This document shows, piece by piece, positions 1 through 64,000 of a stretch of 64,000 nucleotides of DNA. Origin of the DNA: an uncultured Anaerolineaceae bacterium (GTDB taxonomy: Bacteria; Chloroflexota; Anaerolineae; Anaerolineales; E44-bin32). Positions within the stretch are counted from its first letter, which is position 1; every line of letters begins with the position of its first letter. The stretch is taken from NCBI GenBank assembly GCA_964528155.1, contig CAZGRL010000007.1:8613-72612 (forward strand), in the 5' to 3' direction. Under the pieces are notes generated by a model, which saw only the letters and a program-made list of their open reading frames with translations, searched no databases and had not been told where the DNA came from. The position numbers and the translations under genes were made by a program.

Positions 1-980
1 ATTTCAACTCCAAACAAATAACCCGAGCCGAGGATGTCCTCGCCCAAGCGGCCTCCCCTTTGGGCGGCCTGTATTGCCTCGGCGAAGATGCGTTGCGCTC
101 GTGGGTATTCTCCCCGGATATAAATGAAGCCTGTGCGCGCCCCAACGGCATACCCGGCGACGGTCATTCCTTCCAGCACGAACAGTGGATCTCCCTCAAG
201 AAGGATCCGGTCCTTGAACGTGCCCGGTTCCGACTCGTCGGCATTGCACACGACGTATCGCTCTTCACCCGGGGCGGCGGCGGTCATCTCCCACTTCATG
301 CCGGTGGGAAAGGCTGCCCCACCGCGACCGGAAAGGCCGGCCTTCTTGATCTCATCGACGACCTGGGCGGGAGTGAGCGACTGAAGCGCCTTGCGAAGTC
401 CTACGTAGCCGCCGTGAGCTTCGTAGGCGGCCACATCCGTCGGGGGGATCACCCCACAGCGTCCGCTCAGCGGGCGTTCGTCCCCACCGACAAGCCCCAG
501 ACCCGCTGCCTTTGGCTCTTCGATCCACTGGCTTGCCCTCGAGGGATCGACGGTAGCGACCGGGACGTCGTCGACAAGGACCGCCGGGGCGTGGTCGCAC
601 AGCCCGAGACAGGGGGCCTCCTCAACCATCCACTCCCCGTCCGGCGTGACCTCGCCCGGCGCCGTTCCGAAGTGCTTGCAGGCGGCGCTGAGGGCGGCTT
701 TCCCGCCCGCCTGCTCGCAGACCGGGCTTGTGCACACTCGCACGACCTTGCGACCCGCCGGGCGGTTATAGAGCATGCTATAGAACTCAATCACGCCGTG
801 GATCTCCGCCAGCGGAACCCGCAGCGAGCGACCGATCGCCTCAACCATCGGCTCCGTCAGGTAGCCCAGCTGTCGTTGAGCCTCAAGCAACACCGGCAAG
901 AGCTGCGTCCGACCGCCCCCGGCGTTCTCCGAAAGCACCGGCTCGAGGAAGGCCAGATCGGTTTGCTCAGATTGTTCCAT
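1..980 (-). CDS. NuoE-NuoF fusion (2Fe-2S thioredoxin-like domain plus FMN/NADH-binding domain); NADH-binding module of complex I or of a formate dehydrogenase/hydrogenase-like complex; truncated by the window edge
   Basis: Not in the ORF track; translated by hand from ATG 980: MEQSEQTDLAFLEPV...LLPVLLEAQRQLGYL...VRVCTSPVC...EEAPCLGLCDHAP...GLSGRGGAAFPTGMKW...YVVCNADESEPGTFKDRILLEGDP...GFIYIRGEYP. These are NuoE cysteine motifs followed by NuoF signatures. Confidence 0.93.
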   Translation of the reverse strand, partial: MEQSEQTDLAFLEPVLSENAGGGRTQLLPVLLEAQRQLGYLTEPMVEAIGRSLRVPLAEIHGVIEFYSMLYNRPAGRKVVRVCTSPVCEQAGGKAALSAACKHFGTAPGEVTPDGEWMVEEAPCLGLCDHAPAVLVDDVPVATVDPSRASQWIEEPKAAGLGLVGGDERPLSGRCGVIPPTDVAAYEAHGGYVGLRKALQSLTPAQVVDEIKKAGLSGRGGAAFPTGMKWEMTAAAPGEERYVVCNADESEPGTFKDRILLEGDPLFVLEGMTVAGYAVGARTGFIYIRGEYPRAQRIFAEAIQAAQRGGRLGEDILGSGYLFGVE

Positions 981-1455
981 GTTGTCCCTTCTCATCTGCG
1001 ACTTGCGGCATGCCAGCTCCGAACGGGGGACCCGAATGAAGGGGTTCTTGAAAGAGGGCTCGCGCTTATTCGACCATTATAGCCCGGCTCGTGGCGGGCG
1101 GTTCAATTCGGAACAGGGCCGGGGATTGTCGCCCAGACACGCTGACAGCTCGATGGATCCGTCACACCGCTCCGCCTACCGGCATCAGCAGCCCTCAAGC
1201 TATCCCACTCGTCCGGCAGGGTCAAGTTACAGACGTCGGACATTTGGGTGTGAATTCGGACACCATGCCCCTTCGGTCGGACCGTGCCCCGCACGGTGAC
1301 CGGACAACTTGGAACCGCTTCGGGCTTCCCACCCCACCTCCGGCATGGCTCCTCTCCTTGACGCAGAGCGACCTCACCACCTTCCGGCCTCCCTTGTCCT
1401 CCACAAGTCTCGCCCCAGGTTGAGTTTCACTGCGCCTAGCCGTTCTCAGAGGAGA

Positions 1456-1512
1456 TAGGCGAATTTGGATTGGTTGGGCGGCTCCGCCGCCCAACCAATC
1501 CAAATCCGCCTA
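1456..1512. repeat. Long intergenic palindrome, about 27-bp stem with 1 mismatch and a 3-nt loop
   Basis: taggcgaatttggattggttgggcggc-tcc-gccgcccaaccaatccaaatccgccta, between divergent genes. Confidence 0.9.
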
Positions 1513-1567
1513 GTCTGCTCCGCGGCGTACAACATGCCGCCGGGCACACCCTGGCCGTTAAGAATGA

Positions 1568-1596
1568 TTGACCGCCGTTATTGGAGCGGATACAAT
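1568..1596 (+). promoter_or_regulatory. sigma70-type promoter of the kinase gene (leaderless-type)
   Basis: TTGACC (1568-1573), 17 nt, TACAAT (1591-1596); ATG 1604 follows 7 nt later with no Shine-Dalgarno. Confidence 0.75.
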
Positions 1597-1603
1597 CGAA
1601 CCC

Positions 1604-3619
1604 ATGGTTCTTCCCTTGGGCTCGACACTCCACGATCGCTATCGAATCGACGGCCAACTTGGCAAAGGCGGGATGGGGGCCGTCTATCTGGCCTTCGACC
1701 AGACCTTGCAGATTCGCGTTGCCCTCAAGGAGAACCTCAACCCCAACCCCGAATCCGAGCGCCAGTTCCAGCGCGAAGCCACCCTCCTGGCGAGTCTGCG
1801 ACACCCCAATCTTCCCCGCGTGACCGATCACTTCGTCCTCGAACAGCGCCAGTATCTAGTGATGGACTACATCGAGGGGGTCGATCTGCACACGCGGATC
1901 GCCAACCAGCCGGCGTCTGTCAGAGAGGTCCTGGCATGGGCGGACAGCCTGTGCGATGCGCTGTCCTATCTACACAGCCGCCAGCCGCCCGTCATTCACC
2001 GCGACATCAAGCCAGCCAACATTAAACTCCAACCGGATGGTAACGTCGTCCTGGTAGATTTCGGCATCGCCAAGGTCTTCGACCACGCGCAGACCTCGAC
2101 CGGCGCCCGCGGACTAACACCCGGCTTCTCCCCACCTGAACAGTACGGTGGACAACGCACCGACGCGCGCAGTGATCAATACGCGTTGGCAGCGACGATT
2201 TACACCTTGCTGACGCGTCATCCGCCCATCGACAGCATCAACCGGATGCTCGAGAAGGAGCCGTTGGTTCCGATCCGCAGCCTGAACCCCTCGGTGCCGG
2301 AGATGGTCGACTCAGCCATCACGCGCGCCCTGTCACTCCAACAGAGCGGCCGTTTCGCCGACATCTCCACTTTCCGCAAGGCGCTGAAGGGTGAAACCGC
2401 CCAAATCCCGGTTGTCCAGCCGACGTTGAAGCCTGAGCCGGCGGAACGTCCCCGGCGAAGCATGGCTCTGTTCGCCGGGATGGGGGCCGTCGGCGCCCTG
2501 GGGTTGTTGGGCGTCGTGGCCGTCGCCTTGCTCCTCATCTTCCGACCGTTTTCGAGCGGGACGGCCGCGGCGGCGACGGCCACCTCGCCCCCAGCGACGG
2601 CTGCCCTCCCGTCTGAAATCCCCGCCGCGACTCTGCCACCGGCAACGCCTATTCCTCCAACCGCCGCGCCGACCTTGGCGCCGACGGAAGAACCGACTCT
2701 CGAACCCACGACCGTGCAGGTGTTGGCCGGCGGCGGAGGAGAGATCGCCTTTGTGACCGATCGCGAAGACGGCCACACACTTCAGGTGTGGCTGATGAAT
2801 CCGGACGGGAGTAGCCCGAGGCAGCTCACCTTCGGCCCGGGCGACAAGACTCAGCCGCGCTGGTCTCCCGACGGAACCCGCCTGCTGTATGTAGCGCCGG
2901 GGGCGAACGATGCCAGCGGAGCGACGCTGGGCTTCGACATCTGGGTGATCAACCTCGATGGGTCGGGACCGACTGACCTGACCCGAAGCGTCGGCGACGA
3001 GTCTGACCCTATTTGGTCACCGGACGGCTCCCGCATCGCCTTCACCAGCGATCGGATCAACGACCTCGCTCAGGTCTTCATATCACCGATCAAGTGTGAA
3101 CCGATCCCGGCCTCATGCACGGCCGAGAAGCCTACCAATCTCTCCGCCGGATTTGCCGTGGAGTCTTCCCCGGCCTGGTCCCCCGACGGGACGACGATCG
3201 CCGTGAGTGCGTCGATCAACGGCGCGCCGGGGCGGATCTTCCTGCGAAGTCCGACGCCGGGCGAGCCGAAGAAGTTCGATCGCCGCGACAAGATCATCGG
3301 CGCCTACGATCTCGTATGGTCACCCGATAGCAAACTGCTGGCCTTCACCTGGCGCCAGCCCACCATGAACGAGATCTACCTCGCCCAGATTGACAACCCC
3401 GGCGCCGATCCCACCCGGCTCACCGACAGCCTCGGCAACAAGGAACCATCCTTCTCGCCCGACGGTAACTGGATCGTCTTCACTTCGACGCGCAATCAGA
3501 ACCCCGAGGTTTACATCATGGCCATCAGCGGGGCGGGGCAGGAGAACCTGACGAATTACACCGGCAGAGACATGCAACCTGCCTGGCAGCCACCGGTGAA
3601 GCCCGCACCCAACCAATAG
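1604..3619 (+). CDS. Membrane-anchored Hanks-type Ser/Thr protein kinase with Pro/Thr/Ala-rich linker and C-terminal TolB-like (PD40/WD40-like) beta-propeller
   Basis: LGKGGMGAVY, VALKE, HRDIKPANI, DFG, FSPPEQ motifs; one hydrophobic TM segment; repeated P-x-WSPDG units. Start moved to ATG 1604 because the track's TTG 1568 is the -35 box. Confidence 0.93.
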   Translation: MVLPLGSTLHDRYRIDGQLGKGGMGAVYLAFDQTLQIRVALKENLNPNPESERQFQREATLLASLRHPNLPRVTDHFVLEQRQYLVMDYIEGVDLHTRIANQPASVREVLAWADSLCDALSYLHSRQPPVIHRDIKPANIKLQPDGNVVLVDFGIAKVFDHAQTSTGARGLTPGFSPPEQYGGQRTDARSDQYALAATIYTLLTRHPPIDSINRMLEKEPLVPIRSLNPSVPEMVDSAITRALSLQQSGRFADISTFRKALKGETAQIPVVQPTLKPEPAERPRRSMALFAGMGAVGALGLLGVVAVALLLIFRPFSSGTAAAATATSPPATAALPSEIPAATLPPATPIPPTAAPTLAPTEEPTLEPTTVQVLAGGGGEIAFVTDREDGHTLQVWLMNPDGSSPRQLTFGPGDKTQPRWSPDGTRLLYVAPGANDASGATLGFDIWVINLDGSGPTDLTRSVGDESDPIWSPDGSRIAFTSDRINDLAQVFISPIKCEPIPASCTAEKPTNLSAGFAVESSPAWSPDGTTIAVSASINGAPGRIFLRSPTPGEPKKFDRRDKIIGAYDLVWSPDSKLLAFTWRQPTMNEIYLAQIDNPGADPTRLTDSLGNKEPSFSPDGNWIVFTSTRNQNPEVYIMAISGAGQENLTNYTGRDMQPAWQPPVKPAPNQ

Positions 3620-3736
3620 CCGCAGCACAAGCCGGATTCCTCCCCACGGCGCCCCCGGCCGGCAAACATATTCAACTGGATTCATACATGCAGGGTTGAG
3701 TTGTGCCGAAGCGCATGATTCTCTCCGCGCCTCGGT

Positions 3737-6658
3737 TCAGCGCGTGACGTCGATCATCACCTGCTGGCTCTCAGATAAGTTGCCTGCGGCATCATAGGCG
3801 CGGACGAAGAAGACGTGCTCACCGATCGTCGTTGGGTTCCAGCGGATCGAATACGGCGCTGAGTCGAGCGTCTTTTGCATCTTGCCGTCGATGAAGAAAT
3901 CGATTCGCGCGATAGACAGGTCGTCGCTGGCCTCGACCTGGAAGCTCACATCCCCATCGCTTGCCAACGAGATCACCTGTCCCGAATAAGGCAGAACGAT
4001 CTGCACCTCAGGTGGGCGATTGTCGATCGTCACCAGGGCGGCCGCGGTCGAAACCTGGCCTCCCTGGCGAACAACGACCAGCTGCAGTGTGTACAATCCG
4101 GACAAACCGGTTGTATCCCACGCCCCCAGGCTGCCTCTCTCCACCGGCTCCGTCGCGTCCGAGCCGATCTGAAACCAGCGCGTCGGGTTCAGGCCAGCGC
4201 CGTACTGCAAACGGTAATACTCGAAGTCGTCCGGATGAGCCTCGCCCAGCACGTTTTGTCTCCCGCGGACATAGTCAAAGTTGTCCGGGGTTGTAATCCG
4301 CACGTCCGCGGAAGCGGCCGGTGTCTCAACCAGAGGATCATATTCCTCCGGCGGTTGGGGAAGCTCGACCTGCCTCGCCCAATCCATCGCCTCGGGTGGC
4401 GGGATCAGGTACACACGCTCTTCAACTTGATCGATCGGCGTGAAGAGAGTCGCCAGCTTCCCGGTCTCGCGATTGATCCGGTAAGGCTGATACAGGTTGT
4501 CGTAGTGTGTTGGCTCCATTCCCTGAGGAAAGATTTCACGCACGACCTGGGGGCAGTACGCCGTCGGCAGCAAGCCCGAAGGATCGCACACATTGATCTC
4601 GCTCACACCGGGGGGAATGGGCCACGCTTCCGCCCCGACGTCCCGCGAGGCGTAGCGGATCAGGGCGTGCCAGATCGGCGCCGCACCATTCTTCGGTTCG
4701 ACTCCCTCGAGATGTCCACTCTGCTCGCTTCCAACCCACACGCCCACGGCCAGCCGCGTCGTGAATCCCACCGTCCAGGCTCCACGCCCGTCTGGTGACA
4801 TCCCCGCCATGGCCGCCGCCGGGCGGCCAATCTCCAGGGGGTTTGGTTGGCCCATTGTCGACCAGCGCGCCGCCTCGTCGCTCAGCGCGTCTGCCATCAA
4901 GTAGGCCAGTTGAGGGCTCACCACAGACCTTTCGCTCAGGTGGAGGCCGTAGATGACCTCGCCCGAAGCATCTTCAACACGGACGACAATTACCGGGTCC
5001 AGACTGCGGTAGCCGGATCGGAGCTTGTCAGGCGGGATGGGTACACCAACCATCTGGCCCTGGACCGCCCAGACCCCGTAGGCATATGTCAGATCGAGCA
5101 AGTTGCTTTCTGCGTCCTCGATCAGCCCGTCAGGTGTGGGATCCGAAGACGGGTCGGCCAAGGCCTGCAGGCCCATCTGGTGAGCGGTCCGGAGGACATT
5201 GTCGACGCCGGCCAGCCTGGCCGTCTCGGCACCGGCCGCTTCGTAAGAATTCGCCAGCGCCGTCCGCATTCGAACCGGTCCGTGGTAGCGCGCACTGATT
5301 TCTTCCGATGTGAGTTGTGCCGAGCCTTCGCCGGCGCTTTGCGAAGGCACATCCACGACCATCGTCGCCGGGGCGTATCCGCGAGCGAAGGCAGTCAAGT
5401 AGATCAGCGGAGAAAATGCATTCCCCGTCAGGTGCATGGAAGTTGCCGGGCCGATCATGCCCAGGATTTGGCCGCGAGTTGGATCCAGGACGACGATGGC
5501 GCTTTGGTCGATCCCGTGATCGACGTCCGAATCGCTCGGCCGGAGAGGCGGGAGCAGACCGGCTGCGACGCAGGTCGAACCATCCGCCGCCGGTTCCAGG
5601 GTTCCGGGGTCGCCGCCTCCCATCCGCGCTAGGTGGGTGGCGGATGTGCATTCGGCCTGCATCTGCAGATCGTAGTCGATGGTCGTGACCACCGTCAGAC
5701 CGCCGTGCGATTGGGCCCCCGGCCCGAGGAGCTTGTCCAGGCTGTCCCAGACCACCTGCATGAAAGCGGGCGCTTCGAGATCCGCCGCCGCGTTGGGCGA
5801 CGCGGGAGAGGTCGGCACCGTCAACGCCGAGGCTGCCCCCGCTTCGGTAATGAAGCCCATGTCCCGCATCCGTCGAATCACCTCGCCCCCGCGCGCCTTG
5901 GCCGGTCCAGGTGCATCGAGCGGATTGAGGGTCGGGTCGAGGGCGACGGCTGCCAGCGTCGCGGTCTCAGCCAGGCTAAGTTCGCTGGCGTGCTTTCCGA
6001 AGTAGACCAGGCCGGCGGCATCGAGCCCGAAGGTCATGTGCCCATAAGGCGTGCTGTTCAGGTACCATGCCAGCAGACGTTCAGGCGGGTAGCTCTCGAC
6101 CAGCTCACCCGTGAGCAGACCGGTGCGGGTGTTGCGAACGAGCGACGAGCGGCGACTGTCCTCCAGCGGCTGCAGCAGATTCTCAGCCAGGCGGCGGGTG
6201 ATCGATTCCATCGCCGAGTTGATCGCCGCCTCCTCACGGATCGTCCCAGTTGACGCCAGTCCTGATGCGACACCGCCCCCACTGAGGGGAAGGCTCTCCA
6301 CGGCGATCGTCGCCGCCTCGGCATAGCCCGATCCGGCGCCTGAGGGCAACCTGTCAACGGGATACCAGCGCCTGTCCACGGCCAACGGATTAATGGCTTC
6401 GTAGAGCAGGTGCGTCCCGCTCCGGTCATAGACCCTTACCGGCTGGAACAGACCATCCGCTTGGAAGACTTGTTCGATCGACTGGGCCCCCGGCAGATTT
6501 GCCGTCAGATCGCCGTACGCCATGGCCGACAGCGGTCCGGCAGTTCCGACAACGAAGACGAGCGCAATGCCCAGGAGGATCATGCGCCCGCTCGGCCACG
6601 TCGGCCCGGCCGGCCCTCGACGTCTTCGAAATCGAACGATCTGCTTGGCAGAAGGCAT
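3737..6658 (-). CDS. Class A penicillin-binding protein homologue (transglycosylase plus transpeptidase folds, C-terminal Ig-like domains) with degenerate catalytic motifs
   Basis: N-terminal TM; WYLNSTPYG, YFGKHASELSLAETATLAA, VTTIDYDLQ and AWTVGFTTRLAVGVWVG are typical of PBP1A. SxxK, SxN and KTG positions read NAFS, SYE and MAG. Confidence 0.88.
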   Translation of the reverse strand: MPSAKQIVRFRRRRGPAGPTWPSGRMILLGIALVFVVGTAGPLSAMAYGDLTANLPGAQSIEQVFQADGLFQPVRVYDRSGTHLLYEAINPLAVDRRWYPVDRLPSGAGSGYAEAATIAVESLPLSGGGVASGLASTGTIREEAAINSAMESITRRLAENLLQPLEDSRRSSLVRNTRTGLLTGELVESYPPERLLAWYLNSTPYGHMTFGLDAAGLVYFGKHASELSLAETATLAAVALDPTLNPLDAPGPAKARGGEVIRRMRDMGFITEAGAASALTVPTSPASPNAAADLEAPAFMQVVWDSLDKLLGPGAQSHGGLTVVTTIDYDLQMQAECTSATHLARMGGGDPGTLEPAADGSTCVAAGLLPPLRPSDSDVDHGIDQSAIVVLDPTRGQILGMIGPATSMHLTGNAFSPLIYLTAFARGYAPATMVVDVPSQSAGEGSAQLTSEEISARYHGPVRMRTALANSYEAAGAETARLAGVDNVLRTAHQMGLQALADPSSDPTPDGLIEDAESNLLDLTYAYGVWAVQGQMVGVPIPPDKLRSGYRSLDPVIVVRVEDASGEVIYGLHLSERSVVSPQLAYLMADALSDEAARWSTMGQPNPLEIGRPAAAMAGMSPDGRGAWTVGFTTRLAVGVWVGSEQSGHLEGVEPKNGAAPIWHALIRYASRDVGAEAWPIPPGVSEINVCDPSGLLPTAYCPQVVREIFPQGMEPTHYDNLYQPYRINRETGKLATLFTPIDQVEERVYLIPPPEAMDWARQVELPQPPEEYDPLVETPAASADVRITTPDNFDYVRGRQNVLGEAHPDDFEYYRLQYGAGLNPTRWFQIGSDATEPVERGSLGAWDTTGLSGLYTLQLVVVRQGGQVSTAAALVTIDNRPPEVQIVLPYSGQVISLASDGDVSFQVEASDDLSIARIDFFIDGKMQKTLDSAPYSIRWNPTTIGEHVFFVRAYDAAGNLSESQQVMIDVTR

Positions 6659-6664
6659 GGGCCG

Positions 6665-6670
6665 ATTCTA
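6665..6670 (-). promoter_or_regulatory. -10 box of the PBP-like gene (leaderless-type)
   Basis: TAGAAT on the minus strand, 6 nt before ATG 6658. Confidence 0.6.
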
Positions 6671-6837
6671 CCCCTGTGTTTGTCCTGGCCAACTCATCCC
6701 GCGCCCGACCTGCGGCCAGACAGTGCCGGTATAATCCATGCAATTCGCATGCCGCCTACGGTCAGCGGTTTTTGCTTCATATGTCCGTCACGTGCCCCGA
6801 CTGAGAGTCCCGGCCACCGCAGGGAACGCCATCCGAC

Positions 6838-7608
6838 ATGACCACCACCGAGAAAGCTGAGCGGATCTCTCCCGCAACCGCCGTGTGCGAGGTGAAGCGC
6901 CTTGGTTTGATCCCGTACAGCCAGGCCTGGACCCTTCAGAACCAGCTGGCGGACGAGATCGCCCGAGGCATCCGCCCGGCCACCCTGCTCCTCCTCGAGC
7001 ATCCGCACACGTTCACCTTCGGCCGACGAGGTCAGGCGAGCAACCTGCTCTGGGACGAGGCCGAGTTGGACCGGCGTGGCGTGGAGGTGCATTGGGTGGA
7101 TCGAGGCGGGGACGTAACCTATCACGGCCCGGGACAGCTCGTCGGCTACCCGTTGTTCCCGTTGGGCAAGATCGAGCCATCCGGCCGTCTTCCCCAGAGG
7201 GACTTCGTCGGCTACCTGCGCAAGGTCGAGGACGCCCTGATCCGGGCCATGTCACGCTTCGGATTGGTGAGTGGCCAGATCCCCGGACTGACTGGGGTGT
7301 GGATTCAGCCCGACGTCGCCTCTCGCTGCGTCCACTGTCCTCCAGCCGCCCGACGCAAACCATCGAAGCTCGCATCGATAGGGGTGAAGATTGACGTGCA
7401 TGGGATCAGCCGGCACGGCTTCGCGCTCAATGTCGATCCGGACATGAGCTACTGGAATGGGATCGTACCTTGCGGTCTGACCGAGTACCCCATGGTCAGT
7501 CTGGCGGAGGTGGTCGATCCGGCGCCTTCGATGGAGGCGGTCATCGAAGCCGTGATCGGGGGATTTGAGAATGCGTTCGGCCTGACGTTGATCGATCGGG
7601 CGTTCTGA
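6838..7608 (+). CDS. lipB: Lipoyl(octanoyl) transferase
   Basis: LLLLEHPHTFTFGRRG, DRGGDVTYHGPGQLVGYP, KLASIGV, HGFALN, IVPCGL. Confidence 0.95.
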   Translation: MTTTEKAERISPATAVCEVKRLGLIPYSQAWTLQNQLADEIARGIRPATLLLLEHPHTFTFGRRGQASNLLWDEAELDRRGVEVHWVDRGGDVTYHGPGQLVGYPLFPLGKIEPSGRLPQRDFVGYLRKVEDALIRAMSRFGLVSGQIPGLTGVWIQPDVASRCVHCPPAARRKPSKLASIGVKIDVHGISRHGFALNVDPDMSYWNGIVPCGLTEYPMVSLAEVVDPAPSMEAVIEAVIGGFENAFGLTLIDRAF

Positions 7609-7863
7609 CCAAGGCATACCGCGGCCATCGGCCCCGGCCGCGAGATTCCTCATGAATCCATCTTCCGTTGTGATCCTGGAACCGGGCTTCCGATTGGTCC
7701 GGCGCCGGCGTCACGCCGCGCCAGCGTCCGGCGGCGCGACTCAGTCTGACAAGCCGGTCGCGGCACGATTCTGGCATCACGTCCTCTGCTTGCCCTCTTG
7801 CGCCTGTGAATGCCCCGTTCCTGTTGTTGAGCTGCGCGGCCGAACCGGAAGGATGGCACATCG

Positions 7864-8847
7864 ATGAAGCGGATTCTCTCAATCGACGGAGGCGGTGTCC
7901 GCGGGATCATCCCACTGGCTTGTCTCGTGCGCCTTGAGGCAAAAGAAGCCAAGCCGAGCCGCGAGATCTTCGACTTCGTCGCCGGCACATCGACCGGCGC
8001 CCTCATCGCCGCCGGAATCGCCGTCGGGATCAGCGCCCGCGGGCTGCTCGCCCTGTATCGCAAGCTGGCCAACAAGGCCTTCGAACGCCTGCCGTGGTGG
8101 CAGATCTTGCTCAACGGCGGCAATCATCGCTACAACAACGAATTCATCGATCAGACGCTTGTCCAGGTTGGGGCAGATCTCCCCCTCAATAGCCTTCCGA
8201 TCGACGTCATGATCACCGGCAAGAATACCGAGACCGGCCGAACCGATTTCTTCGTGCGCGACAACTCGGGAAATGCCGAACGCTGGGGGACGATGTCACT
8301 CAAGGACGCCGTGCTGGCCAGCATTGCCGCGCCGACGTACTTCCCGGCTCACACGGCTCAGGTCCTGGGGGAGGAGCACACCTGGGTCGACGGCGGGGTC
8401 GGCGTAGCCGGCAACCCGTGCTACCAGGCTGCCGTCGAAGCGCTGTTCTACACAGATGGCGACTATCAGCCCGGGGATCTCCAGATGCTTTCCTTTGGTA
8501 CGGGCAGCGCCCCTCACCCCATTGATCCCCAGCGGGCCAACGCCATCGCCTGGGCCGGATGGGTTCGGTCGGAGCTTCTGGAGGACTCGGCCGATTGGCA
8601 GACGTACGTCACCCGTCGCGAATACGGGATGAGCGATCGAGTCGACTTCCGCCGCTACCAACTCGATCTGGCCGAAGATGTGATGTCTTACCTGGGGGTG
8701 GAAGTCCCGCCGGGCACCGACCTGGCGGACATCGGCATGGACGCCGTGTGGGCGGTCGATCTCCTGGAGAGCATTGGACGCGCCTTCGCCGCGCGCATCG
8801 ACTTCGACAATCCGAACGGTCTTGAGTTGAATACCGGAGAGGTCTGA
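7864..8847 (+). CDS. Patatin-like phospholipase
   Basis: DGGGVRG, GTSTG nucleophile elbow, ASIAAPTYF, WVDGG. Confidence 0.92.
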   Translation: MKRILSIDGGGVRGIIPLACLVRLEAKEAKPSREIFDFVAGTSTGALIAAGIAVGISARGLLALYRKLANKAFERLPWWQILLNGGNHRYNNEFIDQTLVQVGADLPLNSLPIDVMITGKNTETGRTDFFVRDNSGNAERWGTMSLKDAVLASIAAPTYFPAHTAQVLGEEHTWVDGGVGVAGNPCYQAAVEALFYTDGDYQPGDLQMLSFGTGSAPHPIDPQRANAIAWAGWVRSELLEDSADWQTYVTRREYGMSDRVDFRRYQLDLAEDVMSYLGVEVPPGTDLADIGMDAVWAVDLLESIGRAFAARIDFDNPNGLELNTGEV

Positions 8848-8864
8848 CCGGAAAACCCCCGGGC

Positions 8865-9833
8865 TCAGTCTTCGGGAACGGGTTCGTTCCCAAGGACCAT
8901 ATCAATGCGGCCCAACACTTCCTCGTCGAGCCGGTCGACGACATCCAGTGCACCCAGGTTCTCGATCAACTGATCCACCTTTGTGGCGCCGGTGATCACA
9001 CTCGATACTTGCCGCTTGCGCAAGATCCATCCAATCGCAAGTTGAGCCGGCGATACGCCGAGGTCTTCCGCAATCCCGCTGATCTTCCGGGCTTTCTGCA
9101 AGTTCTCATCGCTCAGGATCCCGCTAAGCCAGTCGTATTGCTCAAGCGAAAGCCGTGCCCCCTCCGGTTTCCCCTGGTTGTACTTGCCGCTCAGAAGCCC
9201 CGAGCGGAGCGGGCTCCACGTCACCATCCCAAAACCCAGATCATCGGCCGCCGGCACGAGTTCATCTTCGACCTTGCGGCGCACGAGCATGTTGTAGTGG
9301 GGCTGCTCCACTGCCGGCGGGTATAGTCTGCCCCGTTCTGCAATCCGGTAAGCGTTGGCGATCTGCCCCGCCCGCCATTCCGACGTCCCCCAGTACATCA
9401 CCTTCCCCTGATGGATCAGGTCGTCCATGGCGCGGACGACTTCCTCCAGCGGAGTTTCGGTGTCATATCGGTGGCAGAAGTATAGATCCAGGTAGTCCAC
9501 GCCAATTCGCTTCAGAGAAGCGTGACACGACTCCATGATGTGCTTGCGCGAGAGACCGCGCCCATTCGCGCCCTCGAAGGAGCGCCAGTAGACCTTACTT
9601 GAAAGGACCAGAGCCTCCCGTGGCAGGTCCTTAATGGATGCGCCGAGCGCCTCCTCCGCACGGCCGCCGGAGTACACGTCGGCGACGTCGAAGAAGTTGA
9701 CGCCCAACTCATATGCCTGACGCACAATCTCGCTCGTCCTCTTGACGTCGATCTGCTCCCCGAAGGTGATCCAACCACCGAGCGAGATCGCGCTGAGTTT
9801 GAGACCGGACCTCCCCATGTTTCTGTATTCCAT
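8865..9833 (-). CDS. Aldo/keto reductase (Kv-beta-like subfamily)
   Basis: Start reassigned to MEYRNMGRSGLKLSAISLGGW; FFDVADVYSGGRAEE, SLKRIGVDYLDLYFCHRYD, YWGTSEW, WSPLRSGLLSGKY. Confidence 0.93.
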   Translation of the reverse strand: MEYRNMGRSGLKLSAISLGGWITFGEQIDVKRTSEIVRQAYELGVNFFDVADVYSGGRAEEALGASIKDLPREALVLSSKVYWRSFEGANGRGLSRKHIMESCHASLKRIGVDYLDLYFCHRYDTETPLEEVVRAMDDLIHQGKVMYWGTSEWRAGQIANAYRIAERGRLYPPAVEQPHYNMLVRRKVEDELVPAADDLGFGMVTWSPLRSGLLSGKYNQGKPEGARLSLEQYDWLSGILSDENLQKARKISGIAEDLGVSPAQLAIGWILRKRQVSSVITGATKVDQLIENLGALDVVDRLDEEVLGRIDMVLGNEPVPED

Positions 9834-10252
9834 CTGATCTCCTGGGATCTGCGCACATGCGATTGCGCGAGCCGCGCCGCCATTATAGCCGTTGGAGGTC
9901 GGGTGTGGCCTTCGTGCTATACTGCACTCGGCGGCGCACGCCTCTTCCCAGCCGACGGCGGCCCACTGCAAGACGGGGCGACTCAGCGTCGAAAAGGGCC
10001 GTCCACTGCGAAGAAGGACGGTCCATCTCAGGGCCCCGTATCCGGGGGCCCGGCCGGCAACTCGACCTCTCTTGTGCGGGACGAAGCAAAGCCAGGCCAC
10101 CCCGATTCGGAGGAGAGCAGCCTACCTGTTCGCCCGATTCCTGGCGGATGCATTCGAAGCCGGCTCGCCCGAACGCCGGGCCGGTTGCCTCGATCTGATC
10201 CTGCCGGTTGATGAGACCCTGCGCGGTTCACGCGCGTGTGGAGCCTGACTGC

Positions 10253-11293
10253 ATGACAGACACCATGAAGGCGGTCTTGAAGACAAAGCCGGGGAAAGGC
10301 CTCGTAGTCGGAGAGGTCCCGATCCCGATGGTCGGTCCCGATGAGGTTCTGGTCAAGGTGCGGGCTGCCTCGATCTGCGGGACCGATTTGCATATCTACA
10401 ACTGGGACCCGTGGGCGGCCAGCCGATTGAAGCCGCCCCTTGTCGTCGGCCATGAGGTGTGCGGAGAAGTCGTCGAGCGCGGCTCGATGGTACGTACGCC
10501 AGCGATCGGCGATTTCGTCTCGCTCGAGTCTCACGTGATCTGCAACACGTGCTCCTTCTGCCGTACGGGCCGGGGCAATCTGTGCGAGAACACACATTTG
10601 ATCGGCGTCGACCGCGATGGCGGGTTCGCCGACTACATCGCCATCGCCGCTCAGAACGCCTGGCCCAATCCGGCCGACCTGCCGGTTGAGGTCGCCGTGC
10701 TCCAGGAGAACTTCGGCAACGCCGTGCACACGGCATTTGCTTTCGATCTGCGGGCGAAGAAGGTGTTGGTCACCGGTTGCGGCCCCGTCGGGTTGATGAC
10801 GATCAGCGTCGCCCGGGCTATCGGAGCCCGGGCGATTTACGCCTCCGACATCAGTCGCTACCGTCTCGATATGGCCAGGCGGATGGGGGCCGATCTTGCC
10901 CTCCATCCCTCGGAAGACCCCCTTTCCGAGAGCGTCCTCGAGGCTACCGACGGCGAGGGCGTCGATGTACTCCTGGAGATGTCCGGGGCACCTTCCGCCA
11001 TCGATCAAGGCTTCTCACTACTCAAACCGGGAGGCGATGCGGCCCTGCTGGGGGTGGCCCCCGGTTCGTTCGAGTTCGATTGGAACCACCACATCGTGTT
11101 CAAGGGGGCCCATGTGCTGGGGATCACCGGGCGCCAGCTCTGGCAGACGTGGTATCAGGGGCGCGGCCTGGTCCGGTCGGGTGCCGTCGACCTGACGACA
11201 ATGGTCACACATCACTTCCGACTGGAAGAGTTCGATCAGGCCTTCGCGGTGATGGCTTCAGGGGACTCCGGGAAGGTCATGCTCACCCCGTGA
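10253..11293 (+). CDS. tdh: L-threonine 3-dehydrogenase (Zn-dependent MDR family)
   Basis: ASICGTDLHIYNWD, GHE, CxxCxxCx7C structural Zn site, GNAVHTA, GCGPVG, GITGRQLWQTWY, SGKVML. Confidence 0.85.
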   Translation: MTDTMKAVLKTKPGKGLVVGEVPIPMVGPDEVLVKVRAASICGTDLHIYNWDPWAASRLKPPLVVGHEVCGEVVERGSMVRTPAIGDFVSLESHVICNTCSFCRTGRGNLCENTHLIGVDRDGGFADYIAIAAQNAWPNPADLPVEVAVLQENFGNAVHTAFAFDLRAKKVLVTGCGPVGLMTISVARAIGARAIYASDISRYRLDMARRMGADLALHPSEDPLSESVLEATDGEGVDVLLEMSGAPSAIDQGFSLLKPGGDAALLGVAPGSFEFDWNHHIVFKGAHVLGITGRQLWQTWYQGRGLVRSGAVDLTTMVTHHFRLEEFDQAFAVMASGDSGKVMLTP

Positions 11294-11524
11294 AAAGCGG
11301 CGATTTGGCAAGCATGCTCGCGGGCGTGCCGCTCCCCGCACCAACCAATGGTAGGGCTCTCCGGTTTCATTCGACTTCCGTCCTTTTGGCCCATCGCATT
11401 TGAGGTCGGCTGGCACGCCAGGTAGAATCAGCACTCGGCCCTTTAGTCTGACGCGGGCGCTCGGCATGCGGCCCCAAATGACGTCGGAAGGAGGGCCTCC
11501 CACGCAGGAGAGGCCGGCATCCGG

Positions 11525-12394
11525 ATGAGAACCACCTTCGCCGCAAGCTGTGCAATCGCCCTCGGGCTCGGGCTGGCCGGCTGCAGCCGATCGGCCGCCG
11601 AACTCCCGACTTCGCAGGTCCAGGCCAGTCTATTGCCGCCAACGTTGACTTCCGTCTTCCCGCTGCCCACGCTCCCGACGGCTCTGCCCAGCGCCACCTC
11701 GCCTCCACCCAGTACGGCCACCTACACTCCCACGCCTACCATCACCTCGACCCCCTCTCCGGGTCCAAGCCCCTCGCCGACGGGGCCGGGGCTTTCGCCG
11801 GACGATCCCCGCCACATGCTCAATCTTTCCGCCCCGGACTACACCGACGACTTCAGCTCGCACTTGAAGTGGGGCGAATTCAGCTATCCCGAGTCGGCCA
11901 CGAACGTATACGCCGAAGGCGGATTGAAGGCGAAGGACAACGTCGTTGATCACACCATCTGGTGGAGCGTATCCGATCAGGCCGGGGGTGACGTGTATGT
12001 CGAGGTCACCGCCCGGGTGGGTGAGTGCTCGGGTGAGGACGGGTACGGCCTCGCCGTTCGCGTCGGAGGCGAGAACTTCGATCGCGGCTACGCCCTCGAG
12101 TTCTCATGTAACGGATCGTATCGCCTTCGGAAGTTCATCGGCAACGTCAATCCGGCCGTGCTGGTCGATTGGTCGCCGTCAGACCAAATTCAATCAGGCG
12201 TCGACGCCACAAACCGAATGGGCCTGCTGGCGAGAGGCGACATGCTCTATGCCGTCGCCAATGGCGAGATCATCAGTGAGGCATCCGACAACGAATATAC
12301 CTACGGCTTCTTCGGCCTGTACGCCAGCGCCGAAGACATACCGGGGCTTGATGTCGTCTTCGACGACTTTGCATTGTGGCACCTGCAGCCTTGA
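11525..12394 (+). CDS. Lipoprotein with Pro/Thr-rich linker and C-terminal beta-sandwich (LamG/DUF1080-like)
   Basis: Lipobox LAGC; PT-rich linker; DDFS...YGLAVR...NRMGLLARGDML...NG...GFFGL...VVFDDF pattern. Confidence 0.7.
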   Translation: MRTTFAASCAIALGLGLAGCSRSAAELPTSQVQASLLPPTLTSVFPLPTLPTALPSATSPPPSTATYTPTPTITSTPSPGPSPSPTGPGLSPDDPRHMLNLSAPDYTDDFSSHLKWGEFSYPESATNVYAEGGLKAKDNVVDHTIWWSVSDQAGGDVYVEVTARVGECSGEDGYGLAVRVGGENFDRGYALEFSCNGSYRLRKFIGNVNPAVLVDWSPSDQIQSGVDATNRMGLLARGDMLYAVANGEIISEASDNEYTYGFFGLYASAEDIPGLDVVFDDFALWHLQP

Positions 12395-12473
12395 TAGCGA
12401 TTTCGAACGAGATCCCAACCGGGCCGGACTCGATCGACCTGACCGCATCTGACCAGGCATCGATTGATAGCCG

Positions 12474-13370
12474 GTGAACTTTCCACGAGAACCAGCCTGG
12501 GCAGGCGAGCTTGATGCCAACCCAAGCCCAGCGTCGCCCCGTTTCCGAAATCACCACTTCCGGGGATGGCGTCTACTGGTGCACGTTCTGATCAGTCTGC
12601 TCATCTGGGGTTGCTCATCCCCGACTGTTACTCCCACGATGACCTTGACCCCGTCTCCCCTCCCTCCAACACCGACTTTCATCATACCGACGGCGCCCCC
12701 AACTTCGACGCCGTCCCCCGCTCCCACCCTCTCGCCGACTCCAAATCTGCTCTTCGGAGTCGGGCCGTTCCTTTTCCGGGATGGGTTCGATCGGAACGCT
12801 GGCTGGGCTGTCGGCGAAGACAGCCTGGGAGGGACGAGCATCGCCGACGGACGGCTGGTGCTGTCTGTCCGGAATCCCAAGACCTATCGCTACGCCATCA
12901 GCCCGGTTTCTCAACTTACTGACTTCTACGCCGAAGTCGTTGTTCGCCCATTGATCTGCAACGAGGATGACGAGTTCGGGCTGATGTTTCGCTTTGATCC
13001 GGACGGCAACCACTTCCGCATGAGCCTCGCCTGCAGTGGCAGCGTGCGCGTCGTGCGCGTCCTCGGAGGCCAATCTTTCAACTTGATCCCTCCGACGGAA
13101 ACGTACGAGGTCATCCCCGGGCCTCTGGTTGAGAACCGCCTCGGTGTACTCGCGGTCGGTGCGGACTTCCACTTGTTTATCAACGGGGCCGAAGTATTGA
13201 GTATGCGCAACGGCCAGATCCCGATCGGGACGCTGGGGTTCTTCGTCCACGCCGAGAGTTCGGGTCAGACCACGGTGGCGTTCGACGACCTCTCGGTCAG
13301 GGCCGTTCAGGCAACGCCGACGCCGACTTCCGCTTCCCTTGTGCAGCCCACGCCGGGGCAGAGTCCATGA
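12474..13370 (+). CDS. Paralogous lipoprotein with PT-rich linker and LamG/DUF1080-like domain; start uncertain
   Basis: IWGC lipobox-like site; DGF...FGLMFR...NRLGVLAVG...NG...GTLGFF...VAFDDL parallels the upstream gene. Confidence 0.68.
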   Translation: MNFPREPAWAGELDANPSPASPRFRNHHFRGWRLLVHVLISLLIWGCSSPTVTPTMTLTPSPLPPTPTFIIPTAPPTSTPSPAPTLSPTPNLLFGVGPFLFRDGFDRNAGWAVGEDSLGGTSIADGRLVLSVRNPKTYRYAISPVSQLTDFYAEVVVRPLICNEDDEFGLMFRFDPDGNHFRMSLACSGSVRVVRVLGGQSFNLIPPTETYEVIPGPLVENRLGVLAVGADFHLFINGAEVLSMRNGQIPIGTLGFFVHAESSGQTTVAFDDLSVRAVQATPTPTSASLVQPTPGQSP

Positions 13371-14194
13371 GCAAGGAACGGCCCTTTCGAAACAGACTGA
13401 ATGCACTGACATCGAAGGAGTGGCTCAAGTTCCAGAAGTCCTGGTTTGTCCACAATCCCCCACGGCGACAGAAGGAAGTTCTTCGACACCCCGCCAAGTT
13501 CCCCGAGACACTTGCCCAAGAGTTCATCGAGTTCTTCACCAAACCTGGGCAGATGGTGTTCGACCCGATGGCCGGCACAGGCTCAGCCTTGATCGCCAGT
13601 CTGCGCGCCGGCCGGCAATCGATCGGGGTCGAGCTCAATCCGGCCTATGCCGAAGTCGCGCGCGAGCTCATACGCGCGGAGCTCGCGTGCCTCGGACCGA
13701 GCGCGGCCGATCTGCGCTGCGAGGTGATCACCGGTGACGCGGCTAAGTTGTCCTTCGGCGATCTCCCGTCGATGGACTATGTCCTCACTTCTCCACCCTA
13801 TTGGAACATGCTGCATGCGCGCGGGGCCAAGACGCAACGCTCGCGGCGGGCTTCAAAATCCCTGGATGTGGTGTACTCGGATGATCCGGCCGATCTGGGA
13901 AACATCGACGACTACGAGGAGTTCCTGGAGCGGCTGGCGGGGATCTACGAGTCCCTCCAGGCGATCCTCCGCCCGAAGGCCTACTTGACGATCATCGTCA
14001 AGAACGTCAAGAAGGGCGGAAGAATCTATCCTTTGGCATGGGATCTGGGGAAGCGATTAGCCGAGACGTATACGCTCAAGGACGAGCGGATCTGGTGTCA
14101 GGATGACATCCGGCTTGCGCCGTACGGTTTGGGAAACGCGTGGGTGAGCAACACCTTTCATCACTACTGCCTTCAGTTCCGTTGGGAGCCGTAG
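13367..14194 (+). CDS. SAM-dependent amino-methyltransferase (N4-C/N6-A DNA methylase family), orphan
   Basis: HPAKFP, FDPMAGTGS (SAM-binding), LTSPPYW (catalytic); ATGA overlap with the preceding gene; no restriction endonuclease adjacent. Confidence 0.82.
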   Translation: MSKERPFRNRLNALTSKEWLKFQKSWFVHNPPRRQKEVLRHPAKFPETLAQEFIEFFTKPGQMVFDPMAGTGSALIASLRAGRQSIGVELNPAYAEVARELIRAELACLGPSAADLRCEVITGDAAKLSFGDLPSMDYVLTSPPYWNMLHARGAKTQRSRRASKSLDVVYSDDPADLGNIDDYEEFLERLAGIYESLQAILRPKAYLTIIVKNVKKGGRIYPLAWDLGKRLAETYTLKDERIWCQDDIRLAPYGLGNAWVSNTFHHYCLQFRWEP

Positions 14195-14205
14195 CACAGG
14201 TGAGT

Positions 14206-14240
14206 CAGGCTCCCGGAGCCTTGAAGGCTCCGGGAGCCTG
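14206..14240. repeat. Short palindromic element, copy 1 (REP-like or bidirectional terminator)
   Basis: caggctcccggagcct-tga-aggctccgggagcctg between convergent genes; near-identical copy at 52094. Confidence 0.85.
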
Positions 14241-14246
14241 GTTGGA

Positions 14247-15908
14247 TCAGACCGTCTTCAGATACTGGTGCACCAGGCTCACAGCGATCGCCCCCTCACC
14301 GACAGCCGAGGCCACTCGCCGGATGGCGCCCTGACGCACATCGCCCGCAGCGAAGATACCGGGCACGCTCGTTTCAAGCATGTATGGATCACGTTGCAGG
14401 CGCCACCCCTTGGGTCTGCGGCCGCCCTGGGTCAAATCCGGTCCCGTGAGAATGAAACCGACGCGGTTTCTCTCCACGACATCAGCGACCAGATCCGTGT
14501 GCGGAGCCGCTCCGATGAAGATGAACAGCGCCGCCGCGTCCATCGTTTGAGGCTCGCCTCCGTCAATGGGAGTGATCGTGATTGCCTCCAACTTTTCCTT
14601 ACCATGAACGGCGGTCACTTTCATCCGCACCACGATTTCGATGTTTTCCCGTCCCTTGATCTGATCGATCAAGTACTGTGACATGCTCGAATCAAGGCTC
14701 TCGCCGCGCACCACCATCGTCACCTTGGCGGCGTAGCGAGAGAAGAACATCGCGCCTTGCCCTGCGGAGTTCGCGCCCCCGACGACGAAGATGTGCTTGT
14801 CCCGGTAATGCGCAGCTTCAGTCAGCGCCGCTCCATAGTACACGCCAGCCCCTGTCAGCTCGTCGACCCCCTCGAGTTCGAGCTTGCGCACCGAAACACC
14901 GGTGGCGATGAGCAGCGCATGACAGCTCAGTTCCGTCCCGTCGCTCAAGGCGACGAAACGATAAGGATCATTGATACGCACGGCCGTGGCCTCGACGGTG
15001 GTCAGGATCTCGGCGCCAAAGCGCTTGGCCTGTGCCGTTGCACGCCGGGCGAGGTCCGCCCCGCTGACGCCGCTGGGAAAGCCGAGATAGTTCTCGATCC
15101 TTGAGCTCGTTCCCGCCTGACCGCCCGTCGCCTCCAGTTCGATCATGGCCGTGCGCAATCCTTCCGAGGCACCGTACACTCCGGCGCCCAAGCCTGCCGG
15201 CCCGGCGCCGACGATAATCAGATCGTAGAACGGCTGGGTGGCTTGAGTCTGCAGCCCGACCCTCTCGGCCAGGCTGCGGTTGTCGGGTTCGGCCAGGAAT
15301 GATCCGTCCGGGAAGAAAACGACGGGGAGCTTGGCCTCCCCTTTGATCGCGCCTTCGACCAGCTCTTTGGCCACACTGTCCGACTCGATATCCAGCCACT
15401 GGTACGGAATCTGATTCCTCGAGAGGAAGTCCTTGACTGCATGGCTGGTCGGTGACCAGAGCGTCCCGGCCACCCGGATGCCGTCGTACGGAATCGGTAC
15501 GGTCGCCAGCCAATCGCTCAGCAGATCATCCAGGACCGGGTAAAGGTTCTGTTCCGGCGGGTCCCAAGGCTTCAACAGATAGTGATCCAGCCCAACCTGG
15601 TTGATGCTTTCGATCGCCGCCTCAGTGTCGGCATAGGCAGTCAGCAGCACCTTCCGCGCTTCCGGGTAGATCTTCATCGCCCGAGTGAGGAACTCGGTCC
15701 CAATCATGACGGGCATTCGTTGATCCACCAAGAAGAGCGCAACCGGATCGTTTCGCTGCTTGAGGCGCTGAACAGTCTGCATCGCCTCGGTGCCGGATCC
15801 GGCCTTCACGATCCGGTAGTCCCCCCGGTAGTGCTGACGCAGATCGCGCTCGACCGCGTTCAACACCTGCGGCTCATCGTCGACCGTCATGATGATTGGC
15901 TTGGCCAT
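14247..15908 (-). CDS. Fused response-regulator receiver, glutaredoxin-like domain and thioredoxin-reductase-like FAD oxidoreductase
   Basis: MTVDDE...LFLVDQRMP receiver; IIVGAGPAGL, GGQAGTSSRIENYLGFP, VVGGANSAGQ, TSVPGIFAAGDV; the TrxB CxxC position reads GVYYGAA. Confidence 0.9.
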   Translation of the reverse strand: MAKPIIMTVDDEPQVLNAVERDLRQHYRGDYRIVKAGSGTEAMQTVQRLKQRNDPVALFLVDQRMPVMIGTEFLTRAMKIYPEARKVLLTAYADTEAAIESINQVGLDHYLLKPWDPPEQNLYPVLDDLLSDWLATVPIPYDGIRVAGTLWSPTSHAVKDFLSRNQIPYQWLDIESDSVAKELVEGAIKGEAKLPVVFFPDGSFLAEPDNRSLAERVGLQTQATQPFYDLIIVGAGPAGLGAGVYGASEGLRTAMIELEATGGQAGTSSRIENYLGFPSGVSGADLARRATAQAKRFGAEILTTVEATAVRINDPYRFVALSDGTELSCHALLIATGVSVRKLELEGVDELTGAGVYYGAALTEAAHYRDKHIFVVGGANSAGQGAMFFSRYAAKVTMVVRGESLDSSMSQYLIDQIKGRENIEIVVRMKVTAVHGKEKLEAITITPIDGGEPQTMDAAALFIFIGAAPHTDLVADVVERNRVGFILTGPDLTQGGRRPKGWRLQRDPYMLETSVPGIFAAGDVRQGAIRRVASAVGEGAIAVSLVHQYLKTV

Positions 15909-15983
15909 CTTCTCGTTATCCTTCTTCCGTCGCTCGTCCGCGTGGATCTATGTTCTTGTTCTCAACTGACCAGCAGGGAGCGA

Positions 15984-18900
15984 TCACGCCTTGGATAGCA
16001 CACGCACTTCGGGAAGGTCGAGAAACGATCGTCGTAGCTCGGCTGATCCAATATGCTCGGCGATGAATTCGACGATCTGCCCGGCTATGGCGTAGTGCTT
16101 TTGGGCCGACTCCGCGTGGCCCAGCTTCGTCTCAACCCACCCCAATCCGGCCTCAGTCCTCCATTCGAGCCGGCGCGAGCCGAGAGCCTGCGCGCGTGCG
16201 CGAGCTTCCATGAGCGCCTGGCTCGCCCGCTCCCACTGCCCTTGCTGGATGAATGCCCGGCCTCGAAGTTCGTAGAAGTCGGGGATGTGGATCTCCTGTC
16301 CTCGTCCTCCGACGCGATCCAGGAAGCCTTCGACGACCTTCAGAGCATCCTCTGGGTGCTCTTTGGCGATGGCCAACTCCGCTTCGGTCAGCGAGACGAT
16401 GAATTCGATGAAGAACAAGCTGGTATCGTGCGGATAATTCTTGGCCTCGTCGAGACGAGCGGTCGCGGCTTCAACATCGCCGCCCCGCAACGACGCAAAG
16501 GACATGACTGCCAACGGCCAGGACCGCCAGGCTTGGAGATTCTCGACCGCATACTCCAGAGCCGCCTGACTGACTTCTCGCGCTCTGTCGAATGCACCTA
16601 ACTCAACATATCGGACTCCCAGCAACCCCCTCGTCCCCATGGATGCGCCGGTGAAACCCGCTTGGTCTCCCAGCCGGATGCACTCCTCCATTGTCTCGAT
16701 GGCGAGTGCATAGTCGCCTCTCTCGGCATAGACCTCACCCTCAACCCACCGACTGTAGGACCGACCCCACGTGTTGCCGATCACATCACTGATTTTGCGC
16801 GACTCCCGGGCGGCCTCGATCACTTGATCGAACTTCCCACGGAAGAAATGCATGACCGCCATGCTGCCGTAGCTGTCCGCCAGCATGGGTTGGTTCCCAA
16901 GTTCTCTCCAGAGATGTTGAGCCTCCCCAAGTACGCGGACAGCGTCCTCCGTCCGATCAGCTCCCACGTATCCGTGGATCGCCAGATCGTTAAGGGTGAA
17001 TGCGGCTTGTTCCTTCAGCCCCTCTTCCCGAGCAATAGCCAGTGACTGCTCTCCGAACGGAATCCCCTCCTCTGGATGTCCCCCAAACTTCTCAGCCAGC
17101 ATCATGTTCCATAGGATCTTCGCCTCGGCCGGTCGATCGTCCATCCCTCGCGCAAGCTCGAGAGCCTTCTCAGAAAGCATCTTACCCTTGGCCGCATCCG
17201 CCGCAGAATTTGGTGTCGAGTACACCGTCCCCTTGGCAATCAATGCCGCCAACTCGAGCATGCGTTCCTTCCTCCGTAGGGCCAAGGATTTCAGTTCCTC
17301 ATAGTTGTTCAAGGCATCGTGATGCTGCCCGCTGAGCTCGAAGGCCCGTCCGCGTGACAGGTATAGGTGGAGCACGTCCTCGGCAGGGGCCTTGTCTTTA
17401 TCCAGGATCTCGAGAGCCTGCGTGTATTGGGCAATGGCCTCCGCGTTGGCGTACAGCTTCATCGCGGCATCGCCGGCCAACGTCGAGTACCTGGCGGCGC
17501 GCTCGTCTCCGGCTTCTCGAAAATGGTAGGCCAGCATTGGGTACAACTCCTCGAGCCGATCGGCGAAGAGCCGCTCAAGGGTTTCCCCAGTCCGTCGATG
17601 GAAATCCTTGCGTTGCGCTGCAAGAAGCGTGGCGTAGGTCACCTGCTGAACAAGAACGTTCTTGAAAGCGTACTCAAGTTCAGGAATGCGCGCCCTCTCC
17701 CGAACGAGATCGGCCCGTTGCAGACCCAGAATGCAATCTCGAAGCTCTGCGTGAAGTTGGGAGATTTCCTCCAAGACTTTGAAGGCGAACTGCCTGCCAA
17801 TAACCGATGCCACTTGCAGGGTCAACCTTTCGTCGCGCTTGAGTCGATCCAGTCTCGCCTGCACCACTTTTTCCAGCGTGTCCGGAACGTGCAAATGGGC
17901 TTCCGACTGGCCGACCGTCCAGCCACTATCCCCCTTGACCAATTGCCCTTCTTCGATCAGATCGCGTATAAGCTCCTCCAGGAAGAAGGGGTTTCCCTCC
18001 GAGATGTCGCAAATCCGATCCCGAACCGGCTCGGGCAACGCCGCTACCTCCAGAAGGCTGTCGATCATCGCCTCGCTCGAGGCGCCATCGAGAGGACCGA
18101 GCGTAAGCTCCACGTACCGGTGAGGAAAATCGCTCTCCGCCTTGACTTTGAGCTTCCAGCATGGTTTGTCGCGCTCGGGCCTAAACAAAAGGAACAGCAG
18201 GAGAGGCGCCGTCTCGGTCGAGAGCAGGAGCGTCTGAATCAAATTGAGCGAGCTCAGATCCGCCCAGTGCAGGTCATCGAAGACCAGACATAGCGGCTGC
18301 TTCTCGGCGTGGGCTTCGACGGTCCGGCAGACCGCGCTGGCGATCCTTTGATTGAGCGTGCTTGCGTCCAAACCCTCGAGTGTGGCGGTGGCGGCCGAAG
18401 GGACGGGGGCGCCGAGCAGGACAGCCAGATAGGGCCAGATCTCGTCAGCCGTGTCACCCAGGAGGGGGACGAGCCCTCGCTCGAGCTTCAGATCGAGCAG
18501 TGCCGGCGTGTCATCGGGGGCCAGATGCAAGAGTTCTCCAAGCAGGTTGAGTATCACCCCGTAGGGTCGGTCTTCCGCATAGGAGTAGGCGCGGCCTTCC
18601 GCCCAACGGACATCGTGGTCCTGAGAGTCTTCAATGACCTGTTGGAGCAGACGGGTCTTGCCTATCCCGGGTTCACCCAGGATACCGGCGATCGCTCCCC
18701 GGCCAGCAGCCAGGCCCTGGACAAGCTCCCCCAACTTTGCCCGCTCAGTCTGCCTCCCGATGAGCGGTGAAGGTAGCCCGCTGATTCCACGCTCGGACTC
18801 GGGCAGGCTACGTTCTGCCAGCAGCAAGAATGAGGTCACCTCGCCTTCGAAGCCTTTCACGGCCAACTTCTCTCGGTCCTCAAGCTCAAAGCGATGCCGG

Positions 18901-19469
18901 ATCAGGCGTGCTGTATTCTCGCCGAGGAGCGTTTCGCCCGGGTTGGCGGCGCTTTGCAGCCGGGCCGCCAGGTTGATCGGATCGCCCATGGCGGTGTATT
19001 CGGTCAGCGCTTCACCCCCAACGTCGCCCATCACGACGCGCCCGGTGTTGATCCCGATGCGCAGTTGGAGCGGCATTCGAATCTCGGCGGAATACTCACC
19101 GATCAATTCGTGCGTCCGCAACGCGGCCAACGCCGCCCTCTCGGCGTCGTCCTCATGGCCGATCGGCGCCCCAAAGAATGCCAGAAGACCATCGCCCATG
19201 AGTCTGGAAACGTTGCCGCCGTACTCGTCGACCCCTTTGCTCATCCGTTTCAGGCAACGGTCGAGCACGCCTTGAACCATCTCGGCTCCCATCCGCTGAC
19301 CGAGCTCGCTCGACCCGACAACATCGGCGAACAAGATGGTCACCAGGCGGAACTCGCCCGCCCGCTCGGCTGAATCTGCATCCGTGCCGGCCGCGGCGAG
19401 CTGGGTACCACAGGCGTTGCAGAACCGCGCCCCCTCCGGATTCTCAGAATGACACTTTGGACATTTCAC
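15984..19469 (-). CDS. Zn-ribbon / class III nucleotide cyclase / STAND-type AAA ATPase / TPR multidomain protein
   Basis: Start GTG 19469: KCPKCHSENPEGARFCNACG; VTILFADVVGS, MGDGLLAFFG, GDPINLAARLQ; Walker A GEPGIGKT, Walker B LVFDDLHWAD; TPR-like helical C-terminus. Confidence 0.92.
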   Translation of the reverse strand: MKCPKCHSENPEGARFCNACGTQLAAAGTDADSAERAGEFRLVTILFADVVGSSELGQRMGAEMVQGVLDRCLKRMSKGVDEYGGNVSRLMGDGLLAFFGAPIGHEDDAERAALAALRTHELIGEYSAEIRMPLQLRIGINTGRVVMGDVGGEALTEYTAMGDPINLAARLQSAANPGETLLGENTARLIRHRFELEDREKLAVKGFEGEVTSFLLLAERSLPESERGISGLPSPLIGRQTERAKLGELVQGLAAGRGAIAGILGEPGIGKTRLLQQVIEDSQDHDVRWAEGRAYSYAEDRPYGVILNLLGELLHLAPDDTPALLDLKLERGLVPLLGDTADEIWPYLAVLLGAPVPSAATATLEGLDASTLNQRIASAVCRTVEAHAEKQPLCLVFDDLHWADLSSLNLIQTLLLSTETAPLLLFLLFRPERDKPCWKLKVKAESDFPHRYVELTLGPLDGASSEAMIDSLLEVAALPEPVRDRICDISEGNPFFLEELIRDLIEEGQLVKGDSGWTVGQSEAHLHVPDTLEKVVQARLDRLKRDERLTLQVASVIGRQFAFKVLEEISQLHAELRDCILGLQRADLVRERARIPELEYAFKNVLVQQVTYATLLAAQRKDFHRRTGETLERLFADRLEELYPMLAYHFREAGDERAARYSTLAGDAAMKLYANAEAIAQYTQALEILDKDKAPAEDVLHLYLSRGRAFELSGQHHDALNNYEELKSLALRRKERMLELAALIAKGTVYSTPNSAADAAKGKMLSEKALELARGMDDRPAEAKILWNMMLAEKFGGHPEEGIPFGEQSLAIAREEGLKEQAAFTLNDLAIHGYVGADRTEDAVRVLGEAQHLWRELGNQPMLADSYGSMAVMHFFRGKFDQVIEAARESRKISDVIGNTWGRSYSRWVEGEVYAERGDYALAIETMEECIRLGDQAGFTGASMGTRGLLGVRYVELGAFDRAREVSQAALEYAVENLQAWRSWPLAVMSFASLRGGDVEAATARLDEAKNYPHDTSLFFIEFIVSLTEAELAIAKEHPEDALKVVEGFLDRVGGRGQEIHIPDFYELRGRAFIQQGQWERASQALMEARARAQALGSRRLEWRTEAGLGWVETKLGHAESAQKHYAIAGQIVEFIAEHIGSAELRRSFLDLPEVRVLSKA

Positions 19470-19972
19470 TCTTTCGATCCTCGCGTGCCAAGCAGGCAGA
19501 TGCCAACATACCACCCACGTCGAACAAGGCTCCACCCCTCAGCGAAGTTTTCAGGTTGGACGAGTTACGAGAGCGTCCGGGCCATCGCCTCACCAGCGAG
19601 GCCGATGTGACAAGTATACGCGATTCGCTGACGGCTGTCCTTCTTGTACGCCGGGCATGTACGCGCTCGACCCAGGAAGGAATGCTTTTGAACCCGAACG
19701 GTGCCTCGCACTCGCGTCATCACGGGGATTCCCTGGCGCCTGCAGGGTGCCTCGGCCAGCCGTGTCATTACGCCTGCCCACCTGTGCCTGCGCCCAGGTG
19801 CAGGCAGGCCGAACGCCAGGGAGCGGGCTCCGTGGCTGAGCGGGCATCCAGGAGGAACATCTAGCCGGCGGGTCGATCCTGATCGCGACACCCGGGGACG
19901 TTGCGTCCCTCCCCGATCCCGGGTATCCTTGATCGTCGCCGACCCTCAGGCCCACATGCTCACAGGAAACCG

Positions 19973-20617
19973 ATGTATATCGCAATCGAGGGGGTGATCG
20001 GGGTCGGGAAGACATCCCTGGCCCGTCTGCTTCAACCTGTGTTCGACGCCCGATTGTTGCTCGAGGCCTTCGAAGAGAACCCATTCCTCTCGGACTTCTA
20101 CAGCGACCGCACTCGCTTCGCATTCCAGACCCAGATCTTCTTCCTCTTGAGTCGCTATCGCCAACAGCGCGATCTGGTGCCTCAAGCCTCCGCTGGGAGC
20201 AACCTGATCGCCGACTACACCTTCGAGAAGGATTCACTTTTCGCTCGCTTGAATCTGGAAGGTGACGAGCTCGACACGTACATGCTCGTTCATGAGGCGC
20301 TGGCAGAGCGGATTGAGCGCCCGGACCTGGTCGTCTATCTCCGGGTGAGCACCGATATCGCCATGCAGCGCATCCAGATGCGCGATCGCCCCTTCGAGAG
20401 GCGGATGGAGCGGGATTACATCGATCGCCTCAACGCGGCCTATGAGTCATTCTTCATGAGCGCGCCCAGCAGCCGGGTGCTCACGATCGAGACCGACTCA
20501 TTGGATTTCGTGATTCACCCCAGCCACCTCAAGCAGATCACCAATCGCATCCGGGCCGCGCTGGGGATCCCGCCCTTCCAACCCGAGCTTCCGCTGATGG
20601 GAGACATGCCCCGGTGA
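19973..20617 (+). CDS. Deoxynucleoside kinase, copy 1
   Basis: MYIAIEGVIGVGKTSLA, ENPFLSDFY, FQTQIFFLLSRY, PDLVVYL, RDRPFE. Confidence 0.92.
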   Translation: MYIAIEGVIGVGKTSLARLLQPVFDARLLLEAFEENPFLSDFYSDRTRFAFQTQIFFLLSRYRQQRDLVPQASAGSNLIADYTFEKDSLFARLNLEGDELDTYMLVHEALAERIERPDLVVYLRVSTDIAMQRIQMRDRPFERRMERDYIDRLNAAYESFFMSAPSSRVLTIETDSLDFVIHPSHLKQITNRIRAALGIPPFQPELPLMGDMPR

Positions 20618-21612
20618 GGATCACCCGCCGAAAGCTGATCGATCTGGCTCATCGAGAAGCCCAACGGCGGGCAGACGAAGAAGACATCGTCTCAGCCTAC
20701 CTGATTGGTTCTGTTGCGAGGGGCGAGCCCCTCCTGGGAGGTACGGCTGACATCGACCTGGTCTTGATCCATGAAGATCCACCTCCGGCCGCTCGAGAAG
20801 TCGTCCCACTCTCACAAGATATCCATCTGGACATCGCCCACCACGATCGCGCCCTGTATAGCGAGCCGCGCACTTTGCGGACCTCGCCCTGGTTGGGACC
20901 GATGTTGTACGACCCCCTGTTCATCCTCGATCCGGATCATTTCCTCGAGTGGGCTCAGGCCTCCGCCCGCAGCCAGTTCAATCGAGCGGACTACCGCGTC
21001 GCTCGGGCGAGCGCTCTTCTGGGGCACGCTCGAGCTCGCCTCGACCACCTGAACGATAGGCACTCGCCCGCGTGGATGACTGCCTTCACACAAACAGTCT
21101 CCGACGGTGCCAACGCCGTCGCCCTGCTCGCCGGTCCCCCAGCCGCCGGGCGTCGTCTCGCTTTGACCCTCAAGCAGCGCACGGCCGAGGCGGACCAACC
21201 TGAGGTCTTTGAGTCATTCCTCCGACTGATAGGCCTCGAGTCGGCCGACGGGAGTGACCTCCCCGACAGAATCTCCGCCTGGGCTCGAGCGTTCGAGCTA
21301 GCCTCGCCCGATTCAACTGATCCTCGTCTGGCGAGTTGCCGGTTGCGCTACTACCTTGCCGGCTTCGAGGCTCTCAACCAGGCCGGCTGGCCACAGGCGG
21401 TCGAATGGGGCCTGTTGTCGACCTGGCAGATCGCCGCCGGAGCGTTTGATCTCATGCCAAACGCCGATGGAGCACGTTCGGCCTGGGAGGATTTCCTCCA
21501 GCACCTTGATCTGGGCGAATCCGCGGCCGAGCGCCGGGCTCGCGAAGCTGAAAGATTCCTGGATCGTGTCGAGGAGATACTCGACGTGTGGGCGGGCGAA
21601 CATGGGGCTTGA
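20614..21612 (+). CDS. Uncharacterised Pol-beta-superfamily nucleotidyltransferase-like protein
   Basis: AYLIGSVARGEPLLGGTADIDLVLIH matches hG[S]...DxD; helical C-terminal half; overlaps both neighbours. Confidence 0.65.
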   Translation: MRITRRKLIDLAHREAQRRADEEDIVSAYLIGSVARGEPLLGGTADIDLVLIHEDPPPAAREVVPLSQDIHLDIAHHDRALYSEPRTLRTSPWLGPMLYDPLFILDPDHFLEWAQASARSQFNRADYRVARASALLGHARARLDHLNDRHSPAWMTAFTQTVSDGANAVALLAGPPAAGRRLALTLKQRTAEADQPEVFESFLRLIGLESADGSDLPDRISAWARAFELASPDSTDPRLASCRLRYYLAGFEALNQAGWPQAVEWGLLSTWQIAAGAFDLMPNADGARSAWEDFLQHLDLGESAAERRAREAERFLDRVEEILDVWAGEHGA

Positions 21613-22285
21613 TGCATTCTCACAGGCGAGCACGACGAAACATTTCATCACGGTGGCCGGCAACATCGGCGTCGGCAAGTCCACCCTCGTTGGACTGCTG
21701 GCATCTCGATTGGGTTGGAAACCCTTCTTCGAGACAGTCGGCGAGAACCCCTATCTGGCCGATTTCTATCGGGACATGCGCGCCCATGCGTTCCAGTCTC
21801 AAGTATTCTTCCTTGTCCGCCGGCTGCGCATCCACCGCGAGCTTGTTCAGCACCCGGCCTCGGCCATTCAGGATCGCAGCATCTACGAAGACGCCGAGGT
21901 GTTCGCCCGTAATCTCTACTTGCAGCAGATGATGGAGGAGCGAGACTACGCCACATACCAGGAGCTGTATCAATCCATCAGCCAAGCACTGCCTCCGCCT
22001 GATCTCGTCGTGTACTTGCGCGCCTCGGTTTCGACCGTGCAGACACGGATCGCCCGCCGCGCCCGGCCATTCGAACGAGATATTCCTCCAGATTATCTGG
22101 CCCGCCTCAACGAACTCTATGAGTCCTGGATCGCTCGCTTCACACTGTGTCCCGTGCTGTCGGTTCCGGCGGACGATCTCGACTTCGTCGCCCATGATAA
22201 CCACCTGGAGTTAATCGTCCGCAAGATCCACGAGAAACTCGCCGGGAAGGAGGAGGTCCTTTTCAATGCCGACGAAGTCTCTTGA
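21602..22285 (+). CDS. Deoxynucleoside kinase, copy 2
   Basis: FITVAGNIGVGKST, ENPYLADFY, QDRSIYEDAEVFA, PPDLVVYLRAS, RARPFE; start reassigned to ATG 21602. Confidence 0.92.
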   Translation: MGLDAFSQASTTKHFITVAGNIGVGKSTLVGLLASRLGWKPFFETVGENPYLADFYRDMRAHAFQSQVFFLVRRLRIHRELVQHPASAIQDRSIYEDAEVFARNLYLQQMMEERDYATYQELYQSISQALPPPDLVVYLRASVSTVQTRIARRARPFERDIPPDYLARLNELYESWIARFTLCPVLSVPADDLDFVAHDNHLELIVRKIHEKLAGKEEVLFNADEVS

Positions 22286-22443
22286 CCCTTCGGCTCGGCC
22301 TCCCTGCAGTGTGCGCCTGCTGTTTGCATCTCGACGTGCCCTACCCAAGATTTCGAAACGCTGTGCCAAAGGAATCTCCGCGCTTCCTATTGCCCACTCG
22401 ATATCGCGATTGTCGCAATGTTGATCCCTTCGATCGCTCCCGC

Positions 22444-22472
22444 TTGATTAGCATTCCTAAATCCGGTAGAAT
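22444..22472 (+). promoter_or_regulatory. sigma70-type promoter of spoVS
   Basis: TTGATT, 17 nt, TAGAAT. Confidence 0.65.
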
Positions 22473-22529
22473 CGCACCGAATTCGCTCTGACGAATTCCC
22501 GTTGCACTTCCGCCAAAGGAGGGGGCCTG

Positions 22530-22790
22530 ATGGACACCATCAAGGTCTCTGCGGGTTCGCGCACTTCTGCCGTCGCCGGAGCCATCGCGGGGGTTATCCG
22601 GGAGCACAAACGCGCCGATGTCCAGGCCATCGGCGCTGGCGCGGTCAATCAGGCCATCAAGGCTATCGCCATCGCACGTGGTTATCTGAACGAGGACGGC
22701 ATCGACGTCGTTTGCATCCCTGAGTTCACGGCTGTGGATATCGACGGGAAGGAGCGAACGGCCGTCCGACTTGTCGTCGAACCACGCTGA
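22530..22790 (+). CDS. spoVS: SpoVS family protein (Alba-like)
   Basis: KVSAGSRTSAVAGAIAG, QAIGAGAVNQAIKAIAIARGYL, CIPEF, ERTAVRL; AAGGAGG Shine-Dalgarno. Confidence 0.95.
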   Translation: MDTIKVSAGSRTSAVAGAIAGVIREHKRADVQAIGAGAVNQAIKAIAIARGYLNEDGIDVVCIPEFTAVDIDGKERTAVRLVVEPR

Positions 22791-22835
22791 ACGCACCTCA
22801 GGCGGATGGGGGCTATGCCGCACGGCGGGGTCCTA

Positions 22836-22878
22836 TGGATCAAGAAGCCGCACAGTCGTTGTGCGGCTTCTTGATCCA
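22836..22878. terminator. Probable bidirectional intrinsic terminator
   Basis: Perfect 18-bp stem tggatcaagaagccgcac / gtgcggcttcttgatcca between convergent spoVS and holB. Confidence 0.65.
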
Positions 22879-22932
22879 GTCAGCTGGCCCGCCTCGGCCT
22901 GACCCAGGCCGGGACACATCATGCCCCCTGAG

Positions 22933-23946
22933 TCACTCCCCGGAGGCCAGTTTCGGGAAGTCGAGCATCAACGCCTCGAAGGCCAGCCTCAAATTCGCGT
23001 TGCGGCTAATACCTTCAAGCGTGTACTGAGTCGCCTCCACCGCCGAGACAACTTGATCCGGCTGAAGCGACCCTGCAATCTTCTCGATCAGCCCATCTTG
23101 TTCGGCGTTGCCACTTGCTTGATCCGCCCCGTAGCTGCGATGCATGACATGCCGCCAGAGAGCCAGCCATGTGTCGAGTACCTCGAGCCCTCTTTCACGC
23201 CGGTCGCCAGCCTCGCCACGCTGCGAGAGCTTCTCGACGTAGCGAAACCGCTCAACCAGTGAGGCCTGCAGCAGCGAACGTAGATCGTCTCCGAGCTGCC
23301 TGCGCCGCGTCAGCGCCCGATCATCGCTCGCGAGCTGGATCGCCCTCCCGGGACGGCCTCCTGACAGTGCTGCCGCCAGGGCTGCTCTCTCTGGCTCCAC
23401 ACCGCGTGCCTTTAGCCCTTCGGTGATCTCAACTGTGGGGACCGTCCGTAAGGCGATCATCTCGCAGCGTGACACAATTGTGGGGAGCAGGCTCTCCGGA
23501 GCTCGGGCGGTCACGATCAGTACGGCCTGAGATGCGGGCTCTTCGAGGGTCTTCAGCAAGGCATTCGCGGCGCTGGCATTGGCCTCATGAAACCGAAGCA
23601 TGAGCGCGATCCTCCACCGACCCTCAAACGGAGCCAGCGCCAACCTGCGTTGCAGTTCCCGGATCTGCTCAACTTTGAGCACGCCGCCGACGTGATCGGC
23701 TTCGATTCGATGGAGATCCGGGTAGGTTCCTTCAGCGATGAGGCGACAGGCCCGACACTCGCCGCAACTCTCTCCCGCCGCCGGAGGGTTCAGGCAGCTC
23801 ATAGCTGAGGCCAGGCCGATCGCCAGCGTACGCTTGCCTACACCATCAGGCCCACAAATGAGGTAAGCCTGGCGTGTCCTGCTCTGCGAGAGATGGCGGC
23901 GGAAGAGCTCGACGGCCCACTGGTGTCCGATCAGGTCCCAGGTCAT
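22933..23946 (-). CDS. holB: DNA polymerase III subunit delta'
   Basis: LIGHQWAV, AYLICGPDGVGK, CGECRAC, YPDLH, KVEQIR, AANALLKTLEEP, LLPTIVSRC; TAGAAT 6 nt before the ATG. Confidence 0.93.
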   Translation of the reverse strand: MTWDLIGHQWAVELFRRHLSQSRTRQAYLICGPDGVGKRTLAIGLASAMSCLNPPAAGESCGECRACRLIAEGTYPDLHRIEADHVGGVLKVEQIRELQRRLALAPFEGRWRIALMLRFHEANASAANALLKTLEEPASQAVLIVTARAPESLLPTIVSRCEMIALRTVPTVEITEGLKARGVEPERAALAAALSGGRPGRAIQLASDDRALTRRRQLGDDLRSLLQASLVERFRYVEKLSQRGEAGDRRERGLEVLDTWLALWRHVMHRSYGADQASGNAEQDGLIEKIAGSLQPDQVVSAVEATQYTLEGISRNANLRLAFEALMLDFPKLASGE

Positions 23947-24036
23947 GCCACGATTCTAGCCCACCATAGATCGATCCACCAACCTTGCCGGAAAGGAGGG
24001 CCCGCTCCATTTCGGGGGGCGCGTCCTCGTTCTAGA

Positions 24037-24089
24037 GGGAAAATGTGTGTTGGACGGCGGCACAGCCGCCGTCCAACTCACATTCTCCC
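24037..24089. repeat. Long intergenic palindrome, about 25-bp stem with 2 mismatches
   Basis: gggaaaatgtgtgttggacggcggc-aca-gccgccgtccaactcacattctccc between divergent genes. Confidence 0.88.
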
Positions 24090-24129
24090 CTATTCCTCGC
24101 GAGGCACTTGCGCACAACTCTGCTGAGTC

Positions 24130-24159
24130 TTGACGGAATCTACCTGGACCTGTAGATTC
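24130..24159 (+). promoter_or_regulatory. Promoter with an overlapping palindromic operator candidate
   Basis: TTGACG (24130-35), 17 nt, TAGATT (24153-58); GAATCTAC-N8-GTAGATTC at 24136-24159. Confidence 0.6.
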
Positions 24160-24183
24160 ACCCATGTTCGACAGGAGACCCAA

Positions 24184-24801
24184 TTGAGCGAAGGTACGAA
24201 AGATTGGCTGGGGCTCAGCGCGGCCGCACAGATGTTGGGGATTCACCCTTCGACGTTACGGGCATGGGCGGACAAAGGTGAAGTTCCTTCTCACCGGACA
24301 GCCGGTGGTCATCGACGATTCAAACGGGCTGAGCTCGAGGTGTGGGTGGCGGCGCGGCGAACCTCTCAGCCGAGCGAGGTCCAGGTTGTCGTCCAGAACG
24401 CCATCGGCCGCACCCGCCTTGAACTGGCGGACGGGCGATTGCGCCAGGAAGGCTGGTACCAGAAGCTGAACGAGGAGCAACGGAGGCGCTACCGCGATGG
24501 GTCGCGCCGGCTGATGCGGGAACTGATCCGCTCTTCCCAGCTCGAGCCCGCACAGACCGAGCCCGAGGCCCACGTCCTCGGCAGCGAATACGCCCGGATC
24601 GGTCGGCAGGCCGGACTGAGCTTAAAGGAGGCGGTTGCGGCCTATCTCTTCTTCCGTGAGTTCCTCTTCGAAAGCATATTCAACGTCTACGAGACCGCCG
24701 GCGTGCGTTCGTCGACGACCTGGGGCGAAACTCGGCGGAAAGTTTCTGGATTCACGAATCAGGTCCTCATGGCGTTGATCGAAGCGTACAGTCGGGAGTG
24801 A
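24184..24801 (+). CDS. MerR/excisionase-like HTH protein with C-terminal all-helical (globin/RsbRD-N-like) domain
   Basis: WLGLSAAAQMLGIHPSTLRAWADKGEVPSHRTAGGHRRF; TTG start with AGGAG Shine-Dalgarno. Confidence 0.8.
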   Translation: MSEGTKDWLGLSAAAQMLGIHPSTLRAWADKGEVPSHRTAGGHRRFKRAELEVWVAARRTSQPSEVQVVVQNAIGRTRLELADGRLRQEGWYQKLNEEQRRRYRDGSRRLMRELIRSSQLEPAQTEPEAHVLGSEYARIGRQAGLSLKEAVAAYLFFREFLFESIFNVYETAGVRSSTTWGETRRKVSGFTNQVLMALIEAYSRE

Positions 24802-24865
24802 TCCCAACACCCCCCAGGCGCTCGGTTGCGGGCTCAGGGTATAATCCCGGCGGTCCACGCTCGAG

Positions 24866-25396
24866 GTGAGGGTGCCGAATCTACTCGACAGCCTGCTTTC
24901 AACGCCAGCCTTATCCCGTATCCGGCGCAACCACGGCCTGGAGCACGGCACAATCCATGTGCTGAGCCGACGCTACCCGGGGACGTCGCTCATCGGTCGT
25001 TCGGATGCCCGGGGGTTCTTCCTTTATTCGTCCCTTCCGATCGAACCAGTCCACGAAGCGGTGAGCGAAGCTCTCGATAGGATGCGCGCCGGCGAGCACC
25101 GTCTGGCGATCCACCCCAACTGTGGGACGAACTTCCTGACCGCCGGCCTTCTTGCAACCGTCGCCTCGTACATCTCGCTTTACGGAGGACGGGACGAGCG
25201 CTGGCAGGACCGCCTGATGCGGATCCCGTTCGCCATCGTGGTCACCTCGATCGCCTTGATCCTTGCCCAGCCTCTGGGTAACGCAGCCCAACAGCACCTG
25301 ACCACGCAGGGCGATCCCGAAGGTCTACAGGTGGATGCCATCATTCCCCTGCATCGCGGGCGCAACCGCGTCTATCGGGTGCTGACATCCGGTTGA
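24866..25396 (+). CDS. Conserved hypothetical membrane protein (DUF6391-like, HxxEH motif)
   Basis: RIRRNHGLEHGTIHVL, LAIHPNCGTN, two hydrophobic segments; TATAAT at 24840. Confidence 0.65.
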   Translation: MRVPNLLDSLLSTPALSRIRRNHGLEHGTIHVLSRRYPGTSLIGRSDARGFFLYSSLPIEPVHEAVSEALDRMRAGEHRLAIHPNCGTNFLTAGLLATVASYISLYGGRDERWQDRLMRIPFAIVVTSIALILAQPLGNAAQQHLTTQGDPEGLQVDAIIPLHRGRNRVYRVLTSG

Positions 25397-25397
25397 G

Positions 25398-26384
25398 ATG
25401 AGCTCTACGGCGCCGACCGTCTACCTGTTCTACGGCGACGATGAACTCTCGCGGGCCGAGTTCATTGATCGTTTGAAGGACAAGCTGGGCGACCGAAGCG
25501 TGGCCGAGCTCAACATCTATCACTCCAGACCGGATCAGAATGACCTCGACCAGATCGAGCAAGCTTGCGCCTCTGTCCCTTTCCTTGCCCCGAGACGTCT
25601 GGTCATCGTCGAAGACCCATCACGTTTCTTGACCGACGATCCTCCGCAGCGGTTCTACCGCTTGCTCGACTCGCTTCCGACGACGACAGCCCTTGTGCTC
25701 AGCCAGACACTCGATCTCAGCCGTGCGAAGGGGGAGAGCTACGACGAGATCAAGCCCTTGCTTTCCTGGGCGGAAGCGCACCCCGAAGCTGTGATGACAC
25801 GTCAATTCGCCATCCCGCGTGGGCCTGACTTCGCTCGCTGGGTTCGTGAACGCGCGGCTTCCGGCGGAGGTGAGATCAAGCCAGACGCCGCCCAACTGCT
25901 GGCGGAGCATGTCCTGGGGGATCCATTCCTGGCCGATACCGAGCTGGCCAAACTTATGGATTACGTGGATCGGAAGCGGCCGATCGAGATACAGGATGTG
26001 GAGCGTCTGACACCGTTACACGGTCAGAGTGATGTTTTCGCAACCGTGGACGCCATCGGGGAAAGGGACGGCCGGGGGGCGCTCGCCGGTCTCCACCGGT
26101 TGCTGGAGAACGACGACCCGCGCTACGCCTTCCACATGATCGTCCGCCAGTTCCGTCTGCTAGTGCTGGCGCGCCAGGCACTCGACCTGGGGCTCGACCC
26201 ACAGGCGGCATTACGTGTGCACCCGTTCGTCGCCTCAAAGGTTGCCGCCCAGGCCCGCAGATTCGGGATGCCCCTCCTGCAGCGTGTGTATCACCGGCTG
26301 TTGGAGATCGACATTGGCTCAAAAACGGGCGAGGCCGACCTTGAGGTCGCCCTCGAGGAACTCGTGACAACGGTCTCTCGCTAA
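25398..26384 (+). CDS. holA: DNA polymerase III subunit delta
   Basis: VYLFYGDD, PFLAPRRLVIV, ELAKLMDY, VFATVDAI, QFRLL, HPFVASK, IDIGSKTG. Confidence 0.9.
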   Translation: MSSTAPTVYLFYGDDELSRAEFIDRLKDKLGDRSVAELNIYHSRPDQNDLDQIEQACASVPFLAPRRLVIVEDPSRFLTDDPPQRFYRLLDSLPTTTALVLSQTLDLSRAKGESYDEIKPLLSWAEAHPEAVMTRQFAIPRGPDFARWVRERAASGGGEIKPDAAQLLAEHVLGDPFLADTELAKLMDYVDRKRPIEIQDVERLTPLHGQSDVFATVDAIGERDGRGALAGLHRLLENDDPRYAFHMIVRQFRLLVLARQALDLGLDPQAALRVHPFVASKVAAQARRFGMPLLQRVYHRLLEIDIGSKTGEADLEVALEELVTTVSR

Positions 26385-26540
26385 GCCGCCTCAAGCATAC
26401 GATCCCCGCGTCTCATCGGACGCAAGTCGACCGGCAAGCACGCCTCTCAGAGCTATGGAGTGCTCGCCTGCATGCTGTGTCTCACCCCCACCCCCTGTTT
26501 CCCCCTCCCCCTGGCCCCCGCAACGAGGTGAGGCCAGAGT

Positions 26541-26592
26541 TGGGCGGAATGCATGGATGGGCGCGGTTGCGCCCATCCATGCATTCCGCCCA
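26541..26592. repeat. Long intergenic palindrome, perfect 24-bp stem, preceded by a C-rich tract (26485-26519)
   Basis: tgggcggaatgcatggatgggcgc-ggtt-gcgcccatccatgcattccgccca. Confidence 0.9.
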
Positions 26593-26696
26593 TAACCACC
26601 GCGGTCTAGGGTATGCGTTTTGCCTGAGTACAACGTGGCGGAGAGGGAGACAAACCATATGGGGGCTCGCCAGACCCCGCCGACTTTCCCTCGCCT

Positions 26697-26957
26697 CTAG
26701 TCCATCGCCGGGGCGGTATCCAGACTTTCAGGGTCACGCACGCCTAGCCACAAGTGGTCAGGCAGAACAGAGTTGCTGGTCCGCAGTTCCACGTCTGTGC
26801 TCCCCCGATACACTTCTTCACCCAGCGTGGACGGATGCACGATGCACAGGTTTGGTCTGCGGCCATACTTGCCGCGATAATAGGCGACGGCCCGGTCCAC
26901 ACGTTCGTCGATGGCCGTCCGGCGATCATCGTCCAACCACAGCATGCCGACTCTCAT
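26697..26957 (-). CDS. Small hypothetical protein, third gene of the LexA-box operon
   Basis: MRVGMLWLDDDRRTAIDERVDRAVAYYRGKYGRRPNLCIVHP; AGGAGG Shine-Dalgarno; globular composition. Confidence 0.75.
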   Translation of the reverse strand: MRVGMLWLDDDRRTAIDERVDRAVAYYRGKYGRRPNLCIVHPSTLGEEVYRGSTDVELRTSNSVLPDHLWLGVRDPESLDTAPAMD

Positions 26958-27228
26958 TCCAGCCTCCTGAGCTGTCGAGCACTCGCTCTATCGTCCAGAT
27001 CTCGCGCCCCGGCTCTTGTGAGAGCCAGCAACGCAGCCCGCTGGCGGTCCGCAGGCGCATCCGAATACCTCGGGGGACACCCTCGCCCGCGTTTGCATCA
27101 ACCCAGCGAAAGACTTCCACACTTCGGATGCGATGCCGGCGACCACGCCAGGTGAATTCCGAGGGCCACCTCGCTCCTCCGCCGCGAACAACTCTGATTG
27201 GTTCACCCGTGATGAGTCCGTTCATCAT
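26926..27228 (-). CDS. Small DUF6504-like protein, second gene of the LexA-box operon
   Basis: EPIRVV...WPSEFTWRGRRHRIRSVE...W...LRTASG...W resembles the recalled DUF6504 pattern; start ATG 27228 or 27225. Confidence 0.55.
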   Translation of the reverse strand: MMNGLITGEPIRVVRGGGARWPSEFTWRGRRHRIRSVEVFRWVDANAGEGVPRGIRMRLRTASGLRCWLSQEPGREIWTIERVLDSSGGWNESRHAVVGR

Positions 27229-27254
27229 GCCGGCTGAGAGGTGCAGCCGCGCCT

Positions 27255-28268
27255 CTAGCCACTCAACTCCTTTCGCGAGATGGAGTAGAACAGATCCGCC
27301 CTGCGCGGTCGCCGGCCTGTCCTCACCTGCCGGACGGCCAGGTTGAGATCCGAAGCGGTAAGCCAGGCCGCCGTGAATGGAAGGGCTCTGATTCCGGCGG
27401 TCAACGCGAATCTCCCCGTTCCATCGCCACCTTTGACAATCGCCCAGCCCGGCGTGTGATCCCACGGACGTGAGGCGGGATCGGTCGATGCGCGATCAGC
27501 CAAGATCAAGTGGATGCCCCATCGTCTTCCCTGTAGGGCGAGCTGGCGGAGCTGTCCCGCAGCCGAATGATCCGCTTCGATCAGCCGGCTTGTGTCGTCG
27601 ACAGCCAGGATCAAGTCCGGGCGGAGGATGCCATAGCGCTCACGCCGGGCGCCTTCCTCCACCAGCCAGGCCATGAGCTCGGCGGCAAAACGGGGCTCCG
27701 TGGCCACGTCGGTTAGAGCATGAGGGACAGCTTCGAGCACCGTCAACTCACGCCCGCCGAGGTCGATCCCAAACAACTGAATCATCGATTGCCGATGAAT
27801 GAGGGCCAGAGATAGGACCAGCGAGCGCATCAGCTCGGATTTGCCTACACCGACGTCGCCCAGGACGGCCACGTGCCAGGTATCCGGCTGCCGCAGGGGG
27901 ATCAAAACCGCCCTCCCGCGTTCGTCGAGGCCGGCCACAAGGCTCAGAGAACGCCGGTCTCCGATGTCCTCCAGGATTGACAGCAGCCTGGGCCAATCCG
28001 TACGCTCTCCCGGCACTTCGATCGCCAGGTCGTCGCCGTCCCGGGCGACGTGAACTCGCTGCACACCCAAGGCGCGAGCGATCGAGGCTTCGGCATCCTG
28101 GAGTTGCTCCACTCGGGTCCCGTTCATCGGAGTCACCACGTAGCGGACAGCGTCTTCGCTTACTCGCCCCCCCTGAATGCGGATGGGGAGTGATAGGCCG
28201 GACAGCGCCCGCTCCAGGCGGTCGGCCGCCTCGTTCACGTCCAGGGGAGGTTCGGCTTTACCTGGCAC
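27255..28268 (-). CDS. Short FtsK/SpoIIIE-like P-loop protein (alpha plus ATPase-like domain; no TM, no gamma domain)
   Basis: GTG 28268 with GGAG Shine-Dalgarno; Walker A GDVGVGKS, FGIDLGGREL, HALTDV, Walker B LILAVDD, GRRWGIHLILA. Confidence 0.8.
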   Translation of the reverse strand: MPGKAEPPLDVNEAADRLERALSGLSLPIRIQGGRVSEDAVRYVVTPMNGTRVEQLQDAEASIARALGVQRVHVARDGDDLAIEVPGERTDWPRLLSILEDIGDRRSLSLVAGLDERGRAVLIPLRQPDTWHVAVLGDVGVGKSELMRSLVLSLALIHRQSMIQLFGIDLGGRELTVLEAVPHALTDVATEPRFAAELMAWLVEEGARRERYGILRPDLILAVDDTSRLIEADHSAAGQLRQLALQGRRWGIHLILADRASTDPASRPWDHTPGWAIVKGGDGTGRFALTAGIRALPFTAAWLTASDLNLAVRQVRTGRRPRRADLFYSISRKELSG

Positions 28269-28284
28269 CTGTATCTCCGAAATT

Positions 28285-28331
28285 AGAACGCTTGTGCTAG
28301 GCATTCTACAGAACATTCGTTCTGGTGTCAA
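28285..28331 (-). promoter_or_regulatory. Consensus sigma70 promoter carrying two LexA/DinR-type SOS boxes
   Basis: TTGACA (28331-26), 17 nt, TAGAAT (28308-03); CAGAAC-N4-GTTCTG at 28309-28324; AGAAC-GCTT-GTGCT (1 mismatch) at 28285-28298. Confidence 0.8.
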
Positions 28332-28389
28332 GCCCGGCGGCGGATCGGATGGCTTCCAGCATGCAGGGCTCGCCCGCGCAGACAGCGAT

Positions 28390-28444
28390 AATGCCGAGAC
28401 AAGAAAGCCGTCGGCGAAGCCGACGGCTTTCTTGTCTCGGCATT
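28390..28444. repeat. Long intergenic palindrome, perfect 26-bp stem
   Basis: aatgccgagacaagaaagccgtcggc-gaa-gccgacggctttcttgtctcggcatt between divergent genes. Confidence 0.92.
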
Positions 28445-28571
28445 TCTATCCCCCGGAATGGCTCGGAGAGGCACTGGCCCTACATGAGTTGATCTCAAGA
28501 CAACGGGGATGCAGTCGATCAGGCCATCAGGCCCTTGTGCTACAATGCATGCGCATCATGAAACCGCTTGC

Positions 28572-29435
28572 ATGACCGACCTCCGTCCTTCCCCGATCGC
28601 GGGAACCTGGTATCCAGGGAATCCGGACACCCTCACCCAATCGGTAGACAGCCAACTCGAGGCGTCGATCGTCACGCTGCCGCCAGGAGAAGTGATCGCC
28701 GTCGTCGCACCTCACGCCGGTCACCGATACTCGGGGCAGGTCGCGGCGCACGCGTTCCGCTGCCTGGCCGGTAAACACCCGGAGGTCGTAGCCGTCGTAT
28801 CCCCTCTGCATCAGCCTTATCCGGGCCAAATCCTGACCTCGTCCCACGAGGCCTACTCCACGCCACTCGGACCAATTCCGGTCGACCGGGATCTGGTCGA
28901 ACGCCTGGGAAAAGAACTCGCTCGGCAAGGAGGATACCGACTGCAATCGGTCGCCCACGACCAGGAGCACTCCCTGGAGATCGAACTTCCATTCCTTCAA
29001 CGCACCATCGGGTCGTCGTTTCGGCTGCTCCCAATCATGCTCCGGGATCAATCGAAAGCCATCGCCCACGCCCTGGGCCGATGCCTGGCAGCGGTCCTCC
29101 GAGATTCTTCAGCGGTTCTTGTCGCCAGCTCCGACCTCTCCCATTTCTATCCGGACTCGATCGCCCGCCGTCTTGACACCGAACTGCTGGCGAGAATCGA
29201 AGCCTTTTCGCCCGAACGGGTTCTCGAAGCAGAAGAAGAAGGCGTCGGCTTCGCTTGTGGCCGAGGTGCCATCGCCTCGGTCCTGTGGGCTTCTGAGGAA
29301 TTGGGTGCCGATCGGGCTCAGGTGCTAGCGTATGCTAACTCGGGAGATGTGACCGGGGACACCGACTCGGTCGTCGGTTACGGAGCGGTCGTGATCTATC
29401 GGTCGACGGGTAGCGATGAACCTTCCCACGCCTGA
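28572..29435 (+). CDS. amrB: AmmeMemoRadiSam system protein B (MEMO1 family)
   Basis: LRPSPIAGTWYP, VAPHAGHRYSGQVAA, EHSLEIELPFLQ, VASSDLSH, ACGRG, YANSGDVTG, VVGYGA. Confidence 0.92.
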   Translation: MTDLRPSPIAGTWYPGNPDTLTQSVDSQLEASIVTLPPGEVIAVVAPHAGHRYSGQVAAHAFRCLAGKHPEVVAVVSPLHQPYPGQILTSSHEAYSTPLGPIPVDRDLVERLGKELARQGGYRLQSVAHDQEHSLEIELPFLQRTIGSSFRLLPIMLRDQSKAIAHALGRCLAAVLRDSSAVLVASSDLSHFYPDSIARRLDTELLARIEAFSPERVLEAEEEGVGFACGRGAIASVLWASEELGADRAQVLAYANSGDVTGDTDSVVGYGAVVIYRSTGSDEPSHA

Positions 29436-29477
29436 TTTGCCGTCCGCGCCTGCCAGAGGATTCTTGGGCCACCGAAT

Positions 29478-30845
29478 GTGGCCGGCACATTGATGGACGG
29501 AACCCTTTGGATTGACCTTCTGAAACTGGCCGGGGTGGTTGTCCTCGTTCTGGCAAACGGGTTCTTCGTCTCGGCCGAATTCGCCTTGGTGAGCATCCGG
29601 CGTACTCGAGTGGCCGAACTGGTCGCTCAGGGGAATAGCGCCGCGTCCTGGGTGCAGAGGGCGGTCAACGATCCCGACCGGTTCATCGCCGCCACTCAAC
29701 TCGGTATTACGCTTGCCAGTCTGGGCCTTGGATGGATCGGGGAGCCAGCGCTCGCTCACCTCATCCAGCCCGTGGTGGATCTGTTCCCTGCGGCGGTCCA
29801 GTCCGGCGTGGCCCATAGCCTCTCGGCCGCTCTGGCGTTCGCCGTCATCACCTTCCTGCACGTGGTCATCGGAGAGCTGGCGCCCAAGTCCATCGCGCTG
29901 CAGAGCACGGAACGTGTGGCGCTCATCGTCGCCAGACCGACGGTCTGGACGGAGTGGATCTTCAAGCCAGCCATCTGGCTCCTCAACGGCGCCGGCAATA
30001 CTTTGCTTCGCGTGGCGGGTGTCAAGCCCGCCGCGGGACACGAACTTGTGCACTCGGTCAACGAACTCAAGATGCTCGTTACTGCCAGCGCCGAAGGCGG
30101 TGTTGTCGAGTTGGATGAAGAGGAAATGCTGCATGCCGTCTTCGACTTCAGTGACACACTCGTGCGGCAGGTCATGGTTCCGCGGACAGAGATGGTTGCC
30201 GTCCCAGCGGAGGCGACGCTCGAGTCACTCAAAGACATAGCCATTCAGAATCCGTACACGAAGCTGCCGGTCTACCAGGACAGCCTGGATCATGTGTTGG
30301 GCGTCGTCCATCTCAAGGATGTCCTGCGGGCGATATACGGCAAGCGAGCCGGCGCCAAGACGGCCCGCGATCTGATGCGCGAGACCATCTTCGTCCCCGA
30401 AACGGCTCGCATCGGGACTTTGCTCAAACGCTTTCGGGCGCGCCAGCAGCACCTGGCGATCGTGCTCGACGAGTACGGCGGCACCGCCGGCGTGGTGACC
30501 CTGGAAGACTTGCTCGAGGAGATCGTGGGGGAAGTGAGCGATCCCTTCGACGCCGAGCCAGAGATTCAGGCGATGCCCGATGGATCATCGCTGATCGACG
30601 GTCTCACCCTGATCGATGAGGTGAACGAGCATTTCGGGTTGCATCTGGCCGATCCGGACTACGACACAATCGCCGGTTTCGTGTTGGGCAAGCTCGGGCG
30701 CATGGCGCAGGTCGGCGACAGCATTGCAGTCGGAGGCGCCAGGTTTCGAGTCGAGGCCATGGACGGCCGTCGCATCGCCCGAGTATCCCTCTTGCCCACC
30801 GAGCGCACACCGGAGGCCCGCCCCGCCGCGGATCCACAACCGTGA
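29478..30845 (+). CDS. Hemolysin/CNNM family (DUF21 plus CBS pair plus CorC/HlyC) membrane protein
   Basis: NGFFVSAEFALV, TQLGITLASLGLGWIGEP, HVVIGELAPKSIAL, VMVPR, VLDEYGGTAGVVTLEDLLEEIVGE, YDTIAGF. Confidence 0.93.
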   Translation: MAGTLMDGTLWIDLLKLAGVVVLVLANGFFVSAEFALVSIRRTRVAELVAQGNSAASWVQRAVNDPDRFIAATQLGITLASLGLGWIGEPALAHLIQPVVDLFPAAVQSGVAHSLSAALAFAVITFLHVVIGELAPKSIALQSTERVALIVARPTVWTEWIFKPAIWLLNGAGNTLLRVAGVKPAAGHELVHSVNELKMLVTASAEGGVVELDEEEMLHAVFDFSDTLVRQVMVPRTEMVAVPAEATLESLKDIAIQNPYTKLPVYQDSLDHVLGVVHLKDVLRAIYGKRAGAKTARDLMRETIFVPETARIGTLLKRFRARQQHLAIVLDEYGGTAGVVTLEDLLEEIVGEVSDPFDAEPEIQAMPDGSSLIDGLTLIDEVNEHFGLHLADPDYDTIAGFVLGKLGRMAQVGDSIAVGGARFRVEAMDGRRIARVSLLPTERTPEARPAADPQP

Positions 30846-33346
30846 TGTACGTCGAGGTGGCGGTCAACCTCTCTCCGGTCCGCGGGACCTTTCATTACCA
30901 TGTCCCCGCAGAGCTGCAGCAACGCGTTCGCATTGGTCATCTGGTCACAGCACCGTTCGGAAGCCGGCGCGTCCAGGGCGTCGTCGTGGGTCTGCCATCC
31001 GTCCCGGAAGTCCCGGAAACGCGTCCGATCATCGAGCTGGTCGATCCCATGCCGGTTTTCACCCCGGCCCAGCTCGAACTGGCGCGCTGGCTGGCATCGG
31101 AAACGACCGCACCATTCATCGATTGCCTGACGCTGATGCTACCTCCGGGCTTGAGCCAGGAGGCCGACAGCCTGTATCGCCTTGAGGATACGGAGTACCA
31201 GCCGGAAGGTCGGACCGCCCAGCGTCTGCGGTCGCTGCTGGAAGAACGCGGACCGCTGCGCGGACGTCAGATTCAACATGCGCTGTTACATTTGCGGTGG
31301 AAGCCTCACGCGGAGAAGCTCGTGCGCAAAGGGGTGCTCGTCCGCGAGCCTGTTCTGAGTCCGCCTTCCGTACATCCCCGCCGCCTGCGCAACGCCCACC
31401 TGGCGGTCCCACCCGATTCGGCCTACGCCAGGTTTGACGATGAGCCGGTTCGATCTGCTCCTGCTACGGAGCGCCGGCGGGCCGTCCTCGATATTCTGGT
31501 CACTGATGGAGGCGCGGTCGAGGTCACCCGACTGTACAACGAGACCGGCGCCAACTTGAGTGACTTGCGCAGCCTGGAAAGCCTTGGGCTGATCAGCCTG
31601 AGTGAGGCCGAGGTTTGGCGAGACCCTCTGGCCGAAGTGGATTTCGTCCCGGCCGTGGCCCCGCAACTGACGCCCGATCAGTCCGAGGTGATGGAAAGCC
31701 TTCGGCGGGCGATCGCCGCCGTTCCGACCTCGCCCGTGCGTCCGTTCCTGCTTCACGGTGTCACCGGCTCGGGCAAGACCGAGATCTACATGCAGGCGGT
31801 TCACCAGACCCTGGAACGCGGGCGCACGGCCATCGTGCTGGTCCCCGAGATCGCCCTCACTCCGCAGACCATCCGACGTTTTCTGGCGCGCTTCCCCGGC
31901 CGCGTCGGTGTGATGCACTCGCAGCTTTCCGACGGCGAGCGTTTTGACACGTGGAGGCGCTGCCGATCCGGTGACGTCCAGGTAATCGTCGGCCCGCGCA
32001 GTGCCCTCTTCGTTCCGTTGCCTAACATCGGCCTTATCGTGGTCGACGAGTCGCACGACGAGTCGTACAAGGAACAGGGCATGTCGCCGCGCTATCACGC
32101 GCGGGCGGCGGCAATGGCCTATGCCGGGATGCTCAGCGCCATTTGCATGCTTGGCAGCGCCACGCCCGACATCGTAACAAACTATAGAGCCGCACAGGGA
32201 CAGCTCCAGCGGCTGAGTCTGCCTCAGCGGATCATGGGGCACCGCGAGCGAATCGGGCGACAGGCTGATCGCCTCGGCCGCCTTTCGCGTTACCGTCCCG
32301 AGAACAAAGACGCGATGGCAATCGATCTGCCCCCGGTGCGGATCGTCGACATGCGCCAGGAGCTCAAGGCCGGCAATCGCTCCCTCTTCAGTCGGGCGCT
32401 TCACCAGTCGCTGGGCGAGTGCCTGGCGGCGGGCGAGCAGGCGATCTTGTTCCTCAACCGGCGAGGGACCTCGACCTACGTTTTCTGCCGTGACTGCGGC
32501 CTGGTGCTGCGCTGCCCACGCTGCGACACACCCTTCACCTACCACTCGGCTCGCGAACGCTTGCAGTGTCATCATTGTGGCTACGAGCGCCGGCTGCCGG
32601 CCGCCTGTCCGAACTGCGGCGGGCGACGCATCCGTCAGTTCGGAGCCGGAACACAGAGGATCCAGGCCGAAGTCGAGTCGGCCTTCCCGACCGCCCGCAC
32701 CATCCGCTGGGACTGGGATGCAACCCGGCGCAAAGGAGCTCACGAGGACATCCTCACCAGGTTTGCCAGTTTCGAAGCCGATGTCTTGATCGGGACTCAG
32801 ATGGTGGCTAAGGGGCTCGACCTGCCGCTGGTCACACTGGTCGGCGTCGTTTCGGCGGACACCGGTCTCAACCTGCCCGACTACCGCGCAGCCGAAAGGA
32901 CATTTCAGGTCCTGACCCAGGTCGTCGGCCGCGCCGGTCGCGGCCTGCTCGGTGGACGAGTGATCCTGCAGACGTACGAGCCCGATCACTATGCCATACA
33001 GGCCGCCACCAACCACGACTACCCTGCTTTCTACAGACAAGAGCTCGAATTCCGGAGGACGCTCGGCTATCCCCCCTTCACCCGCCTGGCGCGGCTGATC
33101 TATCGTCATGCTTCCTCGACCTCGGCAGAAGCCGAGGCCAAACGCGTGGGCGAAGCGATCCGCAAGCGGATCGAGCATGACGGTTCGGGGGCAACCCTCA
33201 TCGGGCCTGTCCCGTGTTTCTACAAGCGTGTGCGCGGCGAGTACCGATGGCAGATCGTCATTCGAGCCCCCGACCCGCGCCCCTTGATCCCTTCTGAGCT
33301 TGAGGCGGGCTGGACAGTGGACGTAGATCCTGTGTCACTGCTGTGA
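30842..33346 (+). CDS. priA: Primosomal protein N' (replication restart helicase)
   Basis: LLHGVTGSGKTEIY, LVPEIALTPQ, VVDESHDESYKE, FLNRRG, four CxxC, GTQMVAKGLD, QVVGRAGR, GYPPF. Confidence 0.96.
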   Translation: MMYVEVAVNLSPVRGTFHYHVPAELQQRVRIGHLVTAPFGSRRVQGVVVGLPSVPEVPETRPIIELVDPMPVFTPAQLELARWLASETTAPFIDCLTLMLPPGLSQEADSLYRLEDTEYQPEGRTAQRLRSLLEERGPLRGRQIQHALLHLRWKPHAEKLVRKGVLVREPVLSPPSVHPRRLRNAHLAVPPDSAYARFDDEPVRSAPATERRRAVLDILVTDGGAVEVTRLYNETGANLSDLRSLESLGLISLSEAEVWRDPLAEVDFVPAVAPQLTPDQSEVMESLRRAIAAVPTSPVRPFLLHGVTGSGKTEIYMQAVHQTLERGRTAIVLVPEIALTPQTIRRFLARFPGRVGVMHSQLSDGERFDTWRRCRSGDVQVIVGPRSALFVPLPNIGLIVVDESHDESYKEQGMSPRYHARAAAMAYAGMLSAICMLGSATPDIVTNYRAAQGQLQRLSLPQRIMGHRERIGRQADRLGRLSRYRPENKDAMAIDLPPVRIVDMRQELKAGNRSLFSRALHQSLGECLAAGEQAILFLNRRGTSTYVFCRDCGLVLRCPRCDTPFTYHSARERLQCHHCGYERRLPAACPNCGGRRIRQFGAGTQRIQAEVESAFPTARTIRWDWDATRRKGAHEDILTRFASFEADVLIGTQMVAKGLDLPLVTLVGVVSADTGLNLPDYRAAERTFQVLTQVVGRAGRGLLGGRVILQTYEPDHYAIQAATNHDYPAFYRQELEFRRTLGYPPFTRLARLIYRHASSTSAEAEAKRVGEAIRKRIEHDGSGATLIGPVPCFYKRVRGEYRWQIVIRAPDPRPLIPSELEAGWTVDVDPVSLL

Positions 33347-33489
33347 TGCGGAGCGACCGGCGCGATTCCCTTTCATAAGATGGGCGTTCCCCACGCGTCG
33401 TCGTCCAGAAGCAGATGGGCTAGAGACTCCGTTCGCCGTGGGCTGAACCTGTAGTGGGCAAATCGAATGCAGCGGACTTCAGGCCGATC

Positions 33490-33780
33490 GAAGTTCTTGC
33501 TGACCAAGCTTTCTGAGGGTCTTTCTTCCCCGGTCAGGGGGATCCTAAGACCAGGACCAACCGGGGTGCGATGCAGCCCGCCGGCCGGTTACTGGGAGCG
33601 AGTCCATCAACGGAAGACGCGGCGGAACTGCAGGCACGTCCCGAGGGCTGGATTGCCGGACTGCAGGTCGCCCCACTCTCGATGCAAGATCACGATGACG
33701 CCCCAGGATTCATCCGCGCATTCTCGGGCATCCACCGGTATATTCTGAGGTATCTCGCCGAGGAAGTACCCAACCAGTGA
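33490..33780 (+). pseudogene. Remnant of a MalT/LuxR-type STAND transcriptional regulator
   Basis: TEDAAELQARPEGWIAGLQVAPLSMQDHDDAPGFIRAFSGIHRYILRYLAEEV matches the recalled MalT-like segment (xEGWxAGLQLAALS...F.G.HRYI.DYL.EEV); an LLTKL-like fragment lies upstream in another frame; the rest is missing. Confidence 0.7.
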
Positions 33781-34044
33781 TCAAAAGGCACACCGAACTT
33801 CTCAGTGAAGACCTCCGTTCTGGATTGGTCGTGTGGGCCGCCATATGATGCCGTGACAGGAGATTCCGGCGGACAGCCATCCTGGAGAATCTAGAGCCTA
33901 GCAGCCTGTTTATCACACGCTAGGTGATGATGGCCGATGGTACCACTACCATCACCTGCCTCCCGACGCGGCGTCGCTATGCCAGAGCATAGAGAAAAGT
34001 CATGCGGCGAAACGAAGGCACTCTCTGCCTGTCCGTCAATTGGA

Positions 34045-34254
34045 TCAATAATCCCTAATTCGCCTCATGCGGTCACGATACTTGTCCCGAAACTGGGCAT
34101 TGAGGCGCAGCACCTCTTGCTCGTTCCCGGTGAAGGAACAACGCAGGCAGTAGTACTCATCCTTCTGCCGGTCGTACAGCATGTCCATGTCGATCTCGCG
34201 TATCAAGCAGCGCGGACAGCGGTAATTCAGCTTGCCTTTTCGACCTTGAGCCAT
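34045..34254 (-). CDS. 69-aa putative zinc-finger protein (two CxxC)
   Basis: YRCPRCLIREIDMDMLYDRQKDEYYCLRCSF; GGAG Shine-Dalgarno; start overlaps the end of the upstream gene by 28 nt. Confidence 0.75.
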   Translation of the reverse strand: MAQGRKGKLNYRCPRCLIREIDMDMLYDRQKDEYYCLRCSFTGNEQEVLRLNAQFRDKYRDRMRRIRDY

Positions 34255-36059
34255 GTGCGCAATTCTCCCGGGCCCTTGACCGCCTTCTTGATCCCCAGGG
34301 TGTACATAGGCGAGAAGGCAAAGCCCTCCCGGAAATACCCCTCAGCGTCGTCGACATCTGTGAACATGGTCAGGCGTGTGTCCACCTGAGGCACGATCGC
34401 CTCGACCAGAGACACTCCGCTCACCTCGGCCTCGCGACACCGGTAGGCGTAATCGATGCTCTCCGTCCCGGATGACCCTGTCGCAGCCAGCCTCACGCCG
34501 GTGAGGTCTTCGGGATACTCGGTCGTTCCATAGCATGCCGTGATGTACTCATCGACGGTGATGTCCGCCTGAGCATCGCTGGTGGCGACAATCTTCCTGA
34601 CGATCTCGATCTCGCCTGTCGCCTCGGTGAACTTGAAAACAGACTGCACGCCGATCACAAGCCCATTGAACTCGATCTCCACGGGATCGAGCGTCAGAAT
34701 GCGAGTGTCTCCATTTTCGGAGAAGGAGGCCTGAGTGCGACAGGTGCACAGGTCCACCTGTTCACCCTTGTAGCCGAGCTTGCAGCTCTTGACGGCGCCT
34801 TCGCCAGCATAATGGGTGAAATAGCCGGCCCGGTACATTGATTGCACCAGGAAGGGGTATGAGGCGTCTTGCAGGTGGGCCGTGCCCACACCGCAGGGGC
34901 GCACCAGCCTGGCCGCGTAAGGACGCAAATCGATCATGGCCCCACCCTGGTTCATGTCCAGGCACAATCGCATCCACGGATCCAAATACCAGAACTGTTG
35001 CCGTCGCGAGCCGTAGAGTATGTCCTTCCAGAGCGCGCACTCGGGTCGAGAGTATGGGTGACTCTGGCGATACAGATCGGCGAACTCGCTCATGGTGACA
35101 TCTCGAGCCTGGCCTTCGCGCTTGAGCCGACCATAGTAGGCCATGCCGTCCCTGTAGCTCTTGAGCAGGAATTCGTAGTCGGCCTCCCAGCGACCGCCTT
35201 TGCTCATCCAGCCCGGCCCTACGAACATCATATTGTAGGAAAAACCGGCGTTGTATTTCGCCATCGCATGGTATTGGTCGACGATGTTGTTGAAGTAGGG
35301 GATTTCCCGGTTCTCATAGACCATGCCGCGCAGAATGTTCTGCGGGTGGGTGCCGTAGTATGAGCCGGGGCCGTCAAAGACAGCCATCAGGTCCCGGGAA
35401 AGGTGAGGGATAGCCACAACGCCGATGTCGTCTTCCTCATCCAGGGCCGGGCAGTGGATATTGCGCTTCGACGGTATCCACGGGTTCCACGGGCCGCCGT
35501 CAAACAGCGTGTACCAAGAGTTGTTGGCGTTCCAGTAAGCCTTTGGGCCCTCCTCCCAGCAGGTCGCCACGGCGACCTTTATCATGGGATACCTTTCCTT
35601 GAGATAGTTCACGAACTCGGCGTCCAGGTAGTAGGAACCCGTCGAAGTCGGATAGAAGCCGAACGCTTCGTGAAACCTTCCCAGCGCTTCGTCGACGATC
35701 TTTCGCTTGTCCTCCATCGAGAAGAGCCAGATCGCCAGTTCTCTGGATTTGAACCGGTCGCGAAATTCCTGGCACTGAAGACCAAGAAACGTCAGGCCGA
35801 TTTCGTCCCCGTACTCTTCGTGGTGTTCTTTCGCAGTGGCGATCGCCTCCGGGCTGAAGAGGCTGGCGTAAGTCATCTGGATGGTGGTGCGCAGCCCGTT
35901 TTCATGCGCGATCGACTGCTGGGTGCGGAAGATGTCAAGCGATTCTTGCAGGACACAATTCCGGGTCAGGTCCTCGTTCTTGCCCTGGTCGGCCTCCCTC
36001 TGGATGTACTCCGGCACCATCTCAGGCCGGTGGACAATCGTCACATAGAATTCGCTCAT
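34227..36059 (-). CDS. Uncharacterised 611-aa cytoplasmic protein, possibly a carbohydrate-active enzyme (barrel plus beta-sandwich)
   Basis: Long aromatic-rich ORF from MSEFYVTIVHRP; no signal peptide; last large gene of a sugar ABC operon; fold is inferred only. Confidence 0.8.
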   Translation of the reverse strand: MSEFYVTIVHRPEMVPEYIQREADQGKNEDLTRNCVLQESLDIFRTQQSIAHENGLRTTIQMTYASLFSPEAIATAKEHHEEYGDEIGLTFLGLQCQEFRDRFKSRELAIWLFSMEDKRKIVDEALGRFHEAFGFYPTSTGSYYLDAEFVNYLKERYPMIKVAVATCWEEGPKAYWNANNSWYTLFDGGPWNPWIPSKRNIHCPALDEEDDIGVVAIPHLSRDLMAVFDGPGSYYGTHPQNILRGMVYENREIPYFNNIVDQYHAMAKYNAGFSYNMMFVGPGWMSKGGRWEADYEFLLKSYRDGMAYYGRLKREGQARDVTMSEFADLYRQSHPYSRPECALWKDILYGSRRQQFWYLDPWMRLCLDMNQGGAMIDLRPYAARLVRPCGVGTAHLQDASYPFLVQSMYRAGYFTHYAGEGAVKSCKLGYKGEQVDLCTCRTQASFSENGDTRILTLDPVEIEFNGLVIGVQSVFKFTEATGEIEIVRKIVATSDAQADITVDEYITACYGTTEYPEDLTGVRLAATGSSGTESIDYAYRCREAEVSGVSLVEAIVPQVDTRLTMFTDVDDAEGYFREGFAFSPMYTLGIKKAVKGPGELRTWLKVEKAS

Positions 36060-36120
36060 GCTCGCTCTCTGGCGCACTCGACTGTGTCTTTTTGAGAAAC
36101 AGGACGGCGGGGGTCCAGGC

Positions 36121-36492
36121 TCAGGAGTCGATTGAGCTCGAAGCTCCGGCGGCGGGAAGCGCGGCCAGGAAACCATCATATGTCAGGGGATGCCACAGGC
36201 ACTGATCAGCACCCAGCTCACGCGCCCGCGCCTCATCGGTCGCGGATGAGCACACCATGACAGGGATGTCGCAGTTCACCAGCTCCGATATCAAAGACTG
36301 CGCCGCCTCCAGCTTTTCGAGCGATGGGAACAAGATCGCCGCCGGCCGCATACCGCATACCTCCAACGCCGATGGGATGCTCTGCATCAGGGCGATGTCA
36401 TGACCGCTTCGTTCGGCATATCGGCTGACAAGATATGCCAAGGCCGGGTCATTGCCGATCAACAGAAGTTTGGATGGCGAGGCTGATTTCAC
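36121..36492 (-). CDS. Stand-alone degenerate receiver (pseudo-REC) domain
   Basis: KLLLIGNDPALAYLV...RPAAILFPS...DIPVMVCSS...ARELGADQCLWHPL: CheY-like pattern without the acidic pocket, phospho-Asp or Lys. Confidence 0.65.
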   Translation of the reverse strand: MKSASPSKLLLIGNDPALAYLVSRYAERSGHDIALMQSIPSALEVCGMRPAAILFPSLEKLEAAQSLISELVNCDIPVMVCSSATDEARARELGADQCLWHPLTYDGFLAALPAAGASSSIDS

Positions 36493-36504
36493 GGCCCAGT
36501 ATTC

Positions 36505-37392
36505 CTAGCCCGAAAGGCTCCCCAGGCTCAAGCCCTCCTGCCAGTAGCGCTGCAGGAACAAGAAGGCGATCATCACCGGTACGATCGCCACCACCGAACC
36601 GGTGATGACAAGGATGTACAACACCTGAGAGACCCCCGGTTGAGAAGCCAGCGAGTTCCAGTATGCAAGGCCCACCGTAAGCAGGTATAGATCCGACCTG
36701 CTCAGCAGGAGCAGCGGCAGGAAGTAGTTGTTCCAGGCACCCACAAAGGCAAACAGCAGCACAGTCACGTAGCCGGGCGCCATCAAGCGGAAGGCGACCG
36801 TGGCGAAAATACGGAACTCACCGGCACCATCGACGCGGGCGGCGTCGATCAATTCCAGGGGTACCGCTTGTTCGGCGTAGATCCGCATCAGATAAACCCC
36901 GAAGGGATAAACCAAAGCCGGCAGGATCACCGCCAGGAGCGTGTTCGATAGGCCGCTCTTGCTCATCATCAGGAATAGCGGGACAGCGAAAACCGTTACC
37001 GGGACGAATACTGATGCCAACACGAGGCCGAACAATAGATTCCGGCCCGGGAACCGATACACCGCGAGGGCGTAGCCCGCCAGTGCGGCGATCAAGGACG
37101 CGCCCACCGCACTGCAGGCTGCGTAGATGGCCGTGTTGCGCATCCAGAGCACGAAATCCCCATTATCGTAGGCAAACAGGTCTTTGAGGTTTTGAATGAG
37201 GTTGAATTCTTTCCCGAACCAGAATCCGAACGTTGAGAAGAGACCTGCGTTTGTCTTGGTGCTGGAGATCAAGAGCCAGACCAGCGGGACCATGAAGTAG
37301 CCCAGAAACATCACCATCAAGGCGTATGTCAGCCTGCCATTTGCCCGCGGGCGAGCCTTGTAGTGCTCCGCAAACTCCGTCTTGGCTGTCAT
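36505..37392 (-). CDS. Carbohydrate ABC transporter permease (CUT1, MalG-like)
   Basis: LIDAARVDGAGEFRIF EAA-like motif, AWNNYFLPL, multiple TM segments; start ATG 37392. Confidence 0.93.
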   Translation of the reverse strand: MTAKTEFAEHYKARPRANGRLTYALMVMFLGYFMVPLVWLLISSTKTNAGLFSTFGFWFGKEFNLIQNLKDLFAYDNGDFVLWMRNTAIYAACSAVGASLIAALAGYALAVYRFPGRNLLFGLVLASVFVPVTVFAVPLFLMMSKSGLSNTLLAVILPALVYPFGVYLMRIYAEQAVPLELIDAARVDGAGEFRIFATVAFRLMAPGYVTVLLFAFVGAWNNYFLPLLLLSRSDLYLLTVGLAYWNSLASQPGVSQVLYILVITGSVVAIVPVMIAFLFLQRYWQEGLSLGSLSG

Positions 37393-37396
37393 CACA

Positions 37397-38338
37397 CTAC
37401 CGCTCCCTGCGAGTTGCGACCAAGACCAGCGAGGCCAGGATCGCCGATACGAGCGCCAGGGTAAAGGCCATCGCTCCCGCGTACTCGAACTGGGCGTTAC
37501 GGAACGCGGTGTTGTAGAGATAGACGTTCGGCGTGAAGTGCAGATTGACGACGGACGGGGCAACTACGGTCAGGACGTTTGGTTCATTGAAGAGTTGCAG
37601 CGTGCCGATGACCGAGAATATCATGGTCAGCGTGATCGCCGGCCAGACCATCGGGATGCGAATATGCCAGGAAACCTGCCAATCGCTGGCGCCATCGACT
37701 CGAGCCGCGTCGTAGATCTCGGCAGGAATGGCCTTTAGCGCAGCATAGATGATCAGCATGTTGTAGCCGGTGTACTGCCATGTGGAGATGTTGGCGATGG
37801 CGGGGATGATGCCCCTCGCCGTGAGAAACACAGGCGGCTGCAGATTCAACGCGGTAGCAATCTGGGCAATGGGCCCAAATCCCTGTCCGTAGAGGTATCC
37901 CCAGACCAGCGCCGCTACGACGCTCGGCACCGCAAACGGCAGGAAGTAACCCAGACGAAAGACGGTCAGACGCCGGATGATCTTCGCGTCCAGCACAACC
38001 GCAAAGGCCAGGGCCAGCCCGAGCATCACCGGGATCTGCAACGCGCCAAAGATCAGCACGTTGCGTATCCCCTCCCAGAAAAAGGCATCCTGCAAGACTT
38101 TGCCGTAGTTGGCAAGCCCGACGAATGTCAGCCCACCGATGATTTGCTTCCGGTACAGACTCGAGGCAAAGGAGTAGACCAGGGGATAGATCATGAAGGC
38201 GACGTACCCAATAAGGAAGGGCAACAGGAACAGGAAAGGTGTGGCACCCCTCTTAACCCGCCGCCACGAAAACCGCCTTGGCGAATAGCGCCCCTCGTCA
38301 GCCGGTGACTTTGACCCAGACACTCCAACGAGGGACAT
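37397..38338 (-). CDS. Carbohydrate ABC transporter permease (CUT1, MalF-like)
   Basis: FVGLANY, PFAVPSVVAALVW, WQYTGYNM, IYDAARVDGA, LQLFNEP; AGGAGG before ATG 38338. Confidence 0.93.
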   Translation of the reverse strand: MSLVGVSGSKSPADEGRYSPRRFSWRRVKRGATPFLFLLPFLIGYVAFMIYPLVYSFASSLYRKQIIGGLTFVGLANYGKVLQDAFFWEGIRNVLIFGALQIPVMLGLALAFAVVLDAKIIRRLTVFRLGYFLPFAVPSVVAALVWGYLYGQGFGPIAQIATALNLQPPVFLTARGIIPAIANISTWQYTGYNMLIIYAALKAIPAEIYDAARVDGASDWQVSWHIRIPMVWPAITLTMIFSVIGTLQLFNEPNVLTVVAPSVVNLHFTPNVYLYNTAFRNAQFEYAGAMAFTLALVSAILASLVLVATRRER

Positions 38339-38368
38339 GCTCTTCCTCCTGGCAAATTCCACTCGATA

Positions 38369-38408
38369 AGACTACCGGGGCAATGTCTGGATGCTGCCCC
38401 GGTAGTCT
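38369..38408 (-). other. Intercistronic stem-loop after the binding-protein gene (probable mRNA stabiliser or partial terminator)
   Basis: 14-bp stem agactaccggggca / tgccccggtagtct between the SBP and permease genes. Confidence 0.55.
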
Positions 38409-38501
38409 GCACTACACCAACTTGCGTTGGGGAACGCCGCCCTGACAAATACTATTGCATCAGGGTCGCGTATCCATTGGCATACCCGGGATGGGCCACA
38501 G

Positions 38502-39869
38502 TCATGGCGTGGTGACCGTGAAGCCCTGATCCTGAGCATACGATACACATTGATCCTGCAAGGTCTGCATCGCCTGCTCGAAAGTGACCGAGCCAGCGCG
38601 GACCTGAGTCAGAAGGTCGGCATAGGTCGTGTACACAAAGCTCGTGAACGGGCTCCACCCAAATTCGGGATCGACCTGCTTAGCCGCCTCTGCCATGACC
38701 TGATGGATCGCCTGCCCGCTCCAGTAATCATACGGCACATCTGACCACTGGGGATTCGCCAGCGTGTCCAGGGTGACAGGGAACAGCCCGGCCTTGTCGG
38801 GGTTGGTGAGCTCCAGGGTGGCCGTAGGGTCTGTGTTCAGCCATCGAGCGAACTCAGCCGCTTCTTGCGGATGTGCGCTGGCCTTCGTCACGGCGATGGT
38901 CGATCCGCCGTAGTTGCCGTTCACCTTGCCGCCCGCCGTCCATTGCGGCATGAGATAGACTTTCCACTGCCCGGCGAAGTCCGGCCCATAGGAGGAGATG
39001 TACGTCCCCCACGCGCCGGCCTGCCAACAGGCGATGGTGCCGTTGCCCAGCGCGGCGTTCCAGTCGTCGGTGTAGGTGTCGATCGGGCTCAGCACACCGG
39101 CATCCATCATGTCGCCCCAGAGCTTGACAACGCGGGTTACCTCCGGCGAGGTGAAATCAATGGCAATGTTCGCGCCGTCTACGACGAATGGCCGCGCGCC
39201 GGATTGCCACAGCATGCCGAAGAACCATCCCTGATCCGCCGTGAAGTTGGACAGGTAGACATTCGCGTCGGCCTGGTGTAGATCTGCTGCAGCCTGGGCG
39301 AATTCATCCCACGTCGTCGGGACGCTGATGTTGTACTTTCCGAGTATTGCATCGTTGCAGAACATGACCATCGGCCCGGCATCTTGCGGGTATGCATAGA
39401 CACCGTCACCTTGCGAAACCTGCGACCACGTCCATGTGACGAATTGGTCCTTGACGTCGTTCGCCCCGAAGTCCGCCAGGTTTAGCAGCTCGTCTAGCAC
39501 GATGTAGCCGGGGAGGTGCTGGTATTCTATCTGGACCACGTCGGGTATGTCCGTGTTGGCCTGGATAGCCGTATTGAGCAGAGTATACTCGGCGTTACCT
39601 GCACCTGCGTTTCTGTAGTTGACAAAGATGTCGGGGTGCGACTGGTTCCACTCGTTGACCTGATCCTCAATGCTCGGCACCCACGACCAGAAGACGATCT
39701 CGACCGCTCCGGCCGGTGGAGCCTCCGTCGCGGCGGCCGGGGCCTCCGTCGCGGCGGCCGGAACTTCAGTGGCGGCGACCGGGGCGGCAGTCGGCGTGGC
39801 AGCCGGGGCGCAGGCTGCCATCAACAATAGTGCGGCAATCACGACAAGAAGGGTGATCTTTCTCTTCAT
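38502..39869 (-). CDS. Sugar ABC transporter substrate-binding lipoprotein
   Basis: MKRKITLL...LMAAC lipobox, ATEAP-repeat linker, IVFWSWVP, PDVVQIEY, YAYPQDAGP, PTTWDEF, GGSTIAVTKASAHP. Confidence 0.93.
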   Translation of the reverse strand: MKRKITLLVVIAALLLMAACAPAATPTAAPVAATEVPAAATEAPAAATEAPPAGAVEIVFWSWVPSIEDQVNEWNQSHPDIFVNYRNAGAGNAEYTLLNTAIQANTDIPDVVQIEYQHLPGYIVLDELLNLADFGANDVKDQFVTWTWSQVSQGDGVYAYPQDAGPMVMFCNDAILGKYNISVPTTWDEFAQAAADLHQADANVYLSNFTADQGWFFGMLWQSGARPFVVDGANIAIDFTSPEVTRVVKLWGDMMDAGVLSPIDTYTDDWNAALGNGTIACWQAGAWGTYISSYGPDFAGQWKVYLMPQWTAGGKVNGNYGGSTIAVTKASAHPQEAAEFARWLNTDPTATLELTNPDKAGLFPVTLDTLANPQWSDVPYDYWSGQAIHQVMAEAAKQVDPEFGWSPFTSFVYTTYADLLTQVRAGSVTFEQAMQTLQDQCVSYAQDQGFTVTTP

Positions 39870-39939
39870 CTTCTTCTCCTTCTGAGAGACGGATCGTACA
39901 GCGCGGCCAAGCTCGCCGAGTGCTCGGCAAGCTACCTGC

Positions 39940-39990
39940 ATTGTAGGGCAGCGCCCTCGGCGAGTCTTGTCGCAGAGCGGGACGTTTTTG
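39940..39990 (-). promoter_or_regulatory. Activator-dependent promoter of the ABC operon
   Basis: Minus strand: CAAAA-N16-CAAGA-N19-TACAAT. Confidence 0.65.
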
Positions 39991-40036
39991 GCCGTTTCCG
40001 AGACCCCGTCGCATCACGCTCAAGGACGGATTGCAG

Positions 40037-40087
40037 CAAGAACACCCATGTTCGTGACAAGACGGGAGGCGGCGCAGGTCCTAGAAT
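40037..40087 (+). promoter_or_regulatory. Activator-dependent promoter of the GH53 gene
   Basis: CAAGA (40037)-N16-CAAGA (40058)-N19-TAGAAT (40082); same spacing as the divergent promoter. Confidence 0.65.
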
Positions 40088-40199
40088 ACGGGCTGTGAGG
40101 CGGGGCCATGACGCCCAACGGGTTATCACCACTCAGCCTGCCACTCCCGTTCTCGGCGATAGCCTTGCAGCCGGCCTACGGAAGAGCGGGAGGGAGATT

Positions 40200-41237
40200 A
40201 TGACCGCTTCTCTTGCCATTTTGGGCGCCGATGTATCCTCTCTTCAACGCGCTCAGGACCTTGGCGCCGAGTACCGTGATGATGACCTAAGCCAACGCGA
40301 TCCCATGCTCATCCTGATCGATCATGGCGTGAATGCCATCCGCCTGCGTGTCTGGGTCGATCCCCCTCATGGCTACAACAACAAAGAGCGTGTCGCCGAG
40401 TTCGCTGCCCGGATGAAGGCCAAAGGACTGCTTCTGCTCATCGATCTTCACTACTCGGATACCTGGGCCGATCCGGGGCACCAGACCAGGCCGGCAGCCT
40501 GGGCCGATCACAGCTTCAGCCAGCTCCAGGCGGACGTGTACGACCACACCCTGGAGGTATGCGAACATCTGAAATCCCGCGGGGCGACGCCGAACATGGT
40601 CCAGATCGGCAACGAGATTAACAGTGGCATGTTGTGGCCTGAAGGCCATACCAATGAATGGGACGGACTGGCGGCGCTTCTCAAGCAGGGCTACGAAGCA
40701 GCCAAGGCTTGTTCAGCCTCGATTGATGTCATGCTTCACATCGCCAATGCCGGGGACGGGGTCGGGGCGCGCAAATGGTTCGACAATGCGAGAGCGCGTG
40801 GCGTGCCTTGGGATGTAGCCGGCCTGTCGTATTACTCCTACTGGCATGGCCCGATGGCAGCCATGACCGACACCGTCAGGGACCTGAAGACACACTACGG
40901 GAAACCTGTCGTGATCGCCGAGACCGCCTATCCATTCACACTCGGGGAGAATGACGGCGAGGACAACCTCATCCATGACCCCGGCCTGTTGACTCCCGGC
41001 TACCCGGCGAGCCCCATCGGTCAGAGCGACAATCTCAAAGCCGTATTGGCGGCTGCAGACTCAGGGGGAGCAGTGGGGGTCTTCTACTGGGAGCCAACCT
41101 GGACGGCTGTGAAGGGAAACGGCTGGGATCCGGCCAATCCCGAGTCGGGTGATCAGTGGGAGAACCAGGCGCTGTTCGACTTCGACCGCAGGTCCCTGCC
41201 GGCGTTGAGCGCGTTCAAGCCATGGAGCCAGCGGTGA
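40200..41237 (+). CDS. GH53 endo-beta-1,4-galactanase, no signal peptide
   Basis: ILGADVSSL, NAIRLRVWVDP, LIDLHYSDTWADPGHQ, VQIGNE (acid/base), VIAETAYPF (nucleophile), GVFYWEP, WENQALFDF. Confidence 0.93.
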   Translation: MTASLAILGADVSSLQRAQDLGAEYRDDDLSQRDPMLILIDHGVNAIRLRVWVDPPHGYNNKERVAEFAARMKAKGLLLLIDLHYSDTWADPGHQTRPAAWADHSFSQLQADVYDHTLEVCEHLKSRGATPNMVQIGNEINSGMLWPEGHTNEWDGLAALLKQGYEAAKACSASIDVMLHIANAGDGVGARKWFDNARARGVPWDVAGLSYYSYWHGPMAAMTDTVRDLKTHYGKPVVIAETAYPFTLGENDGEDNLIHDPGLLTPGYPASPIGQSDNLKAVLAAADSGGAVGVFYWEPTWTAVKGNGWDPANPESGDQWENQALFDFDRRSLPALSAFKPWSQR

Positions 41238-41279
41238 CCGACGGCCGGCTGAGGCCCGTTTGCCTCCACCGGCATCGTC

Positions 41280-44200
41280 TTAGTTTTGAGTTCTTCGCCG
41301 GTAGGCGCGCGGAGTCACGCCGATCTCGCGCTGAAAAGTGCGCGTGAAGTGCGCCCCGTCGGAGAAACCGACGGCGAGGGCGATCTGCGTGATGGAGAGA
41401 TCCGTGCTGGCGAGCATCTCACACGCCTGATGGATGCGATAGCGGCGCAGGTAGGTGATCGGGGTGATACCCAACTCCTGGCGGAAGCAGTCAGTCAGGT
41501 AGTCGGGACTGATGCCAACATGGCTGGCGATGTGTTCGCGGGAAAGCGACTCAGCATAGTGTGTGTGGATCCAACCCATCGCCTTACGCACGAGCCGTTG
41601 GGTTACACGCCCCAGGGTTTGTTGCCGGGCCAACGCCGCCTCGATGTGGTTTATCGTCTCGCTGGCACTGAACAAACCCTTGCCCAGGATGGCGGCGACA
41701 CCACGGTTGCAGCGTTCGAGATCAGCCTCGGATAATACACGACCAGTCAAGATGATTACAGGGATGTCTCGCGTCCCCTCGCGCTGCCGCAGGGCGTCGA
41801 GAACGCCGAAGCCGTCCATCTCGGGCATCATCAAATCGAGCAAGATAAGATCCGGCCGCGTGCCTTCCAGTACCTCAAGGGCCTCAAGACCGTTGCGCGC
41901 AGTAAGCGCCCGATAGTTGCCTTGTTCAACCAAACGACGGTGCATGTCGAGAATTCCCGGATCGTCGTCGACAATCAGGACTGCGGGCTGACCATCTCCG
42001 ATCCCACAATAACGGGCCAGCTCGCCGGCGATTTGGGTGGGCCGGAGCGGTTTGTGCAGGTAATTCAGTTCCATGAGCTCGCCTTGATCATGATCGATGT
42101 CCAGCGAATAGGCCACTACCGGGATGTTCTCGGTCGCCGGTTGTCGCTTTAGCATCCCGGTAATCGTCCAACCCTCGCGAGCCGCCAGGCCCTCTTCCAA
42201 GATCAAGGCTGCCGGCAGTCGAGTTGTGACGTTCGCCAGCCAATCGGGATCCCTGTCGACCCGACACACCTGAACCTCGAAGCCCCGCTCGCGCAGATTC
42301 GCGCAGAGCTGCTCTGTGGCCTGCGCGCCCTCCGACAGCACCATCACGATATTGCCTTGAGTTGCCAGAGGCACCGCAAGGTTGTCCTGCAATGCGTTGG
42401 CAGAGACGATCGGCAAGGTGAAGAAGAAGGTCGACCCGCTCCCGAGCAGGCCGGGCGAGCGCACACCGATCTTCCCCCCATGCTTCTCAACCAACTGTTT
42501 GGAGATCGTCAATCCCAGGCCCAGGCCGCCGTAGCCCGAGTCCAGCGAGCGCTCCGAGCGGTGGAACTCCTGAAAGATGGCCTCCTGCTCCGAGGGCGGT
42601 ACGCCGACCCCGGTGTCGCTGACCGAGATCGTAGCCCGCTGATCGGCGACTTCCATCGTAAGTGCCACTTCGCCGGTCGGAGTGAACTTGACCGCATTGG
42701 AGATAAGGTTCAGCGTAACCTGGCGCAGTCTCGTCCGGTCGCCGAGCACCCATGGACCAAGCCCTGGCAGTTGCGCACGCCACGTCAAGCCTCTCTCGCG
42801 CGCCAGTTGCTCGCCGATCTTGGCCGCCACACGCAGCACCTCGGCCAGGTCAAGTGGCTCACGCAGGATGCGCAACTGGCCGGCTTCACTGCTGGCCAGA
42901 TCAAGAACGTCGTTGATCAAGCGAGACAGATGTTGCGCACTTGTGCTTATCTGCCCGAGATCGCGCCTGGTTGCGCTGGGTAGCTCTGATTGCTCACGCA
43001 AGACCATTTCGCTGAGTCCCACGATCAGGCTCAGCGGGGTCCGCAACTCATGGCTGACCATAGACAGGAAGCGCGTCTTCAAGCGATTGGCCTGTTCGGC
43101 CAGTTTCCTACCCTCCAGAGCATCCCGGTACAAGTAGCTATTGCGCAGAGCAGATGCGAGGTTGTGCACGACCGCCGCGCACGGCTCGAGATCCGTCGAG
43201 CTGAATGCTATGAATCCATTCGTGTACTCATCGACGACCAGGGGCAGGATAGCCAGTTGAAGCACCGAGTCCGCCGGATACACCCCCGGAGGCGGGAACT
43301 CGCGTGTCACGAATTCGCCTTGCGCACCACCGTCTTTCAGACCCACCTCAAGGAGGACGTGGCTGCGCGACACCGGATCATCATCTCGCGAGGTAAACAC
43401 CGCGACCAGCGCGTGTTGGATGCCCAAATGCGGCAAGTGGTCCGCCAGGATCGCGGCGCTTTCGGAGACGTCCAGAGCTGCCAGCAACTGCGATGTCATC
43501 AACCCCAGTCGATTCGAGGTCGCCATGTGCCTCACCAGCGCTCCGCTCGTCTGGCGCTGCGCCAAGGCAGCTATGGCGAGGTGTGCCCCGTCGATCAATT
43601 CGCTCGCCATACTTGGGTCTGCCCGTGGCAGTGCATACATCAGGCCGGGCAAACCACCATGCAGCGCGGAGAGTGCCGAATGCCAGGCATTCGCGTCTTC
43701 CGCCTGCGCTTCTAGCCATTCGAGGAGTCGCTGCAACTCGTCGTTGAAGTAAGCCGGGGCAAGGTGCGTCACACTTGATACCAGCGATTCCACGAGGCCC
43801 AGGCACAGAGCCTGGATATCTTCCCGAGGCGTGTGCCGTAGTTCGGTGAAGGCTGCCTCTGCCATCACACGCGCCAGGTTGCCTCGGATGCTCTGCAGCT
43901 CTGCCGGCGAAGATTCGCCGAGAGGCGCAGCCCGCACACTGCCGAGGCGACAGCCACACGACTGGCGAACGATGAGCTGCGTCTCGACTCGCGCGTTGCT
44001 CTCTCCCGGCGCCTCGTCACAGATGGACTCGAGCACCGAGAGCACGGCTCGATATCCGAGCGTGAATGTCGGGTGGCGGACAGTTGTGAGTGGTGGAAGG
44101 TAAGATCGTGCTTCCAGGATGTCGTCGAAACCGACGACGGCCACATCCTCCGGAATGCTCAATCCCGAGGCCCTCAGTTCCTCCATAGCGCCCAGCGCCG

Positions 44201-44846
44201 ACAAGTCATTGCTGGCAAGCAGAGCAGTAAACGGCCCACCGGAGGCAAGGATACGCTGCATGGCGATCCGACCACCTTCGCGGCGATGCTCGCCAAATGC
44301 GATCAAACGCTCGTCTTCCTCAATTCCGGCACTGCACAGGGCTGCCCGGTACGCTGCCAGGCGCTCAGCGCTATCACCGCCGCGTCCGGATTTTCCGGCC
44401 ACAAAGGCGATCCTGCGGTGACCGTGCTCGAGAAGATGATCGAATGCCTGGCGAATCCCGCCGGCATTGTCCACGGCAACCATCCGGCCCGGCTTTTCAG
44501 CCGTGGTGAACACAACCGGATAGCCTGAGCGGATCAAGTCCTGCACGTAGTCGAATTGAGCGTCCGAGAAGTCGTCGGGGATGACGATCAGTCCATCGGT
44601 GTTCCATGGTCCTACCGGCACGAAGTCGACCCCGGCTCCAGGCACGGCCCAGACCGTCCGGCTGCCGCGCGGGCTGCCAGGAAGAGATATCCCACAACCC
44701 ATGAGCAGCCCGCAATTCTGCGCACTGGCTGCGGCGCGGATTCCCTGCAGCAGAGTATGTGTGTAGCTATCGATTGTTGTGCCTTCATAGACCGACCAGG
44801 TCGACAAGAAACCTATGATTGGTCGGGCATGACTCTTCAAGGGCAT
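41280..44846 (-). CDS. Cytoplasmic hybrid regulator: LacI-type sugar-binding domain, His kinase, degenerate REC, REC, AraC HTH
   Basis: VAVDNAGG, HGHRRIAFVAG, PEDVAVVGFDD, SHELRTPL, NLISNAVKFT, DTGVG, GLGLGL, GSTFFF, LLDLMMPEMDGF, YLTDCFRQELG, AVGFSDGAHFTRTF; start ATG 44846. Confidence 0.92.
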   Translation of the reverse strand: MPLKSHARPIIGFLSTWSVYEGTTIDSYTHTLLQGIRAAASAQNCGLLMGCGISLPGSPRGSRTVWAVPGAGVDFVPVGPWNTDGLIVIPDDFSDAQFDYVQDLIRSGYPVVFTTAEKPGRMVAVDNAGGIRQAFDHLLEHGHRRIAFVAGKSGRGGDSAERLAAYRAALCSAGIEEDERLIAFGEHRREGGRIAMQRILASGGPFTALLASNDLSALGAMEELRASGLSIPEDVAVVGFDDILEARSYLPPLTTVRHPTFTLGYRAVLSVLESICDEAPGESNARVETQLIVRQSCGCRLGSVRAAPLGESSPAELQSIRGNLARVMAEAAFTELRHTPREDIQALCLGLVESLVSSVTHLAPAYFNDELQRLLEWLEAQAEDANAWHSALSALHGGLPGLMYALPRADPSMASELIDGAHLAIAALAQRQTSGALVRHMATSNRLGLMTSQLLAALDVSESAAILADHLPHLGIQHALVAVFTSRDDDPVSRSHVLLEVGLKDGGAQGEFVTREFPPPGVYPADSVLQLAILPLVVDEYTNGFIAFSSTDLEPCAAVVHNLASALRNSYLYRDALEGRKLAEQANRLKTRFLSMVSHELRTPLSLIVGLSEMVLREQSELPSATRRDLGQISTSAQHLSRLINDVLDLASSEAGQLRILREPLDLAEVLRVAAKIGEQLARERGLTWRAQLPGLGPWVLGDRTRLRQVTLNLISNAVKFTPTGEVALTMEVADQRATISVSDTGVGVPPSEQEAIFQEFHRSERSLDSGYGGLGLGLTISKQLVEKHGGKIGVRSPGLLGSGSTFFFTLPIVSANALQDNLAVPLATQGNIVMVLSEGAQATEQLCANLRERGFEVQVCRVDRDPDWLANVTTRLPAALILEEGLAAREGWTITGMLKRQPATENIPVVAYSLDIDHDQGELMELNYLHKPLRPTQIAGELARYCGIGDGQPAVLIVDDDPGILDMHRRLVEQGNYRALTARNGLEALEVLEGTRPDLILLDLMMPEMDGFGVLDALRQREGTRDIPVIILTGRVLSEADLERCNRGVAAILGKGLFSASETINHIEAALARQQTLGRVTQRLVRKAMGWIHTHYAESLSREHIASHVGISPDYLTDCFRQELGITPITYLRRYRIHQACEMLASTDLSITQIALAVGFSDGAHFTRTFQREIGVTPRAYRRRTQN

Positions 44847-45444
44847 GGCGGTTGCGCTCTGTGGGGTTGGTCGATCATCGAATGGAGCAGCGCGCGAGGA
44901 GGTGGAGGGCGGATGGAACAGATCTGGTGGATGGCACACGCCGCGCTCTCGCAATCAGCATCATACCCACAATCTGCCTGGAACTCAAGCCGACCACTCG
45001 AGAGCATGCCCCCAGCGCCGGTCGGCGCCCGTCACAGGGCACCGACCTCGTCCCTCGACACGCTCCTTTGGAGAGCGGGCCTCCACCAGCTTGCATGCTC
45101 GGACCTGTACACCCCTCGACCGCCGGGGCGGGTCCAAAATCGGAGTGTCCTCATTCGGCGATATCTAGAGGGGCTTGCTGGGCCTGCCACCCGGCAAGGC
45201 CCTGCTGAGCGTATGTGGCCTGGTCCTAGCAGAACCGGCGGACCGAAAGGCACTCCGCTGGATGCTCAATCGATGCGACCGTCCCAGCGTCGGATCGAAT
45301 GTTGATCCAACATCCCGACCGACGATCAGACCGAGCAGCCCTCGCCTGATACGTCGGTGCGCCCCGCCACTGTTCTGCGGCTGTGCCATAATAGGCCAGG
45401 AGCTGGATGAAACCTCGCACGCCTGACCGTTGGGAGTTGCCAAG

Positions 45445-45906
45445 ATGTCCGCTGATGCTGAAATCGAAACCTTCCTCCGCCATCACCTCGAGTCGATCTT
45501 CTCCAACGACGTCGCCGGCTATCACGCCACAACGGTCGATGATCTGAGCCTGTATGAATGGTACGTCACACCGCAGCGGATCGACGGCCTCCCGTTCCAC
45601 GATTTCATGATGACCGAGTCCGGACGGGCAGATACAGCCGGGATGGCGCTCGACCCACACCCCACGGGCGGCGCTCCGGAAGACAAAGCCCGAGTGCGCT
45701 TCGATCTGGCGAACTACCGCGAGCAGCGCTACGGCAATACGGTCATTTGTTCCTACACCATGTTGATCTCCAAGGGCACCGCATCTGGGGTCAAAGTCCA
45801 GAGCTACAATGAGAGCCGCGTCCTGGTGGAGATTAGCGGTGCCTGGAAAGTCGTTCACGTTCACAAATCCCCGAGCTGGAACGCACCCTATCAGCCGCCG
45901 GATTGA
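45445..45906 (+). CDS. NTF2/SnoaL-like protein (CaMKII-association-domain-like)
   Basis: HHLESIFSNDVAGYH, YGNTVICSYTMLI, NESRVL...WKVVHVHKS. Confidence 0.75.
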   Translation: MSADAEIETFLRHHLESIFSNDVAGYHATTVDDLSLYEWYVTPQRIDGLPFHDFMMTESGRADTAGMALDPHPTGGAPEDKARVRFDLANYREQRYGNTVICSYTMLISKGTASGVKVQSYNESRVLVEISGAWKVVHVHKSPSWNAPYQPPD

Positions 45907-46093
45907 TCCATCCTGTTGGATCCTGTCAGAAGTGCATTCCAGCTTGAGGCACCTCTCGTGTGGGGTACGGTAAGGCGCGCGCTCCGCCGATTGGCCCCTG
46001 GGGGTGCCTTCCCACTACTTGTCCACTATCAAGATGAGTCGTCACTTTGCAGCAATCAAGCGTCCTTTTTCCATATGAACCAAGGGGCAGATG

Positions 46094-46222
46094 CCCCCAC
46101 CCCCAGCCCCTCCCACGCCCGGCGCCTTGACCGACGGTAGGTGTCGCCTTTGGCGGGGGAGGGGGATATTCTCAGAAATGAGAACGCAGGCGGCTATGCC
46201 GCCTGCGTTCTCATTTCTGAGA
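46094..46222. repeat. Composite element: C-rich/G-rich hairpin followed by a perfect 25-bp palindrome (46170-46222)
   Basis: cccccacccccagcccctcccacgcc...ggcgggggagggg, then tctcagaaatgagaacgcaggcggc-tat-gccgcctgcgttctcatttctgaga. Confidence 0.88.
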
Positions 46223-46308
46223 GCCCATGGTGCGGGGGGCGGCAAGGCGAAGCAGTGCTTGAAGTATGGACACCCGAGATGACGCGCTTGCTTGCGGGCT
46301 GGACCCGC

Positions 46309-46337
46309 TTGACATCGATCGCCTTTACTGCTAACTT
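46309..46337 (+). promoter_or_regulatory. sigma70 promoter of the lys operon
   Basis: TTGACA (46309-14), 17 nt, TGn-extended TAACTT (46332-37). Confidence 0.75.
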
Positions 46338-46346
46338 ATGCCCAAT

Positions 46347-46406
46347 ATGGCAACATTCAATCAGCCGGTGACGAAGAAGTCGAAGGGGATCAACACGACG
46401 GAGTAG
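46347..46406 (+). CDS. Putative lysine attenuator leader peptide MATFNQPVTKKSKGINTTE
   Basis: 19 codons just after the promoter with AAG AAG TCG AAG; not in the ORF track. Confidence 0.7.
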   Translation: MATFNQPVTKKSKGINTTE

Positions 46407-46442
46407 TCCGGCCTGTAGTACTTGCCTGTAACCGAAACACAA

Positions 46443-46468
46443 AACCCCGCCGGACAACCGGCGGGGTT
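46443..46468 (+). terminator. Attenuator hairpin upstream of lysW
   Basis: aaccccgccgg-acaa-ccggcggggtt; the 5' arm can alternatively pair with gtccggc (46406-46412); U-tract on + is weak. Confidence 0.6.
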
Positions 46469-46507
46469 CCGCTTAAGGAAAAAGTACGACGGAGAGGAGA
46501 AGTGACG

Positions 46508-46678
46508 ATGGCGGAAGGATCGTGTGTGGAGTGCGGCGCTGGCATCCCCCTTCAGGACGACCTGATTCTCGGGGAAATTCTACCTTGCCCGGAGTGCGGC
46601 GCCGAGCTTGAGGTCACATCACTTGACCCGGTGCAGCTGTCCCTGGCGCCCGAGGTCGAAGAAGACTGGGGGGAGTGA
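46508..46678 (+). CDS. lysW: Amino-group carrier protein LysW
   Basis: Translated by hand: MAEGSCVECGAGIPLQDDLILGEILPCPECGAELEV...APEVEEDWGE; zinc ribbon and C-terminal EDWGE. Confidence 0.97.
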   Translation: MAEGSCVECGAGIPLQDDLILGEILPCPECGAELEVTSLDPVQLSLAPEVEEDWGE

Positions 46679-47556
46679 TGCGCCTGGCGATGATCGTCTC
46701 ACGCGTCCGGACCGAGGAGAAGCTCCTGCTGGAGGCCTTCCGCCGCGCCGGCGTGGAGCCCGAGCTCATCGCCGATGACGAGATCGTCTTCGACCTGACA
46801 GCCTTCGATTCCTCCTGGTCACAGTACGACGTCGTCCTGTCTCGCAGCCTAAGCGCCTCGCGCGGACTGTACACCACACGTGTCTTGAACACGTTCGGCG
46901 TCAGGACGATCAACAGCTACGAGACCTCGCCGATGTGCGCCGACAAGGTCCTGACAACAATCGCCCTGGCGGCAGCCGGGATCCCTCAACCCAAGGCGCG
47001 CCTTGCCTTCTATCCTGAATCGGCATTGCAGGCGATCGAAGCGCTCGGTTATCCCGCAGTCCTCAAGCCAGCCTTCGGATCCTGGGGCCGGCTCCTGGCG
47101 AAGGTCAATGATCGCGAGAGCGCCGAGGCGATTCTCGAGCACCGTCAGACGTTGGGCAACTTCATCCAACACATCTACTACGCCCAGGCCTACGTCGAGA
47201 AATCCCACAGCCGCGATATCCGGGCATTCGTCGTGGGTGACCGGACGGTTTGCACCATCTACCGCACCTCTTCGCATTGGATCACCAACACCGCCAGAGG
47301 CAGCACCGCCAGCGCCTGTCCGGTGACGCCAGGACTCGATGAGCTTTGCCGCCGCACGGCGACGGCGGTCGGCGGAGGAATTCTCGCCATCGACCTATTC
47401 GAGGTCAATGACGGGTTCGTCGTGAACGAGGTCAACCACACAATGGAATTCCGCAACAGTATCGAGCCCACCGGAGTCGACATCTCGGCAGAGGTTGCCT
47501 CTTATGTCCTCGATCGGGCATCCGAGGTGATGCAGCCCGCGGAAAGGTCGGCGTGA
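46678..47556 (+). CDS. lysX: LysX ATP-grasp ligase (alpha-aminoadipate-LysW ligase)
   Basis: GYPAVLKPAFGSWGRLLAK, RDIRAFVVG, HWITNTARG, VNEVNHTMEF; TGATG coupling to lysW. Confidence 0.93.
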   Translation: MRLAMIVSRVRTEEKLLLEAFRRAGVEPELIADDEIVFDLTAFDSSWSQYDVVLSRSLSASRGLYTTRVLNTFGVRTINSYETSPMCADKVLTTIALAAAGIPQPKARLAFYPESALQAIEALGYPAVLKPAFGSWGRLLAKVNDRESAEAILEHRQTLGNFIQHIYYAQAYVEKSHSRDIRAFVVGDRTVCTIYRTSSHWITNTARGSTASACPVTPGLDELCRRTATAVGGGILAIDLFEVNDGFVVNEVNHTMEFRNSIEPTGVDISAEVASYVLDRASEVMQPAERSA

Positions 47557-48590
47557 AAACCAGAGTGGCGATCGTCGGCGGATCGGGTTACGTCGGAGGC
47601 GAGCTGCTCCGTCTCCTTCTTTTTCACCCTTCGGTCGAATTTGCCCAGATCACTTCGAACTCCCACACCGGCGAGTATGTGCACACGATGCACCCCAACC
47701 TTCGCGGCTCGACCGATCTGCGCTTCCATTCGAGCGACGATCTCTTACCCTGTGATGTCCTTTACCTGGCGCTGCCCCACGGCGAATCATCCGCCGCCAT
47801 CGAGCGCTACGCAGGCATGGCGGAGATCGTCATCGACTGTTCGGCGGATTTTCGACTACGAAAACCGGAGGCCTACGAACGATGGTACGGCCGCCCCCAC
47901 CCCGCGCCGGATTATCTCTCTAGGTTTGTCTACGGCCTGCCGGAGCGTCATCGCGCTGACCTGGCTTCGACCCAGTACGCCTCCGGGGTCGGCTGCAACG
48001 CAACCGTGTTGAATCTGGCTATCGGCCCACTGGCGGACGCCGGTTGCTTGGAGAGGGTCGTGGCCGAGGTCAAAGTCGGGTCTTCAGAGGCGGGAGCCAG
48101 CCCGACCCCGGGTTCTCACCATCCGGAGCGAAGCGGTGCGGTACGGGTGTACAGCCCGTCCGGGCACCGTCACCTGGCCGAGGTCGAACAGGAACTCGGC
48201 GATGTCCCGATTCATCTCACGCTAACAGCGATCGAGATGGTCAGGGGCGTCCACCTGACAGCTCACTGCTTTCTGAAGTCCGAAGCAGGTGTTCAAGACG
48301 AGCGCGCGCTTTGGGATGTATATCGCACTGCCTACGCCGCGGATCCGTTCGTCCGTTTGGTCGCGTCGAAGCGTGGGCTGCACCGATTCCCGGAGCCGAC
48401 GATCCTGGCCGGGACGAACTACTGTGACATCGGTTTCAGTCTCGATCCCGCCACCGGCGTGTTGATCGTCATCGCCGCGTTGGACAATTTGATGAAGGGT
48501 GCAGCCGGCTCTGCGGTACAGTCGATGAACCTCATGCTGGGAATCGACGAGCGATCGGGGCTAGCCTTCCCCGGTTTGCATCCGGTCTAG
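47553..48590 (+). CDS. lysY: LysW-aminoadipyl-phosphate reductase (ArgC-like)
   Basis: IVGGSGYVGGELLRLL, LALPHG, DCSADFRL, GVGCNAT, HPERS, NLMKGAAGSAVQSMN. Confidence 0.93.
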   Translation: MKTRVAIVGGSGYVGGELLRLLLFHPSVEFAQITSNSHTGEYVHTMHPNLRGSTDLRFHSSDDLLPCDVLYLALPHGESSAAIERYAGMAEIVIDCSADFRLRKPEAYERWYGRPHPAPDYLSRFVYGLPERHRADLASTQYASGVGCNATVLNLAIGPLADAGCLERVVAEVKVGSSEAGASPTPGSHHPERSGAVRVYSPSGHRHLAEVEQELGDVPIHLTLTAIEMVRGVHLTAHCFLKSEAGVQDERALWDVYRTAYAADPFVRLVASKRGLHRFPEPTILAGTNYCDIGFSLDPATGVLIVIAALDNLMKGAAGSAVQSMNLMLGIDERSGLAFPGLHPV

Positions 48591-48636
48591 ATTCTGTCCG
48601 ATACCGGAAGAATTCAATGGAGTTGTCTTGAGACGA

Positions 48637-48768
48637 CCCCCGCCCCTCGATCCCCCTCCCCCGTCATTCGGCGGAGGTCACTCCGAACATGCCCTCAACG
48701 GGGGAGGGGGAAGATAACGCTTGGTTGGGTCATCGGGCAGCAGAGCTGCCCGATGACCCAACCAAGCG
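48637..48768. repeat. Composite element inside the lys operon: C-rich/G-rich hairpin plus a perfect 24-bp palindrome (48718-48768)
   Basis: tccccctcccccgt / acgggggaggggga 14-bp stem, then cgcttggttgggtcatcgggcagc-aga-gctgcccgatgacccaaccaagcg. Confidence 0.9.
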
Positions 48769-48928
48769 ACTACCTCACCGCATCGAGGTCGCGTGGATGA
48801 CGACGGACAGGAGGGTGAGGATGGAGCCATCTCCCTGCAAAGTCAGCTGACGGTGGCGAGCAGCCGCATGCGTCCAAGCAAGCGGCCTTGCCAGCCAATG
48901 GCAGGGGATCACCGTTAGGAGGCCCACG

Positions 48929-49753
48929 ATGGGCGACAGCCGGATCGTCATCAAGATCGGCGGAAGCGCCGGGATTGACCTGAGTGCGGTTTGCGACGAC
49001 ATCGCCGAGTTCGCTCACGCAGGATCCTCGGTTGTCGTCCTGCACGGCGGTTCGGACCGAGCCAATCGCCTGGCGACTACCCTTGGCCGTCCCCCTGTCT
49101 TCCTTACATCTCCCGCGGGTCACGTCAGCCGCTATACCGACCGTGGTATGCGCGACATCTTCGTCCGCGCCACGGACGAGCTCAACGGTGAGATCGTGCG
49201 TTGGCTCGATGCCCGCCAGGTCCATGCATGCGGACTAATCGGGGTGGAATGCGCGCTGTGGGGAGAACGCAAGCAGACCATCCGGGCCCTCGAGGACGGG
49301 AGGGTGCGGGTCATCCGTGACGATTACTCCGGCAGGATACGTAGCGTCGACACCGAAAGATTGCAGATGCTCTTGGTTGACGGCATCGTACCGGTCTTGC
49401 CGCCGGTGGCCCGCAGCGACGCGGATGGTCTGCTCAACGTCGATGGCGACCGGGCAGCGGCCGCGGTGGCGGCGGCGCTTGGCGCTGAGCAGCTGATCAT
49501 CATCTCGAATGTTTCCGGGCTGTTGCAGCAGTATCCGATAGAGGACAGCCTGGTTGCCCATGTGAGTCAGCCCGAAATTGAGCATGCGATCGAATGGGCG
49601 CAGGGACGGATGAAGAGGAAGGTCATGAGCGTAAAGGAAGCGCTCGAGAGCGGCGTGAGGCGGGTCGGGCTGGCCGACGGCCGTGTGGCCCACCCCCTGC
49701 GCCGAGCTTTGGCCGGCGGAGGAACCTGGTTTGACTCACAACACCGATCTTGA
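48929..49753 (+). CDS. lysZ: LysW-aminoadipate kinase (ArgB-like)
   Basis: IVIKIGGS, VVLHGGS, SRYTDR, LLNVDGDRAAAAVA, MKRKV. Confidence 0.92.
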   Translation: MGDSRIVIKIGGSAGIDLSAVCDDIAEFAHAGSSVVVLHGGSDRANRLATTLGRPPVFLTSPAGHVSRYTDRGMRDIFVRATDELNGEIVRWLDARQVHACGLIGVECALWGERKQTIRALEDGRVRVIRDDYSGRIRSVDTERLQMLLVDGIVPVLPPVARSDADGLLNVDGDRAAAAVAAALGAEQLIIISNVSGLLQQYPIEDSLVAHVSQPEIEHAIEWAQGRMKRKVMSVKEALESGVRRVGLADGRVAHPLRRALAGGGTWFDSQHRS

Positions 49754-49760
49754 TCTGGGA

Positions 49761-50951
49761 GTGAAGAGGTCTGACGTCTTCGCCTCCATATTCGAGCTTG
49801 AAAATCGCCATACCTCCGGCGCGTATCCCAAACGGCCACTGGCGCTCGTTCGGGGACTTGGCTCGCAGGTCCGCGATGTCGAAGGCCGGACATATCTCGA
49901 TATGACCAGCGGTCAGGGGGTCACTCTGTTGGGCCACAGTCACCGGCGCGTTGTCGAGGCCGTCCAGCGCCAGGCCGAACGCCTGATCACCTGTCCCGAG
50001 ATCTTCTACAACGATCAGCGGGCGCTCTTTGCCGAGCGACTGTCCAGGCACACCCCTGAGGACGTGACCCGTTTCTTCTTCTGCAATTCAGGAACTGAAG
50101 CAGTCGAAGGCGCGCTGAAATTCTCCCGACTGGTGACGAAGCGCAAAGGGATCATCGCCGCTCAAAGGGGTTTTCACGGTCGTACGATGGGCTCACTCTC
50201 GGCGACGTGGAACCCGAGGTACCGCGAGCCCTTCCAACCACTCATCCCGGAGGTCGTGCATATCCCATACAACGATCTGGATGCGGCTGAGCTGGCGATC
50301 GACGATTTGACCGCGGCGGTCGTGTTGGAGGTCATCCAGGGAGAGGGCGGCGTGTATCCGGGTTCGCCAGAGTTCCTACATGGTGTCCGCGACCTGTGCA
50401 CGAACAGGGGGGCACTCCTGATCATCGATGAAGTCCAGACGGGTCTCGGCCGGGCCGGCAGTTGGTTTGCCTGTCAGGGCCTCGATTTGGTACCGGATGT
50501 CATGTGCCTGGGCAAGGGCATCGCCGGTGGGCTGCCGATGGGCGTAGTGTGTTGGAGAGAGTCACTCGGCGTGATACCAGAAGGATCCCACGGCAGCACA
50601 CTCGGCGGCAATCCTCTATCCTGCGCCGCAGCACTAGCAACCCTGGATGTCTTGGCCGAAGAAAACCTCCCCGCGCGATCGAGAGAACTGGGCGAAAGGT
50701 TGCTAGAAGACCTGAGATCCTTGGATCAGCCGATGATCCGAGGCATCCGAGGCCGTGGCCTGATGATCGGCATCGACTTGCGCAAGCGAGTGACGCCATT
50801 CCTCAAGAGCCTTATGGCGCGCGGAGTGCTTGCCCTTCCCGCGGGACCCACGGTTCTGCGTCTGTTGCCGCCGCTTGTGGTGCGCCAGGATGAGCTCGAC
50901 CTCGTTCGCCGGGCGATCACACAAACCCTGGAGGAACTAGCGAATGCTTGA
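49761..50951 (+). CDS. lysJ: LysW-aminoadipate-semialdehyde transaminase (class III PLP)
   Basis: YPKRPLALVRG, FFCNSGTEAVEGALKF, GFHGRTMGSLS, LIIDEVQTG, LGKGIAGGLP, HGSTLGGNPL; start GTG 49761. Confidence 0.92.
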   Translation: MKRSDVFASIFELENRHTSGAYPKRPLALVRGLGSQVRDVEGRTYLDMTSGQGVTLLGHSHRRVVEAVQRQAERLITCPEIFYNDQRALFAERLSRHTPEDVTRFFFCNSGTEAVEGALKFSRLVTKRKGIIAAQRGFHGRTMGSLSATWNPRYREPFQPLIPEVVHIPYNDLDAAELAIDDLTAAVVLEVIQGEGGVYPGSPEFLHGVRDLCTNRGALLIIDEVQTGLGRAGSWFACQGLDLVPDVMCLGKGIAGGLPMGVVCWRESLGVIPEGSHGSTLGGNPLSCAAALATLDVLAEENLPARSRELGERLLEDLRSLDQPMIRGIRGRGLMIGIDLRKRVTPFLKSLMARGVLALPAGPTVLRLLPPLVVRQDELDLVRRAITQTLEELANA

Positions 50952-52062
50952 GACCACGACGGGAAGGCGAACACGGGTAACTGCGATCGAGGCCGAGGCA
51001 TTGCTCCGCGATCTGGTGACCATCCCCAGCCTATCTGGTGCCGAAACTGAAGCTTCGGCACTTCTCACGGAATGGATGGCCGACCGCGGCTTCCGGACCT
51101 GGGTCGATGAGACCGGAAGCGCGGTGGGAGACCGGGGGGACGGCCCAAGAGAGATCGTGCTCCTCGGCCACATCGATACATTCCCGGGAGAGGTCGCTGT
51201 CCGGATTGACGGACGTCGGCTTTTCGGGCGAGGGTCGGTGGATGCAAAGGGCGCGCTGGCAGCGTTCGCCGTCGCCGCGGCTTCGACCGATCCGCCATCG
51301 GATGTTCGGCTGATCGTCATCGGAGCCTCGGAAGAGGAGGCCGCCACCAGTCGCGGCGCGCGCTATGCCATAAGTCAGTATCGGCCGGAGGCGTGTCTCA
51401 TCGGCGAGCCTAGCGGCTGGGACCGGCTGACGCTCGGCTACAAAGGCCGCCTCAACCTGTCGTGGTCATGGGAAGGAGGGCTGGCCCACTCGGCCGGACC
51501 TACCCGAAGCCCGGCCGAGGTCGCCGTTGGGGCCTGGCGCTGGATCGAGGACCATTCGTCCACGTTCAACCACGGGCGAGCGGATGAATTCCGCAGGCTC
51601 AGGCCTTCTCTGCAATCGATCCAGACAAGCCGAGAGGGCGCCTTCGGCCGCGCCCGGATGGAGGTCAACCTGCGACTACCTCCAGGCCTCCGTCCGGCAG
51701 ATGTGGAACAGGCGATACGATCCGGGATCCCCGATGGTGAGATGAGTTTCTCGGGACATGAGCCCGCTTTCCAGGCCTTGAACAACAACGCCCTCACCCG
51801 CGCGCTGCGATCAGCGATTCGCGCCGAAGGGGGACAGCCGCGGCACGTTCACAAGACAGGCACGTCCGACATGAACGTGGTGGGGCCGGTGTGGCGCTGC
51901 CCAATCGCCGCCTACGGCCCGGGGGATTCCCGCTTGGATCACACCGCCGAGGAACACATCGACCTGGACGAGTACCAACACTCGATCCGGGTGCTTGGCA
52001 GAGCTCTGTCGACCCTGATGGATGATCGCGGCGCCGTGGACCCATCCCCTTCGGCGCGGTGA
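50944..52062 (+). CDS. lysK: LysW-lysine carboxypeptidase (M20 family)
   Basis: LLGHIDTFPG, GRGSVDAKG, ASEEE, GEPSGW, GYKG, TGTSDMN, YGPGDSRLDHT. Confidence 0.93.
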   Translation: MLETTTGRRTRVTAIEAEALLRDLVTIPSLSGAETEASALLTEWMADRGFRTWVDETGSAVGDRGDGPREIVLLGHIDTFPGEVAVRIDGRRLFGRGSVDAKGALAAFAVAAASTDPPSDVRLIVIGASEEEAATSRGARYAISQYRPEACLIGEPSGWDRLTLGYKGRLNLSWSWEGGLAHSAGPTRSPAEVAVGAWRWIEDHSSTFNHGRADEFRRLRPSLQSIQTSREGAFGRARMEVNLRLPPGLRPADVEQAIRSGIPDGEMSFSGHEPAFQALNNNALTRALRSAIRAEGGQPRHVHKTGTSDMNVVGPVWRCPIAAYGPGDSRLDHTAEEHIDLDEYQHSIRVLGRALSTLMDDRGAVDPSPSAR

Positions 52063-52093
52063 AGCTCTCGGGGAGCCCTTGCCCGCTCAGCGT

Positions 52094-52127
52094 AGGCTCC
52101 CGGAGCCTTAGAGGGTCCGGGAGCCTG
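52094..52127. repeat. Short palindromic element, copy 2
   Basis: aggctcccggagccttagagggtccgggagcctg, near-identical to 14207-14240; between convergent lysK and dnaA. Confidence 0.82.
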
Positions 52128-52546
52128 TTCTCCTTAAACGCAAACCGCCGCCACAGTGGGCGTACGGGAAATTGTGCACCAGGAGTTCAGGGCGCCGGCC
52201 GGGAGCCGCAGTGGGACCGGTCTCGAGACGCCCCTTCGTCAAAAGAAGCTGTTATCTCCCGACGCAGCCATTGGTGGCGGCTTGCGTACTTACTTTAGCT
52301 CGCCTGGCTGGCTGGAGGAAGTGCGGGTTGTCATATTCCTGAGATACGGTCGTCATTTCGGGACAGGGCTTGGGCGGGCAGGGCGCGTTGGGGTCTTGTG
52401 GTGAGGAGAAGCCTCCATCCCTCCACAGTACCCTGCCCGCCCTGGCAGGTCGCGCCAGGGAGCGGGAACGATGCCCGTAGGCCGAGTCCTCGGCTTCGCT
52501 CGGGATGTATTCCGTCGAAGGGTGCTTTGGGAAGACTCCCCCGGCT

Positions 52547-53896
52547 TCAGGCCGGCGCCCCGACCTGTTGGTAGACGGCCTCCCGGATCGCCATCACCTG
52601 GCGCCGCAGCGTATCATCCGTCTCGAGCAGATCGGCGATCTTCTCACAGCCGTACATGACGGTCGTGTGATCTCGCCCCCCAAGCGCCGATCCGATCTGG
52701 GGTAGCGAGGCCCGGGTCTCCTCGCGTATCAGGTACATCGCCACCTGACGCGGCAGGGCTACTTGGCGGGATCGGTCGCGGCTGGACAACTGATCACGGC
52801 TCAGGTTGTAGTGACCGGCGACAGCCTCCAGAATCGCTTCCGGGGTGAGCGCGCCGCCACGTGGCAGCAGATCCACCAGCGCAGTCTCGACCAGCTCTGA
52901 ATTGAGCGCCACGCCGCTCAGATCCGACATCGCCAAGACGCGAGTGAGCGCGCCCTCGAGCTCACGGACGTTGCTCTGCACCTTGCGGGCGATGATCTCC
53001 AGCAGCTCAGGCTCGACCTGACGGCCGGCCCGCTCGGCCTTGGTCCGCAGAATCGCCAGACGGGTCTCCAGGTCCGGCGGCTGGATGTCGGCGGTCAGCC
53101 CCCATTCGAAGCGCGAGCGCAAGCGCTCTTCAAGGGTCACGAGCGCCTTTGGGGGTCGATCCGACGAGATCACAAGCTGTCGATCCTGGCCGTGGAGCGT
53201 GTTGAACGTGTGGAAGAACTCCTCCTGGGTGGATTCCTTGCCCGCCAGGAACTGGATGTCGTCGATGAGGAGAACATCCATCCGCCGGTAGCGTTCTCGA
53301 AAGGTCACCGTCGTATGGCTGCGTATGGCGTTGATCAGGTCGTTCGTGAAGTCTTCCGAGGAGACGTACAGCACACGCAGGCCGGCCTCGACGCAAGCAT
53401 TCCCGACGGCGTGGAGCAGGTGCGTTTTCCCCAGGCCGACGCCACCGTATAGGAAGAGAGGATTGTAGGCATGGGCCGGGTTCTCGGCCACCGCCTGGGC
53501 TGCGGCCGCCCCCAGACGGTTCCCAGCCCCGATAATGAAGTTCTCGAAAGTGTAGCGCGCATTCAGATTGGATCCGGGATAGAGAGGCGCCGTTCCTATG
53601 TCGGGATCGACCTCACTCTTCGAGAAGACGATGTCCTCTGTCGACGAGTCCGATTGCCAGACGACAAACCGAACCTCGGCCGTCCGGCCCGCCAACCCGG
53701 AAAGCACACGCTGAGCGGTCGACATGAGCCGGTCCTCGAGCCAATCGCGAGCGAATGCGTTCTGTACGCCTACGATGAAGACGCCATCTTCGTAGCTCAC
53801 CAACTCCGCATCACGAACCCAGGTATCAAAGACGGCTCGGGGGATCTCGATTTGCATTTGACCGAGCGCGGCATCCCAGATTCGCTTCGCGTCCAT
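52547..53896 (-). CDS. dnaA: Chromosomal replication initiator
   Basis: YTFENF, YNPLFLYGGVGLGKTHLL, LLIDDIQFLAGKESTQEEFFHTFN, RLRSRFEWGL, NVRELEGAL, LPRQVAMYL, GGRDHTTV. Confidence 0.98.
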   Translation of the reverse strand: MDAKRIWDAALGQMQIEIPRAVFDTWVRDAELVSYEDGVFIVGVQNAFARDWLEDRLMSTAQRVLSGLAGRTAEVRFVVWQSDSSTEDIVFSKSEVDPDIGTAPLYPGSNLNARYTFENFIIGAGNRLGAAAAQAVAENPAHAYNPLFLYGGVGLGKTHLLHAVGNACVEAGLRVLYVSSEDFTNDLINAIRSHTTVTFRERYRRMDVLLIDDIQFLAGKESTQEEFFHTFNTLHGQDRQLVISSDRPPKALVTLEERLRSRFEWGLTADIQPPDLETRLAILRTKAERAGRQVEPELLEIIARKVQSNVRELEGALTRVLAMSDLSGVALNSELVETALVDLLPRGGALTPEAILEAVAGHYNLSRDQLSSRDRSRQVALPRQVAMYLIREETRASLPQIGSALGGRDHTTVMYGCEKIADLLETDDTLRRQVMAIREAVYQQVGAPA

Positions 53897-54184
53897 TTGA
53901 GGGCCACTCCATTCCGAGGCGGCTTCCGACGCTTCAAATCCACGGAGGCGGCTGTGTCACTGCCAGTCGCGGAATGGGCGGGGCAGAATCAACCGCACCG
54001 GCCGAGAGGAACGGGCCTGACGGGCCCACCCATCCGGATCGTGGATGTCAACAGAGACGGAAAACCTTTGCGATTGAGCAGATGTTGCGGGAATTGCAAA
54101 CCGTCGGAGAGACGGCCACCGAAACCTCTACAAGATTCTCAACCCGGCTTCGGTCCCCACACAACGAGCACCAGCAACGGCCGA

Positions 54185-54213
54185 ATTCTATCAGAACGCC
54201 GATGCCAGTTCAA
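54185..54213 (-). promoter_or_regulatory. sigma70 promoter of dnaA (about 280-nt 5' UTR)
   Basis: TTGAAC, 17 nt, TGn-extended TAGAAT. Confidence 0.7.
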
Positions 54214-54579
54214 GACAACTAGCCTACTCCAACCTAAAAACAATCGAAGATTTAAGCACGGTCAATGTTAAAGGAACACACCATCGACTGCCGATCCGAG
54301 ATATCGGGCGAGCATTCCGCGGGGGGACATCCTCCCCAATAAAGCCGACCGCCAACCGCAGCCGACGCCACATATGGGGGCAGTCGGGGCTATGAGGACC
54401 GAAGCGGCCGCCCAGGGAAGGAACCTTAAACCGGCATCGGTTCAAGGGAGGACGGACAGGTAACAGAGAACTGCTCGAAATAGAGCTTCAGACGAGCCCC
54501 GATGGTGCGCGCCAGCGATTCGCCATCCCGATCTTCATCATGAGATACATGCGCGTGACAGAACCGCCTGTGTCCCGCC

Positions 54580-55956
54580 TCAGGATCGAGCCAACGCGAT
54601 GTTCAACGCGTCGCGCACACTTCGTGAGGGTGTAACCTCGAGAGCCTCCGGCCATCCGTCATCCCGGCGAGCGCTGGCCGGGATGACGACCCGCTTGAAA
54701 CCCAACCGGCTGGCCTCCCACAACCGCGCACCCAGCTGAGGCACGGCGCGCAATTCGCCTGAGAGGCCGACCTCTCCGACCATGGCCAGATCGGCCGCCA
54801 GGGGTTGATCCTTGACCGAAGAGGCGATGGCCGCGGCAACTGCAAGATCTGCCGCGGGCTCGCGGATCCGCATGCCCCCAACGACGTTCACAAAGACATC
54901 CTGGTCGGCCAGTTTCAGCCCGACCCGGCGCGAGAGCACAGCCACTGTGAGCAGCACGCGGTTGAAGTCGACGCCGTTGGCTGTTCGCCGCGGATGGCCA
55001 AAAGACGTGGCGCTGGTCAGGCCCTGGATCTCCACCAACAGGGGCCGAGTGCCCTCCATTGTCACAGCCACGGCAGAACCAGGTGCATTCACAACCCGCT
55101 CCGCCAGGAAGGCCTCTGATGGGTTGGGGACCTCCACTAACCCGGCCGATCGCATTTCGAAAACCCCGACCTCGGTTGTCGGGCCGAAGCGGTTCTTGAC
55201 CGACCGGAGCAGGCGATAGGTGTGGAGTGAATCGCCCTCGAGATAAAGGACGGTGTCTACGGTGTGCTCCAGGACGCGCGGGCCAGCGATGGAACCCTCT
55301 TTCGTCACGTGCCCCACCAGGAAGATAGCAATGTCCTCGGTCTTGGCCAGCACCTGAAGTCGGTTGGCCGACTCGCGCACCTGAGTGATCGATCCAGCCC
55401 CCGACTCGATCTCGGGAAGGTAAACCGTCTGGATCGAGTCCACGACAACCAGGCCGGGCTTCAACGCCTGGATGTGACCCAGGATGCTCTCCAGATCGGT
55501 CTCGGTGAGTAGATACAGCCCTTCGGGCGGCTCCGCTCCATTGGCCAGGCGAAGAAGGCGACCCTTGATCTGACGTTCCGACTCCTCGCCCGAGACATAC
55601 AGGACGGTACCGGCCCGCGCCATCTCGGCCGCCATCTGAAGCAGCAGAGTGGATTTTCCGATCCCTGGATCGCCACCGACGAGGACTAGCGAGCCCGGCA
55701 CGACCCCTCCGCCGAGGACTCGGGCGAATTCCTCGATCGGCAGCGGCAGACGCTCGTCAACGTCACCAACGATCTCGGCCAGACGGCGGGGGGCGGAACC
55801 GGGTTTTGGCGATACGGCTCGCGTCCGCGACCGGCTGGGGCTCTGGACTTCAGCCAGCATGCTGTTCCACGCGCCGCATTGCGGACAACGACCGAGCGCC
55901 TTGGGAGCCGCACGGCCGCATTGTTGACATACGTACCGGACTATCGTCTTGGCCAC
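54580..55956 (-). CDS. radA: DNA repair protein RadA/Sms
   Basis: YVCQQCG...CPQCGAWN, GGDPGIGKSTLLLQ, YVSGEES, KNRFG, GEVGLSGE; GTG 55956 with GGAGG Shine-Dalgarno and TATAAT. Confidence 0.96.
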   Translation of the reverse strand: MAKTIVRYVCQQCGRAAPKALGRCPQCGAWNSMLAEVQSPSRSRTRAVSPKPGSAPRRLAEIVGDVDERLPLPIEEFARVLGGGVVPGSLVLVGGDPGIGKSTLLLQMAAEMARAGTVLYVSGEESERQIKGRLLRLANGAEPPEGLYLLTETDLESILGHIQALKPGLVVVDSIQTVYLPEIESGAGSITQVRESANRLQVLAKTEDIAIFLVGHVTKEGSIAGPRVLEHTVDTVLYLEGDSLHTYRLLRSVKNRFGPTTEVGVFEMRSAGLVEVPNPSEAFLAERVVNAPGSAVAVTMEGTRPLLVEIQGLTSATSFGHPRRTANGVDFNRVLLTVAVLSRRVGLKLADQDVFVNVVGGMRIREPAADLAVAAAIASSVKDQPLAADLAMVGEVGLSGELRAVPQLGARLWEASRLGFKRVVIPASARRDDGWPEALEVTPSRSVRDALNIALARS

Positions 55957-56002
55957 ACTTCCTCCGACTTCCAGTTTCAGGATTATACGCGGAGGGGCTG
56001 AC

Positions 56003-56053
56003 GTCGAAAAGAAGGACAGGCGCAGCCAAGCTGCGCCTGTCCTTCTTTTCGAC
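56003..56053. repeat. Long palindrome, perfect 24-bp stem; could also serve as the clpC terminator
   Basis: gtcgaaaagaaggacaggcgcagc-caa-gctgcgcctgtccttcttttcgac. Confidence 0.88.
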
Positions 56054-56074
56054 AACACCTCGGATGGGTGCTGT

Positions 56075-58576
<2,502 letters not shown>

Positions 58577-58726
58577 AACCTCTCCTCACCTCAGCTCGCA
58601 AATCAGCCTCGGAATTGTCCTATTCTACCAAAGTTTGCGGGCTCCCCCGGGGGATGCTCATTTCCCATGTCGACTCGGAAGAGTCATTCGGCCGGGCGCT
58701 CCGGAGGAGCTGCCCGGCCGGCATGC

Positions 58727-60241
58727 TCAATCGGATTCCACGTCTCCGCCGCCTCCCTCGGTCTCCTGTTCACCGGGAAGTTGGCCGGCTTCGTCCGCCG
58801 GGGGCTCCTCCGATCCTTCAACTTCGGCTTCGGCCTCCGAAGGCTCGGCCGCTTCTTCGCCCGACGGCTCTAGTCCACCAGCCATCTCGACGGTCTCGGC
58901 CGGCTGCTCCTTCGGTTCGCGGGTTTCCGCCGGAGATTCGGCTTGCTCAGCCTCGAGCGCGGCGTCGAAATCCTCGAACTCGGGCTCGGGTGGCTGCTCC
59001 GACTCCTGAGCCGAATCACTCGGAGGCGTCGCTTCTCCCACCGCCGACTGCCAATCCATCTCGGCGTACTCCGGCGAATCGACCTTCTTGAGGCTCAAAC
59101 CAATGCGCCTCCGTTCGCGCTCGACCTTGGTGACACGCAAGGTCAAGACCTGACCCTCTTGGACAACCTCACGCGGGTGCTCGATCCGGCGATCGGACAG
59201 TTCAGAGATATGGATCAAGCCCTCGATGTCGAATTCCTGAATGTCGGACAGTCTTGCGAAGGCCCCAAATTTCGTCAACTTGGTGATCTTGCCTTCGATC
59301 AGCTGCCCTTCCTTCACCCAATCCACGATCCGATCCCATGGATCGCTTTCCAGCTCGCGCAGTGAGAGGCTGATCCGCTTGCGCTCAGGATCGACGTTCA
59401 AGACCTTGACCTTGACTTCCTGACCGACCTCGACCAGCTCGCGCGGATGATCTATTCGCTTCCAGGACATCTCCGACAGGTGGACCAGGCCATCCGCCCC
59501 GCCGATATCCACGAACGCCCCAAAGTCCGCCAGGCTGATCACATGCCCGGTGCGGGTTTCTCCGGGCTTGAGCTCGGCGATCAGACGGTCTTTGAGGGCT
59601 CTCCTGGCCTCTCGGGCGGCCGCCCTCTCCGAGATGATCAGGCGGTTGCGTCGACGGTCGACTTCGATCACCTTGGCCACGATGGGTTCGCCGACCATCT
59701 TCCCCCATCGCCGGTCGGGCGTGTCTCCCTCGGCACGTCGCCGTCGCGATAGGCTCACCTGTGAGGCAGGGACAAACCCTCTCAGGCGGCCGAGCTTCAC
59801 AATCAGGCCGCCCTTGTTGTAGCCAGAGACTTCGCCTTCGAAGGCCTCTTGCGACTCGAGCAGACCCTCGACATCCTGCCAGTCCTTCTCTTCTTCGGCC
59901 CTTACCAGGGAAAGAAGCGTCGTCACATCGCCCCCGGTTCCGGAGCGAACGACGTAGACGGTCACTTCTTTGCCAACTTTAAGCTCGGCGCGTTCTTCTT
60001 CTGAAAGCCCCTCGATCTCCCGGGCGGGGATCAGGCCTTCAGACTTGGCGCCGATATCTACCAGAACATCGCTCCCCGAGATACGGGCGATCGTCCCGGT
60101 GCGGATCTCCCCACGTCGTGGGGTTTCAAGTTCATAGGCCTCCCCTTCAAGGAAGGCATCCATCGGATGTGACTCAGGCTCGGCGGACTGTCCGTCCATC
60201 GATTCTGAACCCTGTCCGATGGTCTCATCATTGTCAACCAT
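58727..60241 (-). CDS. rpsA: 30S ribosomal protein S1 (four S1 domains) with a long acidic C-terminal tail
   Basis: VDIGAKSEG, YNKGGL, GFVPASQ, FGAFVDIGGADGLVHLSEMSW, EGLIHISEL; promoter TTGTCA-17-TATAAT at 60302-60274. Confidence 0.93.
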   Translation of the reverse strand: MVDNDETIGQGSESMDGQSAEPESHPMDAFLEGEAYELETPRRGEIRTGTIARISGSDVLVDIGAKSEGLIPAREIEGLSEEERAELKVGKEVTVYVVRSGTGGDVTTLLSLVRAEEEKDWQDVEGLLESQEAFEGEVSGYNKGGLIVKLGRLRGFVPASQVSLSRRRRAEGDTPDRRWGKMVGEPIVAKVIEVDRRRNRLIISERAAAREARRALKDRLIAELKPGETRTGHVISLADFGAFVDIGGADGLVHLSEMSWKRIDHPRELVEVGQEVKVKVLNVDPERKRISLSLRELESDPWDRIVDWVKEGQLIEGKITKLTKFGAFARLSDIQEFDIEGLIHISELSDRRIEHPREVVQEGQVLTLRVTKVERERRRIGLSLKKVDSPEYAEMDWQSAVGEATPPSDSAQESEQPPEPEFEDFDAALEAEQAESPAETREPKEQPAETVEMAGGLEPSGEEAAEPSEAEAEVEGSEEPPADEAGQLPGEQETEGGGGDVESD

Positions 60242-60640
60242 CCAACGAACCTTTTGCACGAGTTGTCTGGGGCATTATAAGGGCGAACGGGTGTCTTGAC
60301 AACCTTCCGCCCTTTAGTGAAATGAATCTCGGGTTGTCGATGCGCACGACCATCCAGAAATCTCGCCGCGTGCTTGGAGAAGGAATTCATGAGGTCTGAA
60401 TTCAATTCCGCCCTTCGGCGGGCGATCGCGGCCGGTTCCTGAAGCCGTCAAGCCGAGCCAAGATGCTTCCGGCTGAAGGATTCGCCTGACCCAGGGCTGC
60501 ATTGGCCACGGGCCACAGGCATCGGTCACGGCTGCAATACATGCCAGACGACGGCTCGCTCGCCCATCCAGACCTCCCCACAGCCCCGCGCCCGTGCAGG
60601 CGGGATGGTGCGGTATAATCCCGCGCGGAGGTCAGATTCC

Positions 60641-62704
60641 GTGCCCGTTGTTTACCCATTCACCGCCCTTGTCGGTCAAGAACGCATGTGTCGTGCGCTG
60701 ATTCTGAACGCGATCAACCCGCGTATCGGGGGCGTGTTGATTCGCGGAGAGCGTGGCACGGCGAAGTCGACGGCCGCCCGAGGGCTGGCAGCCTTGCTGC
60801 CTGAGGTCAAAGTCGTCGCCGACTGCCGTTTTGGCTGCGACCCCAACCAGCCGACGACCTGGTGCACAGAGTGCCGCGAGCGGGCTGCCCGCAACGAGGT
60901 CCTTCCCGTGCAGATGCGCCGGACCTCGTTCGTCGATCTGCCGGTATCGGCTACCGAGGATCGAGTGGTGGGCACGCTGGACATCGAGCGTGCAATCAAG
61001 GAAGGGGAACGGCATTTCGAGCCCGGAGTCCTGGCCTCAGCCAATCGCGGTCTGCTCTATATCGATGAAGTCAACCTGTTGGATGATCACGTCGTCGATC
61101 TGTTGCTGGATTCAGCCGCGCTGGGAATGAACTTTGTGGAACGCGAAGGGATCTCCTTCAGCCACCCAGCCCGCTACATCCTGGTCGGCACGATGAACCC
61201 CGAGGAAGGCGATCTTCGGCCTCAGTTGCTCGACCGGTTCGCCCTGTCGGTCGAAATTCACGGACTGCAGGATCCGCGCGACCGGGTTGCCATCATGGAG
61301 CGAAATCTGGCATTTGAAGCCGACCCGGTCGGGTTCCGCGAGCATTGGCTGGGCAGGGAGGAGGCGCTCTCGGGCGAAATCTCCCGCGCCCGCGAATCGG
61401 TCGATCGAGTGACGTACTCCAAGCGCGACCTGCTTTCGATCGCTGCGTTGACTTCTTCCCTCCAGGTCGACGGCCACCGGGCCGACCTTGTGATCCTGAA
61501 GGCCGCACGGGCGCATGCAGCCTACGAAGGCCGCAGCGCCATCACCGAACTGGATATCGCCCTGGCGGCCGAGCTCGCCCTGCCGCACCGCCTACGCCGT
61601 GGGCCCTTCCAGCAGGTCGACGTCAATCTGGAAGATCTTCAGGCCCGCATCGAACAGGTTCAGTCGCAGGTGAACGGAGGCGAGAGCGAGGAAGACACGC
61701 CCTCGGAAGACGAGCCGGAGGCGAAAAAAAAAAGACGCCAGCAGGGCGTAGCCCGGGAGGTTTCTGAAGACAAGAAGGAAGTCGGCCAGGCCGAGCCTAC
61801 TCTGCAGACCCCGCCCGAATCGCTCGAAGCCCGCTGGTGGGAAGGGGGGGACAAGGTCAAGACCGGTGAATCCTTCGCCCCTCGTCGGATTGGCGGCTCG
61901 CTCGATCGCCTCACGCGGCACACCCCAGGGCGAAGGACGCTCTCCAGGACAACGCGCAAACGCGGTCGCTACATCATGGCCAGGCCGGCGACCGGCAAGG
62001 TCGACGACATCGCCTTTGACGCGACCCTGCGCGCTGCCGCGCCGCACCAGGTGGAGCGGGCCGAGCAACGGGAGAAGGTCGCCTTCGCCATCGAGCCCTC
62101 CGATCTTCAACGAAAGGTTCGCGTCCGCCGGTCGGCGAATCTGATCCTGTTCGTGGTCGACGCCTCATGGTCGATGGCGGTCGCCGAGCGAATGTCGGCG
62201 ACGAAAGGGGCAATCCTGTCGCTCCTCACCGACGCTTATCAGCGGCGTGATCGTGTCGGATTGGTTGTGTTTCAAAAGGATCGTGCGCTATTGATCTTGC
62301 CTCCGACAAACTCGGTCCAGCTTGCCCAACGCGCGCTGGCCGACATACCGGTGGGTGGTAAGACGCCTCTATCCGCCGGTCTGTCCCTCGCACTCGAAGT
62401 CTTTCTCCAAGAAAAGACGACCCACCCGGACGTCCTACCGCTGATGCTGCTCCTGACCGACGGCGCCGGAAATGTATCCACCGGCAACCTCCCGCCTTTG
62501 GAGGAATCGCTCCTCGTCGCCGATCAGATCCGTGAGGCGGAGATTCGATCCGTGGTCATCAACATGGAGCATGCCGCCTTCGATCAGGGTCTGGCCAAGC
62601 GACTCGCCGAGAGGCTGAACGCGCCGTGCTACACGCTTCAGGAACTGAAAGCGGAGAGCCTGTACCGCACTGTTCGCCAGGAGATCGACACGGGCGCGGC
62701 CTGA
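60641..62704 (+). CDS. ChlD/BchD-like chelatase subunit (ChlI-type AAA+ domain, acidic linker, vWA domain)
   Basis: YPFTALVGQE, GERGTAKST, DEVNLLDDHVVDLLLD, GTMNPEEG, LDRF, FVVDASWSM (MIDAS), GGKTPLSAG, LLTDG; start GTG 60641 (GGAGG; TATAAT at 60614). Confidence 0.9.
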   Translation: MPVVYPFTALVGQERMCRALILNAINPRIGGVLIRGERGTAKSTAARGLAALLPEVKVVADCRFGCDPNQPTTWCTECRERAARNEVLPVQMRRTSFVDLPVSATEDRVVGTLDIERAIKEGERHFEPGVLASANRGLLYIDEVNLLDDHVVDLLLDSAALGMNFVEREGISFSHPARYILVGTMNPEEGDLRPQLLDRFALSVEIHGLQDPRDRVAIMERNLAFEADPVGFREHWLGREEALSGEISRARESVDRVTYSKRDLLSIAALTSSLQVDGHRADLVILKAARAHAAYEGRSAITELDIALAAELALPHRLRRGPFQQVDVNLEDLQARIEQVQSQVNGGESEEDTPSEDEPEAKKKRRQQGVAREVSEDKKEVGQAEPTLQTPPESLEARWWEGGDKVKTGESFAPRRIGGSLDRLTRHTPGRRTLSRTTRKRGRYIMARPATGKVDDIAFDATLRAAAPHQVERAEQREKVAFAIEPSDLQRKVRVRRSANLILFVVDASWSMAVAERMSATKGAILSLLTDAYQRRDRVGLVVFQKDRALLILPPTNSVQLAQRALADIPVGGKTPLSAGLSLALEVFLQEKTTHPDVLPLMLLLTDGAGNVSTGNLPPLEESLLVADQIREAEIRSVVINMEHAAFDQGLAKRLAERLNAPCYTLQELKAESLYRTVRQEIDTGAA
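61724..61733 (+). promoter_or_regulatory. A10 homopolymer, candidate recoding (slippery) site
   Basis: GCG AAA AAA AAA AGA at the AAA+/vWA linker; stops follow within 15 codons in both alternative frames. Confidence 0.65.
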
Positions 62705-62788
62705 GATCGCCCGGACCTGACCCCAGTCAAGAACAATGAGCTAATCCGAAAGTCCGTGGGATTGGGTCCTACGACGGCAGGAGGCGTC

Positions 62789-63193
62789 ATGGCACAACCG
62801 CTTTCTTTCCAGGCAGAGTTGGATGATTCAGTCGAAGTTGCCGAGAAGCGTGTTACGCAGGAATTGCGAGCCGAGGGCTTCGGCGTTCTCACCAGGATCG
62901 ACGTCAAGACAACCTTCACGGAGAAGCTCGGCGAGGATTTCCGGCCGTACGTGATTCTAGGCGCGTGCAATCCTACATTGGCTCACCGCGCCCTGTCAGG
63001 CAACCCTGAAATCGGACTGCTCTTGCCGTGCAACGTCGTCGTCGAGGAGCACGGCCAGGGAAGTCGCGTTTCCATCATCAATCCCGAGACGATGATGAGC
63101 GTGGGCGATCTTTCCACGGATGCACTTGCGTGCGACGTCGCCTCGGAGGCGCGCGCCAAGTTGGAGCGGGTGACGGCAGCGCTCAAGAGGTAA
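62789..63193 (+). CDS. DUF302 domain protein
   Basis: EGFGVLTRIDV, PYVILGACNP, IGLLLPCNVVV; AGGAGG Shine-Dalgarno. Confidence 0.88.
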   Translation: MAQPLSFQAELDDSVEVAEKRVTQELRAEGFGVLTRIDVKTTFTEKLGEDFRPYVILGACNPTLAHRALSGNPEIGLLLPCNVVVEEHGQGSRVSIINPETMMSVGDLSTDALACDVASEARAKLERVTAALKR

Positions 63194-63262
63194 CGACGAG
63201 GGACACCCCAAATTGTCAGCGGAAGAAAGGGCTAGTTTCCGGCGGCGCCGTTCAATGAGGGA

Positions 63263-64000
63263 TCATGGCCGCCGGCCCAGTTTGCGGGCCAATCTCTGAA
63301 GACGGTGCTCGATCTCGGCCGTCGTGTGATCCTTGCGCCAGTCCGCCGGCCAACGGTCCAGGCAAGTAAGACCGGCTTCGGCCCATACGATCGCTTCCTC
63401 GAGATCGCCGGCCTCCCACTCATAGTACTTGGCTAGTTCGATACAAGGTTGCGGGTCGGCTGGTGCCAGTTCGTGCCACGCCTGCCACCCTGAGAGTGCC
63501 TCGCCCCTTCGGCCACGTCGCTTCAGATGAGCCCCGTAGCGGCGCAGGGCCTCGAGCTTGATGGCGCGCTCATTCGCCGAGACGGCCGCCTGCCAGGCCG
63601 ACTCTGCCTCGCCAGTCCGCCCGCTTGTTTGGTGCCAGACAGCCAGCCCCAAGGCCTCGGCGGCTGAAAGGCCTGCCGGATCCTGCAAGCGATGACGGTC
63701 AAGAATCAGGCTGGTGAGGCCGACGAGTGAAAGGATGTCTATGGCGTTGTGGTAAAGCACCCGCGCCATATCGGAAGCATCCCCCGTTCTAAGATAGTCC
63801 AGATACATCGCCGGGATGAGGGACCCCGGAATGTCTTCCTGCGAACGGGAGACACCAAGGACCTCGCGTTCGATGGTTCCGAGAGAGCAGTCCGGCAGGC
63901 TGCGGCGCCACAGGCGTCTGGCAGGGTGAAGTAGGTCGAGCTGAGGCCAGCCCGTGAGCGGCCAGTCTTGCCGCAGCCCCACCCGGTAGCGCATCTCAAG
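63263..64000 (-). CDS. YprB-like RNase H-fold (RNase_H_2) protein with C-terminal TPR; 5' end outside the window
   Basis: LDLLHPARRLWRRSLPDCSLGTIEREVLG, DIPGSLIPAMYLDYL, YHNAIDILSL, LAKYYEW; frame stays open to the window edge. Confidence 0.82.
   Translation of the reverse strand, partial: LEMRYRVGLRQDWPLTGWPQLDLLHPARRLWRRSLPDCSLGTIEREVLGVSRSQEDIPGSLIPAMYLDYLRTGDASDMARVLYHNAIDILSLVGLTSLILDRHRLQDPAGLSAAEALGLAVWHQTSGRTGEAESAWQAAVSANERAIKLEALRRYGAHLKRRGRRGEALSGWQAWHELAPADPQPCIELAKYYEWEAGDLEEAIVWAEAGLTCLDRWPADWRKDHTTAEIEHRLQRLARKLGRRP

Follow-up and report, generated by a model that had tools for sequence, protein, structure and literature searches.

A pair of overlapping genes in a galactan locus, encoding a large protein and a small zinc-ribbon protein, may well represent a new family of carbohydrate-active enzymes. 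We are inclined to regard the two products as subunits that together make up a cytoplasmic carbohydrate-active enzyme from an undescribed GH57/GH38/DUF3863-like family, which would act on imported galactan oligosaccharides. The family of the large protein has not been named, lacks a Pfam entry and did not turn up in the literature, and the pair constitutes a third, very strongly conserved component of galactan loci.

The locus is located in the window (the whole 64-kb stretch of DNA analysed), whose sequence was found in DNA runs only, these being salt-marsh metagenomes. On the minus strand, the genes follow in the order SBP, permease, permease, 123-aa REC-like gene, large gene and small gene (Table 1). 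The first-pass annotation had described the same order, the divergent GH53 gene and the same ORFs; the length of 611 that it gave for the large protein corresponds to codons counted with the stop. The large and small genes overlap by 28 nt. The SBP likely begins at about 39869 (MKRKIT) and has an LMAAC lipobox. As neither candidate start of the GH53 gene yields a signal peptide, this galactanase is probably cytoplasmic, and the large protein is also a cytoplasmic protein lacking a signal peptide. Homologues of the hybrid regulator are found within 10 kb in 16 other loci, all from the Chloroflexota-like group.

Table 1. Features of the galactan locus (coordinates in the window).
Feature	Position	Strand	Remarks
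Small subunit, zinc ribbon	34045..34254	-	69 aa; C13-x2-C16 and C36-x2-C39
Large subunit	34227..36059	-	610 aa; ATG at 36059, stop at 34227-34229
Receiver-like protein, 123 aa	36121..36492	-	weak REC profile matches
ABC sugar permease	36505..37395	-	Pfam BPD_transp_1
ABC sugar permease	37397..38362	-	Pfam BPD_transp_1
Solute-binding lipoprotein (SBP)	38502..39941	-	Pfam SBP_bac_1, 9.5e-24
GH53 endo-beta-1,4-galactanase	40095..41237	+	Pfam 1.3e-109; divergent from operon
Hybrid regulator, 1224 aa	41280..44954	-	LacI-type sugar-binding domain, HisKA/HATPase, receiver, AraC HTH

Judged by conservation, both genes are real, because the large protein has 2422 homologues at E ≤ 1e-3 (the database names seen being “hypothetical protein” throughout) and the small ORF is conserved alongside in 89 of 90 loci. 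In these 89 loci the small gene directly adjoins the large one, mostly with an overlap, and in the single exception the contig ends inside the small gene. A homologous small partner also follows relatives of the large protein with 34–44% identity, and in one Verrucomicrobiae clade we observe 13 natural fusions of the large and small proteins, 661–704 aa long. An explanation of the small ORF as a fortuitous overlap was considered and is ruled out by this conservation and by the fusions. In the small protein, a zinc ribbon (RCPxC...YYCxxC) precedes a basic helix at the C-terminus. The cysteines C13, C16, C36 and C39 are invariant in five small proteins, down to 34% identity, and by inspection both CxxC knuckles are retained in all full-length small proteins as well as in the fused clade. 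A model of a Verrucomicrobiae fusion (pTM 0.91) gives the ribbon and helix pLDDT values of 79–94. The earlier suggestion that the zinc finger is an accessory subunit finds strong support in the near-universal adjacency, the overlap in translation and the fusions that occur naturally. We would expect the small subunit, with its ribbon and basic helix, to bind the large one at a constant stoichiometry, where it may have a structural role or complete the active site.

The large protein had been called unknown, and indeed it belongs to no known family by sequence: searches of Pfam, NCBIfam and PDB sequences with the protein, alone or as a close-homologue profile, yielded nothing. Glyco_hydro_57 (PF03065) has no match at E ≤ 10 in the window protein and five close homologues, and no match at E ≤ 1 among 38 diverse members; Glyco_hydro_38N/38C match neither the window protein, nor close homologues, nor the 38 members, and the same holds for GH42/GH2/GH35 catalytic domains and Polysacc_deac in the large protein and the 38 members. 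Assignment to GH42, GH2, GH35, GH57, GH38 or CE4 by sequence is excluded by these Pfam negatives. The DUF3863 model (PF12979, gathering cut-off 27 bits) has sub-threshold matches in two of the 38 members, the best with 16.6 bits and E = 0.0036, and no match in the window protein. The seven residues D146, E170, R222, R244, R364, D377 and R379 are invariant in 38 full-length proteins, in an alignment that reaches down to 22% identity to its reference sequence; E169 and H219 are near-invariant, as is R410 in broad alignments. The CWEEGP motif that had drawn attention in the initial reading is present at residues 167–172.

The AlphaFold model of the large protein (pLDDT 92.4, pTM 0.92) comprises an N-terminal beta/alpha barrel (approximately residues 1–335) and a C-terminal mutarotase-like beta domain (approximately 340–610). 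The best Foldseek match is the DUF3863 structure 3LM3 (E = 3e-17, probability 1.00, TM 0.67 on the target), followed by the GH57 4-alpha-glucanotransferase 1K1X/1K1W (E from 6.5e-13 to 1e-11), while the C-terminal half resembles beta domains of mutarotases, GH38, GH36 and PL17. Moreover, a profile of the diverse family reaches only one PDB sequence, again 3LM3 (E = 0.0068). The fold guessed from the sequence in the first-pass annotation, a GH57/GH38/DUF3863-like barrel with a beta-rich C-terminal domain, agrees with all three lines of data. D146, E169/E170 and H219 are situated directly after predicted strands of the model.

We describe the large subunit as having a GH57/GH38-like build of two domains, in which a putative distorted beta/alpha barrel precedes a beta domain of the galactose-mutarotase type. 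The putative active site would lie where the barrel strands end on their C-terminal side. Its residues would be D146 (after strand 4), E169 and E170 (after strand 5), H219 and R222 (after strand 6) and R244, together with R364, D377 and R379 on a loop of the C-terminal domain. D146 and E170 are the likely candidate catalytic carboxylates, an assignment based on conservation and strand position. The activity of the pair is presumed to be that of a glycosidase or phosphorylase. The SBP and two permeases would import galactan oligosaccharides, the apparently cytoplasmic GH53 could cut them internally, and the pair may then perform a further step on short oligosaccharides, most likely an exo-cleavage in which two carboxylates break a galactosidic linkage or one associated with galactan.

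Several observations speak against an enzyme of this kind. GH57 and GH38 enzymes cleave alpha-linkages, whereas galactan is beta-1,4-linked; 3LM3 lacks the EE motif in the profile alignment; the fold superfamily includes esterases and deacetylases; and such conservation, combined with a basic zinc ribbon resembling nucleic-acid binders, is unusual for a glycosidase. Among the members of the superfamily are two CE4-type deacetylases seen in Foldseek, 3QBU (E = 7e-7, TM 0.66 on the target) and 1Z7A (E = 9e-5, TM 0.56 on the target), and 3LM3 itself is titled “putative glycoside hydrolase/deacetylase”. Taken with the Polysacc_deac_1, SASA and GDSL genes that adjoin distant relatives of the large protein, this might suggest a carbohydrate esterase, deacetylase or other non-glycosidic hydrolase acting on decorated pectic oligosaccharides. 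We consider it very unlikely: a Pfam deacetylase match is absent, CE4 Asp-His-His and TFDD motifs were not seen on inspection of the large-protein alignment, H10 is lost in the fused Verrucomicrobiae clade, and the invariant set is composed of carboxylates and arginines. Besides, beta-1,4-galactan is not known to be an acetylated substrate.

The link to galactan comes from the genomic context. The pair is present in at least 588 genome loci from Chloroflexota, Planctomycetota and Bacillota, with more distant relatives in Verrucomicrobiota. Named hosts belong to Anaerolineae, Sedimentisphaerales, Lachnospiraceae and Clostridia, groups known chiefly for anaerobic life, and cultured carriers are Blautia schinkii and Diplocloster hominis, from genera that are largely gut-associated. 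Related loci were gathered with a narrower alignment rather than the most diverse one, and context was counted in 83 non-duplicate ortholog loci. Within 10 kb of the pair, GH53 is found in 63 and ABC permeases in 54 of these 83 loci, a strong co-occurrence with galactanase and sugar importers that spans Chloroflexota, Planctomycetota and Bacillota. Distant relatives of the large protein are found in GH28, esterase, GH43 and GH36 loci, and therefore the substrate of the family is not uniformly galactan.

The 123-aa gene is accessory, being present in 18 of the 83 loci, all from Chloroflexota. The profile of its product matches many REC domains in PDB (E from 1e-3 to 0.07), RpaA among them (E = 1e-3), and by inspection the usual acceptor Asp (AILFPS) and Lys (HP for KP) appear to be missing. 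The label “pseudo-REC” assigned to it earlier seems reasonable but tentative; the resemblance to REC itself is weak.

Breakdown of galactan and of pectin side chains is deemed well understood: extracellular GH53, uptake through an ABC importer, and then GH42, GH2 or GH35 in the cytoplasm. The first-pass annotation had reported that the latter are absent from the window and placed the pair in the slot usually held by a beta-galactosidase. The absence is borne out by a Pfam scan of ten of the longest ORFs in the window, each of at least 455 aa, and by tblastn with GH42, GH35 and GH2 queries against the 64-kb window, neither of which gave a match; a decayed GH42 was also sought 3′ of the small gene, and no remnant was seen there. 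Read as a replacement, the slot is not supported. In 23 of 47 well-flanked loci, GH42, GH35 or GH2 is present in the same neighborhood as the pair, and 15 of the 47 contain GH53 with none of these three within 10 kb. In six loci (L003, L010, L013, L015, L017 and L020) a GH42 match lies approximately 200–450 nt from the end of the large gene; one of them, L010, is the closest relative (87% identical), where the match starts about 450 nt past the large gene, just beyond the small one. Since GH42, GH35 or GH2 is present in roughly every second well-flanked locus, the pair accompanies a beta-galactosidase as frequently as it takes the place of one.

A plain analogue of beta-galactosidase, which would replace the GH42 GanA and hydrolyse imported galacto-oligosaccharides to galactose, is rather unlikely. 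The 15 loci with GH53 alone, the absence of a beta-galactosidase from the window and the GanA-like position after SBP, permease and permease point to it; the same position is seen in locus L060 (SBP, permease, permease, large, small, GH53), which has no beta-galactosidase within 10 kb. The 23 loci with both argue against it, and a redundant enzyme beside GH42 is not expected to stay so constrained; moreover, a beta-galactosidase may be encoded elsewhere in the genome. Given these 23 loci and only 15 with GH53 alone, it is more likely that the pair adds a step than that it simply substitutes.

Coexistence with GH42 would also be accounted for if the pair were a galacto-oligosaccharide phosphorylase or a disproportionating transglycosylase, saving ATP in strict anaerobes, by analogy with the GH57 4-alpha-glucanotransferase and other oligosaccharide phosphorylases. 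The glucanotransferase is the best whole-length enzyme match, the hosts come from lineages best known as anaerobes, and R222, R244, R364, R379 and near-invariant R410 could bind phosphate. Still, there is no specific sign of a phosphate site, some loci of the pair already have a GH112 phosphorylase, and GalK is found near the pair more often than GalT (13 and 7 loci, respectively), giving no hint of a GalK bypass, so that we regard such chemistry as improbable.

The pair is far more conserved than the neighboring GH53: in median identity to the window, the large protein has 77/71/62% and the small one 82/65/55%, compared with 51/37/36% for the adjacent GH53. Conservation this high for a degradative enzyme, the very basic C-terminal helix of the small protein, and the resemblance of its ribbon to generic nucleic-acid-binding zinc ribbons, TFIIB (E = 0.025) and HVO_2753 (E from 0.005 to 0.08), could be explained if the large protein were a non-enzymatic, sugar-binding sensor signalling via the ribbon to DNA, RNA or the transcription machinery. 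We find this the hardest to credit. The ribbon matches are weak and generic, the invariant acidic residues are located at strand ends, as is typical of a catalytic pocket, the loci already have regulators (the hybrid kinase-AraC protein, LacI and two-component systems), and C-terminal fusion equally suits a structural domain.

Returning to the two-subunit enzyme, the pair may found a new CAZy-type family, with a heteromeric glycoside hydrolase or phosphorylase needing a dedicated zinc-ribbon subunit and performing an unrecognized cytoplasmic step of beta-1,4-galactan (pectin side-chain) utilization in anaerobes, including gut Lachnospiraceae; we give this somewhat less than even chances. If the pair is an enzyme, it would define a new family of glycosidases or phosphorylases, unusual in its obligatory zinc ribbon subunit, and models of how gut and sediment anaerobes use pectin would gain a missing piece. 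With cultured hosts and a clear candidate substrate, the pair is open to direct testing.

Among known systems, the closest structure is that of DUF3863 (PDB 3LM3, BDI_3119 from Parabacteroides distasonis), with 422 aligned columns and common motifs around PxYPS and the strand-6 Asp. The identity is 18%, Pfam scores are 12–17 bits against the cut-off of 27, and 3LM3 (a 449-residue chain, 434 in the fold library) covers mainly the barrel half of the large protein and lacks the CFEEG motif in the profile alignment. 3LM3 is itself uncharacterized; a literature search on DUF3863, PF12979, BDI_3119, 3LM3 and galactan-locus hypothetical proteins gave nothing relevant, and we know of no zinc-ribbon partner of 3LM3. 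GH38 alpha-mannosidases (7UFS, 6RRJ; Foldseek E from 7e-8 to 1e-5) combine a barrel of the same superfamily with a mutarotase-like C-terminal domain, and the candidate Asp nucleophile after strand 4 is placed as in GH38, but these enzymes are far larger and a Pfam GH38 match is absent. The GH57 4-alpha-glucanotransferase from Thermococcus litoralis (1K1W, 1K1X) resembles the large protein in its domains, a barrel and then a beta-sandwich, with a match along the whole length, and by inspection an H-R-P motif after strand 1 of the large protein is reminiscent of the GH57 HQP motif. GH57 has a (beta/alpha)7 barrel ahead of its beta domain, and its catalysis involves a Glu nucleophile (strand 4) and an Asp acid/base (strand 7) within five conserved regions. 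The global TM is 0.27, with rmsd of about 20 Å over 750 columns, and therefore the domain orientation probably differs; GH57 enzymes are single-chain proteins acting on alpha-glucans, and the large protein has no GH57 sequence match. Finally, GH42 enzymes of the GanA/GalO type from ganSPQAB-like operons share with the large protein the position after SBP and two permeases and the GH53 partner, but are unrelated to it in fold and sequence, and are often present together with the pair.

The large and small proteins, products of the adjacent genes referred to here as the pair, belong to a galactan-utilisation operon on the minus strand, together with an SBP, two ABC permeases and a 123-aa protein (see the table). 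The locus described in the first-pass annotation, with a divergent GH53 gene and no GH42, GH2 or GH35 gene, is correct according to the ORFs, Pfam and tblastn, and the gene of the large protein is real; the sole correction is its length of 610 rather than 611 aa. GH42, GH2 and GH35 are absent among ten of the window's largest ORFs (at least 455 aa), tblastn with enzymes of these families yields no match in the 64-kb window, and no decayed GH42 was found 3' of the small gene. DNA near-identical to positions 34045-36492 is observed in salt-marsh and marsh metagenome runs only, and no RNA runs with this sequence were found.

Features of the window and of other loci containing homologues of the pair (handles beginning with L)
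Locus	Feature	Coordinates	Strand	Remarks
Window	Receiver domain fused to thioredoxin-reductase-like flavoprotein	14247-15908	-	553 aa; unrelated to the pair
Window	Zinc ribbon + adenylate cyclase + AAA + TPR protein	15984-19535	-	1183 aa; unrelated to the pair
Window	Small protein	34045-34254	-	69 aa; ATG within the large gene, 28-nt overlap
Window	Large protein	34227-36059	-	610 aa; ATG at 36059; begins MSEFYVTIVHRPE...
Window	Receiver-like protein	36121-36492	-	123 aa; lacks the acceptor Asp and Lys typical of receivers
Window	ABC permease	36505-37395	-	Pfam-confirmed
Window	ABC permease	37397-38362	-	Pfam-confirmed
Window	SBP	38502-39941	-	Pfam-confirmed; internal start MKRKIT, then lipobox-like LMAAC
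Window	GH53	40095-41237	+	Divergent from the operon; Pfam 1.3e-109
Window	Hybrid regulator	41280-44954	-	1224 aa, one polypeptide; Pfam: LacI-type sugar-binding, HisKA/HATPase, receiver, AraC HTH
L001	Three GH53, SBP, two permeases, 123-aa gene, pair, GH42			
L002	GH43, pair, GH35			
L003	galK, galT, GH53, pair, GH42			
L040	GH2 and pair opposite MFS_2 transporter, GH53, GH42, GH112	12134-20551	-	Sedimentisphaerales; GH112 is the lacto-N-biose phosphorylase family; also an unannotated 512-aa protein, no Pfam match
L060	SBP, permease, permease, pair, cytoplasmic GH53			Lachnospiraceae; secreted GH53 upstream; no beta-galactosidase
L090	Fused Verrucomicrobiae homologue, then URO-D (PF01208)	10001-13137		One or two URO-D genes; giant GH42-like proteins (about 1200-1300 aa) nearby
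L091	Fused Verrucomicrobiae homologue, then URO-D (PF01208)	10001-14064		One or two URO-D genes

In the small protein, a zinc ribbon with the invariant motif RCPxC...YYCxxC precedes a basic helix; its matches to known ribbons, such as TFIIB and HVO_2753, are weak. The 90 loci compared comprise the window, nine retrieved by exact-protein look-up and 80 detected when 185,579 species genomes were scanned. In 89 of them a small-gene homologue lies directly 3' of the large gene, mostly overlapping it, and in the remaining one the small gene is cut by the end of the contig. A homologous ribbon of 62-72 aa likewise follows relatives of the large protein whose identity is just 34-44%, and in a Verrucomicrobiae clade (13 proteins, 661-704 aa) the ribbon forms the C-terminal end of a fused chain, behind a linker of about 30 residues. 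The structure model of one fusion (pTM 0.91) has low confidence in the linker and pLDDT of 79-94 in the ribbon and helix. The adjacent, translationally overlapping genes, their co-conservation and the fusions point to a physical complex of the two proteins, and support the initial idea of the zinc finger as an accessory subunit; a rival reading is that of a non-catalytic sensor acting via the basic zinc ribbon. The URO-D and giant GH42-like neighbours suggest a different, possibly methyl-sugar-related role for the fused clade. Planctomycetota ribbons (L040, L042, L043, L045, L046; small gene after 11806) are 103-107 aa in total, with an extra C-terminal Pro/Thr/Lys-rich tail of about 35 residues.

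The large protein has no match in Pfam, NCBIfam or PDB sequences, whether queried singly or through a close-homologue profile, and none of 38 diverse family members reaches a Pfam cut-off. Below threshold, DUF3863 alone recurs (two of the 38, best 16.6 bits against the cut-off of 27). When 1.84 billion cluster representatives are searched exhaustively, 672 clusters match at E<=1e-3, with full-length relatives (570-680 aa) down to about 24% identity; homologues are named "hypothetical protein" throughout, and no literature on the family or on DUF3863 was found.

The AlphaFold model, built from a 35-sequence alignment (pLDDT 92.4, pTM 0.92), consists of an N-terminal beta/alpha barrel (about residues 1-335) and a C-terminal all-beta domain (about 340-610). 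The first Foldseek match in PDB is the DUF3863 structure 3LM3 (E 3e-17, TM 0.67 on target), deposited as "putative glycoside hydrolase/deacetylase", and the diverse family profile matches the 3LM3 sequence at E 0.0068. Next comes the Thermococcus litoralis GH57 4-alpha-glucanotransferase, aligned over the whole length at E 6.5e-13 to 1e-11 with global TM of just 0.27; a phosphorylase or transglycosylase is among the rival readings. The C-terminal half matches galactose mutarotases, the YidC P1 domain and beta domains of GH38, GH36 and PL17, while the barrel matches CE4-like deacetylases 3QBU and 1Z7A, an esterase or deacetylase being another rival. The Foldseek ranking and the 3LM3 profile match place the modelled protein in the glycoside hydrolase/deacetylase barrel superfamily as a predicted sister of DUF3863, and the early guess about its fold is thus borne out.

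In the alignment of 38 sequences (down to 22% identity to its reference), invariant positions include D146, E170, G171, G188, W191, P196, R222, R244, R364, D377, R379 and P402, while E169, H219, D85 and E86 are near-invariant. D146, C167-W-E169-E170-G, P-H219-L-x-R222-D and W284 follow predicted strands 4, 5, 6 and 7, respectively, at the C-terminal strand ends, where active sites of barrel enzymes are located; D146 and E170 are the most likely candidate catalytic carboxylates. Invariant R364 and GGAxxD377-L-R379-P-Y are located in the C-terminal domain, which suggests that this domain lends a loop to the putative pocket. H10-R11-P12 after strand 1, which resembles the GH57 HQP motif, is missing from the most distant, fused clade.

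Orthologs (60-87% identical to the window protein, hosts as labelled) are found in Anaerolineae and other Chloroflexota, in Sedimentisphaerales and Phycisphaerales (71-72%), and in many Lachnospiraceae and Clostridia (60-64%), including cultured Blautia schinkii DSM 10518 and Diplocloster hominis. Copies 77-79% identical, with Chloroflexota-like neighbours, occur on contigs labelled Gammaproteobacteria and Actinomycetota (L016, L017), probably mis-binned. Median identity to the window in Chloroflexota is 77% for the large and 82% for the small protein, compared to 51% for the adjacent GH53; in Bacillota, 62%, 55% and 36%. Judged by these identities, constraint on the pair is much stronger than on a typical neighbouring degradative enzyme. 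In 16 other loci, each belonging to the Chloroflexota-like group, a homologue of the 1224-aa regulator is encoded within 10 kb; the 123-aa protein (33-73% identity) is restricted to the locus as it occurs in Chloroflexota (18 of 83), mostly directly 5' of the pair, or several kb off.

Among 83 non-duplicate loci, GH53 is present within 10 kb of the pair in 63, and ABC permeases, in 54. Forty-seven loci have flanks of 8 kb or more on each side; of these, 36 have GH53 and 23 have GH42, GH35 or GH2. The proposal that the pair replaces beta-galactosidase, as a plain analogue of it, is borne out only in part: it agrees with 15 of these 47 loci, containing GH53 and none of GH42, GH35 and GH2, but not with the 23; in L010, the closest relative of the window locus (87%), a GH42 match starts about 450 nt past the large gene, therefore just beyond the small gene. 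As such genes accompany the pair in about half of the loci, it probably adds a step and is not merely a replacement. This step could involve a linkage or chain length poorly handled by GH42, an oligosaccharide with caps or branches, or a route by phosphorolysis or disproportionation. Some loci, the window and L060 among them, may have no locally encoded exo-acting enzyme other than the pair. Neighbours of distant paralogues comprise GH28, deacetylase, SASA, GDSL, GH43, GH36, GH2 and an RG-I-lyase-like protein; therefore, the wider family is tied to pectic glycans in general.

With its Pfam domain starting at residue 42 of the longest ORF, the window GH53 lacks a signal peptide whichever of the two candidate starts is used, and is probably cytoplasmic. 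Intracellular endo-galactanases are unusual; a short GH53 (about 367-387 aa) adjoins the pair in several other loci, and L060 has both a short GH53 and a long secreted one bearing Big_4. On the best-supported reading, the pair represents a new family of carbohydrate-active enzymes: a predicted cytoplasmic enzyme with two subunits, which would use two carboxylates to process galactan-derived oligosaccharides after their import.

The two genes are genuine, widely distributed and uncharacterised. They are a concrete candidate for a new CAZyme family, open to testing, in a pathway regarded as complete, and are present in cultured bacteria from largely gut-associated genera. The family is new within a known class of folds, and its predicted obligate zinc-ribbon subunit is unusual; the large protein shares the barrel-plus-beta-domain plan with GH57 and GH38, but falls outside the sequence definitions of DUF3863, GH57 and GH38.

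What the first reader, a model, noticed from the sequence alone, without database searches (positions are those of the whole stretch)
46309..46510. Lys-codon leader peptide attenuator upstream of lysW
Seen: promoter, then a near-leaderless 19-codon ORF with K-K-S-K (AAG AAG TCG AAG at 46374-46385) and no Arg codon, stop at 46404-06. gtccggc (46406-12) is complementary to gccggac (46449-55) in the 5' arm of an 11-bp hairpin. A ribosome stalled on the Lys codons would leave the antiterminator free; one reaching the stop would mask it. Established: this is classical attenuation logic, and a Lys-leader attenuator is described for the Thermus thermophilus lys cluster. I know of no description in Chloroflexota. 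Caveat: the U-tract on + is weak.
Basis: partly seen in the sequence, partly recalled or inferred. Interest (0 to 1): 0.72.

Follow-up and report, generated by a model that had tools for sequence, protein, structure and literature searches.

The report
Lysine leader-peptide attenuator before lysW
A 19-codon mini-gene with three lysine codons, followed by an RNA hairpin that can pair in two exclusive ways, sits in front of a lysine-synthesis operon of a Chloroflexota bacterium and most likely turns the operon up when lysine-charged tRNA runs short; the same uncatalogued device precedes lysW in dozens of related genomes.

Summary
Comparison with relatives supports the attenuator reading.

- **Close relatives.** Seven distinct relatives (LysX 77-86% identical) keep the promoter, an ATG 9 nt after the -10 box, the peptide core P-V-T-K-K-S-K and a stop codon at or near GTCCGGC. 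They also keep an invariant 9-bp G+C hairpin core.
- **Wider family.** A Lys-rich short ORF lies upstream of lysW in 49 of 128 Chloroflexota loci, against 6 on the antisense strand and 1 in shuffles. Many of these ORFs are followed by a canonical terminator, and many loci carry two such units in tandem.
- **Antiterminator.** The stop-adjacent strand co-varies with the terminator's 5' arm. This includes a G-C to C-G swap specific to the window's clade.
- **Homology.** Sequence profiles built with or without the window's clade find each other, and the clade-free profile gives a single hit in the window.
- **Databases.** Rfam has no matching family, and I found no description in the searchable literature.
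- **Open weakness.** The window clade has a conserved but poor U-tract (UUCCGCUU), so intrinsic termination itself is unproven.

Verdict: a real, conserved Lys leader-peptide attenuator. It is a new member of a known kind.

The parts
46309..46337 (+). Promoter: -35 TTGACA (46309-14), 17-nt spacer, TG (46329-30) plus -10 TAACTT (46332-37)
   Evidence: Sequence read. In 8 aligned clade leaders (A2) both boxes and the 17-nt spacing are kept while the spacer sequence varies. The consensus scan does not call it because the -10 matches 3 of 6. The transcription start is inferred, not mapped.
46347..46406 (+). Leader ORF of 19 codons plus TAG, encoding MATFNQPVTKKSKGINTTE. It starts 9 nt after the -10 box, so it is leaderless or nearly so and has no SD.
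   Evidence: All 8 clade leaders keep an ORF of 16-19 codons. The N-terminal M-A-x-x-x-x-P-V-T-K-K-S-K is kept with synonymous changes (GCA/GCG, TTC/TTT, CCG/CCC, TCG/TCC). The C-terminal part varies but the reading frame is kept.
46374..46385 (+). Regulatory codons AAG AAG TCG AAG (Lys-Lys-Ser-Lys)
   Evidence: These 12 nt are kept in 7 of 8 clade leaders, apart from a synonymous TCG-to-TCC change in L164 and L173. L168 has lost one AAG in frame. They align with the KKxKK runs of outgroup leaders.
46399..46410 (+). Possible weak anti-antiterminator: CGGA-GUAG-UCCG mini-hairpin with the stop codon in its loop
   Evidence: Predicted by RNAalifold on A2, present in 6 of 8 leaders. It is only 4 bp. 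The much longer Lys-codon:U-rich helix seen at this place in outgroup leaders by eye (not scored) is absent here. Inconclusive.
46406..46412 (+). Antiterminator 5' strand GTCCGGC. Its first base is the G of the TAG stop codon.
   Evidence: The window, L001, L086, L087, L089, L090, L092 and L093 share the same register, with the strand starting at the last base of the stop codon.
46443..46468 (+). Terminator-like hairpin AACCCCGCCGG-ACAA-CCGGCGGGGTT. Its 5' arm and loop (GCCGGAC, 46449-55) form the antiterminator 3' strand.
   Evidence: -22.8 kcal/mol. The 9-bp G+C core of the stem is invariant and the loop varies (ACAA, ACAG, ACCT, ACGA, ACGT) in 8 clade leaders; the two A-U pairs at the base become G-U in L166 and L173. 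It aligns with the canonical terminators of outgroup leaders.
46467..46478 (+). Weak, interrupted U-tract TTCCGCTTAAGG
   Evidence: The tail score is -3.07, against -5.0 to -6.1 in outgroup leaders. Only 2.8% of random 15-mers in the window score this low or lower. The clade keeps the pattern TTyCGCwTwARG, with CGC invariant.
46418..46487 (+). Possible outer helix GTACTT (46418-23) : AAGTAC (46482-87) that encloses the hairpin. It can form only in read-through RNA.
   Evidence: Present in the minimum-energy folds. By eye, the equivalent strands are GTGCCTGCC:GGCAGGCAC in L161 and TTGCCC:GGGCAA in L164, which are compensatory changes. Not tested statistically.
46491..46678 (+). SD GGAGAGGAG (46491-99) and lysW (ATG 46508 to TGA 46678), the first gene of lysW-lysX-lysY, followed after a 340-nt gap by lysZ-lysJ-lysK
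   Evidence: NCBIfam: TIGR01206 lysW 63.3 bits (cut-off 53.2); LysX 312 (275.6); [LysW]-aminoadipate kinase 307.8 (223); [LysW]-lysine hydrolase 409.9 (363).

Best explanation
This is a ribosome-mediated, leader-peptide transcription attenuator that senses lysyl-tRNA and controls the lysW-lysX-lysY(-lysZJK) lysine-biosynthesis operon.

**Proposed mechanism**
- Transcription starts a few bases before the ATG at 46347, so a ribosome can load on the near-leaderless leader ORF as soon as it emerges.
- When Lys-tRNA is plentiful, the ribosome runs to the TAG at 46404-06. There it covers GTCCGGC (46406-12), so the hairpin at 46443-68 forms behind RNA polymerase and transcription stops or is strongly reduced before lysW.
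- When Lys-tRNA is scarce, the ribosome stalls on AAG AAG TCG AAG (46374-85). Its front edge then ends about 5-10 nt short of GTCCGGC, which pairs with GCCGGAC (46449-55) as soon as that emerges. This holds the hairpin's 5' arm, and polymerase reads on into lysW.

**Shown here**
- All sequence parts are present.
- They are conserved in relatives.
- The antiterminator helix co-varies.
- The element is homologous to leaders that carry canonical terminators.
- The downstream genes are lysine-specific.

**Inferred, not shown**
- The transcription start.
- Translation of the leader ORF.
- Ribosome stalling on the Lys codons.
- That this hairpin, with its poor U-tract, actually terminates transcription.
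For: 1. Clade conservation. The 8 distinct leaders are the window plus L082, L161, L164, L166, L168, L170 and L173 (LysX 77-86% identical). They keep the promoter boxes, the ATG position, PVTKKSK, an ORF of 16-19 codons, and a stop abutting GTCCGGC (6 of 8) or 7 nt upstream of it (L082/L170, where TAG was lost and a TGA in a new frame replaces it). They also keep an invariant 9-bp G+C stem core with a variable loop.
2. Family level. 49 of 128 non-redundant lysW upstream regions carry a short ORF with at least 3 Lys in 5 codons on the sense strand, against 6 antisense and 1 shuffled. Thirty-two such units were paired with a terminator hairpin carrying a T-tract.
3. Antiterminator. In 19 of 34 units the stop region is complementary to the terminator's 5' arm or loop at p <= 0.05 against shuffles. 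The sequences differ between units: GTCCGGG/CCCGGAC, GTCTGGGCG/CGCCCAGAC, GCGTGGGC/GCCCACGC and a 16-bp case in L092. On alignment A3, 93.9% of cells pair against 83.0 +/- 1.7% in shuffles (0/500), sliding the partner drops pairing to 57% or less, and 4 of 7 pairs change on both sides. Pair 48-109 is G-C in 13 outgroup leaders and C-G in all 7 clade leaders.
4. Homology. The clade profile hits the first attenuator unit of L003, L087, L095, L089, L090 and L091 at E = 1e-4 to 1e-2. A profile of 13 outgroup units finds exactly one site in the 64-kb window on both strands, 46371-46468, E = 4.3e-4, collinear from the Lys codons to the hairpin.
5. Geometry. For nascent RNA ending at 46457, a ribosome on Lys3 makes the GUCCGGC:GCCGGAC helix the minimum-energy fold, and a ribosome on the stop masks it. 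The duplex is -15.5 and the hairpin -22.8 kcal/mol.
6. Gene identity. The operon is a LysW-type lysine cluster.
7. Independent hint that this operon is controlled by tRNA charging in the phylum: a T-box (89.9 bits, E = 2.4e-20) precedes lysW in a Ktedonobacterales genome.
Against: - The plus-strand tail UUCCGCUUAAGG is a poor U-tract. The consensus scan does not call a plus-strand terminator. The tail scores -3.07, against -5 to -6 in outgroup leaders.
- The weakness is conserved across the clade. G+C content does not explain it, since outgroup loci have similar G+C.
- The antiterminator is only 7 bp and leaves AACCCC of the 5' arm free as a toehold. At equilibrium the hairpin always wins, with P(terminator) = 0.92 under every ribosome mask, so the model depends on kinetics.
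- There is no convincing anti-antiterminator in the clade, only a 4-bp helix.
- There are only three Lys codons, and two in L168.
- The -10 hexamer is weak (3 of 6) and the transcription start is not mapped, so leaderless translation is an assumption.
- There are no expression data of any kind.
Confidence: 0.7

Rival explanations
1. The same Lys-codon uORF and the same two exclusive helices operate, but the read-out in this clade is not intrinsic termination. The hairpin would cause a pause or expose the C-rich spacer, and a factor such as Rho, NusG or NusA would complete termination. The logic would resemble the Salmonella mgtA/mgtL proline-codon leader.
For: The U-tract is weak and stays weak across the clade, while homologous outgroup leaders have TTTTTT. 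G+C content does not explain this. By my own count on the sequence, the 36-nt spacer 46413-48 is C-rich and G-poor (12 C, 5 G). Canonical terminators are not enriched over shuffles anywhere in the window.
Against: The spacer is short for a Rho loading site. A ribosome stalled upstream would not obviously hide it. The homologous outgroup elements are plain intrinsic terminators. Nothing here shows that Rho is used.
Confidence: 0.12
2. The element is a decayed relic. The clade inherited the attenuator but lost terminator function, so the hairpin is now only a 5' stabiliser or structural element and the operon is controlled elsewhere.
For: Compared with outgroup leaders, the clade has lost the U-tract, the U-rich anti-antiterminator strand and the second tandem unit.
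Against: Seven relatives at 77-86% LysX identity still keep the ATG, the Lys codons, the reading frame, a stop next to GTCCGGC and both antiterminator strands, while neighbouring spacer, loop and 3' flank sequences vary freely. In L082/L170 a lost TAG was replaced by a nearby TGA. The G-C to C-G swap preserves the helix. This pattern indicates purifying selection on the switch.
Confidence: 0.08
3. Translational attenuation: ribosome stalling in the Lys tract remodels the leader so that the lysW ribosome-binding site is freed. This is how the leaderless poly-cysteine short ORFs of mycobacteria work (bioRxiv 10.1101/834739).
For: The uORF is near-leaderless like the mycobacterial ones. In the window alone, the SD is more often unpaired when the antiterminator is forced (0.41 to 0.78).
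Against: Across the 8 clade leaders the change in SD accessibility has no consistent sign: 0.72 to 0.58, 0.41 to 0.42, 0.40 to 0.40, 0.64 to 0.52 and so on. No CUCC-type anti-SD sequence occurs in the leader. Outgroup homologues carry true terminators.
Confidence: 0.05
4. The element is not a uORF switch at all. It could be a minus-strand terminator, a protein operator overlapping +1 (for example the GAC-N6-GTC in GTGACGAAGAAGTCG), or a chance ORF next to a hairpin.
For: The scan calls the hairpin a terminator on the minus strand only. The Lys-codon block is conserved at the nucleotide level, and GACGAAGAAGTC is a weak palindrome.
Against: No minus-strand gene lies downstream, since lysW to lysK are all on the plus strand. 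The palindrome is absent from outgroup leaders, which share only the Lys codons. There is strong strand-specific enrichment of Lys uORFs and co-variation of the antiterminator. No riboswitch or T-box is present in the window.
Confidence: 0.03

Closest known systems
Lysine leader-peptide attenuator of the Thermus thermophilus major lys cluster (Tsubouchi et al. 2005, J Biol Chem; cited from my own knowledge, the paper is not in the searchable library)
   Same: It controls the same LysW/alpha-aminoadipate pathway and senses the same amino acid. It uses the same logic: a short ORF with adjacent Lys codons, then alternative stem-loops, one of which is a terminator.
   Different: It comes from a different phylum. 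As I recall, the Thermus leader precedes the homocitrate synthase gene, not lysW. Sequence relatedness could not be tested because the Thermus sequence was not on hand. The window version is near-leaderless and has a poor U-tract.
Classical attenuators of Proteobacteria (trp, his, leu, thr, ilv, pheA; Rfam Trp_leader, His_leader, Leu_leader, Thr_leader)
   Same: A short ORF carries a run of cognate codons. Ribosome position chooses between an antiterminator and a terminator. The stop codon lies close to the strand that decides the outcome.
   Different: No Rfam leader family matches the window. There are 3 Lys codons rather than longer runs. The 1:2 helix is weak or absent. There is no SD in front of the uORF. 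The U-tract is weak.
   Same: They are homologous by sequence profile in both directions. The order of parts is the same and the distance from Lys run to terminator is similar (100-120 nt; 107 in the window). The stop and antiterminator are in the same register.
   Different: Outgroup members have KKxKK, a long helix between the Lys codons and a U-rich strand, clean TTTTTT tails and often two units in tandem. Their promoter lies about 20-35 nt upstream of the uORF, often with an SD-like sequence.
Leaderless poly-cysteine short ORF attenuators of mycobacteria (Canestrari et al., bioRxiv 10.1101/834739)
   Same: A leaderless short ORF with cognate codons is the first cistron of a biosynthetic operon, and ribosome stalling is the sensor.
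   Different: Those act on translation by unmasking the downstream ribosome-binding site. That read-out is not supported here.
Lysine riboswitch (L-box, RF00168) and T-box (RF00230)
   Same: They are functional analogues: cis-acting RNA control of lysine genes by lysine or by tRNA charging. A T-box precedes lysW in a Ktedonobacterales genome.
   Different: Neither is present in the window. The window element needs a translating ribosome and has no ligand- or tRNA-binding fold.

Membership tests
Ribosome-mediated (leader-peptide) transcription attenuator | Short ORF in the 5' leader of an amino-acid biosynthesis operon | tested here: met
   A 19-codon ORF at 46347-46406 lies 101 nt upstream of lysW. 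The operon is identified as a LysW lysine cluster.
Ribosome-mediated (leader-peptide) transcription attenuator | Clustered codons for the cognate amino acid, conserved among relatives | tested here: met
   K-K-S-K is kept in 7 of 8 clade leaders, and K-S-K in L168. Lys-rich uORFs occur in 49/128 loci on the sense strand, against 6 antisense and 1 shuffled.
Ribosome-mediated (leader-peptide) transcription attenuator | Intrinsic terminator (G+C hairpin plus U-tract) between the uORF and the first gene | tested here: inconclusive
   The hairpin is strong (11 bp, -22.8 kcal/mol) and aligns with true terminators. The tail is UUCCGCUU, with score -3.07 against -5 to -6 in outgroup leaders, and the scan does not call a plus-strand terminator.
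Ribosome-mediated (leader-peptide) transcription attenuator | Antiterminator helix mutually exclusive with the terminator, supported by co-variation | tested here: met
   GTCCGGC pairs with GCCGGAC. 93.9% of cells pair against 83.0% in shuffles (0/500), and 4 of 7 pairs change on both sides, including the clade-specific G-C to C-G swap.
Ribosome-mediated (leader-peptide) transcription attenuator | Spacing such that a ribosome at the regulatory codons frees the antiterminator strand and a ribosome at the stop masks it | tested here: met
   Shown by masked folding of the nascent RNA. The 18 nt from the last AAG to TAG is kept in 6 of 8 leaders. The ribosome footprint size used is an assumption.
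Ribosome-mediated (leader-peptide) transcription attenuator | Anti-antiterminator (1:2) helix involving the regulatory codons | tested here: inconclusive
   Only a 4-bp CGGA/UCCG helix is found. The long helix seen by eye in outgroup leaders is missing here.
Ribosome-mediated (leader-peptide) transcription attenuator | Amino-acid-dependent premature termination in vivo or in vitro | not testable with these tools
   No transcriptome, Term-seq or reporter data are available.
   A profile of 13 outgroup units gives a single hit in the window, 46371-46468, E = 4.3e-4. The reverse search gives E = 1e-4 to 1e-2.
Thermus thermophilus lys leader | Sequence or structural homology to the Thermus leader | not tested
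Lysine riboswitch RF00168 / T-box RF00230 | Covariance-model match | tested here: not met
   There is no hit even at E <= 10 in 45900-46800.
ylbH leader RF00516 | Score at or above the gathering threshold of 50 bits | tested here: not met
   The score is 26.8 bits. The match rests on the hairpin and the SD only.
Leaderless short-ORF translational attenuators (mycobacterial Cys type) | Stalling-dependent unmasking of the downstream ribosome-binding site | tested here: not met
   SD accessibility does not change consistently between the two folds in 8 leaders.

The most novel reading that the evidence does not exclude
The window's clade has turned a canonical Lys attenuator into a variant with two unusual features. 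The sensing uORF is translated from a leaderless or nearly leaderless 5' end, so ribosome loading is tied to promoter escape. The 'terminator' has a conserved non-U tail (UUyCGCUU, whose invariant CGC can pair with GCG of the 3' arm). Together these would imply a termination or pausing read-out that needs a factor, or that works by a rule other than hairpin plus U-tract.
Probability: 0.2. Interest if true: 0.65.

Novelty: new member of a known kind. Interest (0 to 1): 0.5.

Why it matters
Leader-peptide attenuation is textbook biology for Proteobacteria. For lysine, as far as I know, it has been shown only in Thermus.

This work gives a concrete, testable regulatory element for the LysW lysine pathway in Chloroflexota. 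That phylum has almost no characterised gene regulation and few cultured members. The window's element belongs to a large family that Rfam does not hold, found in about 40% of the sampled lysW loci and often as tandem units.

The family could be added to RNA and uORF annotation resources, and it would improve operon and regulon prediction in metagenome-assembled genomes. The same operon appears to be controlled by a leader peptide in Anaerolineae and by a T-box in Ktedonobacteria, which offers a natural comparison of two tRNA-charge sensors. The weak-tailed variant in the window's clade is a useful case for asking what a terminator needs in this phylum.

Tried and rejected
- **Rfam.** A permissive scan of 45900-46800 gave only a sub-threshold ylbH-leader hit (26.8 of 50 bits), explained by the hairpin plus SD. 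Gathering-threshold scans of 40 related loci gave nothing relevant: only tRNA-Sec elsewhere and no hit at all.
- **RBS-sequestration model.** No consistent change in SD accessibility.
- **G+C pressure as the cause of the weak tail.** Outgroup loci have the same G+C.
- **Minus-strand terminator.** No minus-strand gene could use it.
- **Upstream antiterminator.** An alternative pairing (GCCGG...GGGG of the uORF with CCCCGCCGG) appeared in the folding of the window. It is not conserved in L161 or L164, so I dropped it.
- **Tail pairing.** By eye on the clade sequences, I tested pairing of the conserved tail CGCTTAAGG with CCTGTAACCG upstream. There was no compensation in relatives, so I dropped it.
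- **RNAalifold on the 8 clade leaders.** It recovers only the invariant hairpin and small helices, with a covariation term near 0, because the clade is too uniform. Co-variation had to come from the wider family.
- **Column-wise pair counting of the terminator on A3.** Not attempted, because MAFFT put clade and outgroup stems one column out of register.
- **Literature.** Ten full-text searches were run; the seven aimed at prior descriptions found no description of a Lys leader in Chloroflexota. The Thermus paper is not in the library.
- **Closer genomes.** GTDB representative genomes hold nothing closer than 63% LysX identity. Closer relatives came only from metagenome contigs.
Full report
**1. 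Observation**

- A perfect -35 box (TTGACA, 46309-14) is followed by a 17-nt spacer and TAACTT (46332-37), which is preceded by TG (46329-30).
- An ATG at 46347 opens a 19-codon ORF, MATFNQPVTKKSKGINTTE, that ends at TAG 46404-06. It has no Arg codon, and AAG AAG TCG AAG lies at 46374-85.
- GTCCGGC (46406-12) is the exact complement of GCCGGAC (46449-55). The latter forms the end of the 5' arm and the start of the loop of an 11-bp hairpin (46443-68, -22.8 kcal/mol).
- lysW starts at 46508, behind the SD GGAGAGGAG.

Three caveats come from the tools.
- The consensus scan does not call the promoter, because the -10 matches only 3 of 6.
- The scan calls the hairpin a terminator only on the minus strand.
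- A second in-frame ATG at 46338 overlaps the -10 region.

The downstream genes are a lysine-specific LysW cluster. Four of them score above NCBIfam's curated cut-offs: lysW, lysX, [LysW]-aminoadipate kinase and [LysW]-lysine hydrolase. lysY matches the argC equivalog above its cut-off. lysJ passes only the broad argD-subfamily model and falls short of the LysJ equivalog (423 of 700 bits).

**2. Close relatives**

GTDB representative genomes hold nothing closer than 63% LysX identity. Metagenome contigs and the protein collection gave a clade at 77-86% identity. This clade yielded seven distinct leaders besides the window: L082, L161, L164, L166, L168, L170 and L173. The alignment (A2) shows the pattern expected of a functional promoter plus switch.
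- Both promoter boxes and their 17-nt spacing are kept while the spacer varies.
- The ATG always lies 9 nt after the -10 box, with no room for an SD, so the uORF is leaderless or nearly so.
- M-A-x-x-x-x-P-V-T-K-K-S-K is kept, with several synonymous changes.
- The C-terminal codons vary freely, yet the frame stays open for 16-19 codons.
- TAG abuts GTCCGGC in six leaders. In L082 and L170 the TAG is lost and a TGA in another frame, 7 nt upstream, takes its place.
- L168 has lost one AAG by a clean 3-nt deletion.
- The 9-bp G+C core of the hairpin stem is invariant, the two basal A-U pairs become G-U in L166 and L173, and five different loops occur.

In L165 an IS481-type transposase gene replaces the usual upstream gene, but the promoter and leader are unchanged. 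The unit is therefore autonomous.

**3. Wider family**

I examined 160 loci fetched through LysX; lysW was located in 153 of them, nearly always directly upstream of lysX.
- Of 128 non-redundant upstream regions, 49 contain a short ORF with at least three Lys in five codons on the sense strand. The count is 6 on the antisense strand and 1 after shuffling.
- Typical peptides end in ...KKAKKTEPDR...SKKKQSKKPAARSG...KRAKKQxTSLPDWRSG or ...SKCSKSKKPSLACRDG.
- For 32 of these units my scan paired the uORF with a strong hairpin carrying a T-tract, and at least 20 loci carry two such units in tandem.
- The conserved peptide tails are explained by RNA. The last codons, or the bases just after the stop, are complementary to the 5' arm or loop of the following terminator, with different sequences in different lineages. 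This is significant against shuffles in 19 of 34 units.

**4. Homology and co-variation**

- A profile of the window's clade hits the first attenuator unit of L003, L087, L095, L089, L090 and L091 (E = 1e-4 to 1e-2).
- A profile built only from 13 outgroup units finds one site in the whole window, 46371-46468 (E = 4.3e-4). It is collinear from the Lys codons through TAG-TCCGG to the hairpin.
- On an alignment of 21 units (A3), the antiterminator helix is paired in 93.9% of cells, against 83.0 +/- 1.7% in shuffles (0/500). Pairing falls to 57% or less when the partner strand is slid. Four of seven pairs change on both sides.
- The seventh pair is G-C in 13 outgroup leaders and C-G in all seven clade leaders.

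**5. Mechanism**

I folded the nascent RNA up to 46457 with a ribosome footprint masked.
- A ribosome with the third Lys codon in its A site makes the antiterminator the minimum-energy fold.
- A ribosome on the stop codon masks GTCCGGC.
- At equilibrium the hairpin always wins (-22.8 against -15.5 kcal/mol). As in other attenuators, the decision must therefore be kinetic.

This fits classical attenuation logic. Low Lys-tRNA leads to a stall, then the antiterminator, then read-through into lysW. Sufficient Lys-tRNA takes the ribosome to the stop, the hairpin forms, and transcription terminates.

**6. What does not fit**

- The tail after the hairpin is UUCCGCUUAAGG. Its tail score (-3.07) is better than 97% of random sites in the window but far from the -5 to -6 of outgroup leaders.
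- The clade keeps this weak tail (TTyCGCwTwARG, with CGC invariant), and G+C content does not explain it.
- The clade has also lost the U-rich strand that, by eye, pairs with the Lys codons in outgroup leaders. Only a 4-bp CGGA/UCCG helix is left as a possible anti-antiterminator.
- Canonical terminators are not enriched over shuffles anywhere in the window.

Intrinsic termination at this hairpin therefore remains an inference. A factor-dependent read-out is the main rival.

A translational read-out, as in the mycobacterial leaderless Cys ORFs (bioRxiv 10.1101/834739), is not supported. SD accessibility does not change consistently between the two folds in the eight leaders.

**7. Known systems and novelty**

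- Rfam 15 has no family for this element.
- Ten full-text searches were run; none of those aimed at prior descriptions found a Lys leader peptide in Chloroflexota.
- A 2005 survey lists lysine as controlled at the RNA level by the L-box, not by attenuators (PMC1262725).
- The Thermus thermophilus Lys leader is the closest known system, but I can cite it only from memory.

The element is thus a new member, in a new phylum and before a new first gene, of a well-known kind. The near-leaderless uORF, the weak conserved tail and the tandem units in relatives are variations worth testing.

**8. Verdict**

Confidence in Lys-responsive, ribosome-mediated transcription attenuation is 0.70. The interest score is 0.5: a solid comparative finding with a clear experimental path, but not surprising in kind.

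Noticed in passing
L003, L005, L006, L008, L012-L014, L018, L029, L059, L066, L075, L086, L087, L089, L091, L093-L095, L110, L135, L143 (within 450 nt upstream of lysW): Two Lys-rich uORFs lie in tandem before lysW, in many cases each followed by its own terminator. The window's clade has only the first unit. Tandem attenuators could sharpen the response.
   Followed up: partly
L052, L067, L069, L074, L080, L027, L044, L065, L060, L070 (upstream of lysW): Leaders in Anaerolinea/Bellilinea-like and other Anaerolineae-type genomes encode mixed Lys/Arg runs (KRARR, PRSRRxPKR, KRxPRR). In most of these loci a terminator of the GAAGGCCTCTC...GAGAGGCCTTC type follows. LysZ of three tested loci (L067, L044, L060) passes the NCBIfam cut-off for the bifunctional aminoadipate/glutamate kinase (219-223 against 194). 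LysZ of the window, L003 and L001 does not (159, 154, 141). This hints at joint Lys and Arg control of a bifunctional pathway.
   Followed up: partly
L019:2423-2690 (+), Ktedonobacterales MAG DATGID010000106.1; probably also L104: A T-box leader (RF00230) lies directly upstream of lysW, at 89.9 bits (just under the gathering score of 93) and E = 2.4e-20. The specifier could be AAG (Lys) or, in the neighbouring register, CAA. This was not resolved.
   Followed up: partly
window 26484-26595, 46090-46222, 48640-48770; L166, L168 and L170 lysY-lysZ gaps: A composite intergenic repeat occurs at these sites. It consists of C-runs (CCCCCACCCCC...CCCCCTCCCCC, twice with a GGGGGAGGGGG partner) followed by a 20-25 bp perfect palindrome. 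The palindrome's sequence differs between copies and between relatives, but its arms stay perfectly complementary. One copy sits just upstream of the lys promoter and one splits lysY from lysZ. The function is unknown: a terminator or insulator, or a small mobile element.
   Followed up: partly
window 46418-46423 with 46482-46487: A possible outer helix (GTACTT:AAGTAC) encloses the hairpin. The equivalent strands are GTGCCTGCC:GGCAGGCAC in L161 and TTGCCC:GGGCAA in L164, which are compensatory changes. It lies past the termination point, so it could form only in read-through RNA.
   Followed up: no
window 46461-46472: The 3' arm plus the tail can form a mini-hairpin, GCGG-GGUU-CCGC. This may explain why CGC in the middle of the would-be U-tract is invariant in all 8 clade leaders.
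   Followed up: no
L165:1-882: An IS481-family transposase gene replaces the CaMKII_AD/SnoaL-like gene that normally lies upstream. The lys promoter and leader are identical to those of L164.
   Followed up: no
window 48591-48928: A 340-nt non-coding gap lies inside the lys cluster, between lysY and lysZ. L161 has a 124-codon ORF without a Pfam hit at this place, with no significant similarity to the window's gap (one weak 10-residue match, E = 5.2).
   Followed up: partly

Follow-up and report, generated by a model that had tools for sequence, protein, structure and literature searches.

A conserved poly-A run as a probable slippage site for two subunits from one in-frame chlD-like gene in the Anaerolineales

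Altogether, our comparative analysis supports a model whereby the A10 run in a chlD-like gene from an Anaerolineales bacterium of salt marsh serves as a conserved site of slippage, by which this one gene can probably yield a long as well as a short subunit. In this model, standard transcription and translation would give a 687-aa ChlD-like protein made up of a ChlI-type AAA+ motor, an acidic linker and a VWA domain with its MIDAS motif, while a fraction of expression events would slip by one base on A10, either because the RNA polymerase stutters and leaves A11 or A9 in the transcript, or because the ribosome undergoes -1 tandem slippage on A_AAA_AAA, or through a combination of the two. Each shifted frame would terminate 5-11 codons further on, giving a ChlI-sized protein of 369-375 aa that has the whole AAA+ motor and lacks the VWA domain. 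The long and the short product would not differ in their motor domain and would presumably assemble together in the manner of ChlI and ChlD; we infer both the short product of this particular gene and its co-assembly with the long one. As far as its sequence tells, the gene is of dnaX/copA-like polarity, with the long product from normal reading and the short one from a slip, and forms the mirror image of the published frameshifted chlD genes (fs-chlD). The site is thus most likely a reversed-polarity, dnaX-like version of recoding already published for the chlD family. A preliminary description of this DNA had proposed that the A-run allows one chlD-like gene to give ChlD- and ChlI-sized products, an idea that now has strong comparative evidence behind it, and had noted that frameshifting at poly-A is known from chlD genes, as is indeed the case for fs-chlD (PMC3711429, PMC9227772).

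The host genome (G000) is a MAG fragmented into 285 contigs and 93% complete, and the window, that is, the whole stretch of DNA analysed, spans 64 kb. In it, the ChlD-like gene occupies 60641..62704 of the + strand, on which all features given here lie. Standard decoding from the GTG at 60641 to the TGA at 62702-62704 gives the long product in frame, 687 aa in length as first described and as the ORF and its translation bear out; an alternative upstream start, the ATG at 60605, would lengthen it to 699 aa. A GGAGG at 60627..60631, read directly from the letters 9 nt before the GTG, is the likely Shine-Dalgarno sequence. The ChlI-type AAA+ ATPase module (60653..61660) has its Walker A (GERGTAKS) and Walker B (LLYIDEVN) motifs and AAA lid and is complete upstream of the A-run; TIGR02030 (BchI-ChlI) matches residues 17-352 of the 687-aa protein, AAA_lid_2 matches residues 278-338, and Pfam Mg_chelatase and AAA_5 also match this half. 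It is followed by an acidic, Pro/Lys-rich linker (61661..62143) that contains the slippery run and is poorly conserved as protein, varying widely in sequence between orthologues while the A-run stays constant. The VWA (integrin-I-like) domain (62144..62599; Pfam VWA and VWA_2, residues 514-665), present in the long product only, has an intact MIDAS motif in translation (DASWS...T...D). This order of AAA+ module, acidic/proline-rich linker and VWA domain with MIDAS is that of ChlD, BchD and CobT, the medium subunits of class I chelatases; unlike in those proteins, the N-terminal half here is ChlI-like with intact Walker motifs. The protein matches TIGR02442 and TIGR02031 strongly, and all its scores lie below the curated equivalog cut-offs, with 770 bits against TIGR02442 (putative cobaltochelatase; cut-off 779), 427 against TIGR02031 (BchD-ChlD; cut-off 500) and 417 against TIGR02030 (cut-off 467).

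The candidate slippage site, A10 at 61724..61733, lies past the complete AAA+ module and ahead of the VWA domain. It begins at codon position 1 (phase 0) and is read as GCG AAA AAA AAA AGA (A-K-K-K-R), thus including an in-phase A_AAA_AAA heptamer. No other homopolymer of 8 bases or more occurs in the window, which has a GC content of 0.62; after it in length come a C7 at 28167 and a G7 at 61844. In the -1 frame, reached if the ribosome slips by -1 or the transcript carries A11, a TGA at 61765..61767, 31 nt after the run, would close a 375-aa short form ending in ...KKKKTPAGRSPGGF; in the +1 frame, reached by a +1 slip or from an A9 transcript, a TAG at 61749..61751, 15 nt after the run, would close a 369-aa short form ending in ...KKKDASRA. 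Recomputation reproduced every coordinate of the preliminary description, which had the run as the sole 10-A tract, set in the linker after the AAA+ domain, and both shifted products as ChlI-sized. Off-frame stops this near in both frames are found at 0.9% of positions in the gene. The motif AGGGCGTAGCC at the +1 TAG is common to six frameshifted orthologues (L018, L019, L027, L055, L070 and L074), in which it is the 0-frame stop; this sequence match makes the +1-frame TAG the homologue of the 0-frame TAG in frameshifted orthologues. Downstream of the run, a fold of 61715-61830 is no better than shuffled sequences (z = -0.8), the sequence shows no conservation across the class, and we found neither a conserved stimulatory structure nor an internal SD.

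An uninterrupted A7-A10 run is present at the AAA+/VWA junction in 85 of the 86 orthologues of the Anaerolineae clade, 69 of which have the C-half in the -1 frame and one in the +1 frame; of 30 relatives belonging to its family or order, 26 have the C-half in the -1 frame. In the window's order, Anaerolineales, the chlD-like gene is usually split, the 69 genes that need a -1 shift being the published fs-chlD. In these frameshifted orthologues the two frames overlap only in a stretch of 16-79 nt that holds an A7-A10 run and, since this is the sole overlap, slippage at the run is obligatory for making ChlD. Elsewhere in the class, from which 401 genomes were sampled, 69 of 89 in-frame (fused) genes keep the run, and the run-keeping genes come from more than 15 families across the class; about a quarter of the sampled Anaerolineae genomes bear in-frame chlD-like genes. 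Overall, an A7-A10 run sits at the junction in about 150 orthologues.

What is conserved appears to be the nucleotides. All three codon phases (0, 1 and 2) are found for the run, and the peptides that it encodes differ accordingly (KKK, KKN and EKKT), which argues for selection on nucleotides and not on protein. AAG is found inside the run in none of the orthologues, although outside the run AAA accounts for only 40-51% of the Lys codons of these genes; the preliminary description had named the A-run's conservation as one check to make and mixed AAG codons as one contrary sign, and the comparison fell out in its favour on both counts. Consistent with a slip that ends translation, a -1-frame stop within 30 nt past the run is found in 95% of 82 in-frame run-bearing genes versus 22% at control positions (p = 6e-15), and several in-frame orthologues have A9-TGA directly. 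Where the run is as short as A7 it is in phase 2, the canonical A_AAA_AAA, in 6/6 frameshifted genes and in 16/20 in-frame genes. Two in-frame rows from long-read MAGs with extra frame breaks (L043 and L045) were left out of these statistics as possible homopolymer errors.

The tree places the in-frame-with-run state at the base of the class Anaerolineae, with the frameshifted state nested within it; long-form-in-frame is the common and probably the ancestral arrangement in this class. Both polarities are found among close relatives with the same run kept in both, and the frame state changed at least 8 times on the tree, A9 and A10 as well as in-frame and frameshifted states alternating repeatedly. 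The genus of G000 itself is nested in an otherwise -1-frameshifted clade; its in-frame state is therefore a recent return, and part of the local conservation, such as that of the +1 TAG, could stem from inheritance and not from selection.

The same nesting, and the recent fusion that it implies, would also fit an ordinary fused chlD in this genus, with A10 left over from an ancestral frameshift site, slipped products that are unselected noise, and the ChlI-like paralogue of the genome, which could in principle act this way, serving as the small subunit. We regard this as unlikely. A functionless, mutable homopolymer is expected to decay; yet the sister species G001 keeps A10 in frame, the rare AGA codon, the +1 TAG and the other nearby off-frame stop, even though 54% of four-fold degenerate sites of the gene differ between the two, or about 1 substitution per site after correction. 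Nor would a leftover explain the persistence of the run in fused genes of so many families, or the excess of near -1 stops behind it, and the paralogue is equally present where chlD is obligatorily frameshifted. That a fused gene can do without the run is clear from family f59, in whose 12 genomes the gene is fused and the run lost. These genomes have no chlI-like paralogue apart from the fused gene (E <= 1e-30) and no alternative in-phase slippery site, and the prediction that loss of the run would be compensated by a separate close chlI failed in all 12. It follows that not every lineage needs the short product.

RNA from relatives bears on the level at which slippage occurs. Tracts of A9-A10 are mutable in DNA. 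This mutability, together with the repeated alternation of run lengths and frame states on the tree, would suit a phase-variable gene in which slipped-strand mispairing alters the run length and cells switch heritably between the long form and the short form only. Against such a switch, which we think improbable, the contigs of four different sequencing runs and samples (X1-X4) span the run without a single mismatch or gap, all of them reading A10 and showing no branch there. In the one relative with matched DNA and RNA, an L110-like organism, moreover, RNA contigs stop exactly at both edges of the run while a DNA contig of the same sample (X38, depth 16.6) spans it unbroken and unbranched, and a pure on/off switch leaves unexplained why most species of the order have the frameshifted gene as their fixed state. 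For an L107-like A9 orthologue, the metatranscriptome X14 contains A9 contigs at depth 75-90 and an otherwise identical A10 contig at depth 13. The RNA of these two frameshifted relatives thus suggests A9/A10 heterogeneity in transcripts, with the proviso that the evidence consists of assembled contigs of mixed communities, in which variant fractions are rough, and that the L107-like case is RNA only and could reflect a strain mixture. In reporters in E. coli, chlD cassettes shifted at 10% with A7, 40% with A9 and 63% with A11 (PMC3711429).

Very improbable, finally, is that A10 is a homopolymer miscall, a worry raised by the fragmented state of the MAG and voiced in the preliminary description, or that the run merely encodes a Lys patch needed in a linker of the charged kind seen in ChlD proteins: the four independent per-run assemblies and the second species agree on its length and frame, on which ground we reject an assembly error, and across orthologues it lies in all three codon phases, encoding differing residues and never using AAG.

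CobN/ChlH (PF02514) is absent from G000 at its 93% completeness and from 40 of 41 relatives, which extends to the whole genome, for cobN and chlH, the correct initial remark that the window holds no chlI, cobN or chlH, and CbiC/CobH (PF02570), the single corrin/chlorophyll pathway marker searched, is absent from G000 as well; with both searches negative, a role as cobaltochelatase is unsupported. Considering also the scores below the cut-offs and the intact ChlI-like N-half, the gene product is probably not a Mg or Co chelatase subunit in the established sense (ChlIDH/CobNST). A separate chlI, which had been named beforehand as evidence against a two-product gene, is formally present as a 39-42% identical ChlI-like paralogue on another contig (G000:C14). 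Its presence does not discriminate, however, because the same paralogue coexists with an obligatorily frameshifted chlD in nearly all relatives; a separate chlI alongside fs-chlD has also been noted in Anaerolineaceae (PMC9227772). The paralogue adjoins an ORF that we read by eye as a type-2 IPP isomerase (fni), and no large ORF next to it fits a VWA gene. Around the chlD-like gene, a divergent rpsA is the only conserved neighbour (26 of 56 loci), the downstream DUF302 and RNase_H_2/TPR genes show no consistent linkage to it, and the operon context yields no functional lead.

Support for reading the run as a slippage site also comes from the fs-chlD genes (Antonov et al. 2013, PMC3711429; Kuznetsov et al. 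2022, PMC9227772), with which our gene shares the gene family, the position at the AAA+/VWA junction and the kind of signal, an A7-A11 run with A_AAA_AAR at which the -1 shift is published and reporter-tested. The outcome proposed for them, namely that one gene supplies subunits of ChlI and of ChlD size, is also our reading of this gene, and the setting matches that of the Anaerolineaceae listed with fs-chlD and a separate chlI and without a large subunit or a B12/chlorophyll pathway (PMC9227772): a separate ChlI-like gene, no ChlH/CobN and no CbiC. What differs is the polarity. A C-half in another frame, which marks fs-chlD and is seen in 69 (-1) and 1 (+1) of the orthologues, is not found in the window's gene; in fs-chlD the short product is in frame and the long one made by a slip, and here this is reversed. 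Unframeshifted chlD genes have been treated as conventional genes without signals, and in-frame chlD genes keeping the run are not mentioned in either study (PMC3711429, PMC9227772), though Antonov 2020 (Mol Biol Evol 37:2268) may mention such genes. The basal position of the in-frame-with-run state is moreover the opposite of the proposal that fs-chlD is ancestral, at least for the class Anaerolineae.

The closer parallel in layout is an unrelated gene. In dnaX, a slip on an A-rich run past the motor domains leads to an immediate off-frame stop and thus to a truncated subunit, which joins the long one in a complex. For tau/gamma this involves a -1 frameshift at A_AAA_AAG in E. coli and transcriptional slippage on A9 in Thermus thermophilus (PMC5009743). 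Like dnaX, our gene has a long AAA+ protein in frame, a slip site after the motor and a near off-frame stop, and the in-frame orthologues with A9-TGA match this layout exactly; the resemblance is one of analogy and not of homology or membership. Of the features typical of dnaX and copA, our gene has a full-length ORF with a slippery run in its 0 frame and a conserved near off-frame stop, and it has no stimulatory hairpin or internal SD that we could find.

We speculate, with somewhat less confidence than an even chance would warrant, that the poly-A run is a frame-independent two-product device, dnaX-like in its original polarity, that was flipped once and then flipped back several times, and whose motor needs no ChlH/CobN. 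The ancestor of the class Anaerolineae would then have had the long form in frame, a single flip to the frameshift-requiring state would have occurred at the base of the Anaerolineales, and several lineages, including the genus of G000, would have flipped back to the in-frame state. Since slippage on A9-A10 produces a mixed pool whichever state the genome is in, the ratio of ChlI-like to ChlD-like product would be inverted by a small indel with neither of them lost. If this is true, lineages could tune subunit stoichiometry through small indels in the run, and the I/D motor would operate without any ChlH/CobN partner.

Recoding in chlD has been known only where annotation breaks the gene into two adjacent ORFs. 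The comparative signal says that the same slippery site would be used here in the opposite direction, inside an intact ORF that looks normal and that annotation pipelines and frameshift finders would therefore miss. If confirmed, two-product chlD genes would be far more numerous than the catalogued fs-chlD set, and other fused AAA+/VWA genes may harbour similar, equally invisible sites of the dnaX type. With in-frame, -1 and +1 states all found on a single conserved run, the family offers a natural series for studying how the ratio of slipped products evolves. Finally, these genes point to a conserved ChlI/ChlD-type motor in anaerobes that, by our searches, have no large chelatase subunit (PF02514; G000 and 40 of 41 relatives) and no corrin/chlorophyll pathway (PF02570; G000).

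The chlD-like gene of the window runs on the plus strand from GTG at 60641, 9 nt downstream of a GGAGG, to TGA at 62704 and encodes 687 aa; an alternative ATG start at 60605 would add 12 residues. It contains the sole long homopolymer in the whole window (GC 0.62), a run of ten adenines (A10) at 61724-61733 that starts at codon position 1 (GCG AAA AAA AAA AGA). A -1 slip or one added A at this run leads to ...KKKKTPAGRSPGGF and a stop at 61765-61767 (375 aa), and the loss of one A leads to ...KKKDASRA and a stop at 61749-61751 (369 aa); on re-reading the sequence, both shifted products and their stops matched the preliminary description exactly. Both off-frame stops thus lie near the run, a property common to just 0.9% of gene positions. 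The TAG ending the +1 frame sits within the motif AGGGCGTAGCC, which is the source of the 0-frame stop in several frameshifted relatives. The next-longest homopolymers in the window are two 7-base runs, C7 at 28167 and G7 at 61844-61850; the latter lies in the same gene, in the conserved WWEGGDKV motif (TGG TGG GAA GGG GGG GAC), and is probably a codon effect.

The length of the run might, as the preliminary description cautioned, have been an assembly error. Contigs from four sequencing runs, assembled separately from different salt-marsh samples at depth 2-6, cross the A10 with no mismatches and no gaps. The genus has one other species, whose gene carries an identical A10 in an identical frame although 54% of its four-fold degenerate sites differ (about 1 substitution per site, corrected). 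This agreement between four assemblies and a sister species makes an assembly error very unlikely.

Along its full length the protein matches the TIGR02442 "putative cobaltochelatase" model (770 bits against a cut-off of 779); it matches the BchD-ChlD model with 427 bits, and the whole BchI-ChlI model aligns to residues 17-352 with 417 bits. Walker A (GERGTAKS), Walker B (LLYIDEVN) and MIDAS (DASWS) motifs are intact in the translation. Because the Pfam domains Mg_chelatase/AAA_5 and AAA_lid_2 lie ahead of the run and the VWA domain (514-665) beyond it, a product ending just past the run would retain an entire ChlI-like motor and lack the VWA domain. Soon after Walker A, the AAA+ module has a Cys-rich insertion, CRFGCDPNQPTTWCTEC (60818-60877), that resembles a zinc ribbon; the paralogue P0002 has a similar Cys motif, CAYGC...CPDC.

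In the order Anaerolineales, to which the window organism (a Chloroflexota bacterium) belongs, an orthologue is present in nearly all of the 40 related genomes searched. Of the 30 best loci, 26 have a split gene, with the N-terminal half adjoining a C-terminal half that is in the -1 frame every time. The frames overlap by down to 16-22 nt, the overlap contains an A7-A10 run in every case, and the 0-frame stop lies at a median of 7 nt 3' of the run. This split gene is the published fs-chlD, in which the short form is read in frame and the long form needs a -1 slip. Poly-A cassettes from fs-chlD caused 10% (A7), 40% (A9) and 63% (A11) shifting in E. coli reporters (PMC3711429), and Anaerolineaceae have been listed as carrying both fs-chlD and a separate chlI while lacking a large subunit and pathway (PMC9227772). 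The window gene has the opposite arrangement, with the long form in frame; this is the polarity of dnaX and copA, here within the known chlD recoding.

The run is conserved in every frame state. In a first survey of 109 loci, an uninterrupted A-run was found in 85 of 86 orthologues of the Anaerolineae clade (69 at -1, one at +1 and 16 in frame), and the 24 distant orthologues, which come from Dehalococcoidia, archaea and other groups, are without exception in-frame genes that lack the run. The single +1 gene, in the uncultured Chloroflexia MAG MFD00032.bin.2.147 (L094), has an A9 run, is nested among A10 genes frameshifted by -1, and represents either a true third polarity or an error of long-read sequencing at the homopolymer. 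In a second survey, 102 of 401 genomes of the class Anaerolineae had a fused in-frame gene; 69 of the 89 such genes fetched have a run of at least A7 (A9 in 43, A7 in 19, A10 in five, A8 in two), six have A5-A6 and 14 have no run. The run occurs in all three codon phases, and hence encodes differing residues, and AAG, whose presence at this site the preliminary description named as counting against recoding, was found inside the run in none of the orthologues, AAA making up just 40-51% of Lys codons elsewhere in the genes. Together, these patterns argue that conservation acts on the nucleotide sequence. Of 82 in-frame run-bearing genes, 95% have a stop in the -1 frame no more than 30 nt from the run, compared with 22% for control positions taken from these genes (p = 6e-15); for the +1 frame the figures are 61% and 29%. 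Several have a direct A9-TGA. Trees built from 109 and from 198 sequences place the in-frame lineages with the run at the base of the Anaerolineae clade. The -1 state is confined to a single nested clade of 78, corresponding to Anaerolineales, and several reversions to in-frame, including that of the window's genus, lie inside this nested clade. Well-supported branches force at least eight frame-state changes overall; persistence of the run through these flips is expected if both products come from either genomic state.

Of the genes with A7, 6/6 frameshifted and 16/20 in-frame ones have the run in phase 2, that of the canonical A_AAA_AAA, and this preference points to a ribosomal part. A9-A10 runs are found in any phase, as either a ribosomal or a transcriptional mechanism would allow. 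The window organism was found in none of the RNA runs searched, and we therefore turn to frameshifted relatives in assembled contigs from one wastewater sample, sequenced both as a metatranscriptome (X14) and as DNA (X38). For an L110-like organism, a DNA contig spans the A9 (L110:7097-7105) unbroken at depth 16.6, and RNA contigs stop exactly at the last A while others begin exactly at the first, the pattern that a de Bruijn graph leaves where A9 occurs together with A10 or a longer run. For an L107-like organism (L107:7051-7115), A9 RNA contigs at depth 75-90 are accompanied by a contig that differs from them by nothing but an additional A, at depth 13.1 (~14%). DNA of this organism is absent from X38, and its two run lengths may reflect a mixture of strains. 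As contigs rather than reads, these data are suggestive of transcriptional slippage, not proof. A stimulatory RNA structure for the run was looked for and none was found.

From this gene anatomy and the conserved run, we infer a model for the window organism whereby standard decoding would yield the long ChlD-like protein, while a substantial minority of events would slip at the A10, by stuttering of RNA polymerase that yields A11 or A9 transcripts, by a ribosomal -1 slip on A_AAA_AAA, or by some share of each. The shifted frames would end 5-11 codons on, giving a ChlI-like motor subunit, and the long and short forms would then co-assemble.

The genome searches suggested in the preliminary description detected no CobN or ChlH in the 93%-complete genome or in 40 of 41 relatives, a further search detected no CbiC in the former, and the genome also has a stand-alone ChlI-like AAA+ gene on another contig (C14:46619-47809, equivalent to L002:1393-2583; 396 aa, 39-42% identical to the N-terminal half of the window gene). 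No large ORF for a VWA protein is adjacent to it; the next ORF downstream is presumably a type-2 IPP isomerase (fni), judged by eye from its first residues only. Almost every relative in the order has this paralogue alongside frameshifted chlD, so it is no argument against recoding; elsewhere in the class, 13 genomes with a run-bearing in-frame gene were tested and only 5 have it. The chlD-like gene looks monocistronic. Its sole conserved neighbor is the divergently transcribed rpsA (ribosomal protein S1, 58727-60259, minus strand; order kept in 26/56 related loci), a DUF302 gene follows at 62756-63193 (plus strand), and neither hints at function. Where a ChlI/ChlD pair lacks a large subunit, its role has been called unknown (PMC9227772), and the gene should not be classed as a Mg or Co chelatase.

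Poly-A recoding in chlD is already known, this bacterial group included. Undescribed in the published accounts we compared, with Antonov 2020 outside the comparison, are an in-frame gene keeping the run and an off-frame stop, the wide spread of this arrangement (about a quarter of class genomes sampled), and its basal position. Twelve Anaerolineae genomes (family f59; L145, L148-L153, L156 and L158-L161) have an in-frame gene that lost the A-run and Lys patch and has a different linker (conserved ...TPLKGHQADP.PLSYIRQADMPVSIG...). We looked for an alternative slippery heptamer in these genes and for a separate chlI-like gene in the 12 genomes and found neither; the prediction that loss of the run is compensated by a separate chlI thus failed. 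With neither run nor separate chlI, this family shows that the short form is not indispensable everywhere, and it provides a natural run-less control lineage.
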